Origin: a virus
Taxonomy: Duplodnaviria > Heunggongvirae > Uroviricota > Caudoviricetes
Strand: one strand, 5' to 3'
DNA length: 49,477 bases
Virus record (IMG/VR): IMGVR_UViG_2703718798_000005
In this document: positions 1 to 49,477 of the stretch, piece by piece
How the letters are laid out: every line of letters begins with the position of its first letter
How positions within the stretch are numbered: position 1 is the first letter of the stretch
The notes under the pieces: model-generated
Databases searched by the model: none
What the model was told of the DNA's origin: nothing
Seen by the model: only the letters and a program-made list of their open reading frames with translations
Made by a program: the position numbers and the translations under genes

Positions 1-558
1 ACCTACCACCAGGAAAACCGCACCCCCGGCAGCCTGCCGGGGACGAAGACGCAGATGACCATCCGTTCCAAAACGTATATGGGCAGCGGGTTTAATGAGC
101 TGAAGTTTGACGATGCGACAGGGAAAGAACAGGTCTACATCCACGCGCAGAAGGACATGGATACCGAGGTACTCAACGATCGTACCACCACCGTAAAACA
201 CGATCATCGCGAAACCGTAAAAAATGACCAGACGGTCACGATACAGGAAGGTAATCGCCTTCTTATGGTGGAAAAAGGCGACAAGATCACAGGAGTACGA
301 AAAGGTTCTTTATCTGAGAATGTCTTTCAGGACAGAGGCACGATTGCCGGTTCGGTGCATGTTGACGCTGTAGACAATGGTGGCGAAGGCAACGGTATAC
401 AGGCTTATACGGCAATTAAGGAAATTATGCTGGCCGTGGAGGAAAGCAAAATTGCGCTGACGCCGGATGGCATTCAGCTACAGGTCGGGGAATCAACGGT
501 AATCAGGCTGTCGAAGGATGGCATCACCATCGTGGGCGGTTCTGTTTTTATCAACTGA
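1..558 (+). CDS. vgrG: VgrG (T6SS spike protein), C-terminal portion; 5' end lies upstream of the window
   Basis: Frame 1 is open from nt 1 to the stop at 558; sequence (GFNELKFDDATGKEQVYIHAQKD...) resembles the conserved VgrG C-terminal region; immediately followed by DUF1795 chaperone and PAAR-Rhs genes, the usual vgrG-eag-rhs order. Confidence 0.75.
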   Translation, partial: TYHQENRTPGSLPGTKTQMTIRSKTYMGSGFNELKFDDATGKEQVYIHAQKDMDTEVLNDRTTTVKHDHRETVKNDQTVTIQEGNRLLMVEKGDKITGVRKGSLSENVFQDRGTIAGSVHVDAVDNGGEGNGIQAYTAIKEIMLAVEESKIALTPDGIQLQVGESTVIRLSKDGITIVGGSVFIN

Positions 559-585
559 TTCACTCAGATTATCAGGGAGTATTTT

Positions 586-1047
586 ATGCAGTTCACTTTT
601 AATGAAGGCCACATTCAACTGCCGTCTCAATGGCAGGATCAGTCAATGCAGGTCCTGGTGTCCACAGATAACAGTGGCATCAACCTGGTCATTACCCGCG
701 AAGCCGTTCCACAGGGAACCCTGACACCAGAGCTGTACCAGGAAACGCTGGCGCTGTACCAGGGCAAACTTGATGGGTACACCGAACATGCCTGCCGGGA
801 AATCACTCTGGCAGAGGCCCCGGCCTGGCTGCTGGATTATTCCTGGAACGGTCCGGAAGATGAAGGGAATCAGGGGCGGATTAGCCAGATAGCCGTATTC
901 CAGCGGCGTGGAGATACGCTGCTGACCTTCACTTTCAGCACCTCCTTATCCCTGAAGAACAGTCAAAAGACGATGCTGCTGGAGGTGATAAAGAGCTTCA
1001 CCCCGTTGCCACCGGAGAATGACATCCAAAAGGACCAGCCGCGCTGA
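586..1047 (+). CDS. eagR: DUF1795-family T6SS effector chaperone (Eag/EagR-like)
   Basis: 153 aa ORF with RBS-like GGGAG upstream; N-terminal MQFTFNEGHIQLPSQWQDQS pattern recalled as typical of DUF1795; sits between vgrG and a prePAAR-Rhs gene. Confidence 0.7.
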   Translation: MQFTFNEGHIQLPSQWQDQSMQVLVSTDNSGINLVITREAVPQGTLTPELYQETLALYQGKLDGYTEHACREITLAEAPAWLLDYSWNGPEDEGNQGRISQIAVFQRRGDTLLTFTFSTSLSLKNSQKTMLLEVIKSFTPLPPENDIQKDQPR

Positions 1048-1066
1048 CATAAACGAGGGATAACAC

Positions 1067-3172
1067 ATGAGTGAAGGACCAGGCGGGCCACAGGGAGCGA
1101 CCGCAGGCGGTACGCTGGCAATGCGAATGCTGTCACAGCAGGCGATGGTCGCCAGCCAGATGAAACGGGCAGCCAACGACAAAGCCATTGCACAGATGTT
1201 GGCATCAAAAAAGTCTGGCTCCCCCGCCGCCAGGCTGGGCGATGAAATTCAGCACAAGAGTTTTTTGGGGGCGCTGGCAGGGGCCGTGCTGGGGGCGATA
1301 GTGACCATCGCAGAAGGTTGCCTGATTATGGCCGCCTGTGCCACCGGCCCTTATGCGCTGGTTCTGGTGCCTGCGCTGATGTATGCCAGCTATAAGGCGA
1401 GTGATTATGTGGAGGAGAAACAGAACCAGCTTGAATCATGGATAAACAGCTTTTGTGACACGGACGGCGCCATCAATACCGGTTCTGAAAACGTAAAAAT
1501 TAACGGAAAGCCAGCAGCCCGTGCAGCCGTCACCCTTCCCCCTCCTCCCCCACCTGGAGCAATACCTGAAGTCCCACAGGGGGAACCCTCATGGGGTGAT
1601 ATTGCCACTGACCTGCTTGAATCGGCAGCGGAAAAAGCAGTACCACTGGCGAAGGCCTGGGGGAACGCTGTTATCACCCTGACGGACAGCAATGCCAGTT
1701 TTATGGATCGCGTCAGTGCAGGCGCATCGCTTCTGTTTCCCAGCGGCCCGGTATTAATGGAATTTGCCACGATGGTGGGCGGGCGTGGCGAAATCAAAAA
1801 AGATGTGGATTTCCCGGAAGCCGGTGAGGACACGGCGCTCTGCGACAAGGAGAACAAACCACCGAGGATAGCCCAGGGCAGCAGCAACGTCTTTATCAAC
1901 AATCAGCCTGCCGCGCGCCAGGGGGACAAACTGGAGTGCAGTGCGGCGATCGTGGAAGGTTCGCCGGACGTCTTTATTGGGGGTGAGCAGGTCACCTATC
2001 TGGATATCCAGCCGGAGTTCCCGCCATGGCAGAGAATGATCCTGGGAGGAATAACGATAGCCAGCTATCTTCTGCCGCCAGCAGGACTGCTGGGAAAACT
2101 GGGGAATCTGGCGAAACTGGGCAAACTGGGAAACCTGCTGGGGAAAAGCGGAAAGCTGCTGGGCGCAAAACTCGGCGCGTTGCTGGGGAAAACAGGTAAG
2201 TCGTTAAAAAGTATTGCCAATAAAGTCATCAGATGGGTAACAGATCCTGTCGATCCGGTAACCGGCGCGTACTGCGACGAACGTACCGACTTCACCCTGG
2301 GCCAGACCCTCCCCCTCTCCTTCACCCGTTTCCACAGTTCGGTACTGCCACTGCATGGCCTGACGGGCGTGGGCTGGAGTGACTCCTGGAGCGAATACGC
2401 CTGGGTGCGTGAACAGGGAAACCGGGTGGATATCATCAGCCTGGGAGCCACGCTGAACTTCGCCTTCGACGGTGAAAGTGATACGGCGGTTAACCCGTAT
2501 CACGCCCAGTACATTCTGCGCCGCCGTGATGATTATCTGGAGCTGTTCGACAGGGATGCACTGAGCAGCCGCTTCTTTTATGACGCCTTTCCGGGAATGC
2601 GTCTGCGCCACCCGGTGACTGACGATACCAGCGATGACCGCCTGGCACACAGCCCCGCAGACCGGATGTACATGCTGGGCGGGATGAGCGACACCGCCAG
2701 CAACCGCATCACGTTTGAGCGCGACAGCCAGTACCGGATCACGGGTGTCAGTCACACCGACGGGATCCGGCTTAAACTGACGTACCACGCCAGCGGCTAC
2801 CTGAAAGCCATTCACCGCACGGATAACGGCATACAGACGCTGGCGACCTACGAACAGGATGCGCGGGGGCGGCTGACAGAAGCGGATGCGCGGCTGGACT
2901 ACCACCTGTTTTATGAGTACGACGCTGCGGACCGGATCATCCGCTGGTCCGATAACGACCAGACGTGGAGCCGTTTCACCTACGATGAACAGGGCCGGTG
3001 CGTGACCGTCACCGGGGCGGAGGGCTATTACAACGCCACGCTGGACTATGGGGACGGCTGCACCACCGTGACGGACGGCAAGGGCGCTCACCGTTATTAC
3101 TATGATCCTGACGGCAATATTCTGCGGGAAGAAGCGCCGGACGGCAGCACCACCACGTATGAATGGGTGTAA
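1067..3172 (+). pseudogene. rhs: rhs T6SS effector, 5' portion (prePAAR motif, TM helices, PAAR domain, first Rhs repeats), truncated by prophage insertion
   Basis: 701 aa ORF: AARLGDEIQH prePAAR-type motif, hydrophobic helices, PAAR-like segment (NVFINNQPAARQGDKLECSAAIVEGSPDVFIGG), YDxxGR-type repeats; stops two codons into the prophage left end; reading frame continues at about 42661. Confidence 0.8.
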
Positions 3173-3345
3173 CCAGGTGAATCATTTGATACCAACGAGG
3201 GTTTTAGTGAAAGGAGGTGAAATCACCTGTAAGATACTGAAATAAAACAGGTGATGCTAATGCGAGCGCGGAAAGTCTATTTGATACCGATTGTGCAATA
3301 ATTAGTCGTTTATTCTAAAGTCGGCAACACTTTTGATACTACGGA
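3168..3345. repeat. Prophage left end (attL-like) with three TTTGATAC(C/T) repeats, candidate transposase-binding sites
   Basis: TTTGATACC at about 3195, TTTGATACC at about 3281, TTTGATACT at about 3334; the reverse complement GGTATCAAA / AGTATCAAA recurs three times at the right end. Confidence 0.5.
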
Positions 3346-3439
3346 TTGACGCTTAAAATGGCTTTAAAAAGGCTTAAAACGCTTTTCTCCAGATTGTCTT
3401 TAAAGGAGTGTACCACAGCACAAAATTTGCACCACTCCC

Positions 3440-3994
3440 TTACGCGCTGGTCTTTTTATAGGTTACATTGAAGTGATCAACCTTAGTCTTACAAAACTCG
3501 CAAATCTCTCTAATCTGTTCATCAGATAAATCATTTAAGCTTAAGGCTAGTGCTCTACGTTGACCGTGTAAGCTATGTAATTCCTGAATATCATTATCTA
3601 AAAGTATGGTTAAAAAATCTGCGCCTTTGCGGCCTAATTTCCTAGATAATTCATCAAGTTCTGTTGGTTCTAGAGAGCTCCATATAGCGCTAATCGTCTG
3701 GTAATCTCGTTCATCTGAAGACGCAATTGTCGGCCGAGTACTTTCTTGTGGCTGTATTGTTTTCGTGCCCAATATGAGCCATTCCAACGATACGTTTTCT
3801 ACCTTGCAAATATTGCTAACTACTTTTAGGCCAGGTGTGGTCCCTTTCTCAAAGTAGTTATTCAATGTTGAGTATGACAACCCCCAATCGATAGCTGCTT
3901 GCCGCATACTTCTGCTGCCGATTAGCTGCCTGATCCTGTCCTGGATACTTTCTTTTCCCTCTTCGACAAAAGAAAAATCTTGTTCCTGTCTCAT
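3440..3994 (-). CDS. Prophage repressor (Mu c-like), putative
   Basis: 184 aa leftward ORF at the left end, divergent from ner; HTH-like segment (LSYSTLNNYFEKG); positional equivalence to the Mu repressor. Confidence 0.55.
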   Translation of the reverse strand: MRQEQDFSFVEEGKESIQDRIRQLIGSRSMRQAAIDWGLSYSTLNNYFEKGTTPGLKVVSNICKVENVSLEWLILGTKTIQPQESTRPTIASSDERDYQTISAIWSSLEPTELDELSRKLGRKGADFLTILLDNDIQELHSLHGQRRALALSLNDLSDEQIREICEFCKTKVDHFNVTYKKTSA

Positions 3995-4170
3995 GTTTTT
4001 TTCTTTTCCTTATATCGTATTGAATTAAAAAGAGTTTTCTACTTATAGATTACAGTGACAATAAAATAGAAAAGAAAGCTTGAAATTTTCTTTTCGTAGG
4101 CCAATAATCTACTAAACTTGATAACAAAATTTAGTTATCAAATTTCGTAACTTTTTAGGATAGATGAATC
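3995..4170. promoter_or_regulatory. Divergent repressor/early promoter-operator region
   Basis: AT-rich 176 bp between divergent repressor and ner genes; palindrome TTGATAAC-N8-GTTATCAA at about 4118-4141. Confidence 0.4.
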
Positions 4171-4401
4171 ATGGCGAGAAATGAAGTTAAGCCTGATTGG
4201 CATCCTCAAAGAATCTTGGGGGAAGTCAGAGCCAGAGAAGGAAGTATGAGGGCGCTGGCCCGTAAAGCTGGTGTAGGCCAGAACAACCTGTATAACGCGG
4301 TATACCGCCATGTTCCCAAGTATGAGGGAATTATTGCGGAATGCCTGGGTGTTCCACCCGAGGAGATTTGGCCCAGCCGCTACATTCGTAAGGTCGCGTA
4401 A
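4171..4401 (+). CDS. ner: Ner-like DNA-binding early regulator
   Basis: 76 aa; DWHPQRI ... IWPSRY pattern recalled from Mu Ner-family proteins; first gene of the rightward early operon. Confidence 0.75.
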   Translation: MARNEVKPDWHPQRILGEVRAREGSMRALARKAGVGQNNLYNAVYRHVPKYEGIIAECLGVPPEEIWPSRYIRKVA

Positions 4402-4403
4402 TT

Positions 4404-6491
4404 ATGTTTGCTTCAGTTAAAGAGCTGGTTGGATTACCGGGAATGCCGGGAACGGAGCAAGGCGTCCGCTATTCAATCAGGAAGTATGCAACCAGCGAAA
4501 CCAGCAGACGCCGCCAGGAAGGCACTAAAGGTTTTGAATACAGCATCGACTGTTTACCTGAAGTGACGCAGCAGGCATTACGTGAACGCTACGCCCTGCA
4601 ACTGATGACGCAAAAAGCCGACGAATCACCGGCTCCGGTGGTGACAAAGGCCAGACGCTCGCCTGCAGTGGTTGATGCGGTGGAGGCATATCGCGGATCA
4701 CCACAACTGATGGTCGAACGCCTTAATGCCCTGACTGAAAACCAGCGCCAGGTGGCTGATGCACGAATCGCGATCGTCAGCGAAGTGATGAAAGTCGCGC
4801 AACAACCCGGTTTCAGCTGCGCGAAGGCTATCCGGTTTATCGTTGACAACCTGGCACGTTCGCAACTGGACGAGCGCATTGTGGCAATGGTTGAGACGGC
4901 GAACGCCAAAAAGGGAAACAGCCGCGCGTTGAGTGAAATCACGCTGAAACGCTGGATTGCAGCCTTTAACAAGGCGCAGAACGCCGCCGAACGCCTGCTT
5001 TTGCTGGCACCGGGTAAGCGCCAGGAAATAAAAGCCGAAGATATTAACTGGCTGCCCGAGTTTCTGGCGCAGTATCGCCAGTCAAACGGTCGACCAATGA
5101 CCGAGGCTTACGAGGATTTTGTCGCTGAATGGCAGCACCGGCACGCTGATGAGCCTTATATGCTCGATATCATGCCCTCTTATGACACCATTCGCCGCGC
5201 AATGAAGAAACTGCCGGAAGTGGTGAAACAGAAAGGCCGGGTGACCGGCAGTGAATACCGTCAGCTTGAGGGATTCACGCGCCGCGACTGGTCCAGAATG
5301 CCGGTGAATTATGTCTGGATTGGTGACGGTCACGGCATGAAGCTGAAATGCGCGCACCCGGTTCACGGGCGGCCATTTGCACCGGAAGTAACCTTTGTTA
5401 TCGATGGCGGCACGCGCTTTGTGGTGGGCTGGAGCCTTGACCTGGCTGAAAATGTTTTCGCCGTAGCGGGTGCCATACAGCACGGCATTCGCCATCACGG
5501 CAAACCGTTTCTGTATTACTCGGATAACGGTTCCGGGGAAACCGCCGACATCCTGGATAAAGAAGTTGTGGGGATCCTGCCGCGACTGGGGATTAATCAC
5601 CCAACCGGGATTGCCGGTAATCCGCAGGGGCGAGGCATTATCGAACGGCTTAACCGCACATTACCGATGCGCATAGCCCGTAAATACCGCACCTATTTCG
5701 GGAAAGGTGCAGATCGCGAGACGTTACGCAAAACCAACCGCGATTTACGCTCGGCATTCACTGCCCTGCAACAGGACAAACGGCTGAACGCCCGGCAGCA
5801 GTCAGCGATGCGTGATTTACCGTCCTGGTCTGAACTGATTGATGCCATTCGTGATGGTGTTGAGTGGTACAACAACCGGCCGCACGATGAATTACCCATG
5901 AAGCCGAACGGTAAACATTACAGCCCGGCGGAGTTCAGAAAAAAACGCCTGGCGGAAGAGGACACGGAAATTGAATGGCTGTCCGATGTTGAGCTGCGGG
6001 ATATGTTCCGGCCGATGGTGAAGCGCCCTGTAAGACGCTGTGAAATACGCTGGCTGAATAATATTTACTACGCGCCGGAGCTGCGTGACGAGCATGGCCG
6101 CAAGGTGCTTATCAGCTATGACATTCATGATGCTGAGCGAATTACCGTACGCAGACTGGATGGCAGCGTGATTTGCGAGGCGGTATGGGACGGCAATAAA
6201 CGCGAAGCCTTCCCGGTCAGCGCGGAATACTACAAACAGCAGCAACGCCTTAAAGGCATGCGTAAACGCGCAGAGGAAAAAATCCGTGATGCCGAGGATG
6301 AGGTGGTCAACGTGCTGGAGCACAAACCGCAGGAGCCCTGGCTGGAAAACATCTATCGCCCGGTAGGTAATACGGTGGCCGTTCAGCAACCTGCCGTTGA
6401 TGATGAACCTGATGAAGAATACGAGCGTAATTTCCAGCGGGGATTGCAGCTGCTGGAAGCGAAATTAAAAGAAAATGACCCGCTGGCCTGA
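4404..6491 (+). CDS. Mu-type DDE transposase (MuA-like)
   Basis: 695 aa; candidate DDE triad in WIGDGHGMK, YYSDNGSGE and RGIIERLNRT contexts; follows ner as in Mu. Confidence 0.9.
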   Translation: MFASVKELVGLPGMPGTEQGVRYSIRKYATSETSRRRQEGTKGFEYSIDCLPEVTQQALRERYALQLMTQKADESPAPVVTKARRSPAVVDAVEAYRGSPQLMVERLNALTENQRQVADARIAIVSEVMKVAQQPGFSCAKAIRFIVDNLARSQLDERIVAMVETANAKKGNSRALSEITLKRWIAAFNKAQNAAERLLLLAPGKRQEIKAEDINWLPEFLAQYRQSNGRPMTEAYEDFVAEWQHRHADEPYMLDIMPSYDTIRRAMKKLPEVVKQKGRVTGSEYRQLEGFTRRDWSRMPVNYVWIGDGHGMKLKCAHPVHGRPFAPEVTFVIDGGTRFVVGWSLDLAENVFAVAGAIQHGIRHHGKPFLYYSDNGSGETADILDKEVVGILPRLGINHPTGIAGNPQGRGIIERLNRTLPMRIARKYRTYFGKGADRETLRKTNRDLRSAFTALQQDKRLNARQQSAMRDLPSWSELIDAIRDGVEWYNNRPHDELPMKPNGKHYSPAEFRKKRLAEEDTEIEWLSDVELRDMFRPMVKRPVRRCEIRWLNNIYYAPELRDEHGRKVLISYDIHDAERITVRRLDGSVICEAVWDGNKREAFPVSAEYYKQQQRLKGMRKRAEEKIRDAEDEVVNVLEHKPQEPWLENIYRPVGNTVAVQQPAVDDEPDEEYERNFQRGLQLLEAKLKENDPLA

Positions 6492-6566
6492 AATAAAAAA
6501 ATAACCCGAGCGGCAACTCAGGTTATTTAACGAAACAAAGATATTCACATAAACGAGAGGTGAATA

Positions 6567-7499
6567 ATGACCGATATTAACGATGTAATCAAGACCATTG
6601 ATGAACTTATTGATGGCGGCGTACTGACACAGTATGCCATCGCCAGAGAGGCGGGAATTTCCGACGGCACATTATCGGCTTTCCGTAAGGGAAAATATAA
6701 AGGCGATAACGCTGCTGTGGCTGCTTCCCTGCGTTCCTGGTATGAGAACTGGAATAAACAAAGCGCACTGCCGGAACCGCCGCAGTTTGTGGAAACGCAG
6801 ACAGTCCAGGAGCTGCGCGCGCTGTTTCAGGCGGTTCGCCTGATGGGCTGTATTAACGTCATTGTGGGCGTGCCGGGTGTGGGTAAAACGGCCACCGCCC
6901 GTAATTACTGCCAGGAGCAACCAAACACCTGGATGATTACCCTGTCACCCGCGCACTCCAGCGTCACGGAGTGTTTGCTGGAGCTGGCCGATGCGCTGGG
7001 GATTGATTACACCCGCGCGAACAAAGGGGCATTATCCCGCGCCATCCGCCGCCGTCTGATGGGAACGCGTGGACTGGTGATTGTGGATGAGGCGGATCAT
7101 CTTGGTATTGACGGTCTGGAGCAACTCCGGGCAATTCAGGACGCCACGGGGATCGGGATGGTGCTTATTGGTAACCCGCGCGGACTGTTTAAAGGTGGAC
7201 GCCGCGCCTTTGATGATTTATCGCGCCTGTTCAGCCGTCTTGCCCGTACAAAACAACTTCGCAAGGCCAAAAAGGCAGATGTGCTGGCCATTGCCAGGGC
7301 ATGGGGTATCAGTGGTGAGGCAGAGCTGGTCGTGATGCAGGCTATCGCTGAAAAGCCCGGTGCGTTACGTGTTCTTACACATACGCTTAACCAGGCGTGG
7401 CTCACAGCCAGCGGTGAAGGCGCGGCGCTGACAGAAAAACATATTAATGCGGCCTTTAAAGAGGTTTATACCAACCCTGAATTACTCTCACAGGTGTGA
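6567..7499 (+). CDS. MuB-like ATP-dependent target DNA activator
   Basis: 310 aa; Walker A GVPGVGKT; directly downstream of the transposase. Confidence 0.85.
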   Translation: MTDINDVIKTIDELIDGGVLTQYAIAREAGISDGTLSAFRKGKYKGDNAAVAASLRSWYENWNKQSALPEPPQFVETQTVQELRALFQAVRLMGCINVIVGVPGVGKTATARNYCQEQPNTWMITLSPAHSSVTECLLELADALGIDYTRANKGALSRAIRRRLMGTRGLVIVDEADHLGIDGLEQLRAIQDATGIGMVLIGNPRGLFKGGRRAFDDLSRLFSRLARTKQLRKAKKADVLAIARAWGISGEAELVVMQAIAEKPGALRVLTHTLNQAWLTASGEGAALTEKHINAAFKEVYTNPELLSQV

Positions 7500-7723
7500 T
7501 TATGGCTGCATTTAATATTCCTGATATTTACGGACGCTTTTACCTGGTGAATGTCGATAACGTGAAAGTGATTTCACTGGCCGAAAATAAAGAATGTGGT
7601 GATTTACTTTTTGAATTTAATGACCGCACACGAATGGTGATATCTGCCGGACTTGATCGCGAAGGTGCGACAGACGTTTACAGCGGAATATGCCGTTCTG
7701 TTGGTGCAAAACAAGTCAGATAA
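7496..7723 (+). CDS. Small early protein, unknown function (occupies the position of Mu kil)
   Basis: 75 aa ORF translationally coupled to B; function assigned by position only. Confidence 0.4.
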   Translation: MIMAAFNIPDIYGRFYLVNVDNVKVISLAENKECGDLLFEFNDRTRMVISAGLDREGATDVYSGICRSVGAKQVR

Positions 7724-7735
7724 ACGAGGTGTTAT

Positions 7736-8155
7736 ATGAATACGCAGATACAGCAGGAAATCAATGTTCTCCACAGTTTTCGTGCGTTTAACAACAATGA
7801 CTGTGAGGTTCGTGATTATATCTTTGAATTGATGAACGGTGACGGTGTGTGTTTTCTGTTTATCGACCTGTATCTATGGTATGCAGACCAGCAGTGTGAA
7901 TCTGTCCGGCAGCGTTTTTATGTTGGATACTTTAACCATCATGTCTGGGAAAGCCTGCGCTTTGGTTTTCTGATCCAGGGGGATTATCGCCAGGGGGGGC
8001 GACACGGTTACTCCATCCTTCGGGCAATCATGCGTGGCGAAACCCGAAAAATTCCGGGGATGGGTGAGGTTGATCGGAGCCTCCTGCTGGAACTGGCTGC
8101 ATCGCGCATGAATCCATTACTGATACAACCGGAGTTCACCTATGAATTTGTTTGA
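7736..8155 (+). CDS. Hypothetical early protein
   Basis: 139 aa ORF with RBS (GAGG) 7 nt upstream; no recognisable motif. Confidence 0.4.
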   Translation: MNTQIQQEINVLHSFRAFNNNDCEVRDYIFELMNGDGVCFLFIDLYLWYADQQCESVRQRFYVGYFNHHVWESLRFGFLIQGDYRQGGRHGYSILRAIMRGETRKIPGMGEVDRSLLLELAASRMNPLLIQPEFTYEFV

Positions 8156-8372
8156 TTCACTGAATAACGCCCGTCGCCTGACCGAGCTTGCCGGTGCGGT
8201 ACTGGAGCGCAGTAAACGCTACCCGCAACGCTTTGCACTGAAAACCACGCCGCCGGTAAATAAGGTTCAGGGGGGGGGAAAGGAAATTGAAATCACCGTT
8301 AAGACCAACGGCCTGCGCCGCCGTGTGAAGGCCACCCGCATCAGCGGTTGCACGGTTTACTGGGAAGTATGA
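8142..8372 (+). CDS. Hypothetical early protein
   Basis: 76 aa basic ORF overlapping the preceding stop. Confidence 0.35.
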   Translation: MNLFDSLNNARRLTELAGAVLERSKRYPQRFALKTTPPVNKVQGGGKEIEITVKTNGLRRRVKATRISGCTVYWEV

Positions 8373-8446
8373 AGTTACTTCATGGTTCGGCTCTGTCATC
8401 AGGTCAGGCGCCGGGTCAGTTATCCGAACAAAACGAGGACCAGAGG

Positions 8447-8722
8447 ATGAGTAAAGTTGTTCGCATTATTTTCGAATACAGGGAGAACGTTATCCGTAAA
8501 AACGCTGATGGAAGCACGCACATGGGGGTAAGTCTGGATATACGTTCAACCGGAATAGCAAAGCAGAAGGATGGTAGCCCCGCCATGATTTTTGGGGTGG
8601 TTATGCTCGCAGAAAGCAGAAACTTCGCAGAGCTTGTGGCAATGAAAGCCAGTGCATTCATGAAAGACAGGGGTATGGCTTCCGGGGTTATTAACGGTAA
8701 TGAATTTAATCAGCAGGGGTAA
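8447..8722 (+). CDS. Hypothetical early protein, paralog A of a tandem pair
   Basis: Start moved to the internal ATG at 8447 (RBS GAGGAC); MSKVVRIIFEYRENV resembles the next ORF's MSKVRVIFEFEHVS. Confidence 0.4.
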   Translation: MSKVVRIIFEYRENVIRKNADGSTHMGVSLDIRSTGIAKQKDGSPAMIFGVVMLAESRNFAELVAMKASAFMKDRGMASGVINGNEFNQQG

Positions 8723-8726
8723 TTCC

Positions 8727-9020
8727 ATGAGCAAAGTACGCGTTATTTTTGAATTTGAGCATGTTTCGCATGACGAAAAGCTGGCAGGCAATGACTGTGT
8801 TGAAGTGCATGAAAAGATTGGAGTGGATGTGAAAACAGAACGTGATACGGAGAACAGCCCGACGTCACTCTGTGACGTTTATGCAAGTATTCTCCAGTAT
8901 CACAGTCCTGCAATTATTCAGCTTCTCTCAGCGGAATTTCAGGCATCTGTACAGGCTTTTGGGGCGGATGCCATCATTAAACGCCACCGTGTGCATAAAG
9001 CATCAGGCGCACTGCAATAA
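8727..9020 (+). CDS. Hypothetical early protein, paralog B of a tandem pair
   Basis: Start moved to the ATG at 8727; N-terminal similarity to the preceding ORF. Confidence 0.4.
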   Translation: MSKVRVIFEFEHVSHDEKLAGNDCVEVHEKIGVDVKTERDTENSPTSLCDVYASILQYHSPAIIQLLSAEFQASVQAFGADAIIKRHRVHKASGALQ

Positions 9021-9030
9021 GGAAAACAAA

Positions 9031-9561
9031 ATGGTTAAACGTGTTACAAAATTAAAGGCCGCAGCCGAGGCCGCACCACAGACCCGCGAAGAGGTCAGCC
9101 GCGATATCCGCACCCTGGGCGATATTCAGCGAGAGGCGCTGCGCCTGGAAACGGCAATGAATGATGAAGTGGCAGAAATCACCGCCCGTTATACGCCGCA
9201 GATTGAAAACCTTAAAAAAGAAATCAAAGTGCTTTTTAAGGGGATTCATGACTGGTGTAAAACCAACCGCAATGAGCTGACGAACGGCGGCGAAACCAAA
9301 ACTGCCAATCTGACCACCGGAACGGTGTCATGGCGGCTGGGAAATCCATCATGCAGCGTCAGTCGTGATGTGGAAGGTGTGATTGAAATGCTGCGTCGTA
9401 TGGGGCTTGAGCGCTTCATCCGCACGAAAGAGGAAGTGAATAAGCAAGCTGTCCTGGCGGAGCCGGATGCGGTGAAAGGGGTTGCTGGTATTAAGGTGAA
9501 TAAAGGTGCTGAAAGTTTTCATGTCGAGCCTTTTGAACAGGACGCCGGACTGAATAAATAA
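9031..9561 (+). CDS. gam: Gam-like host-nuclease inhibitor (DNA end-binding)
   Basis: Start at internal ATG 9031; DIRTLGDIQREALRLETAMNDEVAEI and ELTNGGETKTANLTTGTVSWR match the Mu Gam family as recalled. Confidence 0.75.
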   Translation: MVKRVTKLKAAAEAAPQTREEVSRDIRTLGDIQREALRLETAMNDEVAEITARYTPQIENLKKEIKVLFKGIHDWCKTNRNELTNGGETKTANLTTGTVSWRLGNPSCSVSRDVEGVIEMLRRMGLERFIRTKEEVNKQAVLAEPDAVKGVAGIKVNKGAESFHVEPFEQDAGLNK

Positions 9562-9658
9562 CACCGCATTAAATCTTTAAATATCACTTCGTTTTAATTA
9601 TGGCGCTCGCGTCAGGGGACTGCCTGCGCCTGTAAACTGAAAATAAGGAACAGGAAAT

Positions 9659-10201
9659 ATGGCATATTTTTATTTCAAATTAGACCGTGTACAGACAAAT
9701 AAATATTTCACCAAATATCAACAGACTGTTTTACCGCTACGCAACAGTATTCTTCGGGCATTACTGAAAAATACAGGCGCTGCCGGATTGCGCTTAAAGC
9801 CGTTCGCCATGGACGTAATCAGTGAGTTTTATTTTTCTGGTTCTCTGCCTGCGGGCTGGCGTAAGCGCGATGATGTGGCTTTTATCGGGGGCGGACCGTG
9901 CTTTATTGCCAGACCTGATGAGTCATGCCCTGAAGGTCCGGCGATTGCCGCAATGGTTGAAGCCGCTGAACGCGAGTTAAGAAAGCGTCCTGATTTCCTT
10001 GTCTGGCTCTGTGAAAAGCTGGGGGTAATGAGAATCCCCTCCATGTTTAACACGGACTCCTGGTGGACCCCGTCACTCTCCCGTGATGCCCTGTGCGTGG
10101 TGTTTAAAGTAGGCGCTTATGGCAGGGAAATAAACGGGTGTATTCCTGAAGAATGCCAGGAAATTAAACATTCTGAATATGTGGCGCTGACGGAGGAATA
10201 A
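9659..10201 (+). CDS. Hypothetical early/middle protein
   Basis: 180 aa ORF, RBS AAGGAACAGG upstream. Confidence 0.45.
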   Translation: MAYFYFKLDRVQTNKYFTKYQQTVLPLRNSILRALLKNTGAAGLRLKPFAMDVISEFYFSGSLPAGWRKRDDVAFIGGGPCFIARPDESCPEGPAIAAMVEAAERELRKRPDFLVWLCEKLGVMRIPSMFNTDSWWTPSLSRDALCVVFKVGAYGREINGCIPEECQEIKHSEYVALTEE

Positions 10202-10204
10202 TTC

Positions 10205-10738
10205 ATGATTGATGCAAAAGTACTTGAAGGGGTTAAAAACTGGCTGAGTATTTACGGGCGTCTGACCTGCAGCATTCTGGCTGAAAAAATGAATATGCCG
10301 CCATCCTCGATGGTTTATTTTCTGCGTGATGCGGTCGATGCCGGGGTGCTGACGGAATGTAACGGTTTTTATGATATTCCGCGTCCCCGCCCGGTGCAGC
10401 CGGTTCGTCGCAAATGCAGCCAGGAAGGTGCGGCTGATGATGTTCAGTGGTGCAGCTTCAGAAAATCCCTGCCGTGGATTGAGGGGCATGATATTCCGTC
10501 AATGGCGTGGGAATTTGCTCAGGGCGTTCTGACCTGTGAAACCGTTTATGTGGTGGCTGAAGTTGATGAGCAGGCCATGAAAGAAGGTGTGCCCCAGTTT
10601 GTTATGGCGTATATCGACATCCGTCTGGGCGTCATTATCTGCGGTTTAAGCGGCTGGAATATCACCTCGCGCGTTCTGCGTTACCTGATTGTTGACCGGA
10701 CGGCCGCGCCTGCCGGGATATCTGCGGAGGTGGCGTAA
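10205..10738 (+). CDS. Hypothetical early/middle protein
   Basis: 177 aa ORF, tightly packed with neighbours. Confidence 0.45.
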   Translation: MIDAKVLEGVKNWLSIYGRLTCSILAEKMNMPPSSMVYFLRDAVDAGVLTECNGFYDIPRPRPVQPVRRKCSQEGAADDVQWCSFRKSLPWIEGHDIPSMAWEFAQGVLTCETVYVVAEVDEQAMKEGVPQFVMAYIDIRLGVIICGLSGWNITSRVLRYLIVDRTAAPAGISAEVA

Positions 10739-11253
10739 TGTTCTTTAAAACATCAAACCCTTCCGCGCTGGCCGCGTGGCAAAAATATCAGCAGGACTGC
10801 CAGAAAGTTAAGGATGAGGCAAAACGCCTTGAGGCCGTGCTGAATGTTGCGTGCCGGTCGGTATTTGTATCCGGTATCAGTGGCTTTTGTTTTAAAGGGC
10901 TGCGCTTTATGGATGACAAATATCCTTTTCATCGCGACTTATGGCGAAAACCGACTGCGTCGAATGGCTGGAGCTGCACACCGCGCACATCACGTATTCC
11001 CAAAGCCCTGCGCGTTGCCTCTGACGAACTTAACAGTCTGTGGCGTGAATATTCGCCCGTCACGTATGCCAGAACCGATGCCCTGTTGTTCTGGCTGGGC
11101 ATTGACTTTTCAGCAATATTGCATGGTCCCGTGAAGTGGTTCTGCGTTGACGATGTTATTTACCTTCAGTGCGAAGATGATTCCGCAAAACGGAAAATGA
11201 CCGAAATTCTGTCTGATGAGTTTTATGCTGCTGAAAAGCGAGTCAGGGGGTGA
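10738..11253 (+). CDS. Hypothetical early/middle protein
   Basis: 171 aa ORF, start overlaps the preceding stop. Confidence 0.45.
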   Translation: MFFKTSNPSALAAWQKYQQDCQKVKDEAKRLEAVLNVACRSVFVSGISGFCFKGLRFMDDKYPFHRDLWRKPTASNGWSCTPRTSRIPKALRVASDELNSLWREYSPVTYARTDALLFWLGIDFSAILHGPVKWFCVDDVIYLQCEDDSAKRKMTEILSDEFYAAEKRVRG

Positions 11254-11256
11254 TGT

Positions 11257-11808
11257 ATGATGATTTTACAACCCATGGGGCGAAAAGGCCGTGCACCCGC
11301 TCATGTCCGTGCGTGGACACCTGAAGAAGATGCACTGCTGATTGCGCTTTATCCATCCACCCCGGTTAAGGATATTGCTGTCAGGATAAAAAGAAGTTTC
11401 TGGGGTGTACATCACCGGATTGTTTTATTACGCGGTACTTACCCGGAGTTGCTCAAATGCAAACGTCCAAGATTTAAACATGATGAAGATAAATTTATCC
11501 GAAAAAATGCCAGAACAATGACCGGTAAGCAAATAGGAGAATATCTGGGGCGAGACCGGGATTCTGTCCACAATCGGGCGCGATATATTGGCGTAAGCAT
11601 GAAAAAATACGGAGAATTGCTGCCCTTCACCCGTATACCTGATGATGATGTTCGTCTTATTCGTGAATTACGGGATGCTGAATCACCACGACGTCTTACC
11701 TTCCGGGAAATAGGCGAGAAATTTGAATTATCCGAGAGTACGGTGAATTTTATTTATCACCATCGCCGGACTGCTGAAGATGTTGTATTACGGGAGTTAA
11801 TGCCATGA
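11257..11808 (+). CDS. Hypothetical protein with Myb/SANT-like and HTH-like segments (possible DNA-binding)
   Basis: 183 aa; WTPEEDALLIALY and LSESTVNFIYHHRR segments suggest DNA binding; inference only. Confidence 0.4.
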   Translation: MMILQPMGRKGRAPAHVRAWTPEEDALLIALYPSTPVKDIAVRIKRSFWGVHHRIVLLRGTYPELLKCKRPRFKHDEDKFIRKNARTMTGKQIGEYLGRDRDSVHNRARYIGVSMKKYGELLPFTRIPDDDVRLIRELRDAESPRRLTFREIGEKFELSESTVNFIYHHRRTAEDVVLRELMP

Positions 11809-12116
11809 TAACGACATTATTTGTTGAATCAGACGAGCCTCTGGTATGTGCCGCCGGAATGTCGGTTTGTGGCGGAACGCTGACCGGTGTTTATTTCGGG
11901 GATTTGCGCGGTTATCCCTGGCATTCACTGGATGACGCATTTCCGCCTGATATGGAGGCTGTCGTGCTGATTGTTCAGTATGGTGACCAACAGGAACTGC
12001 GCATCGGCCATATGGGGTATGAAGGCTTTTTTATTGATGAAGAAACCGGAGCCTGCCTTGAAGATGAGGACGGACAGGTGACGCACTGGTGCCATATTTC
12101 AGCTTTACCGGAATGA
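11805..12116 (+). CDS. Hypothetical protein
   Basis: 103 aa acidic ORF, overlapping start. Confidence 0.4.
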   Translation: MITTLFVESDEPLVCAAGMSVCGGTLTGVYFGDLRGYPWHSLDDAFPPDMEAVVLIVQYGDQQELRIGHMGYEGFFIDEETGACLEDEDGQVTHWCHISALPE

Positions 12117-12481
12117 CGGGAGGTGAATGCGTGAGAAGTTATATTGATAATGAAAAACTGAAGACAATCAGCGACTGTCTTAGCTTGCTGGCAAAAATAA
12201 AAGAAACCATTGAAGAGATTAAATTTCAGCTTGAATACGAACCCTGTGGCGATGATACATGGCGTAACTCTGCCAGAAAAGCACTGGCTGTCTTTCAGAA
12301 ACAACGCCGGACTGTTGAATACCGCCTTGCTGTATTGCGCCAGGAGGAAAAGGAAAGAAATATAAGACGTCATGAACTCGTTAATGATTTTCTTGTTCGT
12401 GAATTAAAGGAGCGTGTGCCGGAGTCGGTATTTTTTGAGTGTGAGGCTGTTGCCCGTAGCAAAGCACTGGAAACTGATTAA
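12113..12481 (+). CDS. Hypothetical coiled-coil protein (start uncertain)
   Basis: ORF track starts at 12089; internal ATG at 12113 or GTG at about 12131 follows GGGAGG. Confidence 0.4.
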   Translation: MTGGECVRSYIDNEKLKTISDCLSLLAKIKETIEEIKFQLEYEPCGDDTWRNSARKALAVFQKQRRTVEYRLAVLRQEEKERNIRRHELVNDFLVRELKERVPESVFFECEAVARSKALETD

Positions 12482-12493
12482 ACAGGCAGGTGA

Positions 12494-12829
12494 ATGATGA
12501 GTATTGAATTAAGATCGTCTTATGAATATCGTAAAATTCTCATCGCCGGAGGCATGAAACCGGAAGATGCAGAAAAAATCGTTTCTTTTATGGATAAGGA
12601 ATGTGATAAGCGGGATGTGTCAGAAATTATTATGGATGACATGATTCTGCATTCAGCCGTAGCGTTAAGCCCGTTATGGATTGTGCATTCTCTTGCTGAA
12701 ATTGCCAAAGGCACCGATAAACAGGCAGCTGTTGCTGCCCTTCAGACGCTTAATGAAATGCGTATATCTCCACGCCCGACATTAATACATATGATTCTCT
12801 CCAGTATGGAGGATAAAGCAAATGAATAG
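12494..12829 (+). CDS. Hypothetical protein
   Basis: 111 aa ORF. Confidence 0.4.
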   Translation: MMSIELRSSYEYRKILIAGGMKPEDAEKIVSFMDKECDKRDVSEIIMDDMILHSAVALSPLWIVHSLAEIAKGTDKQAAVAALQTLNEMRISPRPTLIHMILSSMEDKANE

Positions 12830-13019
12830 TCTACCCGCTGGATGGGCGCGGCCACTAATGGCCAGGAAGCATCATTTTTTTAAAACAGGCGAAAATATCA
12901 GTATATGTGGACGGTGGTTATATCTGGCTCATAATCGCGAGCCGGATACATTTGAAAGCCCTGATGACTGTGCCGAATGCCGCAGAAGAGTGAATAAGGA
13001 GAAAGATAATGGACAATAG
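12822..13019 (+). CDS. Small hypothetical protein with Cys pairs
   Basis: 65 aa; ICGRW ... CAEC could form a small zinc-binding site; weak. Confidence 0.3.
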   Translation: MNSLPAGWARPLMARKHHFFKTGENISICGRWLYLAHNREPDTFESPDDCAECRRRVNKEKDNGQ

Positions 13020-13305
13020 TTCTCTGTTGTTCTGGTGCTTATATATCACATCCTTTTTCGGCGCATTTGTTATTACCCGGTGGTTATGTCGAAAAATCAT
13101 CTGCTTTTTTGATAAAAGACATCCGGTTGAACGGGCGGCTGATGCGCTCATTCAGCAGGCCATTGTGTTATATAGCGGTGAATTTTTCTGCCGGATAACA
13201 ACCAGAGATGGCTGGCACATAATGATTATTCCACCAACACACCATGCCCGGTGGGATGAGGCAGAAAAGGCTTTCCATGTCCGTAAAAAGGTAAATACGG
13301 TATGA
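13009..13305 (+). CDS. Small hypothetical protein, predicted membrane helix
   Basis: 98 aa; hydrophobic N-terminal segment LLFWCLYITSFFGAFVI. Confidence 0.3.
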   Translation: MDNSSLLFWCLYITSFFGAFVITRWLCRKIICFFDKRHPVERAADALIQQAIVLYSGEFFCRITTRDGWHIMIIPPTHHARWDEAEKAFHVRKKVNTV

Positions 13306-13811
13306 GAGGAAAACTGATATCCGCCATTCATGTGGCAAAGCGCGAGCTTGCCCTGGATGATGAGACTTATACATCCGCGCTGCTGGCAGCCACCGGCAAA
13401 ACCAGCTGCCGGGATATGTCACCGGATGAGTTATCCCGCGTGCTGGATGTTTTCAAAAAACGCGGTTTTAAAGTGCGTCAGAACCCGGTTAACCGGGCCT
13501 TAAAACCGGGTACGGTGACCGCCAAAATTCGCGCCATCTGGAAGGTGATGCACCGGCAGGGCTTTATCACCGATGGTGCGGAAACCGCCCTTAACCGCTG
13601 GGTGAAATCGCAGACGGCCGCGCAGAACGGCAGCGAAGGTGTGGCAAACTGGCAGTGGCTGGAGCAACACCCCGCCCTGGCCTCAGATGTGCTGGAGCGT
13701 CTCAAGCGATGGCACCGCCGCAAAATGCTGGCCGCGATGGGAATGCCCGAACGCACGCTGATGGGGTATGACGCCGTTTGCAGGCAGTATGAAAAATCAC
13801 TTCCCCGTTAA
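13302..13811 (+). CDS. GemA/gp16-like protein (DUF1018 family), putative
   Basis: 169 aa; N-terminal LISAIHVAKRELALDDETYTSALLAATGKTSCRDMSPDEL pattern recalled from Mu gp16 homologs; last gene before a terminator. Confidence 0.55.
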   Translation: MRGKLISAIHVAKRELALDDETYTSALLAATGKTSCRDMSPDELSRVLDVFKKRGFKVRQNPVNRALKPGTVTAKIRAIWKVMHRQGFITDGAETALNRWVKSQTAAQNGSEGVANWQWLEQHPALASDVLERLKRWHRRKMLAAMGMPERTLMGYDAVCRQYEKSLPR

Positions 13812-13814
13812 CTC

Positions 13815-13848
13815 CAAATCCCGCCACAACGCGGGATTTTTATTTTAA
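13815..13848 (+). terminator. Rho-independent terminator after the early operon
   Basis: ATCCCGC-CACAAC-GCGGGAT hairpin followed by TTTTTATTTT. Confidence 0.55.
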
Positions 13849-13880
13849 ACTTACCGGGAACGCGAGAACCGGAGGCTGAT

Positions 13881-14306
13881 ATGGCAGAAACTCAGATGAG
13901 CATGTTTGGTGGTGACAGTGAGCAACTGCACGCCCTTATCGACCGCCTTGATGACATCCCTGATGATGTTCTCAAAAAGAACTGGCCGCGGACCCTGTCA
14001 GAACTGGTTGAAGTCACCGGCGCAGAACTTCAGCGTCAGGGGATTGAGCCGGTACTGGCCGGTAAACTGGCACGCAAGGTGGCTGCGGCTCAGGCAGCCT
14101 ATATGGGCGGACGGGGTTATTACCTGCCGGTCGGGGAATCTCTCTTTGCCGAGCTGCGAAACAATGAGATATTTTCGCGCTGGGACCGGGGCGAGAAAAT
14201 TGAATCCCTTCGCCGCCATTACCGGATGTCAGAAACCCAGATTTATACCGTCATACGTGAACAGCGCCGTCTGCATCTGGCAAGAACGCAACCGCCACTT
14301 TTCTGA
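13881..14306 (+). CDS. Mor/C-family transcriptional activator (middle/late gene activator)
   Basis: 141 aa; C-terminal HTH-like LRRHYRMSETQIYTVIREQRR; lies between the early terminator and the lysis genes as in Mu. Confidence 0.6.
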   Translation: MAETQMSMFGGDSEQLHALIDRLDDIPDDVLKKNWPRTLSELVEVTGAELQRQGIEPVLAGKLARKVAAAQAAYMGGRGYYLPVGESLFAELRNNEIFSRWDRGEKIESLRRHYRMSETQIYTVIREQRRLHLARTQPPLF

Positions 14307-14377
14307 TATTCCGCAAAGCCTGCCGCCTTTCCTTCACCGTTACGCTGACTCAGAGAACATCATGAGACAGCGTAACA

Positions 14378-14878
14378 ATGCCAAAACTCCCCGCACCACT
14401 GCGTAAAAAGCTGATTGCCCTTGTTCTGGCCGGTGCCGGGACGTTCACGATTGCCACGCATTACACCGGTTACTGGGAAGGGAAAGAAAACTCCACGTAT
14501 ATCGATCCCACCGGTACACCCACCATCTGTTACGGCCATACCGGCCCGGATGTGAAACCGGGTATGACCCTGACGGATGAAGAATGTCTGAAACTGCTGG
14601 AAAAGGACATGAAATGGGCCTTTGCGGCCATTGATCGGCGTGTTCAGGTGCCGCTTACCCGTGGTCAGACGGTGGCGCTGGCTTCGTGGATCTTCTGGGC
14701 CGGTGAAACGAACTTTCGCAACTCCACGCTTCTGCGCCTGATCAATGCCGGACAGATGCCCGCGTCCTGTAAGCAGTATATCCGCTGGATTTATTCAAAG
14801 GGGGTGAAACTTCCCGGTCTTGAGGCCCGCCGTTCGGCGGATGAATGGTTATGTCGCTACGACTTGCCGAAAGTCTGA
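14378..14878 (+). CDS. SAR-type endolysin (lysozyme, GH24-like)
   Basis: 166 aa; N-terminal weakly hydrophobic signal-anchor (LIALVLAGAGTFTIA) followed by YIDPTGTPTICYGHT lysozyme motif. Confidence 0.85.
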   Translation: MPKLPAPLRKKLIALVLAGAGTFTIATHYTGYWEGKENSTYIDPTGTPTICYGHTGPDVKPGMTLTDEECLKLLEKDMKWAFAAIDRRVQVPLTRGQTVALASWIFWAGETNFRNSTLLRLINAGQMPASCKQYIRWIYSKGVKLPGLEARRSADEWLCRYDLPKV

Positions 14879-15341
14879 ACCGCTTCTGGCGACCGCTCAT
14901 GATAGCGCTGCTGTGTGCGGTACTGCTGTTACGGGGTGTCCTGTGGCTGCGGTGAATAATGCCTTACCGGCCCTGATTGCCGGGGCGTGCATGGCGGCGC
15001 TGGGGATTATCGCTGTACTGGTTGCCGCGATATGGGGAATGCACCAGAAGACGCAGCGCCTTGAAGACAATAATCAGGTGCTTGTGCGTGAGCGGGATGA
15101 GGCGCGTCAGGTGCTGGCAAATCAGCAGCATACCCTGCAACTCATTTCACAAATCAGTGAGGCGGTCACGAATGAAAAGCAACAGAACATTCAGCACAGC
15201 GAGGAGCAGCAGAGCGTTGTCCGCCGGTCGCTGGCAGCAGTGCCTGCGGCCTCTGTCCTTGTTCCTGATGATGTGGCTGACCGGGTGCGCCGGGCCGTCT
15301 GTGAAATACGTGCCTGTGAAGCCGGTGCCGATCCCCGCTGA
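14841..15341 (+). CDS. i-spanin (Rz-like), putative; start uncertain
   Basis: TM helix (ALPALIAGACMAALGIIAVLVAAIW) followed by a Gln/Glu-rich coiled coil; overlaps the o-spanin frame. Confidence 0.5.
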   Translation: MNGYVATTCRKSEPLLATAHDSAAVCGTAVTGCPVAAVNNALPALIAGACMAALGIIAVLVAAIWGMHQKTQRLEDNNQVLVRERDEARQVLANQQHTLQLISQISEAVTNEKQQNIQHSEEQQSVVRRSLAAVPAASVLVPDDVADRVRRAVCEIRACEAGADPR

Positions 15342-15543
15342 ATGGCTGGCTGACTGCCTGGTCCCTCCTGCGCCGGAGCCGTTCACGTTTGGGGCATCGG
15401 TCACTTACAACCTGCAACTGCTGGCGGTGATCAAGAACTGCAACGTGGATAAGGCCAGTATTCGTCGTCTGGAGGCGCGGCGACAACATGAATTTACTGA
15501 TATGGCCGGAACGCCTGCTGTTCCGGCAGGAAAGACGAAGTAA
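15172..15543 (+). CDS. o-spanin (Rz1-like outer-membrane lipoprotein), putative; start may be the TTG at about 15217
   Basis: Lipobox LTGC after a hydrophobic stretch, Pro-rich mature part; starts within the 3' end of the i-spanin gene in another frame. Confidence 0.5.
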   Translation: MKSNRTFSTARSSRALSAGRWQQCLRPLSLFLMMWLTGCAGPSVKYVPVKPVPIPAEWLADCLVPPAPEPFTFGASVTYNLQLLAVIKNCNVDKASIRRLEARRQHEFTDMAGTPAVPAGKTK

Positions 15544-15553
15544 GGAAAAAGGT

Positions 15554-15781
15554 ATGGATGATTCAGATCGTGCTCAGGCTGTGATGGAGCGGGGATCAGA
15601 ACGCGCCCTTTGTAACCGGCTGACACGTAAGCGCCGGGCAATGGATGCTCCGGGCAGACGTGTCTGCGCGGACTGTGGCGGAGAGATCCCCGCCGCACGT
15701 CTTGTTGCTGTGCCGGATGCCATCCGTTGTGTGAACTGCCAGAACATCATGGAGGCCCGTCATGTGGGTCAGCATCGTTAA
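15554..15781 (+). CDS. TraR/DksA-family C4 zinc-finger protein
   Basis: Start at internal ATG 15554 (RBS AAGGAAAAAGG); CADCGGEIPAARL...RCVNCQ zinc-finger pattern. Confidence 0.7.
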   Translation: MDDSDRAQAVMERGSERALCNRLTRKRRAMDAPGRRVCADCGGEIPAARLVAVPDAIRCVNCQNIMEARHVGQHR

Positions 15782-16070
15782 AGATTATGTTGTGCCGATC
15801 CTTTCGGCGACGGCAACCGCTGGCGGGATATTCATGGCGCTGATGCGCAAAACGTTTGTCCCCCGCGAGGCCTTTGAAAAACTCTCCGACCGCGTTGAGA
15901 AGGTGGAAACCCGCCTGTCGTCACTGCCGACAGAAGCCGAGGTCAACCGTCTGAATGTGGAAATCGTGACCCTGCGGGGTGAACTGAAAACCACGAACGC
16001 CACGCTCCGCTCTGTCTCCTATCAGAACGAACTGCTGCTGGAGCAGGCTGTAAGGAAAAAAACGCAATGA
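15762..16070 (+). CDS. Small membrane protein with coiled coil (candidate lysis-associated releasin-like protein)
   Basis: 102 aa; N-terminal TM helix (VVPILSATATAGGIFMALM) then coiled coil; position downstream of endolysin and spanins. Confidence 0.4.
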   Translation: MWVSIVKDYVVPILSATATAGGIFMALMRKTFVPREAFEKLSDRVEKVETRLSSLPTEAEVNRLNVEIVTLRGELKTTNATLRSVSYQNELLLEQAVRKKTQ

Positions 16071-16357
16071 GTGATTTCATTACTGAAGATCAGCGTCTGG
16101 TCATTCTGCGGTCGCTGGCAGATTACAACGGTGAACTGGGTGAATCCGTGCTCCAGGACTGTCTGGATGATTACGGCCACCGCGTGTCCCGCGACACCGT
16201 TCACACCCACATTGCCTGGCTTGCCGAGCAGGGACTGGTGCGCAAACGCGTTCTGATTAACGGTTATTTCATCGCAGAGCTGACCGGCCGGGGGCAGGAT
16301 GTGGCGGAAGGCCGCGCCAGTGTTCCGGGTGTGAAGAAACCACGCGCAAGGGGGTAA
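16067..16357 (+). CDS. Hypothetical protein preceding terminase genes
   Basis: 96 aa ORF, translationally coupled. Confidence 0.45.
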   Translation: MSDFITEDQRLVILRSLADYNGELGESVLQDCLDDYGHRVSRDTVHTHIAWLAEQGLVRKRVLINGYFIAELTGRGQDVAEGRASVPGVKKPRARG

Positions 16358-16359
16358 CG

Positions 16360-16941
16360 ATGGACAAGCCGACGCGTGGTCGTGTACGCAAGGTGGATTT
16401 GCTCCCCGACAGCATCCGTAAGCCGCTGCTGGAAATGCTGCGTGAAAAACGTCTGACGCAGGTCCAGATCCGCGAGGAAATCAACCGTCTGATCCGCGAG
16501 GCAGGCCTGCCGGAAGAGCAGCAGCTTTCACCGGCGGCCATCAGCCGGGAAGCCTCCCGTAATGAGCTGATTGCCCGTAACCTGCGTGATTTACGCGAGC
16601 AGACAAAAGCCATGATGGCCGAACTGGGAGACAAGCCAACCGGTGAAACCACAGCGCTGATTCTGGAGATGTCCCGCGCCCTGATGTACCGCCGTCTGCG
16701 TGCCGCGACCGAATCCCTGAACAGTGACAGCGACGTGGATATGCGTCTTATTAAGGACATCCTCCTGTCAGCACAGCGTGCGGAAAGTGCCGCCGAGCGC
16801 AGCATTAAGCGTGAAAAAGAAATCCGGGCCGCATTTGCTGAAGAGATGGCAAACGCCGTCACCGACGAGCTGCGCGGCGTGGACGGGATGAGTGAACAGC
16901 TTGAGTCCCGTATTAAGGGGATTCTGTTGGGTAAAGCCTGA
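16360..16941 (+). CDS. Mu gp27-like protein (putative terminase small subunit, DUF3486-like)
   Basis: 193 aa, charged and helical, immediately upstream of the large terminase. Confidence 0.55.
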   Translation: MDKPTRGRVRKVDLLPDSIRKPLLEMLREKRLTQVQIREEINRLIREAGLPEEQQLSPAAISREASRNELIARNLRDLREQTKAMMAELGDKPTGETTALILEMSRALMYRRLRAATESLNSDSDVDMRLIKDILLSAQRAESAAERSIKREKEIRAAFAEEMANAVTDELRGVDGMSEQLESRIKGILLGKA

Positions 16942-18605
16942 TGAATAACGCCGAAGAACTCTCCCCCTTACTGACGAATACCGTCTCCACCCGCAAAATT
17001 GATCTGGCCGGTGAAAAAGCCCTGCTGGGCGTGGATGTGCCGGACAGCCTTGATTTGCCCGGTGATATGCCGGTATTTCTGGATTATCAGGCCCGCTGGT
17101 TTGAGGATGAAAGCGAGGTCTGCATCGCGGAAAAATCCCGCCGCACCGGGCTTACCTGGGCGGAAGCCGGGCGTAACGTCATTACCGCCGCAAAGCCTAA
17201 GCGGCGTGGTGGCCGCAATGTGTTTTATGTGGGGTCAAAGCAGGAGATGGCGCTGGAATATATTTCTGCCTGCGCACTGTTCTCCCGTGCCTTTAACCAG
17301 CTGGCAGATGCTGATGTGTATGAGCAGACCTTCTGGGATCGGGATAAAAAAGAAGAAATTCTGACCTACATGATCCGCTTTCCGAACAGTGGATTCAAAA
17401 TTCAGGCACTGTCTTCCCGTCCGTCAAACCTGCGCGGCCTTCAGGGGGATGTGGTGATTGATGAAGCCGCGTTCCACGAGTCACTGGATGAGCTTCTCAA
17501 GGCGGCAATGGCGCTCACCATGTGGGGCGCGCGCGTGCGTATTATCTCCACGCATAACGGCGTCGATAATCTGTTTAATCAGTACATTCAGGAAGCCCGC
17601 GAGGGGCGCAAGGATTACAGCGTCCACCGCATTACCCTGGATGATGCCATTGCGGACGGGCTGTACCGTCGTATCTGTTATGTCACCGGCCGCGAATGGT
17701 CACCGGAAAGCGAGCAGAAGTGGCGTGATGATCTCTACAAAAACGCCCCGACCCGTGAGGATGCCGACGAGGAATACGGCTGTATCCCGAAAAAATCCGG
17801 CGGTGCCTATATTCCTCACGCGCTTATTGAAATGGCGATGCTCCGCGACATCCCGATTCTGACGTTTGAAGCCCCGGACGACTTCATCAGCCGTGCCGCA
17901 TGGCTGCGTGAATCGGAGGTTTTAACCTGGTGTGAAGAACATTTAAAACCGCTTTTAGAGGCGTTAAATCCCCGTTCCCGCTTCAGCTTCGGGGAAGACT
18001 TTGCCCGCACCGGTGACCTCTCCTGCTTTGTGCTGCTGGAAATCACTGAATCCCTGGCAAAACGCGAGGTGTTTCGCGTGGAGCTGCGCAACCTGCCGTA
18101 TGCCCAGCAGGAGCAGGTGATGATGTACATCCTGACCCGCGTTCCGGCGCTGGTCGGTGCGGCGTTCGACGCCACCGGTAACGGCGGCTATCTGGCCGAA
18201 GCCGCGCTGCTGGCCTTTGGCCCGGACATCATCGACTGCGTGATGTTATCGCCGAAGTGGTACGGCGAGTGGATGCCAAAACTGAAGGCCGAGTTTGAGG
18301 ATCAGAATATCCTCGTCGCCCGCCATCAGACCACGCTTGATGATTTGCGCCATGTGAAGGTGGTGAACGGTATCCCGCAAATTGACAAGGGGCGTACGAA
18401 GGACCAGAACGCAACGGCTGTGAACGCCCGCCGCCATGGCGATTTTGCCGTGGCGCTCTGTATGGCAAACCGGGCGTCATACATGGAGGGCTTCATCCTG
18501 GATGAATCAGCCTGTCAGGCGCTGCCGGAGCGGTCGCGGGCCATGGAGGGCGGTTATCGTGATGACGATGAGGCATATCATGAATTTGATCGGGGGTGCT
18601 GGTAG
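16941..18605 (+). CDS. Terminase large subunit
   Basis: 554 aa; position and size; acidic ATPase-like motif (VVIDEAAF). Confidence 0.8.
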   Translation: MNNAEELSPLLTNTVSTRKIDLAGEKALLGVDVPDSLDLPGDMPVFLDYQARWFEDESEVCIAEKSRRTGLTWAEAGRNVITAAKPKRRGGRNVFYVGSKQEMALEYISACALFSRAFNQLADADVYEQTFWDRDKKEEILTYMIRFPNSGFKIQALSSRPSNLRGLQGDVVIDEAAFHESLDELLKAAMALTMWGARVRIISTHNGVDNLFNQYIQEAREGRKDYSVHRITLDDAIADGLYRRICYVTGREWSPESEQKWRDDLYKNAPTREDADEEYGCIPKKSGGAYIPHALIEMAMLRDIPILTFEAPDDFISRAAWLRESEVLTWCEEHLKPLLEALNPRSRFSFGEDFARTGDLSCFVLLEITESLAKREVFRVELRNLPYAQQEQVMMYILTRVPALVGAAFDATGNGGYLAEAALLAFGPDIIDCVMLSPKWYGEWMPKLKAEFEDQNILVARHQTTLDDLRHVKVVNGIPQIDKGRTKDQNATAVNARRHGDFAVALCMANRASYMEGFILDESACQALPERSRAMEGGYRDDDEAYHEFDRGCW

Positions 18606-20194
18606 TGGGACGTATAATTGATCTTGACGGAAAACCTTTCTCCTTTGACCCGGAGATGCAGAGCGCCGCGCTGGATATTCCGCAGATTGCCAGCCGTTAT
18701 ATTGAACATCCGGCCTCGGGTATCACCCCGAACCGGGCGGCACAGTGCCTTCGCGGGGCTGAACGTGGCGATCTGATTGCCCAGTCCGATCTGGCCGCTG
18801 ACATTGAAGAAAAGGATACCCACCTTTTTGCAGAGCTGGGCAAGCGACGCCTTGCCATTCAGGGGGTGCTCTGGAGTATTGAGCCGCCACCGAACGCCAA
18901 CGCGAATGAGAAAAAGGACGCGGAAATGCTCGACGAATATCTTCATTCCGCCGACTGGTTTGATGCCATGCTGTTTGATGCCACCGATGCCATCCTGAAG
19001 GGCTATTCCTGTATGGAGATTGAGCACGGGATGCTCGGTAAAATGCACATCATCCGCGCCATCCGCTGGCGTGACAGCGGGCATTTCTGCCTTAACCCGG
19101 ATGATTTGAGCGAACTGCGGCTGCGTGACGGCAGCCATGCCGGGGTGGCGTTTCAGCCCTTTGGCTGGATAGTGCATCAGTCACGTTCACGCACCGGTTA
19201 CGGCGGCACGACGGGGCTTGTCAGAACGCTTATCTGGCCGTTCATTTTCAAAAACTATTCCGTGCGCGATCTGGCTGAATTTCTGGAGGTGTACGGCCTG
19301 CCGATGAAGGTCGGTAAATACCCGTCCGGGGCAACGCCGGAGCAGAAAAGCGCCCTGATGCGGGCGGTGATGGATATCGGGCGACGTACAGGCGGGATCA
19401 TCCCGGCCGGGATGTCGCTGGAGTTTCAGGCAGCCGCGAACGGTCAGGCCGATCCGTTTGAAACCATGATTTCGTGGGGGGAGCGTTCCATCTCCAAAGC
19501 TATCCTCGGCGGCACGCTGACCACGGAAGCCGGAGACAAGGGCGCACGTTCGCTGGGTGAAGTGCATAACGAGGTGCGCCGGGAAATCAGGGATTCTGAT
19601 TTACGCCAGCTGGCCGCCACGCTGAACCGCGATCTGGTGTATCCGCTGTATGCCCTGAACACCGCCCACGCCATTGATATCCGTCGCCTGCCGCGTATCT
19701 GTTTCCAGACAAAAGAGCCGGGGGATATCACCAAAATCACCAGTGCGGTGATGCAGCTCAGTACGGGGATGGATATTTCTGATCCCTGGATAAGGGAGCA
19801 GACCGGTATTCCGCAGCCCACGCCCGGTGAAGCCATCTTCCGTGTCCGTCAGAGTGGCAATGAACCTGCTCAGACAGACAAAGAGATGCCACCGGAAAAA
19901 CAGGAGAAGACAGAGCAGACAGCGCTGGCTGCCAGACTGCCGGAAGCGAAAAGCAGCCCCCGTGATGAACTGGACGACATGGGGGATGCGGTGCCTGCCC
20001 GCCGGTTACAGGAGGCCATCGACCCGGTACTGGAGCCGGTCATTGATGCCATCAGAACGCGGGGGCTGGCGGAGGCACTGGCAGACCTGCCCGCCCTTTA
20101 CCGTGAAATGGATGATTCCCGCCTGATGACGCTGCTCAGTGATGCCATGTTTGCTGCGGAAATGAAGGGGATGCTGGATGGCACAGGGGATTGA
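18596..20194 (+). CDS. Portal protein (Mu gp29-like, DUF935)
   Basis: 532 aa following the terminase; acidic C-terminus. Confidence 0.75.
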   Translation: MLVVGRIIDLDGKPFSFDPEMQSAALDIPQIASRYIEHPASGITPNRAAQCLRGAERGDLIAQSDLAADIEEKDTHLFAELGKRRLAIQGVLWSIEPPPNANANEKKDAEMLDEYLHSADWFDAMLFDATDAILKGYSCMEIEHGMLGKMHIIRAIRWRDSGHFCLNPDDLSELRLRDGSHAGVAFQPFGWIVHQSRSRTGYGGTTGLVRTLIWPFIFKNYSVRDLAEFLEVYGLPMKVGKYPSGATPEQKSALMRAVMDIGRRTGGIIPAGMSLEFQAAANGQADPFETMISWGERSISKAILGGTLTTEAGDKGARSLGEVHNEVRREIRDSDLRQLAATLNRDLVYPLYALNTAHAIDIRRLPRICFQTKEPGDITKITSAVMQLSTGMDISDPWIREQTGIPQPTPGEAIFRVRQSGNEPAQTDKEMPPEKQEKTEQTALAARLPEAKSSPRDELDDMGDAVPARRLQEAIDPVLEPVIDAIRTRGLAEALADLPALYREMDDSRLMTLLSDAMFAAEMKGMLDGTGD

Positions 20195-21509
20195 TTTAGG
20201 TTATGCCGCCACCCTTCCCTCAAAAGAGGCGGTGGCATACTTCCGCGCCAAAGGGGTGCATATCAGCTGGAACTGGTTCGAAACAGACGCGGATGTTCAT
20301 GCCCGTTCATTCACGGCGGCAAGAGTGGCACGCCTGGACGTACTGACCACACTACAGGCGGAAGTGCAGCGTGCTGTTGATGAGGGGATTTCACAGAAAG
20401 CATTTATCAGCACGCTGACACCCCGCCTGCAAAAGCTGGGATGGTGGGGAAAACAGATTGTGGTGGACAGCGCCGGTAACGCAGAAGAAGTGCAGCTGGG
20501 CAGTCCCCGCCGTCTGGCGCTGATTTACAACGTGAATACCCGTGTGGCTTACAATGCCGGGCGTTACACGCAGATGATGAACAACACGGACACGCATCCG
20601 TTCTGGCAGTATGTGGCGGTGATGGACAGCCGCACCCGCCCGGCGCATTCCGCTCTTAACGGTCTGGTATTCCGCTATGACGATCCGTTCTGGAATACAC
20701 ACTACCCACCCAATGGCTGGAACTGTCGCTGCCGTGTCCGGCCATTGTCTCAGGTCCGTCTGGATGCAATGGGGTTATCCGTTTCATCCGGTCAGGATCA
20801 TCTCTCCACCCGCAATGTTGAGGCTGGCGTGGATAAGCAGACCGGGGAAGTCAGAGAAATGCCGGTGACCACATATTCAGATGGCACCAGAACCATGACA
20901 CCGGATGTGGGCTGGTCATATAACCCCGGTTCGGCGGCGTTCGGCACAGACCAGGCGCTGATCCGTAAACTGATCGAGGTGAAAAGCCCGGCGCTGCGGG
21001 AAATGGTGGTTCAGGAGATGAACAACAGCCCGGAGCGGCAGCTGGCGTTCCGCATCTGGGCAAAAAACATCATGAAAACCCGGCGAGGCGGTAACGATAT
21101 CCGCACGCTGGGCTTTATGACCGAAAGCATTGCGCAGGCGGTGGAAAGCCGGACGGGAACGCCACCGGCCCGCCTGCTGGCGATGAGCGGTAAAAATGTG
21201 CTCCATGCGGACAGCATGAAACATCAGAATGACGGTATCGCCCTGACGCCGGAGGATTTCGGGCGCTTACCGGCAATGCTGGCAAGGCCAAAAGCGGTAC
21301 TGTGGGACAAACGGCACAACAATCTGATGTATATCGTGGAAAATCAGGATGGCAGTGTGCAGATTGCCGTTAATGCACCGTACAGCCTGAAGCGTCAGCC
21401 GGATAAACTGGATGTGATTGTTAATGCTTACCGGGTTATCAATATGGATAAGCTGAAATCGGATATCCGGGGCGGAATGCTTGAGGTACTGGAAGGAGAT
21501 ATTGATTAA
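20178..21509 (+). CDS. Mu F-like head morphogenesis protein
   Basis: 443 aa; PFWQYVAVMDSRTRPAHSALNGLVF ... NGWNCRCRV matches the Phage Mu F family as recalled. Confidence 0.8.
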   Translation: MAQGIDLGYAATLPSKEAVAYFRAKGVHISWNWFETDADVHARSFTAARVARLDVLTTLQAEVQRAVDEGISQKAFISTLTPRLQKLGWWGKQIVVDSAGNAEEVQLGSPRRLALIYNVNTRVAYNAGRYTQMMNNTDTHPFWQYVAVMDSRTRPAHSALNGLVFRYDDPFWNTHYPPNGWNCRCRVRPLSQVRLDAMGLSVSSGQDHLSTRNVEAGVDKQTGEVREMPVTTYSDGTRTMTPDVGWSYNPGSAAFGTDQALIRKLIEVKSPALREMVVQEMNNSPERQLAFRIWAKNIMKTRRGGNDIRTLGFMTESIAQAVESRTGTPPARLLAMSGKNVLHADSMKHQNDGIALTPEDFGRLPAMLARPKAVLWDKRHNNLMYIVENQDGSVQIAVNAPYSLKRQPDKLDVIVNAYRVINMDKLKSDIRGGMLEVLEGDID

Positions 21510-21630
21510 CGGTCAGTGGCGGGGGTCGAACCCGCATACATGATCCACCCGGAGGCAGGCACCGACTTTACCAGTTAAGCGTACACTGACCGCCTGTTTA
21601 TTTTATATTCATCCTTTATGCGGAGGCAAT

Positions 21631-22104
21631 ATGTCATCCATTGATGCCGCTGTCGTTGTTGACGTTACGCGTCTCCAGCGGGTCTTTGCCCGGCTTCAGT
21701 TTGTGGGTGGCGGGAAAGGCCTGGCCCGCAGTGTGGCGTCCAGCCTTCTGTCATCGTCAGAAATGGCGTTTGAACAGGAAAAAGAGCCGGACGGCGAACG
21801 CTGGCATGACTGGTCAGATCCTTACCGCAAGTGGCGTACCCGTAAGGGATACATGCCCGGCAAAATCCTGACACTGAACGGCGATCTGGCCCGACGCCTG
21901 ACCACGGATTATGGCGACACCTGGGCGCTGATTGGATCAAATGAGCCTTATGCGGCCATTCATCAGTGGGGTGGCCTGCCCGGTATGCCGCCGGGACCGG
22001 CGGCCATTGGTGCACGTCCGTATATGGGCTTTGATCAGGTGGCAGAGCAGGAGATCATGGACGAAATCAGAAAACGCTTTAAAAAGGCCACAGAAACGCC
22101 TTAA
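21631..22104 (+). CDS. Mu G-like virion morphogenesis protein
   Basis: 157 aa; position between F and I. Confidence 0.65.
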   Translation: MSSIDAAVVVDVTRLQRVFARLQFVGGGKGLARSVASSLLSSSEMAFEQEKEPDGERWHDWSDPYRKWRTRKGYMPGKILTLNGDLARRLTTDYGDTWALIGSNEPYAAIHQWGGLPGMPPGPAAIGARPYMGFDQVAEQEIMDEIRKRFKKATETP

Positions 22105-22280
22105 TTGTTTAAGGTATGCAAATGCATTACCTTACCCCCTTCAGGCGCGTGTCGTGATTTTCTAACCTGAATTTAACGGGCTTTAAAATCTGCGTGAAGC
22201 GCCTTTGTATTTTTCCCCTGAAAGCACTTCCTGAAATCCCGCAAAACCCGCCCTGAAAATTCCCGGCCTATGCTGCCGGA
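22105..22280. promoter_or_regulatory. Central G-I intergenic region: candidate late promoter and possible gyrase-site-like element
   Basis: 176 bp non-coding gap in an otherwise tightly packed late region; CCTGAA(A) at about 22166, 22217, 22230, 22252; imperfect palindrome AAGGTATGCAAATGCATTACCTT at about 22110. Confidence 0.35.
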
Positions 22281-23405
22281 ATGAAGACGAAAAACACGCC
22301 CAAACTTGCTTATGCCATTCTGAATGCCATCAGCCTGTCCGCAGACGGGGACGGTGACTGGTGTCAGATCATGCCAGCCGGTCGGGTAAAGGCCCGTGAC
22401 GGTCGCCCGGAAAAACCGGCCGAGGGCTGGCTGATCAACCATGCAGCCGTTGAGCGCATGGTCTCCCGTGTTGTGGCGCTCAATCAGCCGGTGAAAATTG
22501 ACTACAACCACCAGACCCTGATTGAGGGACATCCGGCACCGGCTGCCGGTTTTGTGATGGCCTCACCGGAGAATTTTCGCTTCAGTGAAGAGCGAGGTTT
22601 CGAGGTGCGCCCGAAGTGGAACCCTCCGGCCCTTGAACATCTGCGTAATAACGAATTCCCCTGGTTTTCACCGGTGATTGGCTATGACGAGAGCACCGGC
22701 GAACCTGTCGAACTTCGGATGCTGGCTATTACCGGTGACCCCGGTCTGACCGGCATGAATCCTGTCGCCGCACTGTCGGCGGATGACCTTTATAACGCCT
22801 TAAACCCTCCTTTAAAGGATACCTCCATGAATGAGCAATTACGCCAGTTGCTGACGGCGCTCGGTCTGACCGTGGCTGACGGTGACGAATTTACGCCGGA
22901 GCTGGGCACGGCAGCGCTGTCTGCCCTCACCGGGATCAAAACCCGTGCGGATGCACACGACAACCTGAAAACACAGGTCGCCAGTCTGTCGGCAGAGCTG
23001 GAAACTGCAAAAGGCACACCGGCTGGCGGCAGTATTGACCTGACGAAATACGTGCCCGTTGAAACGTATAACGCCCTGCGTACCGAATACGTTGCGCTGT
23101 CGGCGCAGCACGGCAGCACCACGCTGGAGCAGTTGCTGGACAAGGCCGAGTCCGAAGGACGCATCTTCAAAAGTGAACGCGGCTATCTGGAACAACTGGG
23201 CGGGCAGATTGGCGTGGCGGCACTCTCTGCACAGCTTGACGCCCGCCAGCCGGTTGCGGCCCTGACCGGCCTTCAGACCGACACCGTGACCGTGCCGGAT
23301 AAAAAGACTGCCACCGCTGTGCTGTCGGCTGAAGATATCGCGGCCGCCAAACTGCTGGGTAAAACCGAAGCCGAGTTCCTGAAAATGAAAGAGGAAATGC
23401 AATAA
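22281..23405 (+). CDS. Mu I-like head protease/scaffold protein
   Basis: 374 aa; position upstream of the major head gene; Ala/Leu-rich scaffold-like C-terminal half. Confidence 0.7.
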   Translation: MKTKNTPKLAYAILNAISLSADGDGDWCQIMPAGRVKARDGRPEKPAEGWLINHAAVERMVSRVVALNQPVKIDYNHQTLIEGHPAPAAGFVMASPENFRFSEERGFEVRPKWNPPALEHLRNNEFPWFSPVIGYDESTGEPVELRMLAITGDPGLTGMNPVAALSADDLYNALNPPLKDTSMNEQLRQLLTALGLTVADGDEFTPELGTAALSALTGIKTRADAHDNLKTQVASLSAELETAKGTPAGGSIDLTKYVPVETYNALRTEYVALSAQHGSTTLEQLLDKAESEGRIFKSERGYLEQLGGQIGVAALSAQLDARQPVAALTGLQTDTVTVPDKKTATAVLSAEDIAAAKLLGKTEAEFLKMKEEMQ

Positions 23406-24352
23406 TGCCTACCCCGATTACACCGGCGATGATCACCGCCCTGATGACGGGCTACCGTTCTGATTTTCAGGCCGGGATGTCCATGGCCCCGTCGCAGTAC
23501 AAAAAAATTGCGATGACCGTGCCCTCCACATCGAAATCCAACACCTACGGCTGGCTGGGGCAGTTCCCGCAGTTCCGTGAGTGGATCGGCTCCCGCGTCA
23601 TCGAGAAGATGAAGGCCTATGGCTATGCCATCGTGAACAAAACCTTTGAAGGCACCGTCGCCATTAACCGCGATGACTTCGAAGACGATAACCTCGGTAT
23701 TTATTCCCCGTTGTTCCAGGAGATGGGGCGCGCTGCTGCGGCACAACCGGATGAACTGGTCTTTGCTGCTCTTCGTGACGGGATTAATGCGGCCTGCTAT
23801 GACGGCCAGAACTTCTTTGATACCGAACATCCTGTTTACCCCAAAGTGGATGGCTCCGGGGATGCGCAGATGGTCAGCAATATGTTTGTGGCAAAAACCG
23901 GCTCTGTCGGTGCACAGGCGGATTACAGCGGTCCTGCCTGGTATCTGCTCGACTGTTCACGCGCAATCAAACCGCTGATTTATCAGGATCGCCGTAAGGC
24001 TGAACTGGTTGCCCAGACCAAAGTCGATGAAGGTCGCGCATTCACCGATAACGAATTTGTGTTCGGTGCTTCCGCCCGTCGCAATGTGGGCTACGGCTTC
24101 TGGCAGATGGCCTACATGATGCAGTCACCGCTGACGCTGGATGCACTGTGGCACGGCTGGTCAGCCATGCGCGAATTTACCGCTGACGGTGGCCGCAAAC
24201 TCGGCATCAAACCCACCTGTATTGTTGTCCCCACCTCGCTGGAAAAACAGGCGGTGCAGCTGCTGGAGCGTGAACTGTTCGCAGACGGAAACGCAACCGT
24301 CTCTAACGAGATGAAGGGCAAGCTGGAGCTGGTTGTCGCGGATTATCTGTAA
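23405..24352 (+). CDS. Major head subunit (Mu T-like)
   Basis: 315 aa; position and size. Confidence 0.75.
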   Translation: MPTPITPAMITALMTGYRSDFQAGMSMAPSQYKKIAMTVPSTSKSNTYGWLGQFPQFREWIGSRVIEKMKAYGYAIVNKTFEGTVAINRDDFEDDNLGIYSPLFQEMGRAAAAQPDELVFAALRDGINAACYDGQNFFDTEHPVYPKVDGSGDAQMVSNMFVAKTGSVGAQADYSGPAWYLLDCSRAIKPLIYQDRRKAELVAQTKVDEGRAFTDNEFVFGASARRNVGYGFWQMAYMMQSPLTLDALWHGWSAMREFTADGGRKLGIKPTCIVVPTSLEKQAVQLLERELFADGNATVSNEMKGKLELVVADYL

Positions 24353-24395
24353 ACGGTGAGCCGGGTTTACGGCCCGGCCCCTGCGGAGGGCAAAT

Positions 24396-24800
24396 ATGAA
24401 TGAACATCACACTGTGGCAGCAACAGATGATTCAGGTCTTCAGGTCAGTGGTGACAATTCTGTCACGGTGCTGGCAGAAGTGCGTTGCAGTCGTTCGGCG
24501 TTTCGTCGTGCGGGGTTCCTGTTCACGCGTGGACGTCAGCAGGTTGAGGTCACCCCGGAGCAGCTTGCCCGACTGGAGGCGGAGCCATGCCTCACTGTGC
24601 GAATACTACAGACGTCTGCTGATGATGCGGGGAGCGTGGCGGGTGTGGTTCATGCAGTGGCCGGTACAGATTTAGCCGAAGCCGAAGCCGAAGCCGAAGC
24701 CGAAGCCGAAGCCGAAGCCGAAGCCGAAGCCGAAGCCGAAGCCGGACAGGATGCTCCCTGGAAAAAGACCGGTAACAAAGCGAAACAGGCCCGTGCATGA
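24396..24800 (+). CDS. Hypothetical head-region protein containing an (Ala-Glu)11 tract
   Basis: 134 aa ORF with RBS GGAGGG; contains an in-frame hexanucleotide repeat. Confidence 0.55.
   Translation: MNEHHTVAATDDSGLQVSGDNSVTVLAEVRCSRSAFRRAGFLFTRGRQQVEVTPEQLARLEAEPCLTVRILQTSADDAGSVAGVVHAVAGTDLAEAEAEAEAEAEAEAEAEAEAEAGQDAPWKKTGNKAKQARA
24675..24740 (+). repeat. Perfect tandem hexanucleotide repeat (GCCGAA)x11
   Basis: Read directly: 11 uninterrupted GCCGAA units followed by GCCG; encodes AEAEAE... Confidence 0.9.
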
Positions 24801-25216
24801 ATTACGCCACTGAAACCGATATGCGGGCGCGTTACCGCGAGGATTTGCTCAGGCCGTTACTGGCTGTGCCCCGTTCGGATGAGCCGGATACGCGCAAGCT
24901 GAACCGGGCGCTGACAGATGCGTCAGCCCTTATCGACAGCTATCTGTCCGCCCGTTACACGCTGCCGCTGGAGGTTATTCCGGCCGTTCTTGTTCAGCAC
25001 TGTTGCGCGATTGCCTTTTATTACCTGTGCGATCAGCGAGCCTCAGATCAGGCGCGTGACCGTTACCGTGAGGCGCTGGCCTGGCTGAAAGATGTCATGA
25101 ACGGCAATGTGCCGGTAGGTGTGGATACGAACGGAGCGGCCCCTGAATCCGGGGATTTACCACAGGTTCAGTCTGATGCAGCGGTATTCGGGCGCAACCA
25201 GAAGGGCTTCATATGA
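24797..25216 (+). CDS. Mu gp36-like protein (DUF1320-like), putative head-tail joining
   Basis: 139 aa; position after the major head gene. Confidence 0.5.
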   Translation: MNYATETDMRARYREDLLRPLLAVPRSDEPDTRKLNRALTDASALIDSYLSARYTLPLEVIPAVLVQHCCAIAFYYLCDQRASDQARDRYREALAWLKDVMNGNVPVGVDTNGAAPESGDLPQVQSDAAVFGRNQKGFI

Positions 25217-25773
25217 TTACGGAAACCGAACAGGCATACATCGCCCGTATCCGTGAGTATTTCGGGAATGAACTGGTGTCTGTTGACACGCATCCCGGCG
25301 ACTGGAACGACAGCGTACTGCGCACCATGCTGATTAACGCCCCGGCGATCTACGTTGCCTGGCTGGGTGCCGGTGAAGGCCGTACCCGTGGTCGCCTGGT
25401 CAGTCACTGGGTGTTCTACGTCATCGGCGACATGCTCAACGGGCGTGAGGCCAGCCGTCCCGGATTGTATCAGATTGTGGCCCGGCTGATTGCCGTGCTT
25501 AACGGCTTCAGAACAGAAAAAACCTCACCGCTTTACTTTGAAAAGGCGGTCAACGGTTACACCGAAACCCAGGCGGACAGTGGTGCGGTGATGTATGCGC
25601 TTTATTTCTCCTGCGAGGAAATGATCGCACCGCTGACCGATATCAGCTCGCTGGACGACTTCCTGCGTCATTACGAAACCTTTGTGGAGCCGCCCGGTAC
25701 GCCGCCGTTTGAGGCACATATTGATTTGCCGGGGAACACGACAACGGCGGTCGAACCGCCGGAGGAACTGTAA
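25213..25773 (+). CDS. Mu gp37-like protein (DUF1834-like)
   Basis: 186 aa; position. Confidence 0.5.
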   Translation: MITETEQAYIARIREYFGNELVSVDTHPGDWNDSVLRTMLINAPAIYVAWLGAGEGRTRGRLVSHWVFYVIGDMLNGREASRPGLYQIVARLIAVLNGFRTEKTSPLYFEKAVNGYTETQADSGAVMYALYFSCEEMIAPLTDISSLDDFLRHYETFVEPPGTPPFEAHIDLPGNTTTAVEPPEEL

Positions 25774-26019
25774 ATGAAAACCATCTTTATCAAACCCGCG
25801 CCGGGACGCCTGATTCGTGATCCCGACACAATGCGCCCGCTGGCACAGGAGGGGGAGGAAAAGCCCTTTACGCCGTTCTGGTGTCGGCGTCTTGATGACG
25901 GCGATGTCATTCAGGCTGAAAAAGCCGCTGAAGAGGCTCCGGCTGTATCTGCGGATGCAACGACTGCGACAGAAAAACCGGTCGCCCAACCGGCATCCGA
26001 TAAGGAGAAACCGCAATGA
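25774..26019 (+). CDS. Hypothetical protein (Mu gp38 position)
   Basis: 81 aa ORF immediately upstream of the sheath gene. Confidence 0.45.
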   Translation: MKTIFIKPAPGRLIRDPDTMRPLAQEGEEKPFTPFWCRRLDDGDVIQAEKAAEEAPAVSADATTATEKPVAQPASDKEKPQ

Positions 26020-27515
26020 TTAATTTTGACGGGATCGGTAATGACCGCCGTATACCGCTGATTGAGGTTGAGTTTAATAACTCCATGGCTGTCACCGGCA
26101 CTCCGGCACAGCGTCAGTGTGTGCTGCTGTTTGGTCAGGCGAGAATGAAAGAGAATGCCGTGGACGGTGCCGGTGTTCTGGATGTTCCGGTCAGGATCAC
26201 CCGTGCGTCTCAGGCAACAGAATTCTGGGGGCGCGGCTCCATGATTGCCCTGATGGTGGCGGAATTTATCGCCATCAATCCTGATGCTGAACTGTATGCC
26301 ATTGCTCAGGGGAGCGGCACCGGTCAGGCTCAGGCATGTCTCATGAATATAATTGGCACCGCCTCTCAGGATGGTGTTCTGCACATTTATATCGGCGGTC
26401 GGCGTTATCTGCTGGCTGTCACGAAGGGGCAGAAAGGTAAGGAGCTTATTGACGCTCTGGTCTCTGTTATTAATGCCGATGCTGATGCGCCCTTCAGTGC
26501 TTATGCAGGTCAGGTAGCAGATAACGCCAGCGGACTCAAGGGAAGTATGGGAATTAATGCCCGTTTTACCGGTGAATGTTCCGTACATGATATCCGTGTT
26601 AATTATCATGACGGAGAAACCACACCGGGTGGACTGACCATTGAACTTGGGTATCCCAAAACAAAAGCCACTAACCCGGATATCACCCGAAGCGTGGCGG
26701 GTATGGGCGATCGCCAGTACAACTATGTCGTCATGCCCTATAAGGATGATGCAAACCTGAAAATCATCAGTGATGAGCTTCTGAAACGCTGGGGACCGGC
26801 CAAAATGTCTGACGGTGTGCTGTGGATGGCGCATACCGGCACGTTTGGTGAGGTGCAGGCATTCGGGGCAAAACGCAATGATTTTCTGGCGACCTGCACA
26901 TTCATTCCCAAAGCCCCTGAACCGGATTACCTCTGGGCAGCGGCGGTCTGCGCCACCTGTGCGCCGTCTCTGGGGGCAGATCCTGCGCGTCCGCTTCAGA
27001 CGCTGGCGCTTCCGTCACGCATGGCCCCGGCCCCGGCCGATCGTCTGACGCGTGAAGAGCGTAACAGTCTGCTGTGGGGAGGGATTGCCACGGTCAGTGT
27101 GGCTGCCGGTGATGTGGTTCAGATCGAACGTCAGGTGACCATGTATCGCCAGAACGTGTACGGCGAAAGTGATCCCAGCTATCTGGATGTGGAAACCATC
27201 TACACCCTCTCCTGGCTGCGTTATTCCCTGCGTACTTTTATCACACAACGTTTTCCGCGCCATAAACTGGCTGATGACGGGACGCCCGTTCGTGCCGGTC
27301 AGAATATCGTGACGCCGGAGATCATGAAGCTTCAGTTAATTTCGCTGGGTGAAGAGTGGGTGGAACTCGGGCTGGTCGAAAATCTGGACACCTTTAAAAA
27401 GAATCTGCTTGTGGAGCGTAATGCGTCAGATCGAAACCGTCTTGACGTGTTATGCACGCCGGATCTGGTTAACCAGTTCCGCTTCCTGGCAGCACAGATC
27501 CGTTTCATTTTGTGA
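26016..27515 (+). CDS. Contractile tail sheath protein
   Basis: 499 aa; size and position upstream of tube and tape measure. Confidence 0.8.
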   Translation: MINFDGIGNDRRIPLIEVEFNNSMAVTGTPAQRQCVLLFGQARMKENAVDGAGVLDVPVRITRASQATEFWGRGSMIALMVAEFIAINPDAELYAIAQGSGTGQAQACLMNIIGTASQDGVLHIYIGGRRYLLAVTKGQKGKELIDALVSVINADADAPFSAYAGQVADNASGLKGSMGINARFTGECSVHDIRVNYHDGETTPGGLTIELGYPKTKATNPDITRSVAGMGDRQYNYVVMPYKDDANLKIISDELLKRWGPAKMSDGVLWMAHTGTFGEVQAFGAKRNDFLATCTFIPKAPEPDYLWAAAVCATCAPSLGADPARPLQTLALPSRMAPAPADRLTREERNSLLWGGIATVSVAAGDVVQIERQVTMYRQNVYGESDPSYLDVETIYTLSWLRYSLRTFITQRFPRHKLADDGTPVRAGQNIVTPEIMKLQLISLGEEWVELGLVENLDTFKKNLLVERNASDRNRLDVLCTPDLVNQFRFLAAQIRFIL

Positions 27516-27523
27516 GGTAAGGC

Positions 27524-27889
27524 ATGAGCGGAAAACAGTATCAGGGCACGGCCACTATCCGTGTGAACGGTCAGGAATACGAGACGCTTGAGGGGGCTAC
27601 ATTTTCTCCGTCAGGTTTTGAACGTGAAGTGGTGAAAGGCGCGAAAGTCTATGGTTACCGCCAGAAACCACGTGAAGCGACACTGGACTGCAAATTTCCG
27701 GCAGGCGGAGAAGGTTCACCAGCCGCCGATGAAATCAACAACTGGACTGCTGTCACTATCGAGTTTGTGGCGGATACCGGCGAAGTCCACATGATGACGA
27801 AGGCCTGGAGCAGTGAACCGGCCTCGCTTGACGGTGGCGGGGAGATCTCCGTGAAGTTCGCCAGCGCCACCAGTACCCGTGTTCAGTGA
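27524..27889 (+). CDS. Tail tube protein
   Basis: 121 aa following the sheath gene. Confidence 0.75.
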   Translation: MSGKQYQGTATIRVNGQEYETLEGATFSPSGFEREVVKGAKVYGYRQKPREATLDCKFPAGGEGSPAADEINNWTAVTIEFVADTGEVHMMTKAWSSEPASLDGGGEISVKFASATSTRVQ

Positions 27890-27903
27890 TCAGGAAAAAT
27901 AAA

Positions 27904-28380
27904 ATGACCACACGTAAGAAAAAAACGGCAGTTTCCGAGGCAGCCGTGATGGAGGCAATCCGGGAAGCACTTGAGGGGGCTGATCCACGCACTGCCGGGC
28001 TGACAGAGCAACTGGCAAAGGGATATGTGGATCTGCTTGATGGTCTGCCGTTTGGTGAGACCCGTGAATATCGTGTCACGTTCCGGGAACTGACAGCGAA
28101 AGACAGTATTGACGCAGAAGCAGAAGCCGAGCGCGTGGTGGAGACAAACAATGGCCCGATGCTGATAGCGTCTCCGTCGTTACGCGGTGTTGCACTGCTG
28201 CGCCGTCAGATTGCCGCAGTGGGAGACATTGAAGGTCCGTTGTCACCCCGTCAGATTGGACAGTTAAGCGAGCGCGATCTCTCCCGCCTGATGGCAGCGG
28301 TCAGCCTGCTGGATACCGCGCTTGCCGGAAAGCTGGCAGCTGACCGGGGGCGATCAGGCGCAGTGTCGGGATCAGATTGA
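27904..28380 (+). CDS. Tail assembly chaperone, putative (possible frameshift extension to 28504)
   Basis: Start moved to ATG 27904 (RBS AGGA); lies between tube and tape measure genes; the neighbouring frame is open from about 28292 to 28504. Confidence 0.5.
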   Translation: MTTRKKKTAVSEAAVMEAIREALEGADPRTAGLTEQLAKGYVDLLDGLPFGETREYRVTFRELTAKDSIDAEAEAERVVETNNGPMLIASPSLRGVALLRRQIAAVGDIEGPLSPRQIGQLSERDLSRLMAAVSLLDTALAGKLAADRGRSGAVSGSD

Positions 28381-28506
28381 AGAAGCGGCAATTATCCTGG
28401 GGATGGTGACAAAAAGCGGTCCGGAATGGGCGCTTAACCTCCCCCTGTCGCAACTTTACCGGCACTGCCGACAGACAGAAAAAATCATCAGAACGAAGCA
28501 GTAAGT

Positions 28507-30582
28507 ATGGCCCGAAATCTCAGAGCATCTCTGATAGTTGATTTGCTCGGCAATATCTCAGCCAAATCCCGCCAGTGGTCACAGGAGCTGGGGGCATTCT
28601 CACGCTCCGGCCAGGCGGGGCTGGGTGGCCTGGGAAATGCTGCCCGCCGTGCCGGGCAGGAAACAGATGTACTCGGAAGCAGGATGCAGCGCACGCTGGC
28701 CGGGGTGCGGGGCAGTATCCGCCATGTCACTTCTGATTTTGACCGTCTTCAGGGCAGTATTACCGGCACCATCGGGCGGATCAGCAATCTTTACGGAATG
28801 CTGGCCGGTGGTGCTGCTGTATATGGCTTTAACCGGGGATTTATTCGCCCGGCAGCGGAGATGGAAACCTATATGATTCGCCTGAACTCCCTTTACAAAG
28901 GGGATCGGGCGAAAACTGATGATGTCCGCAGGTGGGCAATACAGAATGCGAAGGAAACCACCTGGGGGCTGGCTGGCGTCATGCAGGAATATACGTCCAG
29001 TCTGGGCTTTGGTATGAGTGACAGGGAGGCCCGAAATTTTGTCACCATGCTTCAGGATCAGGGTGCCGTGGGCGGCTGGTCACTGTCCGATGCACAGGGG
29101 GCATCCCTGCAACTGAAACAGATGTATGCAAGAGGCAGTATTCAGGCAGCGGATGCAAATATTCTTGCCACCTACGGCATTAATGCCTACCGCGTGCTGG
29201 CTGATCGTCTGGGTGTGGACCAGAAAGTGGTCAGAAAACTTGGTGAAAAAGGGCTGCTTGGGCCGGACAGTATTCGCCTGTTATTTCAGACGCTGGCGGA
29301 ACAGGCCAGGGGAGCACAAAAGGACGCAATGAATTCCTGGAGTGGCCTGACGGCCATGATGGGTGACGTCTGGGATCAGTTTGCCCGGGATGTGATGGAC
29401 AGTGGGCCATTTGAAAAACTGAAGGGTAATCTCAGGGGATTTCTTTCATGGGTTGACAGTGCCAAATCTGATGGCAGTTACCATTCCCTGGCGGAAAGTA
29501 CGGCATCAGCCATGAACCAGGGCTTTGAGTATGCCCGTGATGCAGTGACAGGGTTTTATCAGGCGATCAGAAAGGTACGCGACACGCTTCAGGCTCTGCG
29601 GGATGCGGGCTATGGTGATGCGCTGGATCGCATTGGTCAGGGGGCACAGACCGCCGCGAAATACCTGCTGTACATGTATCTCGCCACCCGTGCCCTGAAA
29701 ATGGCGCGGGCTGTCGGAACGGGGATTATACGTCCGGGTGCTGCATTGCTGGGATACGGATTATCAGCGGCGGCCTTCCTTACCTCACCTTTCCGGCGCT
29801 CTCCTCCGGCCGGAACACCACCAGGCACATCTCAGGGACGAGGGCAACGTTTTATAAACTTTCTTACCGGGGTAAATCCGGCAGCCGTTCAGCCAGTACT
29901 TGTAACAAACTGGCCCACAGGAGGACTGTCCGGCACCGGCGCGACCGATACATCCTCAGGCGGACGTCAGGGGCGGGGCCGCAGGAAACGCGGACCGGGG
30001 CGCGGAAGACCGGTCACGCCTCCCCTGCCACCGTCCCCAGTGCCACCGTCTCCCTCTTCTGGTGGGGCAGGGTTCTGGGGGCGCATGATGGGGCGCGCCG
30101 GTGGGTTACTTTCGTCTGTCGGTAGCCGCATGGGGCTGGGGCGTTTCTCCGGCTTTTTCCGCAGTGCCGGTGGACTGGCCGGCCGGCTGGGTGGAGGTGC
30201 CCTGTGGGCTGGCGCGATGGCAGCCCCGGTTCTGCTGGATGGCAGCGCCAGTGCCACAGACAAGGGAGAAGCGGTCGGCTCTCTTGCAGGCAGTATTGCC
30301 GGTGGTGCGCTGGGGGCGGCAGCCGGACCTGTGGGGATTGCCATTGGTTCTACGGTGGGCAGCTATCTCGGTAACTATCTGGGGGGATGGCTGACTGAAG
30401 CCTGGCAGAAATTACGGGGCAGTGATGATGAAAGCAGTGGACAGGCGGTACAAAAAGCCTCTGCCCGTGTGGAGCTGGTTGCCCCGGAAGGGTGGCAGGC
30501 TCGCAGTATTGATATTGATGACACGTCCGGTCACGGACTGGATGTGAATGTCTGGAACGGAGGGAATTATGGCCTCTGGTGA
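28507..30582 (+). CDS. Tail tape measure protein
   Basis: 691 aa; Gly/Ala-rich C-terminal region; follows the chaperone. Confidence 0.8.
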   Translation: MARNLRASLIVDLLGNISAKSRQWSQELGAFSRSGQAGLGGLGNAARRAGQETDVLGSRMQRTLAGVRGSIRHVTSDFDRLQGSITGTIGRISNLYGMLAGGAAVYGFNRGFIRPAAEMETYMIRLNSLYKGDRAKTDDVRRWAIQNAKETTWGLAGVMQEYTSSLGFGMSDREARNFVTMLQDQGAVGGWSLSDAQGASLQLKQMYARGSIQAADANILATYGINAYRVLADRLGVDQKVVRKLGEKGLLGPDSIRLLFQTLAEQARGAQKDAMNSWSGLTAMMGDVWDQFARDVMDSGPFEKLKGNLRGFLSWVDSAKSDGSYHSLAESTASAMNQGFEYARDAVTGFYQAIRKVRDTLQALRDAGYGDALDRIGQGAQTAAKYLLYMYLATRALKMARAVGTGIIRPGAALLGYGLSAAAFLTSPFRRSPPAGTPPGTSQGRGQRFINFLTGVNPAAVQPVLVTNWPTGGLSGTGATDTSSGGRQGRGRRKRGPGRGRPVTPPLPPSPVPPSPSSGGAGFWGRMMGRAGGLLSSVGSRMGLGRFSGFFRSAGGLAGRLGGGALWAGAMAAPVLLDGSASATDKGEAVGSLAGSIAGGALGAAAGPVGIAIGSTVGSYLGNYLGGWLTEAWQKLRGSDDESSGQAVQKASARVELVAPEGWQARSIDIDDTSGHGLDVNVWNGGNYGLW

Positions 30583-31914
30583 CGGTCGTGGTGCGTTCCG
30601 TGGTGTGCCGTTCCTCGTCTGGCGTGAGCAGCGCGAACGTGGTGGGCGAAACATTGTCCGTCGGGAATATCCGTTACGGGAAACCGGTGGGGCAGACGAT
30701 CTGGGACCTAAACTGACTGAATTTACGTTCAGTGTACTTGTGATGGGGGATGATGTTCAGACACAGCGAAATCGTCTGCGTGATGCCCTTCGTGCTCCCG
30801 GTGCCGGGGAGCTGCTTCACCCGGATTACGGCACGTTAAATGTGCTGATAAACAGCTTTGAAAGTCGTTATAACGCCGCTGAACAGGGCGTGGTTGAGTT
30901 CACCATTAATGTCACGCCGGTAAGTGATGATACCGCACCTGCTGTCACACAGGACACGGCCGCCATTCTGGAGCAGAAGAGTACCACCGCGCTCGGGCAG
31001 GTTTTTGAAACCCTGGAAGCGGGCTGGACGGTGATCTCTGACGGAATGCACGATGTCCAGGCAATGACCGAAACCATCAGTGATAAGGTGTCCGCCCTGG
31101 AAAATGCCGTTTCCGGCATGGGGATTGTACAGGATATCAGTGCCTTTACTGCCACGTTCACGGCGCTGAAAGGGAATGCCACGGCATTACTGACAGCACC
31201 TTCCCGCATGGCCTCATCTTTTGCGGGGCTTTTCAGTGCCCTGATCACCCTGCCATCGCTGCCGTCACTGTCTTCAGGAGGCCTGAATACCCGGCCGGCA
31301 GTATCGGCCGGACGACATCCGCCGTCTCTCAGGGAATGCCGCAACTGTACAGGACATTATCTTCCCTGCGTTACGTGCTGGATGAGCAGGATAATCCGCA
31401 GACTCTCATCGGTCTGACACCGGCAGCACAAAAGAATATTCGTCTGATACGGGCGGTAATGCAGAGTGCTGCCGTGGTGGCCCAGGCACAGACCGTGGGA
31501 AAACTGCTGGATCAGGTTCTCAGTCAGGAAACCCTGCCGGACAGTGACGCAGCCCACCGTACCTGGCCTGTCTGGCTGGAAAGTTCAGTTGATCTTCAGC
31601 GCATTAACCGTGACTTAAGCGAAGCGCTCGAACGGCAGGTGATGACACTGTCCGGGCAGGGGTATACCGCCACGGCGCTGACGCTTCGTGATGCCAGACT
31701 GGCACTGACAGAGGATCTGAATACACGGGGAGTTCAGCTACCCGGTGCAACAGTAGTGACTGTACGTACCACCGAGCCTGCACTGGTGACCCTGTACCGT
31801 GCCACCGGGAACAGTACCGGCTGGCAACGTTTTGTGCGCCGTAACGGTATTGTTGATCCGCTGTTCATTCCCGGAGGCCATTCAGTGGAGGTGATTAGTG
31901 AGCAGCAGGGTTGA
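30569..31914 (+). pseudogene. DNA circularization protein (Mu N/gp43-like), apparently frameshifted
   Basis: N-terminal part in frame 2 (30569-31417), C-terminal part in frame 1 (open from about 31084, ATG at 31336, to 31914); the frame-2 tail is Cys-rich and implausible while frame 1 reads like protein. Confidence 0.55.
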
Positions 31915-33022
31915 ACTGTATCTGGGCGGTGAGATTTTTTCCGGCTGGCTGACGGTGAGTGTTCGTCGCTCTCTTGAACATCTGGCGGGCTCCTTTGAAC
32001 TGGGGGTAATGATGCCCGGTGTACGCCTTCCGTCATCCGTCCGTGCCGGTCAGTCTCTGGAATTGCGCATTGACGGTCAGCCTGTGATCACTGGCTGGCT
32101 GGATCAGGTCCGGCAGCGCATCAGCGCCACGCGTTTTCAGATCACGCTCAGCGGACGGGATAAAACCGGTGACCTGGTGGACTGTTCAGCCATTCATCCG
32201 GGCAGCCAGTGGAGGAACCGCACGCTGGAGCACATTGCTTCAGATTTGTGTGCTCCGTTCGGGGTCACGGTGCGCTGGCAGGTAAATGATGCAACGGCAG
32301 CCCGGCCCTTTTCCACCTTCACACTGGAAAATTCAGAAACCGTGGCAGATGCGCTGACACGGGCCGCGAGACACAGAGGCGTCCTGGTAACCAGTAATGC
32401 CGCCGGTGAACTGGTTTTCACTCAGGCCGGCAGTCAGCGTGGCGACACGCTGACGCTGGGCGAAAATCTGCTGGATTTGGATCACAACGTGGATCACCGT
32501 CTGCGCCACAGTGAATACCGTGTACGGGGGCACGGGCGTGGTGGTGGTCATGCCGGGGATGCACTGACAGCCGGAACGCTGGCCGCACCAGTTGGTACGG
32601 TGACAGACAGTGCCATCCACCGTTACAGACCGAAAATTGTGCTGGCGGATCATGCTGTTGATGCAGACGGTGCACGCCAGAGGGCTGTCCGGGAAATGCG
32701 CCGGGCGGTTGCCCGCTCTGTGCGCCTGACAGCCACCGTGCGGCACTGGTTTCGGGAGAACGGCCAGTTGTGGGATATCAACCTGCTGACGGCTGTCACG
32801 GCTCCCCGCACCGGAGTGGAAGAGCGTGATCTTCTTGTCTGTCAGGTGGAGTTTTCGCTGGATGCAAATCACGGCGAAACCACCCGTCTGATTCTGGCAC
32901 CCCGTGACGGCTTTATTGTTCCGGCAGAGCCGGGAAACAGCGGAAGCGGAAATGCGGGTGACGTGGACGCCTTCGTGCGGGCACAGATGAAAAAACAGGG
33001 GATTAAATTCAATGATGAATGA
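31898..33022 (+). CDS. Baseplate hub / late control D-like tail protein (Mu gp44-like)
   Basis: 374 aa; position after the tape measure and N genes. Confidence 0.7.
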   Translation: MSSRVELYLGGEIFSGWLTVSVRRSLEHLAGSFELGVMMPGVRLPSSVRAGQSLELRIDGQPVITGWLDQVRQRISATRFQITLSGRDKTGDLVDCSAIHPGSQWRNRTLEHIASDLCAPFGVTVRWQVNDATAARPFSTFTLENSETVADALTRAARHRGVLVTSNAAGELVFTQAGSQRGDTLTLGENLLDLDHNVDHRLRHSEYRVRGHGRGGGHAGDALTAGTLAAPVGTVTDSAIHRYRPKIVLADHAVDADGARQRAVREMRRAVARSVRLTATVRHWFRENGQLWDINLLTAVTAPRTGVEERDLLVCQVEFSLDANHGETTRLILAPRDGFIVPAEPGNSGSGNAGDVDAFVRAQMKKQGIKFNDE

Positions 33023-33626
33023 CGAAGTCATCAGCCGCCTTCTGGCCCCCGTGATGCGGGGTGTTCGTCTGCTGTTCGGGCGTGGTGTACTGACCGGCAC
33101 AACGGACACGCTGAAAATCCAGAATGTGCAAATCACCGGTATGGATGGTGAAACCTTTGATGACGTTGAACGCCCCCAGCAGTACGGGCAAATCAGCGTC
33201 CCCCTGCCTGGTGCGGAAGTTTTTCTGGCCTGTGCTGGCGGACAACGGGATCAGGCCGTGGTGCTTGTGGTGGAAGACCGCCGCAGTCGCCCGACCGGAC
33301 TTACCGCCGGAGATACCGGCGTGTATCACCATGAGGGGCACCGTATACGTCTGACAAAGAACGGCCGGATCATTGTGACCTGTAAGACACTGGAGATTTA
33401 CGCCGATGAAGGTGTTCAGGTGGATACACCGGAGGCTCACTTTACCGGTAATATCACAGTGGATAAGAACCTGCATGTCAAAGGCAATGTGTCCATTGAC
33501 GGCACCGGAAGATCACAGGGGGCGTTCACGATGTCCGAAGCGGTTATTGCCGGGATCACCTATTCAGGTCATGTGCATCACGATAACGGTGAAGGCAGCA
33601 AAACGGGAGGACCAGAGAATGGCTGA
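33012..33626 (+). CDS. Baseplate assembly/spike protein (Mu gp45-like)
   Basis: 204 aa; position. Confidence 0.7.
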   Translation: MMNDEVISRLLAPVMRGVRLLFGRGVLTGTTDTLKIQNVQITGMDGETFDDVERPQQYGQISVPLPGAEVFLACAGGQRDQAVVLVVEDRRSRPTGLTAGDTGVYHHEGHRIRLTKNGRIIVTCKTLEIYADEGVQVDTPEAHFTGNITVDKNLHVKGNVSIDGTGRSQGAFTMSEAVIAGITYSGHVHHDNGEGSKTGGPENG

Positions 33627-34056
33627 TATTGCTGTCGTCTGGGATCAGGGTTGTGGTTCCCTGCAACTGAACGGCGCAGATCTTCTGACGGATAACAGCC
33701 TGCTGACTGCGGTCATTATTTCACTGTTTACGGACAGGCGGGCGCTGGATTCCGATGAAATCCCTGACGGCACCCGTGACCGTCGGGGATGGTGGGGAGA
33801 CAGTTTCCGGGAGCGCCCCATTGGCTCCCGTCTCTGGCTGTTAAGCCGTGAAAAGACGCTGTCCTCCGTGGTCAGCCGTGCACAGGCCTATGCTGATGAA
33901 GCGCTGGCGTGGCTGCATAAAAGCGGTGCTGCCACATCCGTGGTATGTCATGCCATGCGTGTGGGGCATGATCGCCTTTCGCTTTCCGTGAAAATCACCC
34001 TGCCGGACGGAAGCAGACATCCGATGATTTTTTATGCTGATATGAAGGGGGAATGA
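33619..34056 (+). CDS. Baseplate protein (Mu gp46-like)
   Basis: Start moved to ATG 33619 overlapping the preceding stop; position. Confidence 0.65.
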   Translation: MADIAVVWDQGCGSLQLNGADLLTDNSLLTAVIISLFTDRRALDSDEIPDGTRDRRGWWGDSFRERPIGSRLWLLSREKTLSSVVSRAQAYADEALAWLHKSGAATSVVCHAMRVGHDRLSLSVKITLPDGSRHPMIFYADMKGE

Positions 34057-35138
34057 TGCCTTATCAGCCCTTACCACTGGCGCAACTGATCACACAGACA
34101 CAACAGGATATCAGCCAGCGCCTGCCCGGTTCGCAGCCGGGCGTGAATGAAACCACCCTGAATGCCATTGCGTATGCACTGGCGGGTCTGTCAGCACAGG
34201 AGCATGAACATCTGGCCTGGATCTCCCGGCAGATAATTCCGACAGAAGCTGATGAAGCCGAACTCCTGAAACACTGCGCATTCTGGGGTGTCATCCGTAA
34301 ACCGGCTTCCCGCGCTGACGGACCGGTACAACTGATGCTGACCACGGATGCAGGGATCACGGAAGGCGTACTCCTTCAGCGAAGCGATGGTGTTGTGTAC
34401 CGCATCACCGGCTCTGCGACCGGAAAAGCCGGAACACTGAATGTTAATGTGGAGGCGGAAAGTGCGGGGCGCGCCGGAAATACCCCGACCGGAACCCGCC
34501 TGTCCTTTATCACGCCACAGGCGGGCATCAACCAGACAGCCACGGTTACCGGCACGGGACTCACCGGTGGTGCGGATGTGGAAACGGTGCCGGAGTTGCT
34601 GTCCAGGCTGGTATTCCGGGTACAGAACCCGCCATCAGGGGGAACACAGTATGATTTTGAACGCTGGGCACGGGAAGTACCGGGCGTGACGCGGGCATGG
34701 TGTAAGCCTGAATGGCCTGAGGCGGGTAGTGTTGGTGTGACTTTTGTTCAGGATAATAACCCTGACATTTTCCCCGGAGAAGGTGATGTGAAGCGGGTGG
34801 CGGATTATATCCGCAGTCATGATGATCCGGCGACGGGCCAGCCCGTTGGTCAGCCACTTGGGCCGACAATCAGCGTGTTTAAGCTGACCAATAAGCCGGT
34901 GGCGTTTGAGATCAGGATTGTACCCAAAACGCCGGAAAATCAGGCTGCCGTAAAACAGGCATTAACGGACCTGCTTTATAACGAATCGCGGCCGGGTGGA
35001 CTTGTATTGCCTTCATCATTCTGGCGGGCTGTTGCAGGGGTGAAAGGACTGGAGGATTTTGAAGTTCGCAGTCCGCTGAAGTCCGTGATGGCCGGAGATA
35101 CAGAGTTGCTGACCGTGGGGGAAATCACATGGCTGTAA
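34053..35138 (+). CDS. Baseplate J-like protein (Mu gp47-like)
   Basis: 361 aa; position and size. Confidence 0.75.
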   Translation: MMPYQPLPLAQLITQTQQDISQRLPGSQPGVNETTLNAIAYALAGLSAQEHEHLAWISRQIIPTEADEAELLKHCAFWGVIRKPASRADGPVQLMLTTDAGITEGVLLQRSDGVVYRITGSATGKAGTLNVNVEAESAGRAGNTPTGTRLSFITPQAGINQTATVTGTGLTGGADVETVPELLSRLVFRVQNPPSGGTQYDFERWAREVPGVTRAWCKPEWPEAGSVGVTFVQDNNPDIFPGEGDVKRVADYIRSHDDPATGQPVGQPLGPTISVFKLTNKPVAFEIRIVPKTPENQAAVKQALTDLLYNESRPGGLVLPSSFWRAVAGVKGLEDFEVRSPLKSVMAGDTELLTVGEITWL

Positions 35139-35689
35139 CCCTGACCCCGCATCAGCGCGCCCTGTTGCAGTTGCTGCCTGACGGGCTGGCATGGGATAAG
35201 CGGCCGTCATCCGTTCTTGCGGCTTTGTGCCTGGGCCTCAGTCATTCCACGGAGCGTGTTTCCTGGACCGGTAACCAGATGCTGGCAGAACGTTTTCCTG
35301 ATTCATCCCGTCTGCTGCTGGAAGACTGGGAGCGTTATCTGGGGTTACCGGAATGTGATATGACCGGCGCAACCATTCAGGAACGTCAGCGTTATGCAGG
35401 GAATAAATACCGGATGAAACCCTCTCTTAACCGTGAATTTTATATCCGGTTTGCGGCAGAGTTTGGTTATGAAATAGATATTCAGCCATCACCGGATTCA
35501 CAGTGGGTCAGTATTGTCACGATAAACAGTGAAACCGGCTACCGGAATATGAATGTGCTGGATGATATTCTCACCCCGCTGCGTATTTATGAGGGTGGTG
35601 CGCTGGAATGTATTCTGAACCGTTATAAGCCTGCATGGCAGACGTTTATTTACGTGTATGCAAACAGTCACAAAGAGGAGAATATTTAA
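35129..35689 (+). CDS. Tail protein (Mu gp48-like, DUF2313-like)
   Basis: 186 aa; position before the tail fibre gene. Confidence 0.65.
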   Translation: MAVTLTPHQRALLQLLPDGLAWDKRPSSVLAALCLGLSHSTERVSWTGNQMLAERFPDSSRLLLEDWERYLGLPECDMTGATIQERQRYAGNKYRMKPSLNREFYIRFAAEFGYEIDIQPSPDSQWVSIVTINSETGYRNMNVLDDILTPLRIYEGGALECILNRYKPAWQTFIYVYANSHKEENI

Positions 35690-36600
35690 TGTTCCATGTT
35701 GATAATAATTCCGGCGTGGCGAATATGCCTGAACTGGCTCCGGCGCAGAGTAATACCACCACCTGGTTTACCGAAGGTGACGGACAAAAAGGTATCAGCT
35801 GGATTGGTCAGGACTGGCTGAATATTCTCCAGGCCGAACTGCTGAATATTCTGGCTGAAGCCAGTATTCAGCCGGATAAGGCGCAGTTAAACCAGCTTAC
35901 GCTGTCCATTAAAGCCATTATCGCTGCGAATGCCTTTTCCCGGAAAAACAACCTGAAAGAAATTGCTGATGCCGGTGCGGAAGCCCAGCGTCTGGCCCGT
36001 GGTTATCTTGGTCTGGGGACGCTTGCCACAAAAAACAGTCTTGGTCCCGCTGACGTTAATGCCCTGGCGAAGGATCAGAACCTTGCCGACCTGGAGAATG
36101 CGGAAACCGCCCGTAATAATCTGGATGTTTACAGCAGGAGCGAAGGTGATAACCGTTACCTGCGCAGGGACCAGAATGGCGCGGATATCCAGGACAAAGG
36201 AACCTTTATCGATAACCTCGGTTTACGGGAAACGGTAAATAAGGCTGCTGATGCCCTGCCATCGGCTGGAACCGCCGTGGCAGCAAACAGACTCGCCACC
36301 CCAAGAAATATTAATGGTGTTCCTTTTGACGGAACGCTGGATATCAACATCACGTCAGGAATGACGCAGTCAACCGCAGATGGCCGGTATGTACAGAATG
36401 TTCAGCTTGGAGCACAGAGCTATCATTCACCCGGAGGCAATGAAATGTCATGGAATTACAGCGCACCTTCCGGTTGTATGCTTTCCGGTATTAACGTGCA
36501 GGAAACCGGCTCCCGGTCTGCGGACAATATCGGTGGGGTCTATTATCGCCCGGTTCAGATTTATATTAATAATACCTGGAGAACGGTAAGTTCAGTGTAA
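35689..36600 (+). CDS. Tail fibre protein S (constant part plus currently fused variable tip)
   Basis: Start at ATG 35689 overlapping the preceding stop; crosses the left recombination site at about 36206-36231; last roughly 120 aa lie inside the invertible segment. Confidence 0.8.
   Translation: MFHVDNNSGVANMPELAPAQSNTTTWFTEGDGQKGISWIGQDWLNILQAELLNILAEASIQPDKAQLNQLTLSIKAIIAANAFSRKNNLKEIADAGAEAQRLARGYLGLGTLATKNSLGPADVNALAKDQNLADLENAETARNNLDVYSRSEGDNRYLRRDQNGADIQDKGTFIDNLGLRETVNKAADALPSAGTAVAANRLATPRNINGVPFDGTLDINITSGMTQSTADGRYVQNVQLGAQSYHSPGGNEMSWNYSAPSGCMLSGINVQETGSRSADNIGGVYYRPVQIYINNTWRTVSSV
36206..36231. repeat. Left recombination site (gix-like) inside the tail fibre gene
   Basis: TTATCGATAACCTCGGTTTACGGGAA, close to the Mu gix sequence as recalled. 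Confidence 0.7.
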
Positions 36601-36634
36601 ACCACAGAAAAGGGTGCTGAATGCACCCTCTGAA

Positions 36635-37156
36635 TTATTCCGGTTTTTCCGGCCAGGGAATCGCCTGGTAATGCCCCTCACTGGCAATATCATTAAAGTG
36701 CATTTCTTTAAGCTGTCGGATATACGCCATCCAGCGCGTCAGCTGTAATTTATTTTCATCGCTAATCATGTCCAGTTTTAATTCTGTTTTCCAGTCATCC
36801 ACGGTTTCGTTGGCTTCCTGGAGCAGCGATGAGCGACGCTTTTCAGCAACCGTCTTCCAGTTTACCGGCACCTTTGATATCAGGCCATCAGAAAACTGCC
36901 AGTTACCGTCAATATTCACACCTTCCGGCAGTTCGTCCACTTCAACAACAGTAAAACCTGCCGGATATAAAGCAGAGACATCTTCAGCAACAGAGCAGAT
37001 AATACCCGTTACAGGCGAAATACAGAGTTTGTATTTCTTTGTAAAAAGCGGGATAGATTCATAAAAATCCCTTCCGTCCTCACTCTGGAAATACTGAACA
37101 TCCTCACCATAGGGTTTGTCTTTCGGGTAATATCGTTTGACATTAATCAGTTGCAT
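36635..37156 (-). CDS. Tail fibre assembly protein (Tfa/U-like)
   Basis: Start moved to internal Met (MQLINVKRYY); C-terminal ...QAIPWPEKPE typical of Tfa chaperones; inside the invertible segment. Confidence 0.75.
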   Translation of the reverse strand: MQLINVKRYYPKDKPYGEDVQYFQSEDGRDFYESIPLFTKKYKLCISPVTGIICSVAEDVSALYPAGFTVVEVDELPEGVNIDGNWQFSDGLISKVPVNWKTVAEKRRSSLLQEANETVDDWKTELKLDMISDENKLQLTRWMAYIRQLKEMHFNDIASEGHYQAIPWPEKPE

Positions 37157-37277
37157 AAACATCACCATGTAAATCAATGATAAAAACAGGAATAATACTA
37201 TCGCCATATACAGGCAATGCTTGTCTGAAATAACGCATATTTCAGATGCTGGCTGCTGTGTGCTATGCCCCCGTTAA

Positions 37278-37649
37278 TTAAATACTTGCAGCGGATACCC
37301 AATGCCCATTAATACAATATTGTATCTGTCTGTAATAAACACGGTCATCACCACCACGCATTTCCCAGTCTCCGTCAGTCTTAAAACCGGTAATCACATT
37401 TCCTGATGACAGGGAGTAATTATATTCCAGTCCGCCGCTTAATGCCTGCGCTCCCAGTCTTACCCCTGTAACATAACGCTGATTGGCCGTTGATTCCGGC
37501 ATTCCTGACGTAATGTTTATATCCTGCGTGCCGTCAAAGGCGACACCATTGATTCTGCGGGCATTTGCCAGCCTGCTTGCTGCAACAGCCGTACCGTTTG
37601 ATGGCAGGGCATTCGCGGCCCTGTTTACCGTATCCCGTAAACCGAGGTT
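37278..37649 (-). CDS. Alternative tail-fibre C-terminal segment (promoterless until inversion)
   Basis: Minus-strand frame reads NLGLRDTVNRAANALPSNGTAVAASRLA..., parallel to NLGLRETVNKAADALPSAGTAVAANRLA... of the expressed tip; a stop lies immediately outside the right recombination site. Confidence 0.7.
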   Translation of the reverse strand, partial: NLGLRDTVNRAANALPSNGTAVAASRLANARRINGVAFDGTQDINITSGMPESTANQRYVTGVRLGAQALSGGLEYNYSLSSGNVITGFKTDGDWEMRGGDDRVYYRQIQYCINGHWVSAASI

Positions 37650-37657
37650 TCAGGGAT
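37632..37657. repeat. Right recombination site (gix-like), inverted
   Basis: ATCCCGTAAACCGAGGTTTCAGGGAT, inverted relative to the left site. Confidence 0.7.
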
Positions 37658-37711
37658 GCCGTATATCTACTTTAAAAGGCTTTTCCACCTCTTTTTAAGG
37701 AAGGTAAATAC

Positions 37712-38272
37712 ATGCTGATTGGCTATATACGCGTATCAACAAATGACCAGAACACCGGTTTACAAAGAAATGCGCTGGAATGTGCAGGATGTGAGCAGAT
37801 TTTTGAAGACAAAATGAGTGGTAAAACGACACAGCGGCCGGGACTGAAGCGGGCACTGAAGAAACTAAAACCCGGTGACACGCTGATGGTCTGGAAACTG
37901 GACAGGCTGGGGCGCAGTATGCGCCACCTTGTTGCGCTGACAGATGAATTACAGCAACAGGGGATAAATTTTCGTAGTCTTACTGACAACATTGATACGT
38001 CAACCCCCATGGGGCGCTTCTTTTTTCACATAATGGGTGCGCTGGCAGAAATGGAGCGTGAATTAATTGTCGAACGGACACGGGCTGGTCTTGCAGCTGC
38101 CCGTGAAAGGGGACGAACCGGCGGCAGACCCCGCCGTCTCACGCAGGAACAATACGAGCAGGTCGGGCGTTTACTGGCCGGGGGTGTCAGTCGAAGACAG
38201 GTGGCACTTATTTTTGATATCGGTCTTTCAACCCTTTATCGTTATTATCCTGCGAGCGTTTCGGAAAAATAA
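37712..38272 (+). CDS. gin: Serine DNA invertase (Gin/Hin/Cin family)
   Basis: 186 aa; N-terminal MLIGYIRVSTNDQN catalytic-Ser motif; C-terminal HTH; adjacent to the invertible segment. Confidence 0.9.
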   Translation: MLIGYIRVSTNDQNTGLQRNALECAGCEQIFEDKMSGKTTQRPGLKRALKKLKPGDTLMVWKLDRLGRSMRHLVALTDELQQQGINFRSLTDNIDTSTPMGRFFFHIMGALAEMERELIVERTRAGLAAARERGRTGGRPRRLTQEQYEQVGRLLAGGVSRRQVALIFDIGLSTLYRYYPASVSEK

Positions 38273-38371
38273 GACGCTCTCTTTGTTGGGCCTTTACTGA
38301 ATTAACGCAAAATGGCGTTTATCGGTCTGTGGATATGATAATTCAGTTTATTCAGGAACAGGCTGATTATT

Positions 38372-40411
38372 ATGACGTCCAAATGGGTTCAACTATCATC
38401 AATGCCCGGAAACTTTACTGTTAAAGTTTCCGGTGGTACAGCGGCATTTCTTGAGGCTCCCTTTCCTCCGGCCGAAACAAAAGGAGGAATGACATTTGCT
38501 GACTGTCTCATCAGTTTTAATACACGGGATTGCCTGTGGGTAAGGCCAGTATCCGGTGATCCGAGTGTGGAAATTACCGGAGCGGGTATTGGTGCGGTCA
38601 TTCCGTTAAGTGCTGATGTTGCCGGTACTGCTGAACCGTCAGACTGGGATAATGCTGAAACACATACCCGTCCGTCAGGAAATGAAACTGCTTCCAGCTC
38701 CCCTTCCTGGTATTACGTGGTGGTTCTTGCTGGTCAGTCAAACGGTATGGCTTACGGTGAAGGTCTGCCACTGCCGGAGACATATGACCGCCCCGAACCG
38801 CGTATTATGCAGTTAGCCCGTCGCAGTACAGTCACGCCGGGAGGTAAAGCCTGTCAGTATAACGACATCATTCTGGCCGACCACTGTCTGCATGATGTGC
38901 AGGATATGAGTGGAAAAAATCACCCGAAAGCGGATGTGGCTAAAGGGCAATATGGCACCGTGGGTCAGGGGCTTCACATTGCCAAAAAACTGCTGCCGTT
39001 TATTCCGGCAGATGCGGGGATTCTGCTGGTTCCCTGCTGCCGTGGTGGTTCTGCATTCACGGCGGGTGCTGACGGCACGTACAGTGACAGCACGGGTGCT
39101 TCAGAGGACTCAGCCCGCTGGGGTGTGGATAAGCCGCTGTATAAGGACTTAATCAGCCGGACAAAAGCGGCACTGGCGAAGAACCCGAAAAACCGCCTGC
39201 TTGCTGTGGTGTGGATGCAGGGCGAGTTTGATATTGATGCGAAGCCGACGGAGCATTCTGCGCTGTTTCTGGCGATGGTGGAAAAATTCCGCGCAGACCT
39301 GGCTGAACAGGCGGAACAGTGTACCGGTGGCAGTGCTGCTGGCGTTCCGTGGATTTGTGGCGATACCACGTATTTCTGGAAACAGAAAAATGAACCAGCA
39401 TACCAGGCAATCTATGGCGGCTACAAAAACAAAACAGATAAAAACATTCATTTCGTTCCATTAATGACAGATGAAAATGGCGTGAATGTACCCACCAACA
39501 ATCCGGCAGAAGACCCGGATATTGAATCCATTGGTTATTACGGCTCAACGTGGCGTAACAGTGCCGCTACCTGGACATCTGCGGACCGGGCCAGCCATTT
39601 CAGTGCCTGGGCGCGCCGGGGTATTATTTCTGACCGTCTGGCCACGGCTGTTCTGACTCATGCAGGGCGAACCACAGTAAAAGCCGATGTTCCATCTTCT
39701 GAAACTGAAGCACCAGTGCCGTCACCTTCAGAAACTGAAGCAGTAACCACAACACTGCTGTCTTACCGTGTCAGTGAGTCAGAAGGAAATCTGAAAGCCC
39801 AGGGCTGGGAGCCGGCTGGCGGTAAAGCTGAAATTATCAGTGATGCAGGAGGCACAGGTGGTAAGGCAATGAAACTGACCAAGGAAACAGGTAAATCATC
39901 CTGGTATCTGGATCATGATGCCGGTACTGGTGCTGAACTGCTGAAAAATGGTGGTTTAATCAGTTGTCGTTTTAAAGTACCTGGCGACCTGGTGGCAAAC
40001 CAGTATGTCATGGCGCTTTACTGGCCGGTTTCCTCTCTGCCGCAGGGTGTCACCCTGACAGGGGATGCAGGGAATAATCTGCTGGCATCGTTCTACATCC
40101 AGACAGACGCAAAAGACCTGAATGTGATGTACCACAATGCAAAAGTGGCAACAAATAACCAGAAACTGGGAACCTTTGGTGCATTTGATAATGAATGGCA
40201 TACGCTGGCCTTCCGTTTTGCAGGAAATAACAGCCTTCAGGTTATTCCGGTTATTGATGGTCAGGATGGTGCCGCGTTTACCCTGACGCAGTCACCAGTA
40301 GGAACTTTCCCGGTGGACAAACTCCGCGTAACGGATATCACCAAAAATGCAACTTACCCGGTGCTGATTGACAGCATTGTGGTGGAAGTGAAAAAAGCGG
40401 TAACAGAATAA
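38372..40411 (+). CDS. Cargo protein: SASA/SGNH-type esterase domain (sialate O-acetylesterase-like, NanS-p-like) with a lectin-like C-terminal domain
   Basis: 679 aa; YYVVVLAGQSNGMAYGEG block resembles the GQSN motif of DUF303/SASA esterases; C-terminal 200 aa may be a ConA-like beta-sandwich; no counterpart at this position in Mu. Confidence 0.55.
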   Translation: MTSKWVQLSSMPGNFTVKVSGGTAAFLEAPFPPAETKGGMTFADCLISFNTRDCLWVRPVSGDPSVEITGAGIGAVIPLSADVAGTAEPSDWDNAETHTRPSGNETASSSPSWYYVVVLAGQSNGMAYGEGLPLPETYDRPEPRIMQLARRSTVTPGGKACQYNDIILADHCLHDVQDMSGKNHPKADVAKGQYGTVGQGLHIAKKLLPFIPADAGILLVPCCRGGSAFTAGADGTYSDSTGASEDSARWGVDKPLYKDLISRTKAALAKNPKNRLLAVVWMQGEFDIDAKPTEHSALFLAMVEKFRADLAEQAEQCTGGSAAGVPWICGDTTYFWKQKNEPAYQAIYGGYKNKTDKNIHFVPLMTDENGVNVPTNNPAEDPDIESIGYYGSTWRNSAATWTSADRASHFSAWARRGIISDRLATAVLTHAGRTTVKADVPSSETEAPVPSPSETEAVTTTLLSYRVSESEGNLKAQGWEPAGGKAEIISDAGGTGGKAMKLTKETGKSSWYLDHDAGTGAELLKNGGLISCRFKVPGDLVANQYVMALYWPVSSLPQGVTLTGDAGNNLLASFYIQTDAKDLNVMYHNAKVATNNQKLGTFGAFDNEWHTLAFRFAGNNSLQVIPVIDGQDGAAFTLTQSPVGTFPVDKLRVTDITKNATYPVLIDSIVVEVKKAVTE

Positions 40412-40447
40412 AAAAATCCCGCCGGTCATGATATGGCTGGCGGGAGC
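40412..40447. terminator. Hairpin flanked by an A-tract (terminator-like, better oriented for the minus strand)
   Basis: AAAAAAA-TCCCGCC...GGCGGGA; on the minus strand the hairpin is followed by TTTTTTT. Confidence 0.4.
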
Positions 40448-40557
40448 TACCTAACCCATAAAGGAAAATAAAAATACTCCCGAAGGAGTGGTTATCAGTC
40501 GCTTCGATGTTTTTACCCGATAACGAATTATGTAGTCAATATCAAAGGTAAGGTTAT

Positions 40558-40740
40558 ATGACATTCGTTCATACAATGCTGCTTTATTTCTGCGCTGTGG
40601 TCAGTGCGTTATATCTGGTGAGCGGCGGTTATAAGGTCATCAGAAATTATATTCGCCGTAAAATTGATGATGCGGCAGCTGAAAAACTCAGTAAAACAGC
40701 ACAGGCACCGTCATCCCCAAACGACCCGACCCCGCTCTGA
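40558..40740 (+). CDS. Small predicted membrane protein (cargo region)
   Basis: 60 aa; N-terminal TM helix LLYFCAVVSALYLVSGG. Confidence 0.35.
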   Translation: MTFVHTMLLYFCAVVSALYLVSGGYKVIRNYIRRKIDDAAAEKLSKTAQAPSSPNDPTPL

Positions 40741-40775
40741 TAACGGGGCAATATACCTGCAAAAGGAGAATATTC

Positions 40776-41021
40776 ATGCCAGAGATTAAAGGCACGGTTA
40801 CTGAAGAGCTTGTCAAACAGGCACTTTATTCTGAAGAAGTGAACCGCGTGCTGAAGGCGCAGGTTCGCAAGGATTTTGAGGCACAAATCGACGCATATGT
40901 TGATGAAGTGCTGGCCCGAATGGTTGGCCGTTCTCCGGCTGAAAACAGCACGGAAAATGATCCTCAACCCGTAGAGCAACCAGAGCCGGTTCAGCCCGGA
41001 ACTGACGGTACTATGATGTAA
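40776..41021 (+). CDS. Small acidic hypothetical protein (cargo region)
   Basis: 81 aa ORF with RBS AAAGGAGAA. Confidence 0.4.
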   Translation: MPEIKGTVTEELVKQALYSEEVNRVLKAQVRKDFEAQIDAYVDEVLARMVGRSPAENSTENDPQPVEQPEPVQPGTDGTMM

Positions 41022-41569
41022 CAATACCGACCGGCAGGTTTCCCTGCCGGGTGAGTTTGTTAATGCACGTTTTGTGTATTTTCCCTCCTGGGAGAACAGG
41101 CAGGACATATCAGCATCCTGAAACAGGAAGCATTTTTGGGTTTGTATGTCTTGCCATTTTGAGATCGAGAACGGCGATAGATGAGCTGTAAGGGAGTCTT
41201 ACAGGCAGGGCAAACAGGCTCTTTCATCCATGATAAAGATCTCCTTTTTATGCATCTCTGCTTTACAGGAGACTGGGGAATATCATAGGATACGCCACGA
41301 GCTCGAAGTAAAGCATTGATGCAAAATTGTCTAAATCGGCCCAGAATAGTTCGCGCTATCTGGGTCGCTCTTTATGTATGTAGTATCCCATTGATTTGAA
41401 ACATACTACATATACGCGCGATCCTACCTTCACTATATAAAAAGTCAATAAAATGATCATTTTATGATCGTTTTCACCACCTAACTCTTCGTTTTCTTTA
41501 AGTAAATAATCACCTACCTGAATCATTGTTGATGACTTTTCAATCTATTTGTTGTATCAATTAAACAAA

Positions 41570-41640
41570 TCGAATCGATCGTTTTTGTCGATCGATTGCA
41601 TGAGAAAGGCATCAACAACAAAGCAGGAGGTTATGCGGCC
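41570..41640 (+). promoter_or_regulatory. com-mom promoter-proximal region with paired GATC sites
   Basis: GATC at about 41577 and 41590 within ATCGAATCGATCGTTTTTGTCGATCGATTG; RBS AGGAGG before com. Confidence 0.4.
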
Positions 41641-41841
41641 ATGTATCGAAACATACGGTGCCGACACTGCAATAAGCTACTGGCACGGGCCAGTTTCAGT
41701 TATCTGGAAGTAAAATGTCCGCGCTGTAAAACCCTCAATCAAATCACATCTCCGAGCGCCACAGAGCACCCCACATACACAAGGAAATCCTGTCGTGGGG
41801 AACAGAAAGCAAGTCACATCCCGAATCATCAGCACGCCTGA
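41641..41841 (+). CDS. com: Com-like zinc-finger translational activator of mom
   Basis: Start moved to ATG 41641; [14 protein letters not shown]...[11 protein letters not shown] four-Cys pattern like Mu Com; overlaps the mom start. Confidence 0.75.
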
Positions 41842-42532
41842 ACTTATTCGCTATAACGACAATATCGTTGGTTATGGCTCCCGTGAGTTGCGGGTTGAGA
41901 CAATAAGTTGCTGGCTGGCCAGACTGGTCATCGTCAATAAACATTACAGCCACCGTTTCGTAAATAACTCCTACCTTCATCTGGGCATATTTTCAGAACG
42001 GGAACTTGTTGGCGTAATGCAATGGGGTTACGCCCTTAACCCAAACAGTGGTGCACGCGTCGTAACGGGTACGCAGAACCGAGAATATATGGAGCTTAAC
42101 CGGCTATGGCTGCATGACTGTATGCCGAGAAACTCCGAATCAAGGGCAATCAGTTACGCGCTCAAGCTAATCAGGCAGCTTTATCCGCAGGTACAGTGGG
42201 TTCAGTCGTTTGCAGATGAGCGTTGTGGCTGTCTTGGTGTCGTGTATCAGGCAAGCAATTTTGATTATGTAGGCAGCCATGAATCAATATTCTATGAACT
42301 TGATGGCGAGTGGTATCACGAGATTTGCAGGAATGCCATTAAACGAGGCGGACAACGAGGTGAACATCTGAGGGCTAATATTGACAGAGCCAATGTTCAT
42401 AAGTTCCGACAGTTTCGTTACATCCGGTTTCTGAACAAGAGGGCCAAAAAACGCCTCAACACAAAGCTATTCAAAGTCCAGCCTTACCCAAAACCACAAA
42501 CAGTTAAAACTGGTTTGAAAGAGAGTGAATGA
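41795..42532 (+). CDS. mom: Mom-like DNA modification protein
   Basis: 245 aa; last gene at the right end and overlapped by com, as in Mu; start codon uncertain. Confidence 0.75.
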
Positions 42533-42584
42533 GCGCTTAAAAACTCATTCTAAAACTCAAAAGAAAAGCGCCGATTTAGTATCA

Positions 42585-42659
42585 AATAAGTTGCGTATCG
42601 GCGTTTTTCAGCAGTATCAAATGAAATGCAAATCGGTATCAAAAAAATCGCCGCGCTAT
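42585..42659. repeat. Prophage right end (attR-like) with three inverted TTTGATAC repeats
   Basis: AGTATCAAA at about 42588, AGTATCAAA at about 42613, GGTATCAAA at about 42636. Confidence 0.5.
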
Positions 42660-42660
42660 A

Positions 42661-45441
42661 TGGGATGAATACCATCACCTGCTGGCCCGCCACTCCCCTG
42701 CCGGGCGGGTGGAGAAATTTGAATACAACGCCGCACATGGTCAGTTAAGCTGTTATACGGCGGCAGACGGCGCGGAGTGGCAGTACTGCTATGATGAGCG
42801 CGGCCTGCTCAGCAACATCACCGACCCTGCCGGGCAGACGTGGACGCAGCAGTGTGATGAACGCGGCCTGCCGGTGAGTCTGGTGTCGCCACAGGGCGAA
42901 GAGACCCGGCTGGCATACACCGCACAGGGGCTGCTGTCGGGAATATTCCGCCAGGATGAACGGCACCTGGGCATAGAGTACGACCACCACAACCGGCCGG
43001 AAACACTCACCGACGTGATGGGCCGTGAACACCACACCGAATACAGTGGTCACGACCTGCCGGTGAAGATGCGCGGCCCCGGCGGTTAGTCAGTGCGGTT
43101 GCAGTGGCAGCAGCACCATAAACTGAGCGGCCTTGAGCGGGCAGGAACCGGCGCAGAAGGATTCCGCTATGACCGCCACGGCAACCTGCTGGCGTACACG
43201 GACGGTAACGGCGTTGTCTGGACAATGGAATACGGCCCGTTTGATTTGCCGGTGGCGCGAACGGACGGTGAAGGCCACCGCTGGCAGTACCGCTACGATA
43301 AAGACACGCTGCAACTGACAGAAGTCATTAACCCGCAGGGCGAGTCTTATCTTTATATTCTGGACAACTGTGGCCGGGTGACGGAAGAACGTGACTGGGG
43401 CGGCGTGGTCTGTCGTTACCGCTATGACGCCGATGGCCTGTGTACCGCCAGGGTTAACGGCCTGGAGGAAACTATCCTCTACAGCCGGGACGCCGCAGGC
43501 CGCCTGGCAGAAATCATCACGCCGGAAGGCAAAACGCAGTATGCGTATGACAAATCCGGCAGGCTGACGGGTATCTTCAGCCCGGACGGCACATCACAGC
43601 GCACCGGCTATGATGAACGCGGGCGGGTGAATGTCACCACTCAGGGCCGACGGGCCATTGAATACCACTACCCCGACGAACACACCGTCATCCGCTGTAT
43701 CCTGCCACCGGAAGATGAACGCGACAGACACCCCGATGAATCCCTGCTGAAAACCACGTACCGTTATAACGCCGCCGGAGAACTGACGGAGGTCATTCTG
43801 CCGGGGGATGAGACGCTGACGTTCAGCCGTGATGAGGCGGGACGTGAAGTGCTCCGGCACAGTAACCGGGGTTTTGCCTGTGAGCAGGGCTGGAATGCAG
43901 CCAGCCAGCTTGTCACCCAGCGCGCCGGATTTTTCCCGGAGGAAACCACATGGGGCGGGCTGCTCCCCTCACTGGTACGGGAGTACCGTTACGACAGCGC
44001 GGGCAATGTGTCGGCTGTCACCAGCCGGGAAGATTACGGACGGGAAACACGGCGGGAGTACCGGCTGGACCGGAACGGTCAGGTCACGGCGGTGACAGCC
44101 TCAGGCACCGGGCTGGGCTATGGCGAAGGCGATGAGTCCTATGGCTATGACAGTTGTGGCTACCTGAAGGCGCAGTCTGCGGGCAGGCACCGGATAAGTG
44201 AAGAGACTGACCAGTATGCCGGAGGCCACCGGCTGAAACAGGCCGGAAACACGCAGTATGACTATGACGCCGCAGGCCGGATGGTCAGCCGCACAAAACA
44301 CCGTGACGGCTACCGCCCGGAAACAGAGCGGTTCCGGTGGGACAGCCGGGACCAGCTGACCGGGTATTGCAGCGCACAGGGTGAACAGTGGGAATACCGC
44401 CACGACGCCAGCGGCAGACGAACAGAGAAACGCTGTGACAGGAAGAAAATCCGCTTCACGTACCTGTGGGATGGCGACAGTATTGCGGAAATCCGGGAAT
44501 ACCGCGATGATGAACTGTACAGCGTACGGCACCTGGTGTTTAACGGCTTTGAGCTGATAAGCCAGCAGTGCAGCCGGGTACGGCAGCCGCACCCGTCCGT
44601 GGCCCCGCAGTGGGTGACGCGAACGAATCATGCGGTGAGCGACCTGACGGGCCGCCCGCTGATGCTCTTTAACAGTGAAGGTAAAACCGTCTGGCGGCCG
44701 GGGCAGACCAGCCTGTGGGGGCTGGCACTCAGCCTGCCCGCAGACACCGGCTACCCGGACCCGCGCGGGGAGCGGGACCCGGAAGCGGACCCCGGCCTGC
44801 TGTATGCGGGACAGTGGCAGGATGCAGAATCGGGGCTGTGCTATAACCGGTTCCGGTACTACGAGCCGGAAACCGGGATGTACCTGGTGAGTGATCCGCT
44901 GGGGTTGCAGGGAGGGGAGCAGACTTACCGGTATGTGCCGAATCCTTGTGGGTATATCGATCCTTTGGGGCTGGCTATATGTCAGTTAGCCCGCTGGACG
45001 AAATGGGGGAGTGAGCAAAGCAACATATCTGATGTTTTGAACTCATTAGGGAATAGAGCACTTAAATATGCTAATGGTGATTGGATAAAATCAGAGGCTG
45101 CATTCAATAAATACATAAACATGATAAATAAAAGACTAGAATTAACAGGTAGTAAATTTAGAGTTGAGATTCAACCAGCCATAAAAAATGGAGAGCGAGT
45201 TCCTGCGACAACGAATGGACCATTTAAAGTAAATGGTAAGTGGACATCCGGCACTCATTATACAGGTGGTTCCAAACGTCTAGATGCCGGTATTATTGAT
45301 ATCACATCTCCTACAAACCAATATGGATTACATCCAGTTATTGAAGGATTTGATATAACACTTAATAAAACAAAACCATCAGCAGTGGATATATATTCAG
45401 ATGTGTTTGGTGGGATTGATATTAACGACATTCGGTTATAA
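42661..45441 (+). pseudogene. rhs: rhs effector, 3' portion (Rhs repeat core and C-terminal toxin tip), with in-frame TAG at 43087-43089
   Basis: Frame continues the 5' fragment; ORF track splits it into 42709-43089 and 43093-45441 around a TAG; DPLGL-type demarcation (YIDPLGLA) at about 44960; low-GC C-terminal tip of about 150 aa. Confidence 0.8.
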
Positions 45442-45458
45442 AACAATAAGGCGGCAAT

Positions 45459-45866
45459 ATGAAAGAGATTGATTTATTATATGAAAATATTTATCAGCTT
45501 TTAATTAAACCTTACCTACTCGATCTTTCTAGCCAGTCTGGAAAAAAAATAGAAGTAAATTACACATGCAAAATAAAAGATGCTGCTGATGAAATAAAGG
45601 GTAGTATGATTTTTAATGATGTAGATGGTAAACAAAAAGCAACTTGCACTATCAGGGTGTTAATACTAAAAACATTTCACGATGGTCGTTATAGATTTGT
45701 AATTGAATCTGTGATTTATGATTTAATTAATAATTACAGTGGATTTATTTTAACGGGGAGATTGTTTTGGCAAGGGGAAGGTTTTGGCCATGAATTATTC
45801 CCCGTGACAAACAAATATAATGCTTGGAGATGGAAAAATAAAAAAATAATAGATATTTCTTGGTAA
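45459..45866 (+). CDS. Putative Rhs immunity protein (cognate to the main toxin tip)
   Basis: 135 aa AT-rich ORF 17 nt downstream of the rhs stop. Confidence 0.6.
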   Translation: MKEIDLLYENIYQLLIKPYLLDLSSQSGKKIEVNYTCKIKDAADEIKGSMIFNDVDGKQKATCTIRVLILKTFHDGRYRFVIESVIYDLINNYSGFILTGRLFWQGEGFGHELFPVTNKYNAWRWKNKKIIDISW

Positions 45867-45879
45867 GGAAAATATTCCC

Positions 45880-46905
45880 CGAAAGAGGCCACATGGGGAA
45901 TACTGCTCCCCTCACTGGTACGGGAGTACCGTTACGACAGCGCGGGTAACGTATCAGGCGTCACCAGCCGGGAAGATTACGGACGGGAAACACAGCGGGA
46001 GTACCGGCTTGACCGGAACGGCCAGGTCACGGCGGTGACAGCCTCAGGCACCGGGCTGGGCTATGGCGAAGGCGATGAGTCCTATGGCTATGACAGTTGT
46101 GGCTACCTGAAGGCGCAGTCTGCGGGCGGGCACCGGATAAGTGAAGAGACTGACCAGTATGCCGGAGGCCACCGGCTGAAACAGGCCGGAAACACGCAGT
46201 ATGACTATGACGCCGCAGGCCGGATGGTCAGCCGCACCAGACACCGTGACGGCTATCGCCCGGAAACAGAGCGGTTCCGGTGGGACAGCCGGGACCAGCT
46301 GACCGGGTATTGCAGCGCACAGGGTGAGCAGTGGGAATACCGCCACGACGCCAGCGGCAGACGGACGGAAAAACGCTGTGACCGGAAGAAAATCCGTTTT
46401 ACGTACCTGTGGGACGGCGACAGTATTGCGGAAATCCGGGAATACCGCGATGATGAACTGTACAGCGTACGGCACCTGGTGTTTAACGGCTTTGAGCTGA
46501 TAAGCCAGCAGTGCAGCCGGGTACGGCAGCCGCACCCGTCCGTGGCCCCGCAGTGGGTGACACGAACGAATCATGCGGTAAGCGACCTGACGGGCCGCCC
46601 GCTGATGCTCTTTAACAGTGAAGGCAAGACGGTCTGGCGACCGGGACAGACCAGCCTGTGGGGGCTGGCACTCAGCCTGCCCGCAGACACAGACTACCCG
46701 GACCCGCGCGGGGAGCTGGACGCGGAAGCCGACCCCGGCCTGCTGTATGCAGGACAGTGGCAGGATGCAGAATCGGGGTTGTGCTATAACCGGTTCCGAT
46801 ATTACGAGCCGGAAACCGGGATGTACCTGGTGAGTGATCCACTGGGGTTGCTGGGGGGTAAGCAGACTTACCGGTATGTGCCGAATCCACTGGGGTATAT
46901 TGATC
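45880..46905 (+). repeat. Duplicated rhs core segment (orphan copy of about 43945-44930)
   Basis: Near-identical DNA to the main rhs core; translations match over long stretches (ASGTGLGYGEGDESYGYDSCGYLKAQSAG...). Confidence 0.85.
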
Positions 46906-47306
46906 CGCTGGGGCTGGTAAAAACTTCTGTTCCCGCAGAAAAAATAAGCCTTTCGGATAAAGCAAGAGATCTTTTTAGACAAGGAAAAGTAAGAGAAGCA
47001 TTAGATGTTCATTATGAGGATCTTGTACGAAGAAAGCTTGGTGGTATATCTCAAGAAATTGCCGGGCGTGAATATGATGTTGTTACTGACAAGATCATAG
47101 CGCAGGTCAAGAGGACTTATAGCTCTATAGATAATCCAAAAAACTTCTTAAGTAAGTCTACTCGGACACAAATTAAGAAGACAATTGAGCTGGCTGAAGA
47201 ACAGGGGAAAGAGGCTCAGTTTTGGTTTAAATATGGAGTAAGCCCTAAAGTAAGAGAATATATAGAAAGCAAAGGTGGGAAAGTTATATTGGGTATGGGG
47301 AATTAA
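46035..47306 (+). CDS. Orphan Rhs C-terminal module with a different toxin tip
   Basis: ORF starting at an internal start codon within the duplicated core; after DPLGLV (about 46905) the sequence differs completely from the main tip and becomes AT-rich. Confidence 0.65.
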   Translation: MTASGTGLGYGEGDESYGYDSCGYLKAQSAGGHRISEETDQYAGGHRLKQAGNTQYDYDAAGRMVSRTRHRDGYRPETERFRWDSRDQLTGYCSAQGEQWEYRHDASGRRTEKRCDRKKIRFTYLWDGDSIAEIREYRDDELYSVRHLVFNGFELISQQCSRVRQPHPSVAPQWVTRTNHAVSDLTGRPLMLFNSEGKTVWRPGQTSLWGLALSLPADTDYPDPRGELDAEADPGLLYAGQWQDAESGLCYNRFRYYEPETGMYLVSDPLGLLGGKQTYRYVPNPLGYIDPLGLVKTSVPAEKISLSDKARDLFRQGKVREALDVHYEDLVRRKLGGISQEIAGREYDVVTDKIIAQVKRTYSSIDNPKNFLSKSTRTQIKKTIELAEEQGKEAQFWFKYGVSPKVREYIESKGGKVILGMGN

Positions 47307-47307
47307 C

Positions 47308-47673
47308 ATGTCAAGATATATACTTATTAGAGGTTGGTTTGAGTGCGACTTTGAACAAGTAAAAAAAATAAAAGAAGCTAATGAAGAATTTTTCAAACAT
47401 TCTGAAAAATATTTATTACCAGAAAACACGAAACGACTTTATTTAAATGGGTGGTGTTACCCAGAATATCCTATCAACTGGGTTAGCGTTATTTCCTTAG
47501 GTGTTAATATAAATCAAATTGCATTTGATTATATAAAAGACATGATTGTAAATGTTTCAAGAACTGAAAGATTGGATGGTTATTTTCGTGTGAATGATGA
47601 TGAAGATAATTTATTCTTAGAATGGATTGTAAAAGATGGTTATTTAGAGGAAATAATTTTGTCTGGTTCATAA
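47308..47673 (+). CDS. Putative immunity protein for the orphan toxin tip
   Basis: 121 aa ORF beginning at the ATG overlapping the toxin stop; AT-rich. Confidence 0.55.
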   Translation: MSRYILIRGWFECDFEQVKKIKEANEEFFKHSEKYLLPENTKRLYLNGWCYPEYPINWVSVISLGVNINQIAFDYIKDMIVNVSRTERLDGYFRVNDDEDNLFLEWIVKDGYLEEIILSGS

Positions 47674-47703
47674 ATTCATCTTCTTTGTTGAGAAGATTAA
47701 CTG

Positions 47704-47848
47704 CCTAGGTGAAATTATCCTCTATGACCGGGACGCTGCAGGCCACCTGGCAGAAGTCATCACGCAGGAAGACAAGTCGCTGTATCCCTTTGAAAAATCC
47801 GGCAGGCTAATGGGCATCTTCAGCCCAGGCGGCACATCACAGCGAATT
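47704..47848 (+). pseudogene. Decayed rhs core remnant
   Basis: About 75 percent identity to rhs core at about 43470-43612 by eye; no intact ORF. Confidence 0.55.
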
Positions 47849-47947
47849 TGAAGGCAAATGCGAAAATTAGTGATCTTGAAGTTCATACAGTATTGGTAAA
47901 AACAGGCGAAGCTTTTCCAATGTGTAAGAATTTTCAAATTTCAATAT

Positions 47948-48415
47948 TTGGCGCTGTTGTTACAAGCGGGTGATTATATGTGTGAATTAATTAATGAAGC
48001 ATCAAAATATGGGAAAGTCAATGTAAGAAAGATGGACATTGATTTGTGTTGTAAAAAAATAGAGGAAGAAGGGTATTCTGTTTTCGTTGCGTTCTATGAT
48101 TTTATAAAAAAATATGGCGGTTTATATGGCTTTCATTCAGCTTACAAAGACACCACTATAAGTGAGGCTTTTTTTATAGATCCAGAAAGGGCCTCTAATC
48201 GCATTTTTATAGAAAGAGTCAATGATTATATTGAGAGAGCTGGTTACAATATGATTCCTGTTGGCGAGTGCAGTAATGGTCATATCACATTATTATATGG
48301 GGAAAATAATGTGATATATGGCGGCTTGGATGATTATCTTTGGAAGTATGGGGATAATTTATCTTCATCAATTGATATATTGATTAATGGCAAGGAGGCA
48401 GTTGAAATTCCGTAA
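47948..48415 (+). CDS. Hypothetical protein, possible stand-alone immunity gene
   Basis: 155 aa AT-rich ORF after an rhs remnant, with no intact toxin tip upstream. Confidence 0.35.
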   Translation: MALLLQAGDYMCELINEASKYGKVNVRKMDIDLCCKKIEEEGYSVFVAFYDFIKKYGGLYGFHSAYKDTTISEAFFIDPERASNRIFIERVNDYIERAGYNMIPVGECSNGHITLLYGENNVIYGGLDDYLWKYGDNLSSSIDILINGKEAVEIP

Positions 48416-48429
48416 GGCCAACTTGATAT

Positions 48430-48698
48430 GACACCTGGCACACAACCCCGACGACCGGATGTATATGCTGGGCGGGATGAGTGACACCTCCAGCAACCGC
48501 ATCACGTTTGAGCGCGACAGCCAGTACCGGATCACAGGTGTCAGTCACACCGACGGGATCCGGCTTAAACTGACGTACCACGCCAGCGGCTACCTGAAAG
48601 CCATTCACCGCACGGGTAACGGCATACAGACGCAGGGAAAGATCATCAGAAGTACACTTTTTGTACTAAATAATTCGCATTTTATGTTTAAAAATTGA
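48430..48698 (+). pseudogene. Remnant derived from the 5' part of rhs
   Basis: Encodes MYMLGGMSDTSSNRITFERDSQYRITGVSHTDGIRLKLTYHASGYLKAIHRT, near-identical to the rhs segment at about 2660-2840; homology ends at about 48650. Confidence 0.6.
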
Positions 48699-48776
48699 GA
48701 TATTCCTCATTACCTGAAGCTGTTTTTTATTGCTTATACATGATCAAATACTCCTTACATAATTAAGGAGAACAAA

Positions 48777-49477
48777 ATGGAACTTAAAAAATTGATGGAA
48801 CATATTTCTGTTATTCCCGATTACAGACAACCCTGGAAAGTGGAACATAAATTATCGGATATTCTACTGTGGACTATTTGTGCCGTTATTTCTGGTGCAG
48901 AAGGTTGGGAAGATATAGAGGATTTTGGGGAAACACATCTCGATTTTTTGAAGCAATATGGTGATTTTGAAAATGGCATTCCTGTTCACGATACCATTGC
49001 CAGAGTTGTATACTGTATCAGTCCCGCAAAATTTCACGAGTGCTTTATTAACTGGATGCGTGACTGCCATTCTTCAGATGATAAAGACGTCATCGCAATT
49101 GATGGAAAAACACTCCGGCATTCTTATGACAAGAGTCGCCGCAAGGGAGCGATTCATGTCATTAGTGCGTTCTCAACAATGCACAGTCTGGTCATCGGAC
49201 AGATCAGGACGGATGAGAAATCCAATGAGATTACAGCTATCCCTGGACTTCTTAACATGCTGGATATTAAAGGAAAAATTATCACAACTGATGCTATGGG
49301 TTGCCAGAAAGATATCGCAGAGAAGATACAAAAACAGGGCGGTGATTATTTATTCGCTGTAAAAGGAAATCAGGGGCGGCTTAATAAAGCCTTTGAGGAA
49401 AAATTTCCACTGAAAGAATTAAATAATCCAGAGCATGACAGTTACGCAATGAGTGAAAAGAGTCACGGCAGAGAAGA
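48777..49477 (+). CDS. ISAs1-family transposase (H-repeat-associated protein), 3' end beyond the window
   Basis: Frame 3 is open from ATG 48777 to the window end with no stop (absent from the ORF track for that reason); [54 protein letters not shown] matches the E. coli H-repeat protein as recalled. Confidence 0.8.

What the first reader, a model, noticed from the sequence alone, without database searches (positions are those of the whole stretch)
24661..24750. (GCCGAA)x11 in-frame hexanucleotide repeat encoding an (Ala-Glu)11 tract in a head-region protein
Eleven perfect GCCGAA units lie within the 134 aa ORF between the major head gene and the gp36-like gene. A 6-bp unit keeps the frame under slipped-strand expansion or contraction, so repeat number probably varies between isolates and changes the length of an acidic linker in a probable virion protein. 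Perfect repeats of this length are uncommon in phage structural genes.
Basis: seen in the sequence. Interest (0 to 1): 0.45.

Follow-up and report, generated by a model that had tools for sequence, protein, structure and literature searches.

The report
Variable Ala-Glu repeat in Mu gp35-like gene
A perfect 11-copy six-base repeat inside a small head-module gene of a Mu-like prophage of E. coli is a real, fast-mutating length polymorphism (1 to 17 copies among strains) that stretches a floppy acidic tail of a protein of unknown role; it is an ordinary kind of feature, but a clean example.

Summary
(GCCGAA)x11 lies at window 24675-24740, in frame in the 134-aa ORF 24396-24800, and encodes (Ala-Glu)11. 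The ORF is the orthologue of phage Mu gp35 / Haemophilus HI1506 (Pfam FluMu_N). It sits between the major head gene gpT and the adaptor gene gp36 of a 39.5-kb Mu-like prophage.

In complete E. coli genomes the same gene, on near-identical flanks, carries 1 to 17 copies, always in frame. Two cattle isolates have 40.3 kb of prophage and flanks with zero differences except 13 versus 14 copies. This is a slippage-driven coding microsatellite.

The tract grew from a single Ala-Glu in a linker motif (LAEAG) shared with Mu gp35. AlphaFold models only residues 25-73 as folded; the tract and the 19-residue basic tail are modelled as disordered. This lineage lacks the C-terminal helical domain of Mu gp35 and HI1506.

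Distant family members at the same gene position carry old, degenerate Ala-Glu/Lys/Asp tails, so charged Ala-rich tails recur in the family.

Whether the protein is in the virion is unproven: the Mu cryo-EM study could not resolve gp35.

Verdict: real, ordinary mechanism, function of the tract unknown and probably dispensable. Interest is modest.

The parts
24675..24740 (+). (GCCGAA)x11 perfect hexanucleotide array encoding (Ala-Glu)11, residues 94-115
   Evidence: Regex scan; TRF 24674-24744, 100% matches, score 142; sequence.
24741..24746 (+). Degenerate terminal unit GCCGGA (Ala-Gly). With one GCCGAA it forms the minimal 'AEAG' core seen in 1-copy alleles and in Mu gp35 (LAEAGG).
   Evidence: Allele comparison; Mu gp35 translation. 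Some database proteins show (AG)n runs here (P0003, P0013, P0017, P0029, P0067).
24396..24800 (+). Mu gp35 / HI1506-related gene, 134 aa. Its stop overlaps the gp36 start (ATGA).
   Evidence: ORF list; Pfam FluMu_N 37.3 bits against cut-off 25.8; PDB 2OUT E=2.6e-5; phrog_3622, unknown function; RefSeq name 'HI1506-related protein'.
24468..24614 (+). Folded FluMu_N domain (residues 25-73): beta-hairpin, helix, strand. Contains the conserved FRRAG motif (R37, R38). Net charge about +2.7.
   Evidence: AF2 pLDDT 86-93 for the 10-residue blocks spanning residues 21-70; Foldseek hit to 2OUT, prob 1.00; conserved columns; charge.
24741..24797 (+). Short basic C-terminal tail AGQDAPWKKTGNKAKQARA (residues 116-134, charge about +3.8). 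It takes the place of the 3-helix C-domain of Mu gp35 and HI1506.
   Evidence: Alignments; charge; pLDDT about 40.
23405..24352 (+). Major head protein (Mu gpT family), upstream neighbour
   Evidence: Pfam Mu-like_gpT E=1.6e-118.
24797..25216 (+). Mu gp36 head-tail adaptor, downstream neighbour
   Evidence: Pfam Phage_Mu_Gp36 E=3.5e-35; phrog_195 head-tail adaptor.
3168..42659 (+). Mu-like prophage that carries the gene, flanked by the 5-bp direct repeat ATGGG (3163-3167 and 42660-42664)
   Evidence: Host-flank BLAST coordinates abut with a 5-base overlap in strain ABW_A19; junction sequences; 96-98% identity to annotated Mu-like prophages across its main aligned blocks, one short early-region segment 86%.

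Best explanation
The array is a slippage-prone coding microsatellite (VNTR) in the disordered C-terminal part of the Mu gp35 orthologue of a Mu-like prophage of E. coli.

Shown here:
- It arose at a pre-existing GCC GAA GCC GG (Ala-Glu-Ala-Gly) linker motif that phage Mu itself has at the protein level (LAEAGG).
- Copy number ranges from 1 to 17 in present-day genomes.
- It changes in otherwise identical prophages.
- Every allele stays in frame.
- The tract lies in a segment modelled as disordered, after a small folded basic domain (FluMu_N) and before a short basic tail.

Inferred:
- Each gain or loss of a unit happens by replication slippage between identical 6-base units.
- The protein tolerates this because the segment is an unstructured spacer or tail. 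Each unit adds two residues and one negative charge, taking net charge from about -1 at n=1 to about -17 at n=17.
- Most of the length variation is therefore neutral or nearly neutral drift under a stepwise mutation process, not a switch.

The protein itself is a conserved head-module accessory, always encoded between the major capsid gene and the gp36 adaptor gene. It probably acts in head completion or the neck. Its biochemical role is not known.
For: Perfect array and frame.

Identity of the gene: Pfam FluMu_N above the gathering score; PDB 2OUT by sequence and by fold; homology to Mu gp35.

Polymorphism: matches in 228 of 5,426 complete E. coli genomes, with match lengths differing in steps of 6. 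Thirteen alleles were read base by base, with 1, 2, 4, 5, 6, 7, 10, 11, 15, 16 and 17 copies, all open reading frames. In the evenly spaced sample of 60 records, copy numbers derived from match length were n=1:10, 2:4, 4:2, 5:3, 6:4, 7:2, 8:5, 9:4, 10:7, 11:3, 12:3, 13:4, 14:5, 15:2, 16:1, 17:1.

Hypermutability: strains 138 and 113 have 20,279 + 20,060 flanking bases with 0 differences, and 13 versus 14 units. By match length (417 and 423 bp), 13 copies occur in two and 14 copies in three near-identical assemblies (chromosome length and locus position; strain names suggest one series), so the difference is not a one-off assembly error.

DNA-level rather than protein-level drive: arrays are almost always perfect, and the neighbouring GCCGGA unit also appears expanded as (AG)n in some database proteins.

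Dispensability of length: 1-copy alleles occur with intact gpT and gp36 neighbours.

Disorder: pLDDT about 40 for residues 78-134 against 86-93 for the blocks covering residues 21-70. From my memory of the HI1506 NMR paper (PMID 17400915, not readable here), that protein has a roughly 30-residue unstructured linker.

Conserved synteny gpT, then the FluMu_N gene, then gp36 directly or after one small ORF (L018), in distant lineages.
Against: Neutrality is inferred, not measured.

Distant gp35 homologues at the same gene position carry long alternating Ala-Glu/Lys/Asp tails. These are old: they are degenerate at the DNA level (63-86% matches). One uses all four Ala codons yet keeps the Ala-x alternation. 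That argues such tails are retained by selection, so tract length here may matter.

The sampled genomes are phylogenetically clustered (many O157:H7 and other STEC), so the allele spectrum is not an unbiased estimate.

No read-level data were available for this window, and the exact 134-aa protein is not in the 15-billion-protein collection.

The function and location of gp35 are unknown: it was not resolved in the Mu virion.
Confidence: 0.7

Rival explanations
1. The (Ala-Glu)n tract is a selected, tunable functional module. It would be an acidic spacer or electrostatic partner, for example a DNA-mimicking or auto-inhibitory tail that competes for the basic FRRAG domain and the Lys-rich tail, or that contacts a basic surface of the capsid, portal or terminase. 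Copy-number change would then be a fast way to retune charge and reach.
For: Charged Ala-rich tails recur independently in distant gp35 homologues at the same gene position. They persist after the DNA repeat has decayed. Net charge swings from about -1 to about -17 across alleles, next to two basic segments. Intermediate and long alleles are common: 44 of the 60 sampled records have at least 5 copies.
Against: One-copy alleles make up about 1 in 6 of the sampled records and sit with intact gpT and gp36 neighbours. Mu, D108 and SfMu carry a gp35 homologue; in Mu itself the linker has no Ala-Glu repeat and a folded C-domain follows. The neighbouring Ala-Gly unit expands as well, which fits blind slippage. 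The allele spectrum is broad and flat rather than peaked.
Confidence: 0.2
2. The repeat acts at the nucleic-acid level, for example as an mRNA or DNA structure, a protein-binding array, or a modulator of translational coupling into gp36, and the encoded peptide is incidental.
For: The array lies only 56 bases (24741-24796) upstream of the overlapping gp36 start.
Against: Neither strand folds better than shuffled controls (z = +2.8 and +3.1; all 200 shuffles fold at least as well). There is no Rfam match in the window. Alleles with a single unit exist with the same gp36 junction. The frame is always preserved.
Confidence: 0.04
3. Assembly or sequencing artefact: the true copy number in this genome differs from 11, or the array is collapsed or expanded.
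For: Many draft-assembly proteins of this family are 'partial' and end inside or at the repeat (P0054, P0059, P0061, P0063, P0065, P0068), so the locus does break short-read assemblies. No reads are available for this window. The exact protein is not on record.
Against: The array is 66 bp, shorter than normal reads. Match lengths implying 10, 11 and 12 copies each occur in many independent complete genomes; the 10-, 11-, 15-, 16- and 17-copy alleles were read base by base. Alleles are shared between related assemblies.
Confidence: 0.03
4. A phase-variation (contingency) switch that turns gp35 or downstream genes on and off.
For: Simple-sequence repeats in coding regions are the classic mechanism of phase variation in Haemophilus and Neisseria (general knowledge).
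Against: The unit is 6 bases, so slippage cannot shift the frame. All 13 alleles read base by base keep the ORF open and keep the ATGA overlap with gp36.
Confidence: 0.01

Closest known systems
Phage Mu gp35 / Haemophilus FluMu HI1506 (Pfam PF17891 FluMu_N; PDB 2OUT)
   Same: It has a homologous N-terminal alpha/beta domain with the FRRAG motif. The gene position between gpT and gp36 is the same. A flexible segment follows the domain, and it shares the LAEAG linker motif with Mu.
   Different: It lacks the C-terminal helical domain of Mu gp35 and HI1506 (LNTRIRA...AQIKAAL). Instead it has (AE)n plus a 19-22 residue Lys-rich tail. Mu itself has no repeat at this spot.
In-frame hexanucleotide VNTR loci of E. 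coli O157:H7 used for MLVA typing (general knowledge; no paper naming this locus was found)
   Same: It is a 6-base unit, in frame, perfect, with stepwise copy-number differences between close relatives.
   Different: It sits on a transposable Mu-like prophage present in only 228 of 5,426 complete genomes, at varying chromosomal positions. It therefore cannot serve as a universal typing locus. I found no record of it in the searchable literature.
Ala-Glu/Lys/Asp low-complexity tails of distant FluMu_N proteins (P0086, P0103, P0104, P0107, P0111, P0114)
   Same: The domain order is the same (FluMu_N, then an alternating Ala-charged tail), and so is the gene position, shown for P0107 and P0111. 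They are built from 6/12/24/48-base repeats.
   Different: Those tails are mixed acidic and basic and are degenerate at the DNA level, so they are old. The E. coli tract is purely Ala-Glu, perfect and still changing.
Dipeptide-repeat spacers such as the Ser-Asp repeat region of staphylococcal Clf/Sdr proteins (general knowledge)
   Same: A dipeptide repeat encoded by a short in-frame DNA repeat, variable in length between strains, forming an unstructured acidic spacer.
   Different: The protein class and cellular context are unrelated. A spacer function is demonstrated there but not here.
Phage lambda gpFI and Bacillus prophage protein YqbF (small proteins encoded just after the major capsid gene; from memory)
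   Different: The scores are at noise level and there is no sequence similarity, so this is an analogy and a lead, not membership. gpFI is a packaging chaperone absent from virions (from memory). Nothing comparable has been shown for gp35.

Membership tests
FluMu_N / Mu gp35 / HI1506 family | Sequence match to Pfam PF17891 above the gathering score | tested here: met
   37.3 bits against cut-off 25.8, E=2.2e-9, residues 36-72.
FluMu_N / Mu gp35 / HI1506 family | N-domain fold as in the solved structure 2OUT | tested here: met
FluMu_N / Mu gp35 / HI1506 family | Gene lies between the Mu-type major head gene gpT and the gp36 adaptor gene | tested here: met
   Window; Mu; distant relatives L016-L019.
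FluMu_N / Mu gp35 / HI1506 family | Second, C-terminal helical domain after the flexible linker (two-domain architecture of HI1506 and Mu gp35) | tested here: not met
   Only 19 residues follow the repeat, and they do not align to the Mu or Edwardsiella C-domain. pLDDT is about 40. The protein is a member of the N-domain family but a different architecture.
Variable-number tandem repeat (coding microsatellite) | Head-to-tail identical units | tested here: met
   11 perfect units.
Variable-number tandem repeat (coding microsatellite) | Copy number differs between isolates on conserved flanks | tested here: met
   1 to 17 copies.
Variable-number tandem repeat (coding microsatellite) | Changes faster than the surrounding sequence | tested here: met
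   13 versus 14 copies, with 0 differences in 40,339 flanking bases.
Phase-variable contingency locus | Repeat changes shift the reading frame or promoter spacing, giving on/off expression | tested here: not met
   The unit is 6 bases inside the ORF, and all 13 alleles examined stay open.
Virion structural protein (head or neck component) | Physically detected in purified particles or resolved in a virion structure | not testable with these tools
   The Mu GenBank record calls gp35 a connector complex protein, citing PMID 29767456, which is not readable here. The Mu cryo-EM study could not resolve gp35. No PDB virion chain matches the model.

The most novel reading that the evidence does not exclude
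The alternating Ala-charged tail is a functional module of the gp35 family that has been invented repeatedly. In the E. coli lineage it would be kept as a live microsatellite so that the phage can quickly retune the charge and reach of an acidic arm (net charge about -1 to -17). This arm might be a DNA-mimicking or auto-inhibitory tail that gates binding of the basic FRRAG domain during head completion or packaging, or a variable surface that escapes a host sensor of phage head proteins.
Probability: 0.12. Interest if true: 0.55.

Novelty: new member of a known kind. Interest (0 to 1): 0.3.

Why it matters
The locus has three modest uses.

First, it gives a clean natural length series, 1 to 17 Ala-Glu units on otherwise identical proteins. 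Such a series could be used to ask what Mu gp35-type proteins do. They are conserved across Mu-like phages, have a solved domain structure, and still have no assigned role or location in the particle.

Second, it is the fastest-changing site seen in this prophage. It could therefore discriminate very closely related STEC isolates that carry the prophage, and it flags a spot where short-read assemblies break.

Third, it shows that a linker can turn into a long charged tail by simple slippage, and that similar tails have become fixed in distant relatives.

None of this overturns current understanding.

Tried and rejected
- **Literature.** Searches for 'HI1506' (0 papers), for MLVA/O157/Mu-like (1 irrelevant paper), for VNTR plus GCCGAA (32 papers; none of the 10 listed concerns this locus) and for Sp18 plus tandem repeat (0 papers) found no description of this locus. 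The two key papers, PMID 29767456 on Mu neck subunits and PMID 17400915 on the HI1506 structure, are not held. What I say about them comes from the GenBank note or from memory.
- **JBD30 and Sf14.** In the JBD30 and Sf14 papers, 'gp35' names unrelated proteins. I considered the JBD30 minor capsid protein as a positional analogue, but no PDB capsid chain matched the model, so I dropped the idea.
- **Hairpins.** Hairpin-promoted slippage is not supported. Both strands fold worse than shuffles.
- **RNA genes.** No Rfam family and no tRNA were found in the window.
- **Exhaustive protein search.** The search with the N-terminal 93 residues gave only 20 hits. The long multi-stretch hits P0118 and P0119 are unrelated repetitive proteins.
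- **Exact sequence look-up.** The 134-aa protein is not on record.
- **Defence systems.** PADLOC found nothing in the prophage accessory genes.

Full report
**1. The observation**

The window contains exactly eleven perfect GCCGAA units at 24675-24740 (regex scan). Tandem Repeats Finder reports 24674-24744, period 6, 11.8 copies, 100% matches, score 142. That is by far the strongest array in the window; the next scores 74. A degenerate twelfth unit, GCCGGA, follows.

The array is in frame in ORF 24396-24800 (+), 134 aa, and gives (Ala-Glu)11 at residues 94-115. No other perfect repeat with a unit above 2 bases and at least 4 copies exists in the 49.5 kb. Chance is excluded: my own estimate is about 4^-60 per position. 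The finding's coordinates, 24661-24750, simply include a few flanking bases.

**2. What gene this is**

- The ORF matches Pfam FluMu_N (PF17891) at 37.3 bits against a cut-off of 25.8.
- It matches the solved structure 2OUT (H. influenzae FluMu gp35 / HI1506) by sequence (E=2.6e-5).
- It falls in PHROG 3622, 'unknown function'.
- RefSeq names its relatives 'HI1506-related protein'.
- tblastn links residues 23-63 to gene 35 of phages Mu, D108 and SfMu.

Its neighbours are the Mu I protease (22281-23405), the gpT major head protein (23405-24352), the gp36 adaptor (24797-25216, start overlapping the stop as ATGA), gp37, DUF2635 and the tail sheath.

The whole element is a 39.5-kb Mu-like prophage at window 3168-42659. 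It is bounded by a 5-base direct repeat, ATGGG, and is inserted in a PAAR-Rhs effector gene of an E. coli chromosome.

**3. Copy number varies**

megablast of the gene against 5,426 complete E. coli genomes finds it in 228 of them. Match lengths differ from the 405 bases here in steps of six: 335 to 435.

I read 13 alleles base by base.
- They carry 1, 2, 4, 5, 6, 7, 10, 11, 15, 16 and 17 units on near-identical flanks.
- All are open reading frames and all end in the same GCCGGA CAG GAT.
- The 17-unit allele has two GTC variants near its 5' end. One divergent allele reads GCCGAA GCCGAA ACCGTA.

In the evenly spaced sample of 60 of the 229 records, copy numbers were derived from match length, and each class of partial match was checked on one sequence. 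The counts are:

| n | 1 | 2 | 4 | 5 | 6 | 7 | 8 | 9 | 10 | 11 | 12 | 13 | 14 | 15 | 16 | 17 |
|---|---|---|---|---|---|---|---|---|---|---|---|---|---|---|---|---|
| records | 10 | 4 | 2 | 3 | 4 | 2 | 5 | 4 | 7 | 3 | 3 | 4 | 5 | 2 | 1 | 1 |

The spectrum is broad and flat, as expected for stepwise slippage.

Protein clusters from a 5.8-billion-cluster collection show the same thing. They also show occasional (Ala-Gly)n runs, consistent with expansion of the neighbouring GCCGGA unit, as well as AEVE and AESE variants.

**4. It is the fastest-changing site in the prophage**

Cattle isolates 138 and 113 carry the prophage at the same chromosomal site. Across 20,279 bases to the left and 20,060 bases to the right of the array there is not one difference, yet one has 13 units and the other 14. 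By match length, the 13-unit allele occurs in two and the 14-unit allele in three near-identical assemblies that appear to belong to one isolate series. The difference is therefore inherited, not a one-off assembly error.

**5. Origin**

Mu gp35 (136 aa) reads ...SASSAETLAEAGGLDVLGVGD LNTRIRATVAGL.... One-copy E. coli alleles read ...GTDLAEAGQD.... A distant relative has KAEAGG. So a single Ala-Glu-Ala-Gly is an old linker motif.

In the E. coli lineage it is encoded as GCC GAA GCC GG, already 1.8 copies of the hexamer, and the array grew from it. Mu encodes the motif as GCT GAG GCT GGG and has no repeat.

**6. What the tract does to the protein**

AlphaFold2 with a 34-sequence alignment models residues 25-73 with high confidence: block means of pLDDT are 86-93 across residues 21-70. 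The elements are a beta-hairpin, a helix and a strand. Residues 78-134, including the whole tract, are at pLDDT about 40, that is, disordered.

The folded domain matches 2OUT (Foldseek prob 1.00). It carries the nearly invariant Arg37-Arg38 of the FRRAG motif and has net charge about +2.7. The tract contributes -11 and the last 19 residues (AGQDAPWKKTGNKAKQARA) about +3.8. Whole-protein charge runs from about -1 at n=1 to about -17 at n=17.

Unlike Mu gp35, the Edwardsiella homologue and HI1506, this lineage has no C-terminal helical domain. The tract is therefore not a linker between two domains. It is part of a disordered acidic-then-basic tail.

**7. Family context**

Distant FluMu_N proteins from metagenomes and from a Deltaproteobacteria MAG also lack the C-domain. 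After the N-domain they carry long alternating Ala-Glu/Lys/Asp tails, for example ...AEAKAEAEAEAKAQADADAKAKADEDAKADAK....

Three of them were located on contigs. Each lies just after a Mu-type gpT gene; gp36 follows directly in two and after one small ORF in the third.

Their tails are degenerate tandem repeats of 6, 12, 24 or 48 bases with 63-86% matches. One uses all four Ala codons while keeping the Ala-x alternation.

So repeat-born charged tails have arisen several times in this family and have persisted. This is the main argument that tract length may not be entirely neutral.

**8. Mechanism and rivals**

- **Best reading (confidence about 0.7).** Replication slippage between identical 6-base units drives gains and losses. 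The frame is always kept. The protein tolerates it because the segment is unstructured, and one-copy alleles, sitting between intact gpT and gp36 genes, show the tract is dispensable.
- **Tunable functional acidic tail (about 0.2).** Supported by section 7, but not tested.
- **Nucleic-acid-level role.** Unlikely. Neither strand folds better than shuffles, there is no Rfam hit, and one-copy alleles keep the same junction to gp36.
- **Phase variation.** Excluded by the 6-base unit.
- **Assembly artefact.** Very unlikely for a 66-base array whose allele recurs in many complete genomes. The locus does, however, break many draft assemblies, as shown by 'partial' proteins ending in the repeat.

**9. 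Is it a virion protein?**

Not shown. The curated Mu GenBank record labels gp35 'head-to-tail connector complex protein', citing a paper I could not read. The 2025 Mu cryo-EM study lists gp35 among 'probably structural' proteins, possibly connector-related, but could not resolve it. No solved virion chain matches the model.

**10. Verdict**

It is a textbook coding VNTR in a disordered tail of a conserved but uncharacterised Mu head-module protein. I found no published description of it, so it is a new member of a known kind. Interest is modest, at 0.3. It is useful as a natural length series for studying gp35 and as a hypervariable marker, but it is not surprising.

Noticed in passing
window 3163-3167 and 42660-42664; prophage 3168-42659: The Mu-like prophage (about 39.5 kb) is flanked by a 5-base direct repeat, ATGGG, the target duplication expected for Mu-type transposition. 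In strain ABW_A19 the two host flanks abut with a 5-base overlap.
   Followed up: partly
window 1067-3172 (+) and 43093-45441 (+): The prophage has split a type VI secretion PAAR-Rhs effector gene. The upstream ORF carries prePAAR, PAAR and RHS repeats and runs into the prophage end. The downstream ORF carries the remaining RHS repeats and core (neighbours annotated as VgrG/Rhs). The effector is presumably inactivated.
   Followed up: partly
window 38372-40411 (+): This is a 679-aa accessory gene between the gin-like invertase (37712-38272) and mom (41795-42532). It has a sialate O-acetylesterase-type SASA domain plus DUF6645 and no PADLOC defence match. It looks like prophage cargo rather than a Mu core gene.
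   Followed up: partly
window 7746-8381: The early region differs from the otherwise 96-98% identical prophage of strain 138. Only a short 86%-identical block aligns there, so it is a replaced cassette among the small early genes.
   Followed up: no
window 24765 (codon TGG, residue 122): This allele has Trp (TGG) where most relatives have Arg (CGG) in the basic tail (APWKK against APRKK). The C-terminal tail also comes in two forms...KQARA and ...KQAKKARA.
   Followed up: partly
P0071 (E. coli protein from the collection): One database protein reads the array in the CCG-AAG frame as (Lys-Pro)n and then returns to frame (...VWWFMQPAGTKPKPKPDEGYSRKKTG...). This is either a double frameshift allele or a sequencing error.
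   Followed up: no
P0123 and P0128 (metagenomic proteins): Two proteins carry two FluMu_N domains in tandem, each with the RRRAGF motif, at their C-terminal ends. This is an architecture different from Mu gp35 (Pfam, for P0128).
   Followed up: no
L016 4190-4339; L018 4257-4325; L020 240-620: Distant gp35 homologues have tails made of degenerate 12-, 24- and 48-base repeats encoding Ala-Lys-Ala-Asp or Lys-Ala-Glu-Ala-type units. These are independent, older versions of the same phenomenon.
   Followed up: partly
window 2090-2164: Imperfect 9- and 21-base tandem repeats (CTGGGGAAA-type; 77-78% matches) lie inside the PAAR-Rhs gene upstream of the prophage.
   Followed up: no

What the first reader, a model, noticed from the sequence alone, without database searches (positions are those of the whole stretch)
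28292..28504. Possible programmed frameshift extending the tail assembly chaperone
The chaperone ORF (27904-28380) is overlapped by an open frame (about 28292-28504) that ends 2 nt before the tape measure start. This resembles the conserved chaperone frameshift of tailed phages, except that the frame relationship is +1 or -2 rather than the usual -1. I could not identify a convincing slippery site by eye.
Basis: inference. Interest (0 to 1): 0.35.

Follow-up and report, generated by a model that had tools for sequence, protein, structure and literature searches.

The report
Mu-type -2 frameshift in tail chaperone
This is the Mu-like prophage version of the known phage Mu "-2" ribosomal frameshift, which makes a short and a long tail-assembly chaperone from one gene; it is real but ordinary, and simply missing from the public annotation.

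Summary
The chaperone gene (27904-28380) is overlapped by a +1/-2 open frame (28292-28504) that ends 2 nt before the tape-measure ATG (28507).

It is the same nonamer, in the same frame, as in phage Mu gene 41. The Mu GenBank record marks that shift as a "verified -2 translational frameshift" (product FS-gp41, UniProt P0DJY4).

Supporting evidence:
- The 51-aa extension is 47% identical to Mu's.
- It evolves as coding sequence in the shifted frame.
- It has no conserved start codon of its own.
- In 143 non-redundant homologous loci, GGGGCGA is present in frame near the chaperone's end, and the +1/-2 frame then runs 33-55 codons (46-52 in 36 of the loci) towards the tape-measure gene.

I found no stimulatory RNA structure and no Rfam match.

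Predicted products are the 158-aa chaperone and a minor 200-aa fusion (...LAADRG-GDQAQCR...). That fusion is absent from a 15-billion-protein collection, and RefSeq leaves 28381-28506 empty.

Verdict: an unannotated member of a known, experimentally verified kind. Low interest. The -2 direction (rather than +1) is inferred from Mu, not shown here.

The parts
27904..28380 (+). Tail assembly chaperone gene, the homologue of Mu gp41 (158 aa). This is the zero-frame product and presumably the major one.
   Evidence: ORF list. RefSeq annotates it as 'phage tail assembly protein' WP_000213225.1. Pfam PF23746 Gp41_Mu, E=5e-31, covers residues 44-149. PHROG 508, tail assembly chaperone. 46-49% identical to Mu gp41.
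28345..28353 (+). Frameshift site CGG_GGG_CGA, with codons written in the chaperone frame. Proposed model: peptidyl-tRNA-Gly on GGG (28348-28350) slips back 2 nt onto GGG (28346-28348) while CGA occupies the A site.
   Evidence: Identical nonamer, in the same frame, in Mu (L002 1858-1866). GGGGCGA is the only invariant block in a 13-lineage alignment whose mean column identity is 41%. An in-frame GGG_CGA preceded by G is present in 36/36 and in 107/107 unique homologous loci. It is the only homopolymer run of 4 or more bases in 28292-28380.
28349..28504 (+). Extension coding segment read after the -2 shift. It starts at GGC 28349-28351 and ends at TAA 28502-28504, giving 51 aa: GDQAQCRDQIEEAAIILGMVTKSGPEWALNLPLSQLYRHCRQTEKIIRTKQ. 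The fusion product is 200 aa.
   Evidence: Translation. 47% identical to the Mu FS-gp41 extension. PHROG 12783, E=1.6e-37. After the zero-frame stop, variable sites concentrate at third positions of the shifted frame (27/42, against 13/41 and 7/41).
28292..28504 (+).
   Evidence: Upstream of the site (28292-28344) substitutions follow the chaperone frame, not this one. That part is therefore open but not decoded in this frame.
27524..27889 (+). Tail tube gene, the upstream neighbour that defines the conserved context.
   Evidence: Pfam PF10618 Tail_tube, E=6e-31. RefSeq annotation.
28507..30582 (+). Tape measure protein gene, the downstream neighbour. Its ATG lies 2 nt after the stop of the extension.
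   Evidence: Pfam PF20155 TMP_3, E=2e-18. RefSeq annotation.

Best explanation
This is a programmed -2 ribosomal frameshift of the phage Mu type.

Most ribosomes translate the chaperone gene from 27904 to its TGA at 28380 and make a 158-aa gp41-like chaperone. A small fraction shifts. For the Mu site, a review puts this at about 2%, and a preprint measured 14% for the bare 10-mer in a purified cell-free system.

Proposed steps of the shift:
1. The ribosome pauses with peptidyl-tRNA-Gly on GGG (28348-28350).
2. The poorly decoded Arg codon CGA (28351-28353) sits in the A site.
3. The tRNA slips back 2 nt and re-pairs perfectly with GGG (28346-28348).
4. GGC (28349-28351) is read next, and translation continues in the new frame to TAA 28502-28504.

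The result is a 200-aa fusion: chaperone residues 1-149 plus a 51-aa tail, with the junction ...LAADRG-GDQAQCR....

By analogy with lambda G/GT and P2 E/E+E', the shared N-terminal part would coat the tape measure protein. The extension would recruit the tail tube protein, and the fixed low ratio of long to short form would be needed for tail assembly.

What is shown here: the anatomy, the site, its conservation, and coding selection on the extension. What is inferred from Mu and from established knowledge of lambda and P2: the -2 direction, the efficiency, the role of CGA and the function of the two proteins.
For: 1. Phage Mu has the same arrangement, and its GenBank record annotates a joined CDS as 'verified -2 translational frameshift in PMID 15469818'. 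The literature states that Mu uses -2 (PMC2628397; PMC5009743), gives an efficiency of about 2.2% (PMC3498833), and reports 14% for the bare 10-mer in PURExpress (bioRxiv 10.1101/2025.10.02.679949).
2. My -2 model applied to the Mu sequence reproduces exactly UniProt P0DJY4 'FS-gp41' and GenBank UIW09302.1 (188 aa, junction RG-GEW). This fixes the site as CGG_GGG_CGA.
3. The window has the identical nonamer in the same frame, 27 nt before the chaperone stop.
4. In-frame [C/A]GG_GGG_CGA (rarely AAG or TCG_GGG_CGA), followed by an open +1/-2 frame running towards the tape-measure gene (46-52 codons in the first 36 loci; 33-55 in the other 107), occurs in 36/36 unique loci from phages and genomes of Enterobacterales, Pasteurellales, Vibrionales, Alteromonadales, Aeromonadales and Oceanospirillales. 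It also occurs in 107/107 further unique IMG/VR loci. GGGGCGA is the only invariant block in a 13-lineage alignment.
5. Bracketing: in four loci (Shewanella, L027 and L044; Brenneria, L038; Marinomonas, L042) the +1 frame opens only 3 codons before the site. In the two Shewanella loci the zero-frame stop follows 6 nt after it. The shift must therefore occur within about 20 nt around the motif.
6. Among 13 close relatives, variable sites move from third positions of the chaperone frame (51/61 upstream) to third positions of the shifted frame (27/42 in the extension).
7. The extension peptides are homologous across the family (G-D/E..., LPL motif) and form their own PHROG.
8. Other gene junctions in this late operon overlap or are 14 nt or less apart. 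Chaperone to tape measure is 126 nt, and the extension fills it exactly.
Against: - There is no experimental data for this prophage.
- Sequence alone cannot separate -2 from +1 at the same site, because the products differ by one Gly.
- No stimulatory element was found. Downstream folding is no better than shuffled sequence (z -0.31, +0.10, -0.60), there is no Rfam hit, and the upstream Shine-Dalgarno-like pairing is weak here (-3.5 kcal/mol).
- Conservation of CGA could partly reflect double coding (Arg in frame 0, Gly-Asp/Glu in the shifted frame) rather than a need for a slow codon.
- This prophage copy carries a 4-nt deletion in the next tail gene. The frameshift product may therefore have no working tail to assemble in this strain.
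Confidence: 0.85

Rival explanations
1. The site and product class are the same, but the ribosome moves +1. Peptidyl-tRNA-Gly on GGG re-pairs with GGC (28349-28351) while the A-site CGA is slow to decode. This gives a 199-aa fusion with junction ...LAADRG-DQAQCR.
For: The target frame is equally reachable by +1. A slow A-site codon after a slippery P-site codon is the classical +1 layout (established knowledge, for example prfB and Ty1; discussed in PMC5009743). Rare relatives have only four Gs (AAG_GGG_CGA in L018-L023, TCG_GGG_CGA in L031). In those, -2 re-pairing would be imperfect.
Against: In Mu, with the identical nonamer, the curated and reportedly verified product carries the extra Gly expected of -2 (188 aa, not 187). 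Here -2 allows perfect GGG-to-GGG re-pairing, whereas +1 gives a wobble mismatch. The fifth G is kept in 138 of 143 unique loci, and +1 would not need it.
Confidence: 0.07
2. The downstream frame is an independent small gene. It would start at TTG 28322 (60 aa, as deposited in GenBank as 'hypothetical protein') or at ATG 28403/GTG 28406, possibly by re-initiation after the chaperone stop.
For: The 60-aa ORF is in public databases as a hypothetical protein on 360 contigs. Phage D108 annotates a separate gene '41.5'. PHROG 12783 consists of such small ORFs.
Against: There is no conserved start codon. Mu and SfMu have no ATG/GTG/TTG in this frame before codon 28 of the extension, L042 has none before codon 28, and L053 has none between -15 and +44. 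There is no Shine-Dalgarno sequence before TTG 28322 (sequence). The stretch 28292-28344 evolves in the chaperone frame, not in this one. Peptide conservation starts at the first residue after the site. In four loci (L027, L038, L042, L044) the frame opens only 3 codons before the site.
Confidence: 0.03
3. RNA polymerase slips on the G5 run. Adding two Gs or dropping one would produce a minority of mRNAs in which chaperone and extension are in frame.
For: The products would be identical to those of -2 or +1 ribosomal shifting, so protein data alone cannot exclude it. Length changes of this G run do turn up in assemblies: L052 and Logan proteins P0017/P0023 are genomically fused, with one G fewer.
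Against: Known productive transcriptional slippage in bacteria needs longer runs, typically 7-9 or more A or T (established knowledge; PMC5009743). The invariance of CGA immediately 3' of the run has no role in a transcriptional model.
Confidence: 0.03
4. The open frame is a chance feature of a non-coding spacer between the chaperone and tape-measure genes.
For: A 70-codon open +1 run is not very rare in this window: 3.8% of runs, or 17% when weighted by length. RefSeq annotates nothing there.
Against: The frame is open and codes a homologous peptide in every one of 143 unique loci. Codon-position substitution bias shows purifying selection on the extension.
Confidence: 0.01

Closest known systems
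Phage Mu gp41 / FS-gp41 (GenBank AF083977 Mu_41 and Mu_56; UniProt P0DJY4), -2 programmed frameshift (Xu, Hendrix & Duda 2004, PMID 15469818)
   Same: Gene order is sheath, tube, chaperone, tape measure. Both belong to Pfam Gp41_Mu. The CGG_GGG_CGA nonamer is identical and in the same frame. Both extensions are 51 aa and 47% identical, and both end just before the tape-measure start.
   Different: The chaperone is only 46-49% identical and has a longer N-terminus (158 against 144 aa). The site lies 27 nt rather than 21 nt before the zero-frame stop. The extension stop is 2 nt rather than 13 nt from the tape-measure start. The product has been neither demonstrated nor annotated for this prophage.
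Lambda G/GT tail assembly chaperone frameshift
   Same: Same position (between the major tail/tube gene and the tape-measure gene). Same logic: two proteins share an N-terminus and are made at a fixed low ratio (PMC5009743).
   Different: Lambda shifts -1 on a heptanucleotide. No sequence similarity to lambda G/GT was tested here; the only Pfam hits were the Mu-type Gp41_Mu and Phage_TAC_7. Here the -1 frame is closed.
P2 E / E+E' frameshift (myovirus)
   Same: It is a contractile-tail phage. Pfam PF10109 Phage_TAC_7 ('E, or 41 or 14') gives a weak hit, E=1.8e-5. The position before the tape-measure gene is the same.
   Different: P2 uses -1 at TTTTTTG (PMC3091744). No such run is present here.
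prfB (RF2) +1 frameshift
   Same: The target frame is +1, there is a G-rich element, and a poorly decoded A-site codon follows a slippery P-site codon.
   Different: prfB needs an in-frame stop codon in the A site and a Shine-Dalgarno sequence 3 nt upstream. Neither is present here.

Membership tests
Conserved tail-assembly-chaperone frameshift of tailed phages (G/GT type, Xu et al. 2004) | The two overlapping reading frames lie between the major tail (tube) gene and the tape-measure gene. | tested here: met
   Tube 27524-27889, chaperone 27904-28380, overlapping frame 28292-28504, tape measure 28507-30582.
Conserved tail-assembly-chaperone frameshift of tailed phages (G/GT type, Xu et al. 2004) | The second frame has no translation start of its own and is conserved as coding sequence. 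| tested here: met
   No start codon is conserved across homologues. Third-position substitution bias falls in the shifted frame. The extension peptides are homologous.
Conserved tail-assembly-chaperone frameshift of tailed phages (G/GT type, Xu et al. 2004) | A slippery sequence lies in the overlap. | tested here: met
   CGG_GGG_CGA at 28345-28353. It is invariant across the family.
Conserved tail-assembly-chaperone frameshift of tailed phages (G/GT type, Xu et al. 2004) | Two proteins with a common N-terminus are made at a fixed ratio, and both are needed for tail assembly. | not testable with these tools
   This needs protein expression, mass spectrometry and genetics.
Mu-type -2 frameshift (gp41 / FS-gp41) | The chaperone is homologous to Mu gp41. 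| tested here: met
   PF23746 Gp41_Mu, E=5e-31, above its cut-off. tblastn against Mu, E=2e-26.
Mu-type -2 frameshift (gp41 / FS-gp41) | The extension frame is +1/-2 relative to the chaperone, and the -1 frame is closed. | tested here: met
Mu-type -2 frameshift (gp41 / FS-gp41) | The shift site is the same as in Mu. | tested here: met
   The nonamer is identical and in the same frame. The position of the Mu site is fixed by the exact match of the -2 model to P0DJY4/UIW09302.1.
Mu-type -2 frameshift (gp41 / FS-gp41) | The shift is by -2, giving an extra Gly at the junction, rather than by +1. | not testable with these tools
   This needs the junction peptide: GGDQAQCR (-2) or GDQAQCR (+1).
Canonical -1 tandem slippage (X_XXY_YYZ) | A -1 frame open across the junction, plus a heptamer. 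| tested here: not met
   The -1 frame is open only over 28344-28409, and there is no X_XXY_YYZ heptamer.
prfB-type +1 frameshift | A stop codon in the A site and a Shine-Dalgarno sequence about 3 nt upstream of the shift codon. | tested here: not met
   The A-site codon is CGA. Anti-SD pairing upstream is weak (-3.5 kcal/mol) and no better than background.
Transcriptional slippage | A long homopolymer run, typically 7-9 or more. | tested here: not met
   The run is G5. The RNA-level test could not be done.

The most novel reading that the evidence does not exclude
The near-invariant signal G_GGG_CGA may work by something other than simple perfect re-pairing, and the direction of the shift may be flexible within the family.

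Observations behind this reading:
- Rare lineages keep GGG_CGA but have lost the fifth G (AAG_GGG_CGA in L018-L023, TCG_GGG_CGA in L031), so -2 re-pairing there would be imperfect.
- The L018 clade has at the same time gained AGGTGA 4 nt upstream of the GGG codon, which is prfB-like spacing. This suggests a switch to +1.
- Many G5 lineages carry GGAG/GAGG 9-14 nt upstream, which is dnaX-like spacing that favours backward shifts.
- The window and Mu lack both kinds of upstream element.

If true, one homologous site would use -2 or +1 depending on the spacing of an internal Shine-Dalgarno sequence.
Probability: 0.15. Interest if true: 0.35.

Novelty: new member of a known kind. Interest (0 to 1): 0.12.

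Why it matters
The main value is for annotation.
- RefSeq/PGAP leaves 28381-28506 empty in this widespread E. coli prophage. A matching region is present in 228 of 5426 complete genomes, at 99% identity or more in 184 of the 229 matching records.
- GenBank holds the extension as a 60-aa 'hypothetical protein' starting at an arbitrary TTG.
- The 200-aa fusion is absent from a 15-billion-protein collection.

A simple rule would recover the product in every Mu-like locus examined (143 unique loci): an in-frame GGG_CGA preceded by G near the end of a Gp41_Mu gene, then read on from -2.

Natural -2 frameshifting is rare, so the strict conservation of the heptamer across six orders of Gammaproteobacteria is a useful data set for people who study recoding. 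It does not change what is known about the mechanism.

Tried and rejected
- **Xu et al. 2004:** the paper is not held in the library. The Mu site was fixed indirectly, through the GenBank note and the exact match to P0DJY4.
- **Downstream RNA stimulator:** folding 87-211 nt of the window and of Mu gave z-scores of -0.31, +0.10 and -0.60. The Rfam E-value search of 28100-28700 found nothing. Rejected.
- **Motif enrichment in the window:** GGGGGCGA occurs 3 times against 2.6 expected. The motif count alone is uninformative; only position and frame conservation count.
- **Open-frame length as evidence:** only weakly significant.
- **Upstream Shine-Dalgarno-like stimulator:** many homologues show a trend (the median background fraction is 0.135), but the window (-3.5 kcal/mol) and Mu (-1.7 kcal/mol) are at background. 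The trend may also come from conserved Glu codons. It is not claimed for this locus.
- **First genome-contig scan:** It was repeated with 5 sequences.
- **159-aa members of the cluster containing the 60-aa ORF:** these looked like possible fused proteins but are ordinary zero-frame chaperones of a sister prophage type.
- **-1 frameshift:** the frame is closed.
- **Not attempted:** structure prediction and the large protein searches, because the answer did not depend on them.

Full report
**Observation.** The window carries a Mu-like prophage. Its late operon reads tail sheath (26016-27515), tail tube (27524-27889), tail assembly chaperone (27904-28380) and tape measure protein (28507-30582).

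The chaperone is in frame 1. Frame 2 is free of stops from 28292 (after TGA 28289-28291) to TAA 28502-28504, which is 70 codons. That frame overlaps the chaperone by 86 nt upstream of the chaperone's stop codon, runs 124 nt beyond it, and ends 2 nt before the tape-measure ATG. Frame 2 is +1, equivalent to -2, relative to the chaperone. The -1 frame is open only over 28344-28409.

On its own this is only suggestive:
- 3.8% of stop-free +1 runs inside this window's long ORFs are at least 70 codons.
- The octamer GGGGGCGA occurs about as often in the window as in shuffled sequence.

**Origin of the window.** The 1.4 kb around the finding is 100% identical to many E. coli chromosomes, many of them O157:H7 or other strains from cattle and human stool, and a match is present in 228 of 5426 complete genomes. 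RefSeq annotates the chaperone and the tape measure and leaves the 126 nt between them empty.

**The known counterpart.** A protein search of phage records finds Mu, D108, SfMu, Yersinia Mu-like phages and more distant Mu-like phages of Klebsiella, Pasteurella, Shewanella, Vibrio and Alteromonadaceae.
- The Mu GenBank record has, beside gene 41, a joined CDS (Mu_56) noted as 'verified -2 translational frameshift in PMID 15469818; tail assembly chaperone frameshift product'.
- D108 instead annotates a free-standing gene '41.5'.
- Papers held in the library say the same about Mu. [quoted passage not shown] - A 2025 preprint measured 14% for the bare Mu 10-mer in a purified cell-free system.
- The original paper is not held.

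**The slip site.** Mu reads ...CAA GAA CGG GGG CGA GTG... near the end of gene 41. The window reads ...GCT GAC CGG GGG CGA TCA... at 28339-28356.

I modelled a -2 shift after the GGG codon: read GGG, step back two bases, continue with GGC. For Mu this gives a 188-aa protein. An exact-sequence look-up shows it is identical to UniProt P0DJY4 'Probable tail assembly protein FS-gp41' and to GenBank UIW09302.1. That fixes the Mu site and shows that the curated product has the extra Gly of a -2 shift; a +1 product would be 187 aa.

The same model in the window gives a 200-aa protein: chaperone residues 1-149, then GDQAQCRDQIEEAAIILGMVTKSGPEWALNLPLSQLYRHCRQTEKIIRTKQ. Neither this protein nor the 199-aa +1 version is in the 15-billion-sequence collection. 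A 60-aa ORF starting at TTG 28322 is there, as 'hypothetical protein'.

**Conservation.** I collected homologous loci from phage records, IMG/VR and one-genome-per-species contigs.
- In 36 of 36 unique loci of the first set, an in-frame xGG_GGG_CGA lies 6-30 nt before the chaperone stop. The +1/-2 frame then runs 46-52 codons to the tape-measure gene.
- In 107 of 107 further unique IMG/VR loci the site is CGG_GGG_CGA (101 loci) or AGG_GGG_CGA (6 loci).
- The only departures are G4 variants: AAG_GGG_CGA in one E. coli-type clade (L018-L023) and TCG_GGG_CGA in Pantoea (L031).
- Two loci at first seemed to lack the site. L040 has it but carries an upstream indel. L052 has one G fewer, so chaperone and extension are fused in the genome.
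- In a 13-lineage nucleotide alignment with 41% mean column identity, the seven columns GGGGCGA are the only invariant block.
- In four loci (Shewanella, L027 and L044; Brenneria, L038; Marinomonas, L042) the +1 frame opens only three codons before the site. In the two Shewanella loci the zero-frame stop follows 6 nt after CGA. The shift is therefore confined to about 20 nt around the motif.

**The extension is coding but is not a separate gene.**
- Among 13 relatives at 80-100% identity, variable sites upstream sit at third positions of the chaperone frame (51/61, against 14/62 and 5/61).
- After the zero-frame stop they sit at third positions of the shifted frame (27/42, against 13/41 and 7/41).
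- The part of the open frame upstream of the site (28292-28344) still follows the chaperone frame.
- The extension peptides align across the family: G, then D/E, then an LPL-type motif. The window and Mu are 47% identical.
- The extension matches PHROG 12783, 'unknown function', E=1.6e-37.
- Pfam Gp41_Mu covers residues 44-149 and stops at the shift site.
- No start codon is conserved in the shifted frame. Mu and SfMu have none before codon 28 of the extension.
- TTG 28322 has no Shine-Dalgarno sequence in front of it.

**Stimulators.**
- Downstream sequence of the window and of Mu folds no better than shuffled controls (z -0.31, +0.10, -0.60).
- Rfam finds nothing.
- Many homologues carry GGAG/GAGG 9-14 nt upstream of the GGG codon, but the window and Mu do not. 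These motifs could also come from conserved Glu codons.
- I therefore attribute the shift here to the nonamer alone.

**Mechanism.**
- Shown here: the site, the frames, conservation, and coding selection on the extension.
- Inferred from the Mu product and from general knowledge of P-site slippage: peptidyl-tRNA-Gly on GGG (28348-28350) slips 2 nt back onto GGG (28346-28348) while the A site holds CGA. GGC is then decoded, followed by the extension.
- Inferred from general knowledge of E. coli codon usage: CGA is rare and decoded through an I:A wobble.
- Inferred from lambda G/GT (PMC5009743) and P2 E/E+E' (PMC3091744): the common part would bind the tape measure, the extension would recruit the tube protein, and the ratio of the two forms would matter.

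**Rivals.**
- A +1 shift at the same site cannot be excluded from sequence. It is disfavoured by the Mu product and by the retention of the fifth G in 138 of 143 unique loci.
- An independent small gene, transcriptional slippage on G5, and a chance open frame are each contradicted by the data above.

**Verdict.** It is, however, the orthologue of an experimentally verified and reviewed case: phage Mu gp41/FS-gp41, the same site in the same family. I file it as a new (unannotated) member of a known kind, of low interest. The value lies in correcting the annotation and in documenting how strictly G_GGG_CGA is conserved.

**Caveat.** This prophage copy has a 4-nt deletion that splits the tail gene just after the tape measure. 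In this strain the chaperone pair may therefore no longer serve a functional tail.

Noticed in passing
window 31296-31297 (ORFs 30548-31417 and 31336-31914): Relative to the best E. coli matches, the window lacks 4 nt (CGGT) here. This splits the 'DNA circularization protein' gene, the tail gene just after the tape measure, into two overlapping ORFs. The gene is intact (450 aa) in CFSAN027343, and no complete genome matches the window exactly there: the best matches are 99.7% identical over the region, i.e. differ by this gap. It is either a defective prophage copy or a sequencing error.
   Followed up: partly
window 1-3100 and 43000-49477: The prophage flanks match a type VI secretion VgrG / RHS-toxin locus. 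The closely related prophage in EHEC strain CFSAN027343 (99.97% identical over 24728-42662, 96-98% over the early region) instead splits the lsrC gene. This fits Mu-type transposition into different chromosomal sites.
   Followed up: partly
window about 24690-24728 (gene 24396-24800): The window has about 54 nt more than CFSAN027343 inside the 'HI1506-related protein' gene (134 against 116 aa). The overlapping BLAST segments suggest a tandem-duplication type of indel.
   Followed up: no
L018-L023 (site about 1945-1953) and L031: These rare variants have only four Gs: AAG_GGG_CGA and TCG_GGG_CGA. A -2 slip there would re-pair imperfectly. The L018 clade also has AGGTGA 4 nt upstream of the GGG codon, a spacing like that of the prfB +1 stimulator.
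   Followed up: partly
L025-L053, the 21 nt upstream of the shift site: Many homologues carry Shine-Dalgarno-like GGAG/GAGG/AGGTG 9-14 nt upstream of the GGG codon. Their anti-SD pairing is stronger than background, with a median background fraction of 0.135. It is weak in the window and in Mu. It could be a stimulator or a by-product of conserved Glu codons.
   Followed up: partly
L052 (Marinomonas rhodophyticola) about 1460-1660; proteins P0017 and P0023: Here the G run is one G shorter (CGG_GGC_GAT), so chaperone and extension form a single genomic ORF. Two Logan assemblies of Mu-type phages encode 187-aa fused proteins in the same way. These may be real variants or homopolymer sequencing errors.
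   Followed up: partly
L054 21565-21644 (-), about window 21510-21590: RefSeq annotates a 'tRNA-OTHER' between the head morphogenesis and virion morphogenesis genes of the related prophage. ARAGORN finds no tRNA in window 21000-22000.
   Followed up: partly
L003 1871-2017 (phage D108); window 28322-28504: Public records treat the extension as a free-standing gene: D108 '41.5', and a 60-aa E. coli 'hypothetical protein' on 360 contigs. These are very probably mis-annotations of the frameshift product.
   Followed up: yes

What the first reader, a model, noticed from the sequence alone, without database searches (positions are those of the whole stretch)
31084..31417. Frameshift inside the DNA-circularization (N-like) gene: defective prophage or sequencing error
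The N-terminal part of the gene (from 30569) is in one frame and ends at 31417 after an implausible Cys-rich tail (...RECRNCTGHYLPCVTCWMSRIIRRLSSV). The neighbouring frame is open from about 31084, reads like protein and continues to 31914. The combined length (about 450 aa) matches a single Mu N-sized protein. The shift most likely lies near the CCGGCCGG run at about 31290-31330. If real, the prophage probably cannot make infectious particles although every other module is intact.
Basis: seen in the sequence. Interest (0 to 1): 0.45.

Follow-up and report, generated by a model that had tools for sequence, protein, structure and literature searches.

The report
Four-base deletion breaks prophage tail gene
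A Mu-like prophage in an E. coli contig has lost four bases (CGGT) in its N/gp43-type tail-tube-initiator ("DNA circularization") gene, which splits the gene in two; this is an ordinary, one-off inactivating frameshift (or, less likely, an assembly error), not a new genetic arrangement.

Summary
The N-like gene starts at 30569, reads in one frame to a stop at 31415-31417 with a 39-residue out-of-frame tail, and continues in the -1 frame (open from 31087) to 31914. The cause is four missing bases (CGGT) between 31296 and 31297. Restoring them gives the intact 449-aa "DNA circularization protein" WP_000146122.1, and the rest of the 1701 nt compared is identical to the best-matching E. coli records. 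The deletion allele was found nowhere else: not in 196 E. coli complete-genome records carrying the gene, not in three contig collections, and the truncated protein is on record only from this contig. Against the closest prophage (E. coli 95_0274) it is the only indel in 24.7 kb. The other prophage genes present in an O157:H7 relative are single-frame and essentially full-length. Full-length single ORFs are the rule in relatives, Mu N included, and there is no slippery heptamer or homopolymer, so programmed recoding is rejected. The product loses about 205 C-terminal residues. Mu N amber mutations are annotated further downstream, at codons 410 and 417 of 491. Most likely this is a recent real null mutation that leaves a tail-defective prophage; an assembly artefact cannot be excluded without reads. 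Interest is low.

The parts
3168..42659 (+). Mu-like (transposable) prophage that carries the gene. Ends are TGTAACC...GCGCTAT. It is flanked by the 5-bp duplication ATGGG (3163-3167 and 42660-42664) and is inserted in an Rhs/PAAR T6SS toxin gene.
   Evidence: blastn against the O157 prophage and against the empty site in E. coli TB06051.
28507..30582 (+). Tape measure protein gene, immediately upstream. It overlaps the N start by 14 nt.
   Evidence: Pfam TMP_3. 100% aa identity to WP_000113523.1.
30569..31297 (+). 5' part of the N/gp43-like gene, natively encoded residues 1-243. It covers the tube-like N-terminal domain and the first helices of the helix-rich domain.
   Evidence: Pfam DNA_circ_N, E 1.2e-25. 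Strong SD (GGAGGG, -10 kcal/mol) before 30569 but not before 30548. Identical to the intact relative up to codon 243.
31296..31297 (+). Deletion junction. CGGT is missing here: intact ACCCGGCC-CGGT-GGCAG, window ACCCGGCC-GGCAG. The lost bases are the third base of the Pro243 codon plus the Gly244 codon.
   Evidence: Pairwise alignment. It is the only indel in 24,660 nt against E. coli 95_0274.
31298..31417 (+). Out-of-frame tail of 39 residues (AVSAGRHPPSLRECRNCTGHYLPCVTCWMSRIIRRLSSV) plus the TGA stop at 31415-31417.
   Evidence: The tail has no counterpart in any homologue.
31297..31914 (+). 3' part of the N/gp43-like gene in the -1 frame (residues 245-449 of the intact protein): the second half of the helix-rich domain and the conserved C-terminal LysM-like module. 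No credible ribosome-binding site of its own.
   Evidence: Candidate starts 31336, 31375 and 31459-31495 have SD duplex energies of +1.3 to -4.9 kcal/mol, against about -10 for N, gp44, gp46 and J.
31898..33022 (+). Baseplate hub gene (Mu gp44/P-like), immediately downstream and intact.
   Evidence: Pfam GpP-like_1st, Gp44-like_2nd and GpP_4th. 100% aa identity to WP_000098807.1.

Best explanation
The window is a whole draft contig of an E. coli strain carrying a Mu-like transposable prophage (3168-42659) of the type common in O157:H7 and other E. coli. Its N/gp43 gene encodes the tail-tube initiator, which in Mu is also the injected 'DNA circularization' protein. The gene has lost four bases (CGGT) between 31296 and 31297. 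Shown: the loss shifts the frame by -1. The gene now encodes 243 native residues plus 39 junk residues and stops at 31417. The remaining 205 codons lie in another frame without a usable ribosome-binding site. The lesion is private to this record and is the only indel against the nearest relative. Inferred: it is a recent, genuine loss-of-function mutation in a G+C-rich, indel-tolerant linker of the protein. The truncated protein keeps the tube-like beta-barrel domain but lacks half of the helix-rich domain and the LysM-like C-terminus, which clamp the baseplate wedges onto the hub. Baseplate and tail assembly should therefore fail. After induction the prophage could still transpose, replicate, package DNA and lyse the cell, but would release non-infectious, tail-defective particles.
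For: - **Cause:** a 4-nt gap with otherwise 100% identity; restoring it gives the intact 449-aa protein.
- **Private to this record:** 0 of 196 E. coli complete-genome records have the deletion; 195 show 96.8% identity, i.e. the 4-nt gap, and one shows 80-90%. The 27-mer across the junction is absent from viral, metagenome and genome contig collections, while the intact 31-mer occurs 8 times. The exact truncated product is recorded from one contig only, which is this window.
- **Assembly quality:** against E. coli 95_0274 there are 92 SNPs and exactly one indel in 24,660 nt, and only 2 SNPs in 25,000-42,659. The other prophage genes with a counterpart are each in a single frame. Flank alignments to TB06051 have 0-2 gaps.
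- **Sequencing type:** the contig is the full record (49,477 nt). Both ends lie in multi-copy sequence, with median 3 and 6 places per genome, as expected for a short-read draft. Four-base non-homopolymer consensus errors are rare in such data (established knowledge).
- **Function:** GenBank X06796 annotates two Mu N amber mutations at nt 1415 and 1438, codons 410 and 417 of 491, further downstream than this break, which aligns to about residue 250 of Mu N. Cryo-EM of Mu shows gp43 as a hexameric tube initiator whose helix-rich/LysM domain holds the wedges (PMC11915804).
- **Family is active when intact:** Sp18 of O157 Sakai is predicted intact and its DNA is packaged (PMC2669165). I did not test that Sp18 is the same prophage type as this one.
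Against: - No read data are available, so a local assembly or consensus error cannot be excluded.
- The site is G+C-rich, and in the deleted form it makes a perfect 7-bp hairpin (CCGGCCG/CGGCCGG). Such contexts can give sequencing problems.
- Other public assemblies show frameshifted copies of this gene that look like error-type indels (P0011, P0030), so artefacts in this gene do occur.
- There is no microhomology at the deletion ends that would give a simple slippage mechanism.
- The phenotype is inferred from Mu, at 33-35% identity; it was not tested for this phage.
Confidence: 0.68

Rival explanations
1. Assembly or consensus artefact: the strain's real gene is intact and the four bases were lost during sequencing or assembly at a G+C-rich hairpin-forming site.
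For: The allele is seen in a single record only. Everything else in the tail module is identical or nearly so to relatives, so nothing else points to decay. The local sequence forms a 7-bp G+C hairpin. Frameshifted copies of this gene exist in other public assemblies (P0011, P0030).
Against: It is the only indel in 24.7 kb. The other prophage genes that have a counterpart in the O157 relative are each in one frame. Error-prone assemblies show several indels per gene, as P0011 and P0030 do. The loss is 4 bases and not a homopolymer length change. The contig ends at repeats, like a short-read draft, where such consensus errors are rare. A single occurrence is equally expected for a recent real mutation.
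Confidence: 0.28
2. Functional split gene: the two ORFs are both translated and the fragments assemble into a working baseplate. This would resemble phages in which the tube initiator and a small LysM/BH1a protein are separate polypeptides.
For: The break falls in a poorly conserved, length-variable Pro/Gly/Ser-rich stretch (alignment). That stretch is predicted as coil between helices (residues 227-252; a low-confidence model). Separate tube-initiator and BH1a proteins exist in Pam3, XM1 and E217 (PMC11915804).
Against: No candidate start of the 3' ORF has a Shine-Dalgarno match (+1.3 to -4.9 kcal/mol against about -10 for neighbouring genes). No relative shows this arrangement. The 5' product carries 39 junk residues with five Cys. 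The split is inside the helix-rich domain, not at the tube-domain/LysM boundary seen in naturally split systems.
Confidence: 0.03
3. Programmed recoding: a -1 ribosomal frameshift or transcriptional slippage makes the full-length protein from the two frames.
For: The direction of the frame change (-1) is the one used by programmed frameshifts. Tail gene clusters are known to use recoding, in the tail assembly chaperone gene upstream of the tape measure gene (established knowledge).
Against: There is no X XXY YYZ heptamer in the 0 frame and no homopolymer of 5 or more anywhere in the 31087-31417 overlap. All relatives encode one continuous ORF. The arrangement is explained fully by a 4-base loss.
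Confidence: 0.01

Closest known systems
E. coli prophage 'DNA circularization protein' WP_000146122.1 (Mu-like prophages of O157:H7 and other E. coli, e.g. NZ_CP066748.1, NZ_CP074785.1)
   Same: Nucleotide sequence identical over 1701 nt apart from the 4-base gap. Same neighbours: tape measure upstream, gp44-like hub downstream.
   Different: The relatives have one 449-codon ORF. The window has 282 codons (243 native) plus a detached 205-codon remainder.
Bacteriophage Mu N protein / gp43 (64-kDa virion protein; tube initiator; PDB 9KI1)
   Same: Collinear over residues 10-446, 33-35% identity. PDB match E 5e-79. Pfam DNA_circ_N. Same position in the tail gene cluster. In Mu it is a tube-like domain plus a helix-rich domain with LysM (PMC11915804).
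   Different: Mu N is 491 aa with a longer central insert. DNA-end binding and circularization have been shown only for Mu. Mu's gene is intact.
Frameshift-type defects in resident prophages (e.g. the 'defective prophage pool' of E. coli O157 Sakai, PMC2669165)
   Same: A single small indel inactivates one morphogenesis gene in an otherwise complete prophage.
   Different: In Sakai the Mu-like prophage Sp18 is the one predicted intact. Here a Mu-like prophage carries the lesion, and it is a single-record allele rather than a lineage-wide one.
Programmed -1 frameshift of tail assembly chaperone genes (lambda G/GT type)
   Same: Two overlapping ORFs in a tail gene cluster related by a -1 shift.
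   Different: That signal is conserved across relatives, has a slippery heptamer and lies upstream of the tape measure gene. None of these holds here.

Membership tests
Mu N / gp43 tube-initiator ('DNA circularization protein', Pfam PF07157) | N-terminal DNA_circ_N (tube-like) domain | tested here: met
   PF07157, E 1.2e-25, 90 bits against a cutoff of 21, residues 14-99 of the 289-aa ORF.
Mu N / gp43 tube-initiator ('DNA circularization protein', Pfam PF07157) | Full-length collinearity with Mu N, including the conserved C-terminal (LysM-like) module, in one polypeptide | tested here: not met
   Both halves are present and collinear but in two frames. The single polypeptide exists only after restoring CGGT. 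The locus is therefore a disrupted member, a pseudogene if the sequence is correct.
Mu N / gp43 tube-initiator ('DNA circularization protein', Pfam PF07157) | Gene position between the tape measure gene and the gp44-type baseplate hub gene | tested here: met
   TMP_3 at 28507-30582 and GpP/Gp44 domains at 31898-33022. Same order in annotated relatives and in Mu.
Mu N / gp43 tube-initiator ('DNA circularization protein', Pfam PF07157) | Virion protein injected with the DNA that binds and circularizes its ends | not testable with these tools
   Known for Mu only (PMC11915804 and the work it cites); needs biochemistry.
Programmed -1 ribosomal frameshift site | Two-ORF arrangement conserved in relatives | tested here: not met
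   0 of 196 E. coli records. Single-piece tblastn matches in Mu, D108, SfMu and Yersinia phages. Nearly all of the 120 listed homologues are 446-474 aa.
Programmed -1 ribosomal frameshift site | Slippery heptamer X XXY YYZ (or a slippage-prone homopolymer) in the overlap | tested here: not met
   None in 31087-31417.
Frameshift pseudogene in a prophage | Out-of-frame indel relative to intact orthologues, with sequence on both sides otherwise conserved | tested here: met
   4-nt deletion and 100% identity on both sides.
Frameshift pseudogene in a prophage | The lesion is present in the organism's DNA, not only in the assembly | not testable with these tools
   No reads are available. Indirect indications only (single indel in 24.7 kb; non-homopolymer 4-nt loss).
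Mu-type transposable prophage | MuA/MuB genes, random insertion with a 5-bp target duplication, no att-site integrase | tested here: met
   MuA 95% and MuB 99.7% aa identity to annotated relatives. ATGGG is duplicated at both ends against the empty site in TB06051. Relatives sit at different chromosomal sites: between flgF and flgG in NZ_CP066748.1, and next to a disrupted cas3 gene in NZ_CP074785.1.

The most novel reading that the evidence does not exclude
The frameshift is real and the two fragments both function. The prophage would then make a baseplate from a naturally split tube initiator (a tube-domain fragment plus a separately translated helix/LysM fragment). That would be a snapshot of the domain fission that separates tube initiator and BH1a/LysM proteins in other myophages.
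Probability: 0.03. Interest if true: 0.35.

Novelty: already known. Interest (0 to 1): 0.1.

Why it matters
It matters little beyond annotation. If the deletion is real, this lysogen carries a Mu-like prophage that should still transpose, replicate and lyse but cannot build tails. It is then a freshly grounded prophage caught with a single lesion, which may be useful as a natural N-null allele of the E. coli Mu-like prophage family. For annotation pipelines, the two ORFs (282 aa and 179-192 aa) should be merged and flagged as one frameshifted pseudogene rather than called as two proteins. If the deletion is an artefact, the record simply needs correction.

Tried and rejected
- **Programmed frameshift or transcriptional slippage:** rejected. 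There is no slippery heptamer or homopolymer and no conservation of the split.
- **Independent translation of the 3' ORF:** no SD at any candidate start.
- **Other assemblies of the same strain or insertion:** I looked up the insertion-specific truncated Rhs product and the truncated N product. Both are recorded only from this contig. A third look-up, of the repressor, was given with a one-codon coordinate error and returned nothing; it is not informative.
- **Short homologues P0011 (342 aa) and P0030 (328 aa) as possible natural split forms:** the alignment shows each drifts out of and back into frame more than once, at other positions. These are different lesions, probably assembly errors, and not the same arrangement.
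- **AlphaFold model of the intact protein:** mean pLDDT was 44.8. That is too poor for fold comparison, so I used only its secondary-structure outline and ran no fold search.
- **Slippage or quasi-palindrome mechanism for the deletion:** there is no microhomology at the ends. The deletion lengthens a 6-bp inverted repeat to 7 bp and shortens its loop from 13 to 7 nt, but folding energies are not unusual (z -0.83 and +0.11). No mechanism is claimed.
- **Büttner et al. 2016 (Mu baseplate assembly):** not held in the library.

Full report
**The observation**

The ORF list and the sequence show an ORF from 30548 to 31417. Its Shine-Dalgarno-supported start is 30569: the duplex energy is -10 kcal/mol there and -4.1 at 30548. 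The neighbouring frame is closed by two stops at 31081-31086, is open from 31087, and runs to the stop at 31912-31914. Pfam places a DNA_circ_N domain (E 1.2e-25) in the first ORF. It finds nothing in the second. It identifies the flanking genes as the tape measure gene (28507-30582) and a Mu gp44/P-type baseplate hub gene (31898-33022). So the coordinates, the two frames and the gene identity are all as described.

**The cause**

A megablast of 30400-32100 against 5,426 complete E. coli genomes found 215 records. The best are 99.8% identical over 1705 nt of subject against 1701 nt of query. Aligning the window to one of them (O157:H7 ECP19-2498) shows a single difference. Four bases, CGGT, are absent between window 31296 and 31297: intact ACCCGGCC-CGGT-GGCAG, window ACCCGGCC-GGCAG.

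The intact gene encodes 449 aa and is annotated 'DNA circularization protein', WP_000146122.1. In the window the first 243 codons are native. Gly244 and the reading frame are lost, 39 unrelated residues follow, and residues 245-449 are encoded from 31297 in the -1 frame. The lesion is four bases rather than one.

**Is the arrangement shared?**

It is not.
- A 120-nt query centred on the junction matched 196 E. coli records. 195 are at 96.8%, which is the 4-nt gap, one is at 80-90%, and none is at 99% or above.
- The 27-mer spanning the junction is absent from the viral, metagenome and genome contig collections. The corresponding intact 31-mer is present in 8 viral contigs.
- The exact 282-aa product is on record from one contig only, a 49,477-nt record that is the window itself.
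- In phage genomes the protein matches Mu, D108, SfMu and Yersinia Mu-like phages as one piece covering residues 10-446 at about 35% identity.
- Nearly all of the 120 listed homologues, out of 630 found in a 5.8-billion-protein collection, are 446-474 aa.
- Two short homologues on long contigs (P0011, P0030) have different, multiple frame changes. They look like error-type indels, not the same split.
- The overlap has no X XXY YYZ heptamer and no homopolymer of 5 or more.

Programmed recoding and a conserved two-gene arrangement are therefore rejected.

**Context**

The window is an E. coli chromosomal contig.
- **Insertion site.** Its flanks match E. coli TB06051 at 99.5-100%. In that strain the site is empty. 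The prophage occupies 3168-42659, is flanked by a duplicated ATGGG, and interrupts an Rhs/PAAR type VI toxin gene.
- **Gene integrity.** I translated 56 annotated proteins of the O157 prophage and compared them with the window. 52 of the other 55 align full-length or nearly so in a single frame. In the variable early region, two match only partly and one has no match. Only the N-like protein is split, into frames 2 and 1. Repressor and Ner are merely diverged, at 33-43% identity.
- **Nearest relative.** Against the closest prophage found (E. coli 95_0274), window 18000-42659 has 92 substitutions and exactly one indel, which is this deletion. From 25,000 to 42,659 there are only two substitutions.

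So 'every other module is intact' holds as far as sequence can show.

**Consequence**

Cryo-EM of Mu (PMC11915804) shows gp43/N as the hexameric tail-tube initiator. An N-terminal tube-like beta-barrel domain seeds the tube. A helix-rich domain containing a LysM module reaches down between the wedge helical bundles and stabilises the wedge-hub connection. The same protein is the injected DNA-circularization protein.

The intact E. coli protein matches the deposited Mu chain (9ki1) at E 5e-79 over residues 5-446. The break aligns to about residue 250 of Mu N. GenBank X06796 annotates two Mu N amber mutations at nt 1415 and 1438, codons 410 and 417 of 491. Both lie further downstream than the break here. 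N amber mutants being non-viable is from my own knowledge of Mu genetics, not from a tool result.

A low-confidence structure prediction of the intact protein (mean pLDDT 44.8) gives only an outline. There are beta strands to about residue 117, long helices at 130-226, a coil at 227-252 that contains the break, further helices at 253-389, and a small alpha/beta C-terminus. This agrees with the family alignment, where the region around the break is Pro/Gly/Ser-rich and variable in length.

None of the possible starts of the 3' ORF has a ribosome-binding site. The most likely outcome, by inference, is a null allele. The prophage could still transpose, replicate, package and lyse, but would make tail-defective, non-infectious particles.

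**Real mutation or artefact?**

This cannot be settled without reads.

For a real mutation:
- It is the only indel in 24.7 kb against the nearest relative, and the other prophage genes compared are unbroken. The assembly is therefore not indel-prone.
- The loss is four bases and not a homopolymer miscount.
- The record is a complete contig whose ends fall in multi-copy sequence: vgrG/Rhs on the left and an ISAs1-family element on the right. That is the signature of a short-read draft, in which such consensus errors are rare.

For an artefact:
- The allele is known from a single record.
- The site is G+C-rich, and in the deleted form it is a perfect 7-bp hairpin.
- Frameshifted copies of this gene occur in other assemblies.

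I put the real mutation at about 0.68 and an artefact at about 0.28. Either way the lesion must be recent, because no other decay has accumulated in the tail module.

**Comparison with what is known**

The gene is a disrupted member of the Mu N/gp43 family. The N-terminal domain, the collinearity of both halves and the gene position are all met. The single-polypeptide criterion is not met.

The phenomenon is a single frameshift in a morphogenesis gene of an otherwise complete prophage, which is commonplace. The O157 Sakai prophage pool is the classic example, although its Mu-like prophage Sp18 is predicted intact and its DNA is packaged (PMC2669165). I did not test whether Sp18 is the same prophage type as this one.

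**Verdict**

Nothing here is new in kind. The only non-trivial reading left open is that the two fragments work as a split tube initiator, like the separate tube-initiator and BH1a proteins of other myophages. I rate that at about 3%.

Noticed in passing
window 3163-3167 and 42660-42664; 1067-3172 and 43093-45441: The Mu-like prophage is inserted inside an Rhs/PAAR 'restriction endonuclease fold toxin' gene of a type VI secretion vgrG locus, with the 5-bp duplication ATGGG. E. coli TB06051 has the uninterrupted 1,599-aa gene, i.e. the empty site. The T6SS effector is therefore disrupted in this strain.
   Followed up: partly
window 3168-3200 and 42625-42659: The prophage termini read TGTAACC... 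and ...GCGCTAT in both this copy and the O157 copy. The right end does not finish with the canonical Mu ...CA. In the O157 copy the flanking 5-mers (GATCG / AATCG) match at only 4 of 5 positions, so the exact right boundary could be off by one base.
   Followed up: no
window 3440-4401 versus 12482-42659: Mosaicism. Repressor and Ner are only 33-43% identical to those of the O157 relative, while the late region is 98-100% identical. Against E. coli 95_0274 the 92 SNPs cluster in 18-25 kb (portal, head morphogenesis, protease, capsid), with only 2 SNPs in 25-42.6 kb.
   Followed up: partly
window about 41060-41530, minus strand: RefSeq flags a 'hypothetical protein, frameshifted' pseudogene at the corresponding place in both relatives examined (L002 4272-4738; L015 23165-23631). 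The window has the same two short ORFs (41060-41227 and 41356-41526). The alignment to L015 shows only one SNP in the 41-kb bin. This looks like a family-wide old lesion, or an unrecognised feature, between the DUF826 gene and com.
   Followed up: no
window about 21510-21630: RefSeq annotates a 'tRNA-OTHER' between the head-morphogenesis and virion-morphogenesis genes in both relatives. ARAGORN finds no tRNA anywhere in the window.
   Followed up: partly
protein hits P0002, P0006, P0008-P0010 and many Salmonella hits: Many public records name this tail protein family 'multidrug DMT transporter permease', an evident propagated misannotation. P0007 (727 aa) is a chimera of a DUF935 portal-like protein and the N-like protein.
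   Followed up: no
window 1-560 and 47900-49477: Both contig ends lie in multi-copy sequence (vgrG, and an ISAs1/ISEc1-family element). The window equals the full 49,477-nt record, which suggests a short-read draft contig rather than an excised provirus. TB06051 additionally has an IS1 inside the ISAs1 element that the window lacks.
   Followed up: partly

Follow-up and report, generated by a model that had tools for sequence, protein, structure and literature searches.

A miniature Mu G segment with one chaperone gene

The stretch of DNA analysed here (49,477 nt, hereafter the window) is a Mu-like prophage of the Sp18 type from Shiga-toxin E. coli (STEC), and it is 95-100% identical to STEC prophages bearing Sakai-era protein accessions. 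Preceded by homologues of Mu gp47 and gp48, its tail-fibre gene (35689-36600, plus strand) reads ...FIDNLGLRETVNK... and, as the first-pass annotation had it, carries the left crossover site and ends with a tip that stops at 36600. The constant N-terminal part of this gene (Sc, 175 aa, 35689-36213, plus strand) lies outside the invertible segment; it is homologous to residues 1-191 of the Mu tail fibre S (domain E 5e-43) and matches the tail fibre family PHROG 1833 (E 3e-164). The variable C-terminal 128 aa that are currently expressed form tip A (A1 type, 36214-36600, plus strand), its distal 73-77 aa being 59-62% identical to the fibre ends of Rac-SA53, fiAA91-ss and SfMu gp52. The silent alternative, tip B (B1 type, 123 aa, 37278-37649, minus strand), has no start codon of its own. 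Its frame indeed begins with the NLGLRDTVNR reported earlier, and runs from 37649 to a stop at 37278. Its last 68 aa are homologous to residues 436-503 of Mu S (domain E 1e-20), which places this distal domain with the Mu S tip of PDB 5YVQ. The distal domains of the two tips are only 36% identical.

From left to right, the segment consists of tip A (plus strand), a hairpin, a single tail-fibre assembly (chaperone) gene, tfa (minus strand), a spacer of 121 nt and tip B (minus strand). The tfa gene (36635-37156, 173 aa) is where it had been placed at first, and its product belongs to the Caudo_TAP family (PF02413, E 2.4e-18, 67 bits against a cut-off of 22.1) and to PHROG 136 (E 3e-57), with homology to Mu Tfa U (PDB 5YVQ_B, E 1e-15). 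Its start is the same as in the RefSeq annotation. An in-frame ATG at 37207, which would add a hydrophobic extension of 17 aa to Tfa, was rejected as a start: it is ATA in the relative L003, and RefSeq uses the equivalent of 37156. With respect to the tips, tfa is convergent with tip A and co-oriented with tip B across 121 nt, and therefore neither tip has it both immediately downstream and on its own strand. Nor does each tip have its own assembly gene: the segment holds one Caudo_TAP gene, and its other ORFs belong to no family. In particular, the plus strand has three short ORFs in the interval 36600-37700 (44, 98 and 71 aa), none of which matched a PHROG family, hence there is no plus-strand tfa and a hidden chaperone on that strand can be ruled out. 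A second Tfa gene, on the plus strand, would have contradicted the initial claim of a tip with no chaperone behind it; it was looked for in the segment, and none was found.

The segment is bounded by the inverted repeats that the first-pass annotation had put at about 36209-36235 and 37628-37657, coordinates that prove to be off by a few bases. We found AACCTCGGTTTACGGGAAACGGTAAA at 36214-36239 (plus strand) and, at 37624-37649, its reverse complement, which differs at a single position (A/T); no match to such a 26-nt repeat is expected by chance (100 shuffles). A repeat search extends the similarity to 179 nt with 75% complementarity (36214-36392 against 37471-37649), because the proximal halves of both tips are homologous. 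Reading the sequence around the repeats reveals two inverted 26-bp gix-like sites, each made of 12-bp half-sites around a TC/GA core: TTATCGATAACC TC GGTTTACGGGAA on the left (36206-36231, central TC at 36218-36219) and ATCCCGTAAACC GA GGTTTCAGGGAT on the right (37632-37657, central GA at 37644-37645, that is TC when read from the opposite strand). The left site agrees with Mu gix/gixL (TTATCCAAAACC TC GGTTTACAGGAA) at 23 of 26 positions and occupies the same place in the fibre gene as gix in Mu gene S (DQNGADIQDKGTFIDNLGLRETVNKA aligned with DRNGADIPNKPLFIQNLGLQETVNRA of Mu S), at the same codon position. The single mismatch of the repeat falls outside the 26-bp site. The exchanged DNA is therefore 1,426 bp long (36219-37644), and recombination swaps a C-terminal stretch of 128 or 123 residues, in keeping with the roughly 120 aa announced at first. 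Adhesin or fibre 3' ends are likewise shuffled by site-specific inversion in Min of p15B and in shufflons, which use more than two sites, whereas the window has two: the repeat and the AAACCNNGGTTT core match only twice in or near the segment.

Directly to the right lies the gene of a Gin-type serine DNA invertase (37712-38272, plus strand, 186 aa), which is intact and bears out the earlier assignment to Gin. Its product, ~80% identical to Gin, has the N-terminal catalytic domain (Pfam Resolvase, E 1.4e-51) and C-terminal HTH (HTH_7, E 1.7e-14) of the Gin/Hin/Cin/Pin group, whose active-site Ser lies near position 9-10, carries the YIRVSTNDQ motif and aligns over residues 1-182 with the Mu Gin structures PDB 3UJ3 and 4M6F (E 2.3e-91). 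From the right site to position +200 of gin, 187 of 275 positions align with Mu, and the first 100 nt of the gene include long stretches without any difference. In Mu, the Fis-dependent recombinational enhancer is located near the 5' end of gin, within the gene.

The segment is thus a miniature Mu G segment. As in Mu G and P1 C, a constant N-terminus lies outside and alternative C-terminal parts lie inside on opposite strands. It differs from Mu in its size (1.43 kb instead of 3 kb), in the length of the variable parts (123-128 aa instead of ~320 aa), in the gap between tip B and tfa (121 nt instead of 2 nt), in having a hairpin between convergent genes, and in the NanS-p esterase gene that replaces com-mom to the right of gin. 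The main difference, however, is the one tfa gene. Mu, as stated in the first annotation, provides each tip with an assembly gene (U and U'), SfMu also has two tfa genes, and P1 too differs from the window in this respect.

Natural inversion and conservation of the single-tfa layout

To ask whether both orientations exist, we built the inverted isomer of the segment in silico and compared it with genomes. Two complete E. coli genomes (CP045827 and AP026099) contain this isomer, with 100.0% identity across 2,701 nt, and the junction in natural isomers is exactly the predicted core. Overall, 183 genomes have the orientation of the window and 27 the other one, in which tip B is joined in frame to Sc (for instance in L002), and genome annotations list each of the two Sc-tip fusions as a complete gene, in separate genomes. 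Matched orientation pairs were obtained at several levels of divergence (98.3%, 95.7% and 95.5%), which indicates repeated flips. Also, nine contigs from closely related prophages (identity of at least 94% in the fibre N-terminus) end at or inside the repeat, as does one more contig in a group at 72% identity. We conclude that natural inversion of the segment is real. Gin-type recombination at the gix-like sites joins Sc either to tip A or to tip B, each giving the fibre a different receptor-binding end and hence presumably a different host range.

That the repeats are mere homologous gene ends and the segment a fossil that no longer inverts could be argued from the mismatch between the 26-nt repeats, since a 1-bp change in one inverted repeat of SfMu was suggested to impair inversion (PMC4406740). 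We give this reading next to no credence and reject it: the mismatch of the window lies outside the gix-like site, gin is intact, and both isomers occur at 100% identity among near-identical prophages with their junction at the predicted core. The case of a single orientation accompanied by an inactive gin, which had been named as decisive against the invertible segment, thus does not apply.

The layout tip / one tfa / tip' was observed in 20 of the 20 fetched relatives from which both tips were recovered, with both orientations represented and with tfa on the strand of tip B in every relative. A second tfa was found neither in the window nor in those fetched relatives whose segment is complete, and none of the 82 genome matches listed had two tfa genes. 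The Sp18 prophage of E. coli O157:H7 Sakai belongs to the same family, its tip B (B2, 57% identical to the B1 of the window) and its spacer being different. A prophage of Citrobacter braakii shows the same order (fibre on the plus strand, hairpin, tfa and tip' on the minus strand); the Citrobacter relative L004 has three crossover-like sites. The single-tfa layout is kept across alleles that have diverged to saturation of synonymous sites. In contrast, a locus with a homologous constant region at 65% identity (L040) has the canonical two tfa genes, from which we conclude that the single-tfa state is derived. In the comparison with related prophages that had been proposed, the asymmetry proves to be a design kept throughout this prophage family and not a local accident. 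In a limited literature search, we found no published description of this layout; the long-read-confirmed inversion of a Mu-like fibre segment in CP066032 (PMC9881135) concerns a canonical two-tfa segment of the Mu/SfMu type, from another family.

Between diverged alleles, dN/dS is 0.05-0.14 for tip A and 0.10-0.23 for tip B (0.18-0.23 for the B1 type), indicating that both tips are maintained. The family also includes a "locked" derivative, represented by 7 fetched loci and by at least 7 complete genomes, from which tip B and gin are missing but in which the fibre gene (plus strand) and tfa (minus strand) are still convergent. The locked loci share one deletion junction, have an intact tfa and carry several different A tips. 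Their tfa has a dN/dS of 0.11-0.23, a signal of purifying selection that could stem from recombination with unlocked phages.

Tip partners of the Tfa

Fibre tips and their chaperones are modules that are swapped to retarget phages and tailocins, the usual rule being one tip with one cognate chaperone right behind it. Tfa proteins attach to the distal domain of the fibre and are needed for it to trimerise; the roles of their domains follow North et al. (2019) as summarised in PMC9608196. The N-domain of the window's Tfa is only ~30% identical to Mu U and U' and belongs to a subgroup associated with Rac-SA53 and P2-like phages. The protein is 51% identical overall to Rac-SA53 tail2 (67% in the N-domain) and 51-58% identical to the Tfa of lambdoid and P2-like E. 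coli phages (N-domains 60-69%). The P2-like and lambdoid pairs (P2 H-G, fiAA91-ss H-G, Rac-SA53 tail1-tail2 and lambda stf-tfa) have the same distal tip A and Tfa modules as the window. In these pairs, tfa follows the fibre gene by 2-17 nt on the same strand and nothing inverts, whereas tip A and tfa are convergent in the window.

We then considered 29 informative loci outside the family, whose tfa N-domains are identical to that of the window at 56-64 of 91-94 positions. In 20 of the 29, a clearly A1-like fibre end stands directly upstream of tfa, with a gap of 11-15 nt, and in the other nine the tip falls into a third class, for which A1 gives the best score; a B1- or B3-like tip was found in none of them. 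The tfa-tip pairing of Rac-SA53 is of the A type, as in these 29 loci. By association, the Tfa of the window is thus of the type that normally partners the tip encoded on the opposite strand. The plus-strand tip A, an apparent orphan, is therefore probably not deprived of a chaperone.

Pairings in other phages suggest that tips of both classes can be served by Tfa of one and the same type. Such a type is shared by Mu U and SfMu gp51 (~91% identical), with 82/95 identical positions in the N-domain and 77/80 in the C-domain. Mu U stands behind a B1-like tip, SfMu gp51 behind an A-like tip, and gpG of fiAA91-ss, also of the U type, behind an A-like tip. The gp52-gp51 pairing of SfMu corresponds to the unexpressed orientation of a phage in which inversion may be impaired (PMC4406740), and its functionality is unproven. 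Within the prophage family, tfa and tip alleles are freely reassorted: we looked for strict co-variation of tfa alleles with either tip and found none, the combinations being mosaic.

A widespread natural switch between two tips that are 36% identical distally, with one chaperone, argues against the one-tip-one-chaperone rule, as does the free reassortment of chaperone and tip alleles. Both points suggest a Tfa specificity wider than this rule would allow, and a chaperone that can be supplied from an independent transcription unit.

Chaperone supply in the two orientations

On balance, and with modest confidence, we favour one chaperone shared by both tips and expressed in either orientation of the segment; both the action of Tfa on the two tips and the orientation-independent transcription of tfa are inferred. 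The single Tfa would fold, and perhaps cap, tip A as well as tip B. When tip B is expressed, tfa lies downstream on the same strand and would be read from the late tail operon. When tip A is expressed, as in the window, tfa is convergent with the fibre gene and would thus require a transcription start of its own, most likely in the long upstream spacer. The skew of 183 to 27 genomes towards the orientation in which tfa is not co-oriented with the expressed tip counts against this reading.

Another reading, which we consider unlikely, is that Tfa works only when co-transcribed with tip B, and that tip A either folds with no chaperone of its own or uses the Tfa of one of the many other prophages in the same STEC cell. 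The position of tfa on the tip B strand in every relative fits this idea, as does the lack of a detectable tfa promoter in the orientation of the window, and the related Tfa of lambdoid and P2-like phages (51-58% identical) could complement in trans. However, A-type tips elsewhere always have their own tfa within 2-17 nt, which makes this class of tip look dependent on a chaperone. The locked derivative has lost tip B and yet keeps an intact tfa facing an A tip, and a dependence on co-resident prophages would break down once the phage enters a new host. It is rather improbable, in our estimate, that inversion switches the chaperone supply together with the tip. In that case, tfa would be co-transcribed in the tip B state and its product may remain attached to the end of the fibre, as it reportedly does in Mu, while in the tip A state tfa would be silent and tip A uncapped or dependent on the Tfa of a co-resident prophage; which prophages the producing cell contains would then influence both infectivity and host range.

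We see very little chance that the asymmetry is a degenerative accident, in which a second tfa was deleted and the tip A state yields fibre-defective, non-infective particles (an OFF state). The single-tfa state is derived, given the two tfa genes of L040 (65% identity), and many STEC prophages are defective (PMC2669165). Yet the layout is kept across synonymous-saturated alleles and also in Citrobacter, tip A is under strong purifying selection (dN/dS as above), 183 of 210 genomes are in the tip A orientation, and Sp18 was judged intact and efficiently packaged (PMC2669165). Moreover, a simple deletion from an arrangement tipA-tfa / tfa'-tipB leaves no tfa of the A-partner type oriented with tip B.

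For the shared chaperone that we favour, the spacer between tip B and tfa (37157-37277, minus strand) is the candidate promoter site, judging from its length and conservation. Spacers between tip' and tfa measure 51-121 nt in single-tfa loci versus 2-17 nt in canonical fibre-tfa pairs, and 1-7 nt separate tip and tfa in the two-tfa relative L040. A block of the spacer is conserved in L003 and the locked loci, and a conserved hairpin (CTGAAATATGCGTTATTTCAG, 37225-37245, -10.6 kcal/mol) is unique in the window. The Sakai-type allele has a different spacer of 79 nt, and no clear motif is shared among the three spacer types. A sigma-70 scan upstream of tfa on its strand gave nothing above background in the window, in L001 (Sakai type), in L012 (B3 type) or in the locked L013. 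A sequence at 37263-37277 (CTATGCCCCCGTTAA) resembles the C-box of Mu Pmom (TTATGCCCCAATAA); it is not conserved in L003 or in the locked loci, and it lies 3-4 bp off the proper distance from any -10-like hexamer. The prophage also has a Mor-family activator, encoded at 13881-14306. Motifs resembling CTGAATTAACG are barely above shuffles. The conserved hairpin, the C-box-like sequence and these motifs are thus leads only. At a permissive threshold, Rfam returned no RNA family between 35500 and 38500, and a BLAST search of the spacer against the phage collection gave no match.

Between the convergent stops of tip A and tfa, a terminator scan and folding identified a G+C-rich, terminator-like hairpin (36609-36631) that performs better in the tfa-sense direction: it folds at -16 kcal/mol on the minus strand (z -3.0), where it is followed by the tail UUUUCUGUGGUUU, and at -14.7 kcal/mol on the plus strand (z -2.7).

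For STEC biology, these observations mean that Sp18-type prophages actively phase-vary their host range. The segment is also a compact natural cassette of 1.4 kb for probing how Tfa recognises its fibre. All these tips have a C-terminal motif in common, roughly YYRP-Q-IN(G/N)-W, which is a candidate for what Tfa recognises.

Two fibre tips and one chaperone gene between crossover sites

A 26-nt repeat (AACCTCGGTTTACGGGAAACGGTAAA) at 36214-36239 recurs at 37624-37649 as its reverse complement with one mismatch, and no such pair arose in 100 shuffles. The longer repeat reaches 179 nt at 75% complementarity, owing to the 78% identity between the two alternative fibre tips over their first 55 residues. 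We read 36206-36231 (TTATCGATAACC TC GGTTTACGGGAA) and 37632-37657 (core GA on the plus strand) as the left and right substrates of the invertase. The left site agrees at 23 of 26 positions with gix, the Gin crossover site of Mu (TTATCCAAAACC TC GGTTTACAGGAA), and the sole mismatch of the longer repeat falls outside both 26-bp sites. The recombinase encoded at 37712-38272 carries Resolvase and HTH_7 domains and aligns over residues 1-182 with Mu Gin structures (E 2.3e-91). Also, the constant part of the fibre aligns to Mu S residues 1-191, the stretch across the crossover site included, so that the site occupies the position within the gene that it has in Mu.

The segment holds tip A (36214-36600, plus strand, 128 aa), a G+C-rich hairpin (36609-36631) whose likeness to a terminator is greater in the minus direction, the assembly chaperone gene tfa (36635-37156, minus strand, 173 aa), a spacer of 121 nt (37157-37277, minus strand) and tip B (37278-37649, minus strand, 123 aa, without a start codon of its own). 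The tfa product matches Caudo_TAP (E 2.4e-18), PHROG 136 (E 3e-57) and Mu U (E 1e-15). Since no plus-strand ORF within the segment matched any family, the first-pass annotation was correct in describing two alternative tips with a single chaperone. The tips are homologous throughout, with only 36% identity over the distal 74 aligned positions. The distal domain of tip B matches residues 436-503 of the Mu S tip (domain E 1e-20), which is present together with Tfa in the crystal structure PDB 5YVQ, while that of tip A is 59-62% identical to fibre ends of P2-like phages, Rac-SA53 and SfMu gp52.

The window has the content of a Mu-like prophage, including MuA- and MuB-sized ORFs, GemA and a Mor-family activator, with baseplate J and gp48 homologues directly upstream of the invertible segment. 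Several complete E. coli genomes, from O157:H7 and other Shiga-toxin-producing strains (STEC), match the 2.7 kb around the segment at 100% identity. The prophage belongs to the same family as Sp18 of strain Sakai, also Mu-like, whose invertible region is already known. To the right of gin, where Mu has com-mom, lies a 679-aa gene (38372-40411, plus strand) for a prophage NanS-p-type 9-O-acetyl-sialic-acid esterase (Pfam SASA and DUF6645). Within its product, E. coli NanS (PDB 3PT5, E 2e-118) is matched by residues 104-428 and NanS-p (6YP6, E 3e-112) by residues 459-674; the gene is found in all family members at 47-99% identity.

Both orientations in complete genomes

We built the inverted isomer in silico by exchange at the TC/GA cores and searched both arrangements against 5,426 complete E. 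coli genomes, counting a genome when at least 80% of the query was covered. The window's arrangement, with tip A expressed, was found in 183 genomes and the inverted one, with tip B expressed, in 27, two of which are 100.0% identical over all 2,701 nt. Inversion of the segment, as proposed at first pass, is thus borne out. In AUSMDU00014361, the annotated fibre gene is the constant part fused to tip B, followed by tfa, and tip A is annotated on the opposite strand as an N-terminally incomplete pseudogene. Pairs in opposite orientation are also known at 98.3%, 95.7% and 95.5% identity to the window, and their occurrence at several levels of divergence indicates that the flip happened repeatedly.

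The strong skew toward tip A could stem from rare flips against a background of clonal inheritance, from unequal rates, or from selection acting in the lysogen. In one tip A-oriented prophage (L030), the gin homologue at 7537-8083 appears in tblastn as two segments that overlap (residues 1-50 and 43-182), suggesting a frameshifted invertase.

Short-read assemblies break at such repeats when a culture holds both orientations. Ten draft-genome IMG/VR contigs (L009, L018, L027, L031, L033, L034, L035, L037, L038 and L042) end at the left repeat or within about 130 nt after it; nine are close relatives (fibre N-terminus at least 94% identical) and L042 is from a 72%-identity group. These ends are no more than suggestive of mixed orientations in culture.

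Conservation of the layout and a locked derivative

By mapping the segment parts onto relatives fetched via the constant fibre part (58 viral-contig and four genome loci), we found one tip, one tfa and the opposite-strand tip in all 20 relatives with both tips recovered, in either orientation. Among the mapped parts we distinguished five classes of tip A, four of tip B and two tfa groups that have diverged deeply, with 61-64% identity between the groups and four clusters at a 90% cut-off; tip and tfa classes occur in reassorted combinations. Between diverged alleles, dN/dS is 0.05-0.14 for tip A and 0.10-0.23 for tip B, and both tips are under purifying selection. The order of fibre (plus), perfect hairpin, tfa (minus) and opposite-strand tip (minus) recurs in a prophage of Citrobacter braakii ATCC 51113 (L004, the same as L049), whose constant part is 74% identical. 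This prophage has three crossover-like sites (6819-6852, 8823-8856 and 9190-9223), two tip segments on the minus strand and one tfa, which suggests a multi-isomer, Min-like version of this layout with its single chaperone. In contrast, L040, whose constant part is 65% identical, has the canonical Mu layout with a pair of tfa genes, the distance between fibre part and tfa being 1-7 nt in both cases. A single chaperone is hence the derived state, which was subsequently kept. The asymmetry is by design rather than accidental.

Each tip B class has its own spacer before tfa: 79 nt in L001 (4558-4636), 51 nt in L012 (7436-7486) and 121 nt in the window (37157-37277). Similarity between spacer types breaks right at the tfa start codon (MQLIN... 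vs MELI...), which points to putative recombination hot spots at module borders.

Seven fetched loci (L013, at 2298-3560, L014, L015, L025, L028, L032 and L036) and at least seven complete genomes (CP145714, AP022815, AP022811, CP010183, CP010180, CP010219 and CP011018) are locked: gin is missing, and about 20 codons are left of an opposite-strand tip. They keep the fibre (plus) with an A-class tip and a convergent tfa (minus), followed directly by the esterase gene. One shared deletion took gin, the right crossover site and most of the second tip from the locked loci, which have its junction in common and are 98% identical over the 330 nt that precede tfa. Even so, three different A tips occur among them, and their tfa ORFs, all intact, are alleles differing by dS 0.11-0.43 at dN/dS 0.11-0.23. 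Recombination with unlocked relatives could, however, have brought in alleles that had undergone selection elsewhere.

Gin systems and Tfa proteins are textbook matter. In the searchable literature, we found no description of the conserved single-chaperone layout, its convergent geometry, the chaperone's kinship with partners of the opposite-strand tip, or the locked derivative. These features, not very surprising to a specialist, are relevant to receptor-binding protein engineering and to studies of Tfa specificity.

Partner and expression of the single chaperone

As summarised in PMC9608196, North et al. 2019 assign fibre binding to the variable N-terminal domain of Mu Tfa and trimerisation to its conserved C-terminal helices, and report that the protein remains on the virion. 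We fetched 80 loci via Tfa and examined 30 non-redundant ones outside the Sp18 family, whose Tfa N-domains are identical to that of the window at 56-64 of 91-94 positions. A fibre gene lies directly upstream of tfa on the same strand, with a gap of 5-17 nt, in 29 of the 30. The last 71-77 residues of this fibre are clearly tip A-like in 20 of the 29 (41-49 identical) and of a third class scoring nearest A in the other nine; none is B1- or B3-like. Likewise, in the annotated phage Rac-SA53, tail1 ends in an A-like tip (48/77 identical), and tail2, starting 2 nt later, has an N-domain identical to the window Tfa at 61 of 91 positions. By association, the single Tfa is thus the natural partner type of tip A, on the opposite strand, which reverses the apparent puzzle of an orphan tip.

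Mu U and SfMu gp51 are identical at 82/95 and 77/80 positions in their two domains; the former follows the B1-like Mu S tip and the latter an A-like tip, as does the U-type gpG of fiAA91-ss, a viable P2-like phage. A-like tips thus go with Tfas of two N-domain families, and U-type Tfas accompany tips of either class, a many-to-many relation. A similar motif, roughly YYRP-Q-IN-W, closes every one of these tips and could plausibly be a common handle for Tfa.

We lean toward one shared chaperone, expressed independently of orientation. The spacer between the opposite-strand tip and tfa measures 51-121 nt in single-tfa loci against 2-17 nt in more than 30 canonical pairs, as expected if a start signal had been added. 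Moreover, since the sole fibre gene of locked prophages is on the other strand, their tfa, if still used, needs its own transcription start. Sigma-70 scans gave nothing convincing in three spacer types, and no clear motif is shared among the spacers. Since late promoters of Mu have no -35 element and need an activator (PMC2582627), the negative scan is weak evidence. In the main alternative, which seems to us unlikely next to a shared, orientation-independent chaperone, tfa is expressed only with tip B, tip A managing without Tfa or borrowing one. The tip B-tfa spacer also contains a hairpin with a 9-bp stem (CTGAAATATGCGTTATTTCAG, 37225-37245, minus strand, -10.6 kcal/mol), unique within the window and conserved in L003, a related locus, and in the locked loci.

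Next to this hairpin, a Mu C-box-like sequence (37263-37277, minus strand) resembles the C-binding dyad of Mu Pmom, but relatives do not conserve it. Starting from an in-frame ATG that precedes the annotated tfa start by 51 nt, Tfa would gain a very hydrophobic 17-aa leader (MAIVLFLFLSLIYMVMF, 37157-37207, minus strand); this ATG is probably unused, the codon being ATA in L003.

Follow-up and report, generated by a model that had tools for sequence, protein, structure and literature searches.

The window (the whole 49,477-nucleotide stretch of viral DNA that was analysed, IMG/VR record IMGVR_UViG_2703718798_000005) shares several features with the right end of phage Mu: a Gin invertase (its counterpart in O157 Sakai, ECs_4992, is annotated as a DNA-invertase), the zinc-ribbon protein Com, Mom, and GATC-rich DNA 5′ of com. 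Com matches Pfam Zn_ribbon_Com (E 3e-12), Mom matches Pfam Mom (E 2.6e-77), and com overlaps the 5′ end of mom, as in a Mu-type com-mom operon. What differs is the gap between gin and com, which is 94 bp in Mu and 3368 bp in the window, a difference that a preliminary description of this DNA had already pointed out. The gap holds three genes on the plus strand and one decayed gene on the minus strand (Table 1). The open reading frames, the GQSN motif and the hairpins listed in that description were all recovered where it had placed them. Across the gin-com region, divergence between Mu and window DNA is too high for an alignment to place insertion junctions.

Table 1. Features of the gin-com block and its boundaries (window coordinates; strand given where assigned)
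Feature	Position	Strand	Basis or detail
gin-type DNA invertase, left boundary of the block	37712-38272	+	Pfam Resolvase E 1.4e-51, HTH_7
Conserved motif TTTACTGAATTAACGCAAAA, 5′ of the esterase gene	38293-38312	+	Cross-lineage comparison
Orphan all-beta N-terminal domain, esterase residues 1-78	38372-38605	+	AF2 model, HMMER
Disordered acidic Ser/Thr/Pro-rich linker, residues 79-112, ending ASSSPS	38606-38707	+	pLDDT <50
SASA/SGNH catalytic domain, NanS type, residues 113-430	38708-39661	+	PDB 3PT5
Lectin-like jelly-roll carbohydrate-binding domain DUF6645, residues 459-679 and stop codon	39746-40411	+	Pfam DUF6645 E 4e-70
DUF1378 small membrane protein, 60 aa	40558-40740	+	Pfam DUF1378 E 1.2e-38
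DUF826 small acidic protein, 81 aa	40776-41021	+	Pfam DUF826 E 2.8e-15; pI 4.3
GC-rich hairpin CCGGCAGG-TTTC-CCTGCCGG, probable bidirectional terminator	41031-41050		Between stops at 41021 (+) and 41060 (-)
Frameshifted ECs_4996-type gene remnant	41060-41526	-	Intact 154 aa homologue in Sakai
Strong hairpin in hypervariable patch (41323-41376)	41337-41367		Alignment, 8 distinct alleles
Perfect palindrome AATCGATCG-N7-CGATCGATT with two Dam sites, candidate mom operator	41573-41597		44 bp 5′ of com start
com and mom, right boundary of the block	41641-42532	+	com 41641-41841, mom 41795-42532

The esterase gene is a 679 aa open reading frame (38372-40411) that contains YYVVVLAGQSNGMAYGEG and matches Pfam SASA (E 6.6e-12). 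Its catalytic core aligns with chromosomal NanS of E. coli (YjhS, PDB 3PT5; E 2e-118, 58% identity over 320 residues, that is, the whole esterase core), and the two proteins share the GQSN and R(A/S)SH blocks. In the window protein, block I (GQSN) corresponds to residues 121-124, including Ser123, and block IV (RASH) to residues 406-409, including His409; both catalytic blocks have been described for NanS-p (PMC10462455). NanS consists of a single domain; the window protein has, in addition, an N-terminal domain, two linkers and a lectin part. [quoted passage not shown] These matches bear out the earlier proposal of an esterase of SASA/SGNH type whose tail is lectin-like, and they supply an assignment, DUF6645, for a C-terminal domain that had been called unassigned. 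DUF1737, which had been suggested as a domain to look for, was not found: Pfam gave no match to it in the 679 aa protein up to E 1, and the N-terminus aligns as unrelated. Judged by homology, this is a sialate O-acetylesterase of the NanS-p type. No signal peptide is evident from its sequence. A single-sequence AF2 model of the full-length esterase was unusable (mean pLDDT 33).

The N-terminal domain has no match in Pfam. A HMMER search against 1.84 billion representatives returned five matches, four of which are copies or fragments of the same esterase gene in E. coli and Salmonella; the fifth, a long repeat protein (P0005), was rejected as a relative because it is repeat-rich and the match probably compositional. 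None of the sequenced genomes of isolated phages that were searched, D108 and SfMu among them, contains the domain; a contig scan with one genome per species did not find it either, and the window has no second copy. It was found solely as a fusion to SASA esterases of Mu-like phages. Its AF2 model is all-beta, with pLDDT of 74-88 per ten-residue block over residues 1-70 and lower values at 71-80, and a fold search with the model gave only weak cupin/jelly-roll matches. Comparison with the M1 type (non-synonymous differences 0.24, synonymous 0.76) and with FWSEC0008 (dN/dS 0.06) indicates that the domain is under purifying selection. The position that DUF1737 occupies in NanS-p is taken here by a 78 aa beta-barrel domain and linker specific to Mu-like phages, an arrangement that is new.

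Upstream of the esterase gene, the motif TTTACTGAATTAACGCAAAA, present once in the window, is the only well-conserved stretch between window-type and M1-type lineages, and Salmonella retains part of it. In M1-type prophages there is no gin, and a divergently oriented gene lies 5′ of the esterase, so the esterase must have its own promoter there; TTTACTGAATTAACGCAAAA is possibly a promoter or activator site for the gene. Downstream lie the two small genes that had been described as coding for a membrane protein and an acidic protein. Both descriptions hold: the DUF1378 product has a single hydrophobic, transmembrane helix (Kyte-Doolittle 19-residue window 2.02) and a pI of 9.3, and the DUF826 product has a pI of 4.3.

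The whole block is widespread among related prophages. This com-mom end is present in 226 of 5426 complete E. coli genomes, 168 of them with the window-type block and 43 with a second allele type, and the 34 IMG/VR loci covering the N-terminal domain all share one gene order. A Mu-like prophage of this kind thus occurs in roughly 4% of the complete E. coli genomes, mostly in STEC. No Sp18-type prophage examined lacked the block, and those examined included two diverged lineages of E. coli; in Salmonella, too, a Mu-like prophage has the esterase gene 3′ of gin. Among Mu-like E. coli prophages of the Sp18 family, the gin-com region is the standard accessory block, and the label of "cargo insert" first given to it, with its suggestion of local acquisition, does not fit a block fixed across the whole Sp18 lineage. 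The preliminary description had named, as evidence against itself, related Mu-like phages with these genes as conserved structural components; conserved they are, which goes halfway to that refutation, and a structural role is no more than possible.

Within this fixed order, the block is a mosaic. In gin and the N-terminal domain, and once more from about 40860 onward, two other Mu-like loci (L008 and L017) match the window at 97-100% identity; between the linker and that point they reach only 47-73%. At the linker identity falls from 97% to 73%, and from about 40860, inside the DUF826 gene, it is back to 99%. By this alignment the linker is the left recombination breakpoint and the right breakpoint lies inside the DUF826 gene. 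DNA homology to lambdoid nanS-p starts at almost the same place, 38706, and in a lambdoid Stx2b prophage it is confined to 38706-40400. The gene order in that prophage is Q - stx2b - nanS-p - DUF1378 - DUF826 - holin, so that DUF1378 again directly follows nanS-p and the two small genes keep the order they have between stx and holin in lambdoid Stx prophages; the lambdoid layout, with nanS-p 5′ of the lysis genes, was seen in L005 and L046. At the protein level the window SASA domain is 83% identical to that of an Stx phage, versus 67-70% to other Mu-like alleles. In a natural chimera, DUF1737 and the 5′ part of a lambdoid SASA domain are joined to a 3′ part of Sp18 type, after which come DUF1378, DUF826, a 154 aa gene, com and mom. 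From these comparisons, it is the esterase-lectin body that recombination swaps, with the N-terminal domain left on the Mu-like backbone; partners in the exchange are other family alleles and, in one chimera at least, a lambdoid copy. The L017-type allele appeared to occur in non-Mu contexts as well (H161-H163), but the one inspected, H161, is a rearranged Mu-like prophage. A megablast of that allele against the phage collection gave no match from which to name a donor.

Between the DUF826 gene and com, the preliminary description saw about 575 bp of AT-rich non-coding DNA. The base composition is as described (GC 0.36-0.44 over 41200-41650), but the stretch is not simply non-coding, since it overlaps the ECs_4996-type gene on the minus strand. 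Where intact, this gene encodes an N-terminal part and a C-terminal four-Cys zinc ribbon, and it matches phrog_26524 (E 2.5e-52). The window copy is broken into open reading frames at 41356-41526 and 41060-41227, and RefSeq marks it as a frameshifted pseudogene in a prophage 100% identical to the window; across loci the frame is split in 19 of 22, at varying positions. The two hairpins noted earlier were found (41186-41204 and 41378-41411), and both lie inside the decayed gene. The GC-rich hairpin at 41031-41050, between the convergent DUF826 and minus-strand genes, is probably a bidirectional terminator.

The final ~95 bp 5′ of com are conserved together with the mom operon. The GATC palindrome there is kept in the M1-type lineage, though the DNA further 5′ is unrelated, and GATC is dense in this region: seven sites fall within 41163-41593, or about 16 per kb compared with 3.0 per kb window-wide (about fivefold). 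A cluster of Dam sites 5′ of com thus recalls the com-mom control region of Mu (OxyR/Dam), and the palindrome in this conserved DNA is consistent with a mom operator. Pmom of Mu also has a C-activator box, TTAT-N6-ATAA; no such box is present near the genes of the block, and the sole match in the window (45436) lies outside the prophage. Of the roles first proposed for the spacer, that of mom operator is consistent with the conserved ~95 bp and the palindrome; for a small RNA, no Rfam family was found.

Given the domain identities, block conservation, mosaic structure and pseudogene observed here, we think it likely that this stretch is a conserved module of the Sp18 right arm, made up of a four-part NanS-p-family esterase with an exchangeable body and a fixed N-terminal domain, then a decaying gene and the mom control region. 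The four parts of the esterase are a lineage-specific N-terminal beta-barrel, a flexible linker, an SGNH/SASA catalytic domain (Ser123, His409) and a jelly-roll lectin domain that may bring the enzyme to sugars. By homology, the enzyme would strip sialic acid, whether free or bound to mucin, of its 9-O-acetyl groups, and the sugar would then become usable by sialidases and the Nan pathway; other NanS-p alleles are reported to be active on Neu5,9Ac2 and on mucin (literature as summarised in PMC8065619). Because there is no signal peptide, the enzyme would leave the cell by phage lysis or bound to the particle. The esterase, lectin, DUF1378 and DUF826 parts, common to lambdoid prophages, are exchanged repeatedly with other alleles of the family by homologous recombination, while the N-terminal domain, whatever function it may serve, remains on the Mu-like backbone; 5′ of com, the decaying minus-strand gene gives way to the mom control region. 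Sp18 in Sakai was not induced by mitomycin C (PMC2669165), and ECs4993-4996 were not mentioned in the literature searched.

Two other readings of parts of this locus appear less probable. One takes 41022-41640 not for a dead gene but for a structured RNA with a function or a group of regulatory hairpins, acting as a small RNA or insulating the toxic mom gene transcriptionally. The spacer does hold more hairpin structure than expected by chance, with RNA folding z-scores of -4.7 and -5.9 (plus strand) and -5.2 and -6.0 (minus strand); none of 100 shuffles folded as well, and a neighbouring coding control scored -1.2. The hairpin at 41337-41367 keeps a 12-13 bp stem in three alleles whose stem sequences differ (-17.8, -21.5 and -20.2 kcal/mol; z-scores -4.8 to -6.3), a T-rich tail follows it, and a promoter-like site (41262-41291, plus strand) lies about 50 nt 5′ of it; the broken frame in most loci also suits this reading. 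Yet three alleles make the covariation thin, and palindrome arms can stay matched through template-switch mutation with no need for selection. Rfam 15 covariance models run against 38000-42800 identified no family (one chance-level match, E 0.82), a sigma-70 scan found promoter-like sites no more numerous than in shuffled sequence, Sakai has an intact 154 aa frame with a PHROG match, and in the M1 lineage the whole stretch is replaced by an unrelated 86 aa gene. A functional RNA is accordingly judged unlikely. The other reading, that of the preliminary description, takes the block for a recently acquired moron for lysogenic conversion, acting in O-antigen or receptor de-acetylation or in superinfection exclusion. 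The esterase gene does lie outside the Mu core and is absent from Mu, its N-terminal domain is missing from the isolated phages searched, the gin-mom PCR product of SfMu is just 1.5 kb, and SGNH esterases of some phages de-acetylate O-antigen, a role raised for NanS-p as well (PMC8065619). Against this, no observation on the block bears out O-antigen or receptor modification or superinfection exclusion, the similarity between the core and a sialate esterase whose specificity is known, like the retained lectin-site residues, favors 9-O-acetyl sialic acids as substrate, none of the block's proteins had a defence-system match in PADLOC, and the esterase has no signal peptide for reaching the envelope of a living lysogen. 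A block fixed across diverged E. coli lineages, with the esterase after gin in Salmonella too, is also not recent, and we regard this second reading as quite improbable.

A further possibility would add to the Sp18-module reading without replacing it: the esterase may be a virion component, with the orphan N-terminal domain anchoring it on the Mu-type particle, either on the capsid or, more likely, on the tail or baseplate. In phi24B, the homologous gp84 is abundant in the virion, where DUF1737 fixes it to hexons (bioRxiv 10.64898/2026.04.10.717836); self-cleavage has also been reported for gp84. In the window protein DUF1737 has been exchanged, exactly at the linker, for a domain restricted to Mu-like phages that selection preserves while the enzyme body is swapped. 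The esterase gene comes after the tail-fibre/gin cluster, and between the window and the M1 lineage the identity of the N-terminal domain (59%) tracks that of the tail proteins (63-77%) and not that of the head proteins (96-97%). In the window, the major head protein is encoded at 23405-24352 and the sheath at 26016-27515. We hold this only as a tentative proposal, somewhat doubtful at present. If the orphan domain did act as an anchor, in the role of DUF1737 in phi24B, the phage surface would bear a mucus-modifying enzyme. It is conceivable, at a similarly guarded level, that NanS-p proteins are modular virion-display enzymes, with the 78 aa domain as the anchor for contractile-tailed Mu-type particles and DUF1737 as the capsid anchor of lambdoid podoviruses. 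Recombination at the linker would then move one mucus-active enzyme between unrelated phage architectures within one EHEC cell.

What is described here is a known enzyme family, the NanS-p proteins of Shiga-toxin phages, in a new domain and host-phage variant. With EHEC NanS-p (933W L0105/z1466; phi24B gp84, that is, vb_24B_21) the window protein shares a SASA domain followed by DUF6645, at 74-83% amino acid identity, and DUF1378 and DUF826 genes downstream. It differs in having, in place of the DUF1737 capsid anchor, the unrelated 78 aa beta domain and a longer linker, and in location: the EHEC genes, of which there are multiple copies per genome, lie in lambdoid phages between stx/Q and the lysis genes, while the window gene lies between gin and com in a Mu-like transposable prophage of myovirus type. 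The tailspike gp63.1 of phage G7C is reportedly a virion-borne SGNH O-antigen deacetylase; the likeness to it is one of overall plan only (an N-terminal particle-binding module, an esterase and a sugar-binding part), and for the window protein the predicted substrate is sialic acid instead of O-antigen. In EHEC, NanS-p esterases are believed to aid growth on the O-acetylated sialic acids of mucin. A Mu-like prophage in which the NanS-p enzyme body follows another N-terminal domain, one restricted to this lineage, adds one further nanS-p locus to EHEC gene counts, marks the locus as a hotspot of recombination between prophages, and offers a natural experiment on what the N-terminal domains of NanS-p-type proteins are for.

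Sp18-type EHEC prophages, Sp18 of E. coli O157:H7 Sakai among them, are 99-100% identical to the Mu-like prophage in the window, and the prophage of strain CFSAN027343 matches it at 100%. The prophage splits a T6SS PAAR-Rhs effector gene, and its flanking 5 bp duplication matches what is expected of Mu-type transposition; identical prophages in other strains occupy different sites (lsrC, sorM, flgL). Its head genes are 96-97% identical to those of a diverged Mu-like E. coli lineage, the M1 type (L045, strain M1). Across 26016-33016, identity drops to 63-77% for the sheath, tape measure, gpN, gpP and fibre, and tube, gp47 and gp48 stand out as conserved islands; the tail module is a mosaic. Some M1-type prophages (L006/L045 from strain M1; IMG/VR loci L025-L028, L030, L033, L035, L040, L041) lack gin and carry a tail-fibre assembly gene directly before the esterase gene, so their fibre segment is presumably in a single fixed orientation.

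In phage Mu, gin and com are 94 bp apart and there is no esterase block, whereas in the window a block of genes separates them (see table). The preliminary description, whose ORFs are all present where it placed them, took this block for a local cargo insert. Among 5426 complete E. coli genomes, 226 have a com-mom end of the window type, 168 have 80% or more of the 5 kb segment from gin to mom, and 43 have a second esterase allele type at the same location. More distant prophages (about 95% identity in com-mom), from one mouse strain and human faecal strains, have an unchanged gene order: esterase, DUF1378, DUF826, small minus-strand gene, com, mom. The same layout was found in 34 of 34 IMG/VR loci retrieved via the esterase's N-terminal domain, gin being missing from some. 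A Salmonella enterica Mu-like prophage also encodes the N-terminal domain and the start of SASA after gin (the contig stops within the gene). The supposed local insert is a feature conserved across the lineage.

Features of the prophage, the gin-com block and their surroundings
Feature	Coordinates	Strand	Remarks
Split Rhs gene	1067-3172 / 42660-45441		left: prePAAR, PAAR, DUF6531, RHS repeats; right: further RHS repeats
Target duplication	3163-3167, 42660-42664		ATGGG
Mu-like prophage	3168-42659		repressor, MuA, MuB, head/tail/baseplate genes, invertible fibre segment, gin, com, mom
gin	end 38272		
Esterase gene	38372-40411	+	679 aa
N-terminal domain	38372-38605	+	residues 1-78
Hairpins after esterase gene	40417-40445; about 40476-40489		
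DUF1378 ORF		+	60 aa; Pfam; one membrane helix, basic
DUF826 ORF		+	81 aa; Pfam; acidic
GC-rich hairpin	41031-41050		between convergent genes
ECs_4996 counterpart	41060-41526	-	Sakai comparison
Zinc-ribbon ORF	41060-41227	-	55 aa, C-terminal; own ATG; 4-Cys (CPAC...CPAC)
Hypervariable patch	41323-41376		54 bp
Hairpin in patch	41337-41367		
GATC palindrome	41573-41597		perfect
com	start 41641		

The esterase itself is readily placed. Pfam models matched by the 679 aa protein are SASA (E 6.6e-12) and DUF6645 (E 4e-70), PHROGs assigns it to phrog_143, and comparison with solved structures matches residues 104-428 to E. coli NanS (3PT5; E 2e-118, 58% identity over 320 positions) and residues 459-674 to the NanS-p C-terminal lectin domain (6YP6; E 3e-112, 80% identity); the C-terminal domain, earlier called unassigned, thus belongs to DUF6645. 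The GQSN-bearing motif YYVVVLAGQSNGMAYGEG was located in the protein, and both SGNH block I (GQSN, Ser123) and block IV (RASH, His409), described for NanS and NanS-p (PMC10462455), are found, as are the four proposed sugar-binding aromatics of phi24B vb_24B_21 (Y545, Y550, Y575, F646). Taken together, the Pfam and structure matches, SGNH blocks and aromatics identify a predicted NanS-p-family sialate O-acetylesterase, in agreement with the earlier SASA/SGNH assignment. The enzyme family is already known, and many copies of the protein carry this name at NCBI; NanS-p alleles have been shown to remove acetyl groups from Neu5,9Ac2 and from mucin glycans, and they allow growth on Neu5,9Ac2 (reviewed in PMC8065619). 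Many database entries begin at Met11 (38402; 669 aa), and Trp5, kept in the E. coli and Salmonella lineages, supports the upstream start. In a lambdoid Stx2b prophage the order is Q, stx2b, nanS-p, DUF1378, DUF826, holin, lysozyme, Rz, which makes the three plus-strand genes of the block colinear with a lambdoid module between stx and the lysis genes; the same nanS-p neighbours have been noted (PMC10462455). Described families account for the C-terminal domain and for the two small ORFs, but a role has been proposed for the C-terminal domain only; the literature search found no reported function for DUF1378 or DUF826. The gap between esterase and DUF1378 (40412-40557), which holds two hairpins, is the minimum of identity (23%) to two other Mu-like alleles, L008 and L017.

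The stretch before com had been described as non-coding spacer; it is instead made up of a pseudogene and the control region of mom, and its hairpins are notable. In Sakai, the product of ECs_4996 is 154 aa long, carries a CPAC...CPAC zinc ribbon at its C-terminus and matches phrog_26524 (ECs4993-4996 were not mentioned in the literature searched). The window copy of this gene is frameshifted into ORFs of 56 and 55 aa by a net length difference of 2 nt that separates alleles in the hypervariable patch, and RefSeq flags the gene as frameshifted in an identical prophage. It is broken at differing positions in 19 of 22 loci, whereas the M1 lineage has an unrelated 86 aa gene instead (intact in 12 of 13 loci); the slot is therefore variable and the window gene decaying. 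The 55 aa ORF lies about 400 bp from com, a regulator that also has a zinc ribbon; in an alignment of eight distinct alleles, five lose the ATG of this ORF to a 1-nt deletion. The DNA nevertheless has an unusual amount of structure: folding z-scores lie between -4.7 and -6.0 on the two strands, compared with -1.2 for adjacent coding DNA. The hypervariable patch sits amid DNA otherwise 97-100% conserved; stem sequences of its hairpin differ among three alleles, each keeping a 12-13 bp stem followed by a T-rich tail. This constancy may reflect selection (for a terminator, or for insulation of mom), or it may stem from palindrome-templated mutation. The last ~95 bp upstream of com are common to the window and the M1 lineage, and GATC sites are about five times as dense over 41163-41593 as in the window on average. 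By analogy with Mu, the GATC palindrome would fit a Dam-sensitive mom operator; the spacing is unlike Mu's, however, and a search for a Mu-type C box did not find one. An Rfam search of the block gave no family match.

The N-terminal part of the esterase is another matter. The preliminary description had suggested Pfam checks for SASA and DUF1737, the usual NanS-p N-terminal domain; the former is present and the latter absent from the 679 aa protein. DNA homology of lambdoid nanS-p to the window is limited to 38706-40400, from the ASSSPS linker to the gene end. An exhaustive HMMER search with residues 1-112 over 1.84 billion representative proteins gave five matches. Four were copies or fragments of the esterase gene itself, among them the M1 type (~59% identity) and that of Salmonella (26-29%); the fifth, a repeat-rich protein, was set aside as a compositional match. 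The domain was not found in the isolated phage genomes searched, D108 and SfMu included, and the gin-mom PCR product of SfMu is only 1.5 kb. AF2, run on a four-sequence alignment, predicts an all-beta domain over roughly residues 1-78 (pLDDT 74-88 per ten-residue block over 1-70, lower at 71-80) and then a disordered linker; fold searches gave weak cupin/jelly-roll matches and ~90 aa uncharacterised phage proteins, nothing else. Against the M1 type the non-synonymous proportion is 0.24 with synonymous sites saturated (0.76), and dN/dS against the FWSEC0008 allele is 0.06, which indicates a domain under selective constraint.

A 2026 preprint reports that the NanS-p of phi24B, gp84, is plentiful in virions, where DUF1737 fixes it to capsid hexons, and that it is processed at its linkers. 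By analogy, the domain of the Mu lineage could serve to anchor the protein to the particle, a tentative reading that we consider possible but less likely than not. The evidence in its favour is indirect: the domain is confined to one lineage, is under selection and is left in place by swaps of the enzyme body, and the gene lies after the tail-fibre genes; the domain's divergence between window and M1 (59% identity) also resembles that of tail proteins (63-77%), unlike head proteins (96-97%).

Those swaps are seen in several comparisons. L008 and L017 share 97-100% identity with the window over gin and the N-terminal domain, and do so once more from about 40860 on; the stretch between, which spans SASA, the lectin domain, DUF1378 and the beginning of DUF826, reaches only 47-73%. 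In SASA and the lectin domain, the window protein is nearer to Stx phage 1717, with 83% and 79% amino acid identity, than to the other Mu-like alleles, for which the figures are 67-70% and 39-74%. The natural chimera P0075 (locus L047, 608-4658) starts as DUF1737 plus the 5′ part of a lambdoid-type SASA and switches to Sp18 type for its 3′ part; DUF1378, DUF826, a 154 aa gene, com and mom come next. The mosaic alleles, the phage 1717 affinity and the chimera indicate that the esterase body recombines between alleles, in P0075 with a lambdoid copy; L047 speaks for recombination of a lambdoid with a Mu-like prophage via their nanS-p copies, probably with a chromosomal rearrangement. Two things are new here: an orphan domain, found only in Mu-like phages, takes the place of DUF1737 and is kept by the Mu backbone during exchange, and there is evidence that prophages of unrelated architecture exchange the enzyme body.

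Follow-up and report, generated by a model that had tools for sequence, protein, structure and literature searches.

Is the short region that precedes a com-like and a mom-like gene in this Mu-like prophage a methylation-sensitive switch of the kind described for phage Mu, and, if so, which protein would read the methylation state of its two GATC sites? Our answer, to which we assign a probability of about 0.75, is that the region belongs to the com-mom operon of a Mu-like, Sp18-type prophage whose transcription is controlled, as we infer, by Dam and OxyR and whose translation is controlled by Com. That is, this com-mom pair is a relative of the well-studied Mu system, found in an already annotated prophage family, with a compact promoter-operator layout. 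The whole element lies within the stretch of DNA analysed here (49,477 nt; hereafter, the window), spanning about 3168-42659 (~39.5 kb), and it is flanked by the two halves of an Rhs/YD-repeat gene that the insertion interrupts, with an apparent 5-bp ATGGG target duplication at 3163-3168 and 42659-42664. Based on Pfam domains, the genes upstream of com-mom include those for a repressor, for homologues of MuA and MuB, for an activator of the Mor/C family and for a lysozyme, followed by head and tail genes, and mom is the last prophage gene, its stop codon being 127 bp from the right end. The right end itself (42533..42659, no strand assigned) carries repeated GTATCAAA-type motifs, which are probably transposase-binding sites, and the homologous end is annotated in LC727881. 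The terminus reads ...CGCGCTAT(A), as compared to a CA dinucleotide in Mu, with the exact end uncertain by one base. Between the tail-fibre region and com-mom lies a gene for a 679-aa protein (38372-40411) with a SASA sialate-O-acetylesterase-type domain and DUF6645, whose product may be a receptor-modifying, tail-associated esterase; its slot is the place held by gin in Mu. The gene upstream of com in the window is not gin.

The region is, thus, the com-mom operon at the right end of a transposable prophage of a type common in E. coli O157. We found the com region in 233 of 5426 complete E. coli genomes (about 4%), many of them O157:H7, and at different insertion sites (e.g., flg and xdh), as expected of a transposable phage. 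SP18, a Mu-like phage of O157, was reported by Drozdz et al. to encode Mom plus its regulators (PMC3299994), and RefSeq annotations of Com and Mom already exist for the E. coli copies, with com called as the same 201-nt CDS. The RefSeq name of the product is "Com family DNA-binding transcriptional regulator" (e.g., L006, 3262-3462), and Com has been described experimentally as an RNA-binding translational activator (PMC6483171).

An earlier note on this DNA had described a Com-like ORF with four cysteines overlapping the start of a Mom-like gene, and formal searches bear this description out for both genes. The com gene (41641..41841, plus strand, ATG start) encodes a 66-aa CCCC zinc-ribbon protein with cysteines at C7, C10, C26 and C29, which matches Pfam PF10122 (Zn_ribbon_Com) at 1.9e-12, above the curated cut-off, and shares 47% identity with Mu Com. 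It is preceded by the Shine-Dalgarno sequence AGGAGG (41625..41630, plus strand), the GAG core of which is invariant across our 13-lineage alignment (below). The 3' end of com overlaps by 47 nt the 5' end of mom (41795..42532, plus strand, GTG start), which encodes a 245-aa, GNAT-fold protein. The latter matches Pfam PF25680 (Mom) at 2.6e-77, also above the curated cut-off, shares 79% identity with Mu Mom, and matches the solved Mu Mom structure (PDB 8bv8) with E = 1.7e-123; hence, the similarity to Mom on which the earlier description depended is clear. No NCBIfam model scored above its cut-off for either Com or Mom.

All ten Mu Mom residues that we checked, active-site as well as structural ones, have their equivalents in the window protein (Y28, W48, H58, Y59, R111, S124, D149, R151, Y159 and W181), which thus retains the full set of catalytic residues. 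Mutational work on Mu Mom showed that nine of these (W48, H58, Y59, R111, S124, D149, R151, Y159 and W181) are critical or important, and that mutation of Y28 has little effect; the same study, published in 2026, showed that Mu Mom moves glycine from Gly-tRNA(Gly) to the N6 of adenine, followed by a rearrangement on the base (PMC13219725). The window Mom is, by similarity, predicted to be a tRNA(Gly)-dependent adenine N6 modification enzyme, and this predicted activity would yield N6-carbamoylmethyl-adenine and protect the phage DNA from restriction.

The sequence elements of the translational layer of control are preserved relative to Mu. The RNA target of Com is CC(N)2-3GAG, presented in the loop of a hairpin beside the stem with the mom GUG (PMC6483171), and the window carries a match to this motif, CC-ACA-GAG (41759..41766, plus strand), located 2 nt 5' of the stem of the translation inhibition structure (TIS; 41769..41800, plus strand). 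In the latter, CCCCAC (41769-41774) pairs with GUGGGG (41795-41800), hiding the mom GUG, and the mom Shine-Dalgarno sequence, AAGGA (41781-41785, plus strand), falls within the loop. Predicted RNA folds of the window and Mu show the same stem, the Mu version being CCCAC/GUGGG. The Com motif and the TIS arms are kept in every lineage examined while the length and sequence of the loop vary; covariation support for the TIS is absent because the stem arms never vary, and these arms also overlap the com coding sequence. No Rfam family matches the region or its RNA elements. Overall, the layout is that of Mu: com and mom come in the same order and overlap, the GUG start is within the stem, the Com motif is of the CC-N3-GAG form, and mom closes the right end of a transposable phage.

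Turning to the DNA upstream of com, the two GATC sites are located at 41577-41580 and 41590-41593, i.e., with a start-to-start spacing of 13 bp, within a perfect palindrome (41573..41597, no strand assigned) composed of the arms AATCGATCG (41573-41581) and CGATCGATT (41589-41597) separated by N7. The earlier note had placed such a pair at about 41577 and 41590, inside a palindrome 50-60 bp upstream of com. The coordinates and the 13-bp spacing are confirmed; the palindrome holds for the 9-bp arms, but the longer ATCGAATCGATCG...CGATCGATTG string quoted in that note is not fully palindromic, and the distances, when measured from the com ATG at 41641, are 64 and 51 bp. Judged by the window alone, the close spacing of two GATCs is at chance level, with five adjacent pairs at a distance of 13 bp or less vs. 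~5.8 expected by a Poisson estimate from the GATC density of the window. Over 200-bp segments, the density of GATC in the window peaks at 41420-41619, where five sites comprise the pair and three further ones, at 41420, 41455 and 41466, and an 18-bp, perfect, GATC-centred palindrome, ATAAAATGATCATTTTAT (41448-41465), is found in the same segment. The GATCs of 41420-41475 are part of a hypothetical gene on the minus strand that carries a frameshift (41060-41526), and relatives that have another upstream gene do not keep them. The mom gene itself contains no GATC and is part of a GATC-free stretch (41594-44892; next site at 44893); another long stretch of this kind is found at 36074-38557.

The pair is more than a chance occurrence because of the comparative evidence, not the statistics within the window. 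Among 80 com loci fetched from IMG/VR, which provided 48 distinct 160-bp upstream regions, most of the distinct regions have the pair placed between -64/-51 and -66/-53 relative to the start codon of com, and a separate analysis found the 13-bp pair in 39 of 42 distinct com upstream regions; several lineages have a third GATC 18 bp upstream, similar to Mu. When 13 diverged lineage representatives, including Mu, were aligned (alignment A1; mean column identity of 52%), invariance in the upstream part was limited to both GATCs (with the AT that follows the second), the Shine-Dalgarno GAG, and bases two and three of the start codon. Further, a search of 2.9 million viral contigs in IMG/VR with the pattern AATCGATC-N9-GATCGATT returned 60 exact matches, and 52 of these have com at a fixed distance of either 68 bp, in loci of the window type, or 95 bp, in those of the Mu type, which makes the exact palindrome nearly specific to com upstream regions in this dataset. 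The remaining eight matches are in unrelated contexts, a number about as expected by chance. Variants of the region were also encountered: in one lineage (L074, L077 and L078), whose com precedes an N6_N4 methylase, the entire GATC cluster (about 60 bp upstream of com) is deleted while com and a downstream TTATCAT -10-like element are retained, and, in L052, the middle GATC is mutated to GAAC.

The palindrome, AATCGATC...GATCGATT, is also shared with Mu, where it takes the N9-spaced form used in the search above and contains GATC II and III, 13 bp apart. The alignment with Mu shows the window pair to be homologous to GATC II and III of the mom control region, and the likeness to that region proposed by the earlier note therefore stands, down to the equal spacing. 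The two regions differ in other respects. Mu has three GATCs, with GATC I located 18 bp upstream, whereas the window has two and carries TATC at 41555-41558 instead. In addition, the pair precedes the com ATG by 51 bp in the window and by 78 bp in Mu, which places it 27 bp closer in the former, and the shorter interval leaves no room for the C site and the 19-bp-spacer promoter of Mu. The components of the Mu interval (a TTAT-N6-ATAA C site, a poor -35, a T-rich, 19-bp spacer, and a TAAGAT -10) have no counterpart between the GATC pair and com in the window. This C-site/promoter insert is carried only by Mu-type loci and by L079.

The window phage does encode a Mor/C-family late activator homologue (13881..14306, plus strand; Pfam Mor PF08765, 2.8e-32), directly upstream of the lysozyme gene and with 39% identity to Mu C, and this protein may activate com-mom. 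Late-gene starts in the window show no enrichment of the Mu-type ATAACCCC motif, which is uninformative here. A different motif, TYCCGCAAA-N23-TAYGCT, has its TYCCGCAAA part at 14309-14317 (upstream of lys) and 22237-22245 (upstream of the gene at 22281), and also at 11181 and 18373; it is not significant by itself, is similar to the AATCCCGCA core of two Mu promoters, Plys and PI, and may serve this phage as a late-promoter (C-site) motif. No copy precedes com, and the com upstream region shares no motif with the upstream regions of the late genes. Accordingly, C dependence of com-mom is a possibility for the lineage of the window.

These data bear on an alternative explanation for the palindrome, namely that the dimeric C/Mor homologue encoded by the phage, not OxyR, binds it, with the GATCs being incidental. 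Mor/C proteins bind dyad-symmetric sites beside weak promoters (PMC4461284), the sequence right after the palindrome offers no good -10 or -35, and the window lineage lacks a Mu-type C site, all of which would fit. However, in Mu, the PvuI fragment bound by purified C is the one cut off downstream of the palindrome, and TTAT-N6-ATAA lies beside the palindrome, not in it. Moreover, the palindrome is common to phages whose C proteins are as distant as the 39% identity mentioned above, no similar sequence or GATC pair is found upstream of lys and other late operons in the window, and the invariance is limited to the GATC tetranucleotides rather than extending over whole arms. Hence, we consider this alternative very unlikely.

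Where transcription of com-mom begins is a related issue. A sigma-70 scan detected no promoter between the palindrome and com, and the sequences available at the -10 position in the window lineage (TGAGAA, GAGAAA, CATCAA) are degenerate. The sister lineages with a similarly short interval ('short' lineages) have a good -10, either TATACT or TGtTATCAT, that begins 11 nt after the proximal GATC, and their -35 and spacer fall partly within the operator; lineages of the TGtTATCAT type also carry an upstream terminator. Close relatives of the window have TATCAT or TATCAA a few bases downstream. By comparison with the sister lineages, we tentatively place a candidate core promoter and transcription start of com-mom between about 41598 and 41624 (plus strand), with low confidence. 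Promoters picked by hand (GAGAAA, CATCAA, and ATGACT-17-TATCAA) were weak and not conserved as promoters, and were rejected. In a lineage with an N6_N4 methylase (L047), a strong intrinsic terminator (1352-1379) is located about 60 bp upstream of the GATC cluster, which shows that, in that lineage, com is transcribed together with its cargo as a unit of their own.

The position of the promoter also matters for the possibility that the palindrome acts as RNA, either as a leader hairpin of a transcript starting further upstream (at ATGACT-17-TATCAA, 41533-41561) or as a terminator of antisense transcripts coming from the prophage end. The predicted fold of 41560-41645 indeed includes a 9-bp hairpin, the palindrome was flagged as terminator-like on the minus strand by our scan, in the window as well as in relatives, and the ATGACt/a-17-TATCAA element is common to window-type lineages. 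Nonetheless, the hairpin lacks a downstream U-tract on the plus strand, and the arm sequences differ between lineages without a compensatory logic while the GATCs are invariant. Further, the good -10 of the sister lineages is downstream of, or overlaps, the palindrome, which would put the palindrome outside the transcript, and the upstream candidate promoter matches at 8/12 positions by our own count and was missed by the sigma-70 scan. An RNA role for the palindrome thus appears extremely unlikely, and we return to a DNA element whose methylation state would be read by a protein.

OxyR is the best candidate for this protein. Consensus scans, together with conserved partner half-sites, delineate a putative OxyR binding region at 41547..41592 (no strand assigned). 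Its central half-site, ATCGTTTTTGTCGAT (41578-41592), matches 7/10 consensus positions and spans both GATCs, and candidate partner half-sites are located at 41556-41570 (6/10; offset -22) and 41547-41561 (7/10; offset -31). These two offsets are said to be, following Toledano and colleagues in 1994, the spacings of oxidised and reduced OxyR. A scan of the whole window with the two-half-site consensus gave six positions with at least 13/20 matches, four of which, including the best one (14/20), start within 41525-41556, although the matches are moderate (6-7/10 per half-site) and the AT-rich, repetitive sequence inflates overlapping registers. Across 39 upstream variants, the mean half-site score was 7.5/10 for the central position, 5.8 at -22 and 6.8 at -31, compared to 2.4 (background) at downstream offsets.

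A protein other than OxyR could, in principle, sense the methylation state of the pair; for instance, SeqA bound to hemimethylated pairs could time expression to phage replication. SeqA prefers two GATCs about one helical turn apart. The spacing of the window pair is about one helical turn and, hence, of the type that SeqA uses as substrate, and the intense replication of Mu-type phages produces hemimethylated DNA. On the other hand, the half-sites conserved at -22 and -31 fit OxyR, and SeqA needs none. In the homologous Mu region, experiments by Bolker and Kahmann (1989) and by Hattman and Sun (1997), cited in PMC3378877 and PMC2909390, identified OxyR as the factor. We therefore regard SeqA, or a similar sensor, as highly improbable, and favor OxyR.

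Known systems provide additional context for OxyR. Mu mom transcription is established to be both Dam- and OxyR-dependent (cited in PMC3378877, PMC4461284 and PMC2909390). In the gtr switch of Salmonella and P22, for which OxyR/Dam control is proven by experiment, each 13-bp GATC pair is contained in one half-site for an OxyR dimer (ATAGxTxxxAxCTAT), and OxyR no longer binds once the sites are methylated (PMC2909390). The window resembles gtr and agn43 in having a 13-bp GATC pair in one putative OxyR half-site and further candidate half-sites about 22 and 31 bp away; if the core promoter lies where we tentatively place it, the operator would also adjoin or cover it, as opposed to being far upstream. 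It differs from them in that just one half-site carries GATCs, the cargo is a toxic DNA-modification gene with an extra, translational control, and phase variation is undemonstrated even for Mu mom (PMC2909390). The EHEC methylome papers make no mention of GATC sites at com. Based on sequence comparison, OxyR would bind the com operator in the lineage of the window, and com-mom expression is predicted to be Dam-dependent.

Under the model we favor, the two GATCs would be contained in one OxyR dimer half-site, with the partner half-sites upstream. When the GATCs are unmethylated or hemimethylated, host OxyR would be bound and would block the adjacent weak promoter; full methylation by Dam would exclude OxyR and permit transcription, which the phage C-family activator would probably boost late in lytic growth. 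From the resulting transcript, com would be translated first, and Com would then act on the CC-ACA-GAG hairpin to open the CCCCAC/GUGGGG stem that hides the mom GUG. Mom would, in turn, transfer glycine from Gly-tRNA(Gly) to the adenine N6 of phage DNA, leading to protection from restriction. A variation on this scheme starts from the short architecture, which is common to most enterobacterial com loci: if the operator is located directly on the core promoter, similar to agn43 and gtr and unlike Mu, whose operator is upstream of a promoter activated by C, the module could be C-independent and epigenetically bistable. We view this variation as unlikely.

The comparisons also revealed that the control elements are not tied to mom. 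Mom is the cargo behind the operator-com-TIS unit in the window and in L037 and L043, while a C5-cytosine methylase (PF00145) takes this place in LC727881 (L002, 1990-3050), L033-L036 and L038-L042, and an N6_N4 methylase (PF01555) in L044-L078. The enterobacterial C5-cytosine and N6_N4 cassettes retain the GATC pair. A D12 adenine methylase (PF02086) follows com in a more distant lineage (L082-L084), and the pair is absent in the more distant com lineages as a whole (L080-L086), the D12 one included. Homology between cassettes breaks directly after GTGGGGAAC, the 3' arm of the TIS. Genes similar to com before methylases other than Mom have been reported previously, i.e., FluMu Hin1523, Pnm1 Nme1821 and Hia5 (PMC3299994); these loci have the com and TIS module in common with the window, the cargo in the window being Mom. 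Judging from these arrangements, the operator-com-TIS unit appears to behave as a portable control cassette before at least four unrelated DNA-modification enzymes.

In summary, the elements of the multilayer control of a toxic, anti-restriction gene are kept in a prophage family that is carried by about one in 25 complete E. coli genomes, including O157:H7, and, among the features upstream of com, none is more conserved between diverged lineages than the two GATCs. The lineages described here, with two or three GATCs, short or long spacing, or a deleted operator, constitute natural variants for dissecting the switch. Finally, if the C-independent, bistable reading were true, a subpopulation of lysogens would heritably express Mom, or the C5, N6_N4 and D12 methyltransferases that take its place, and expression would not be confined to late lytic growth.
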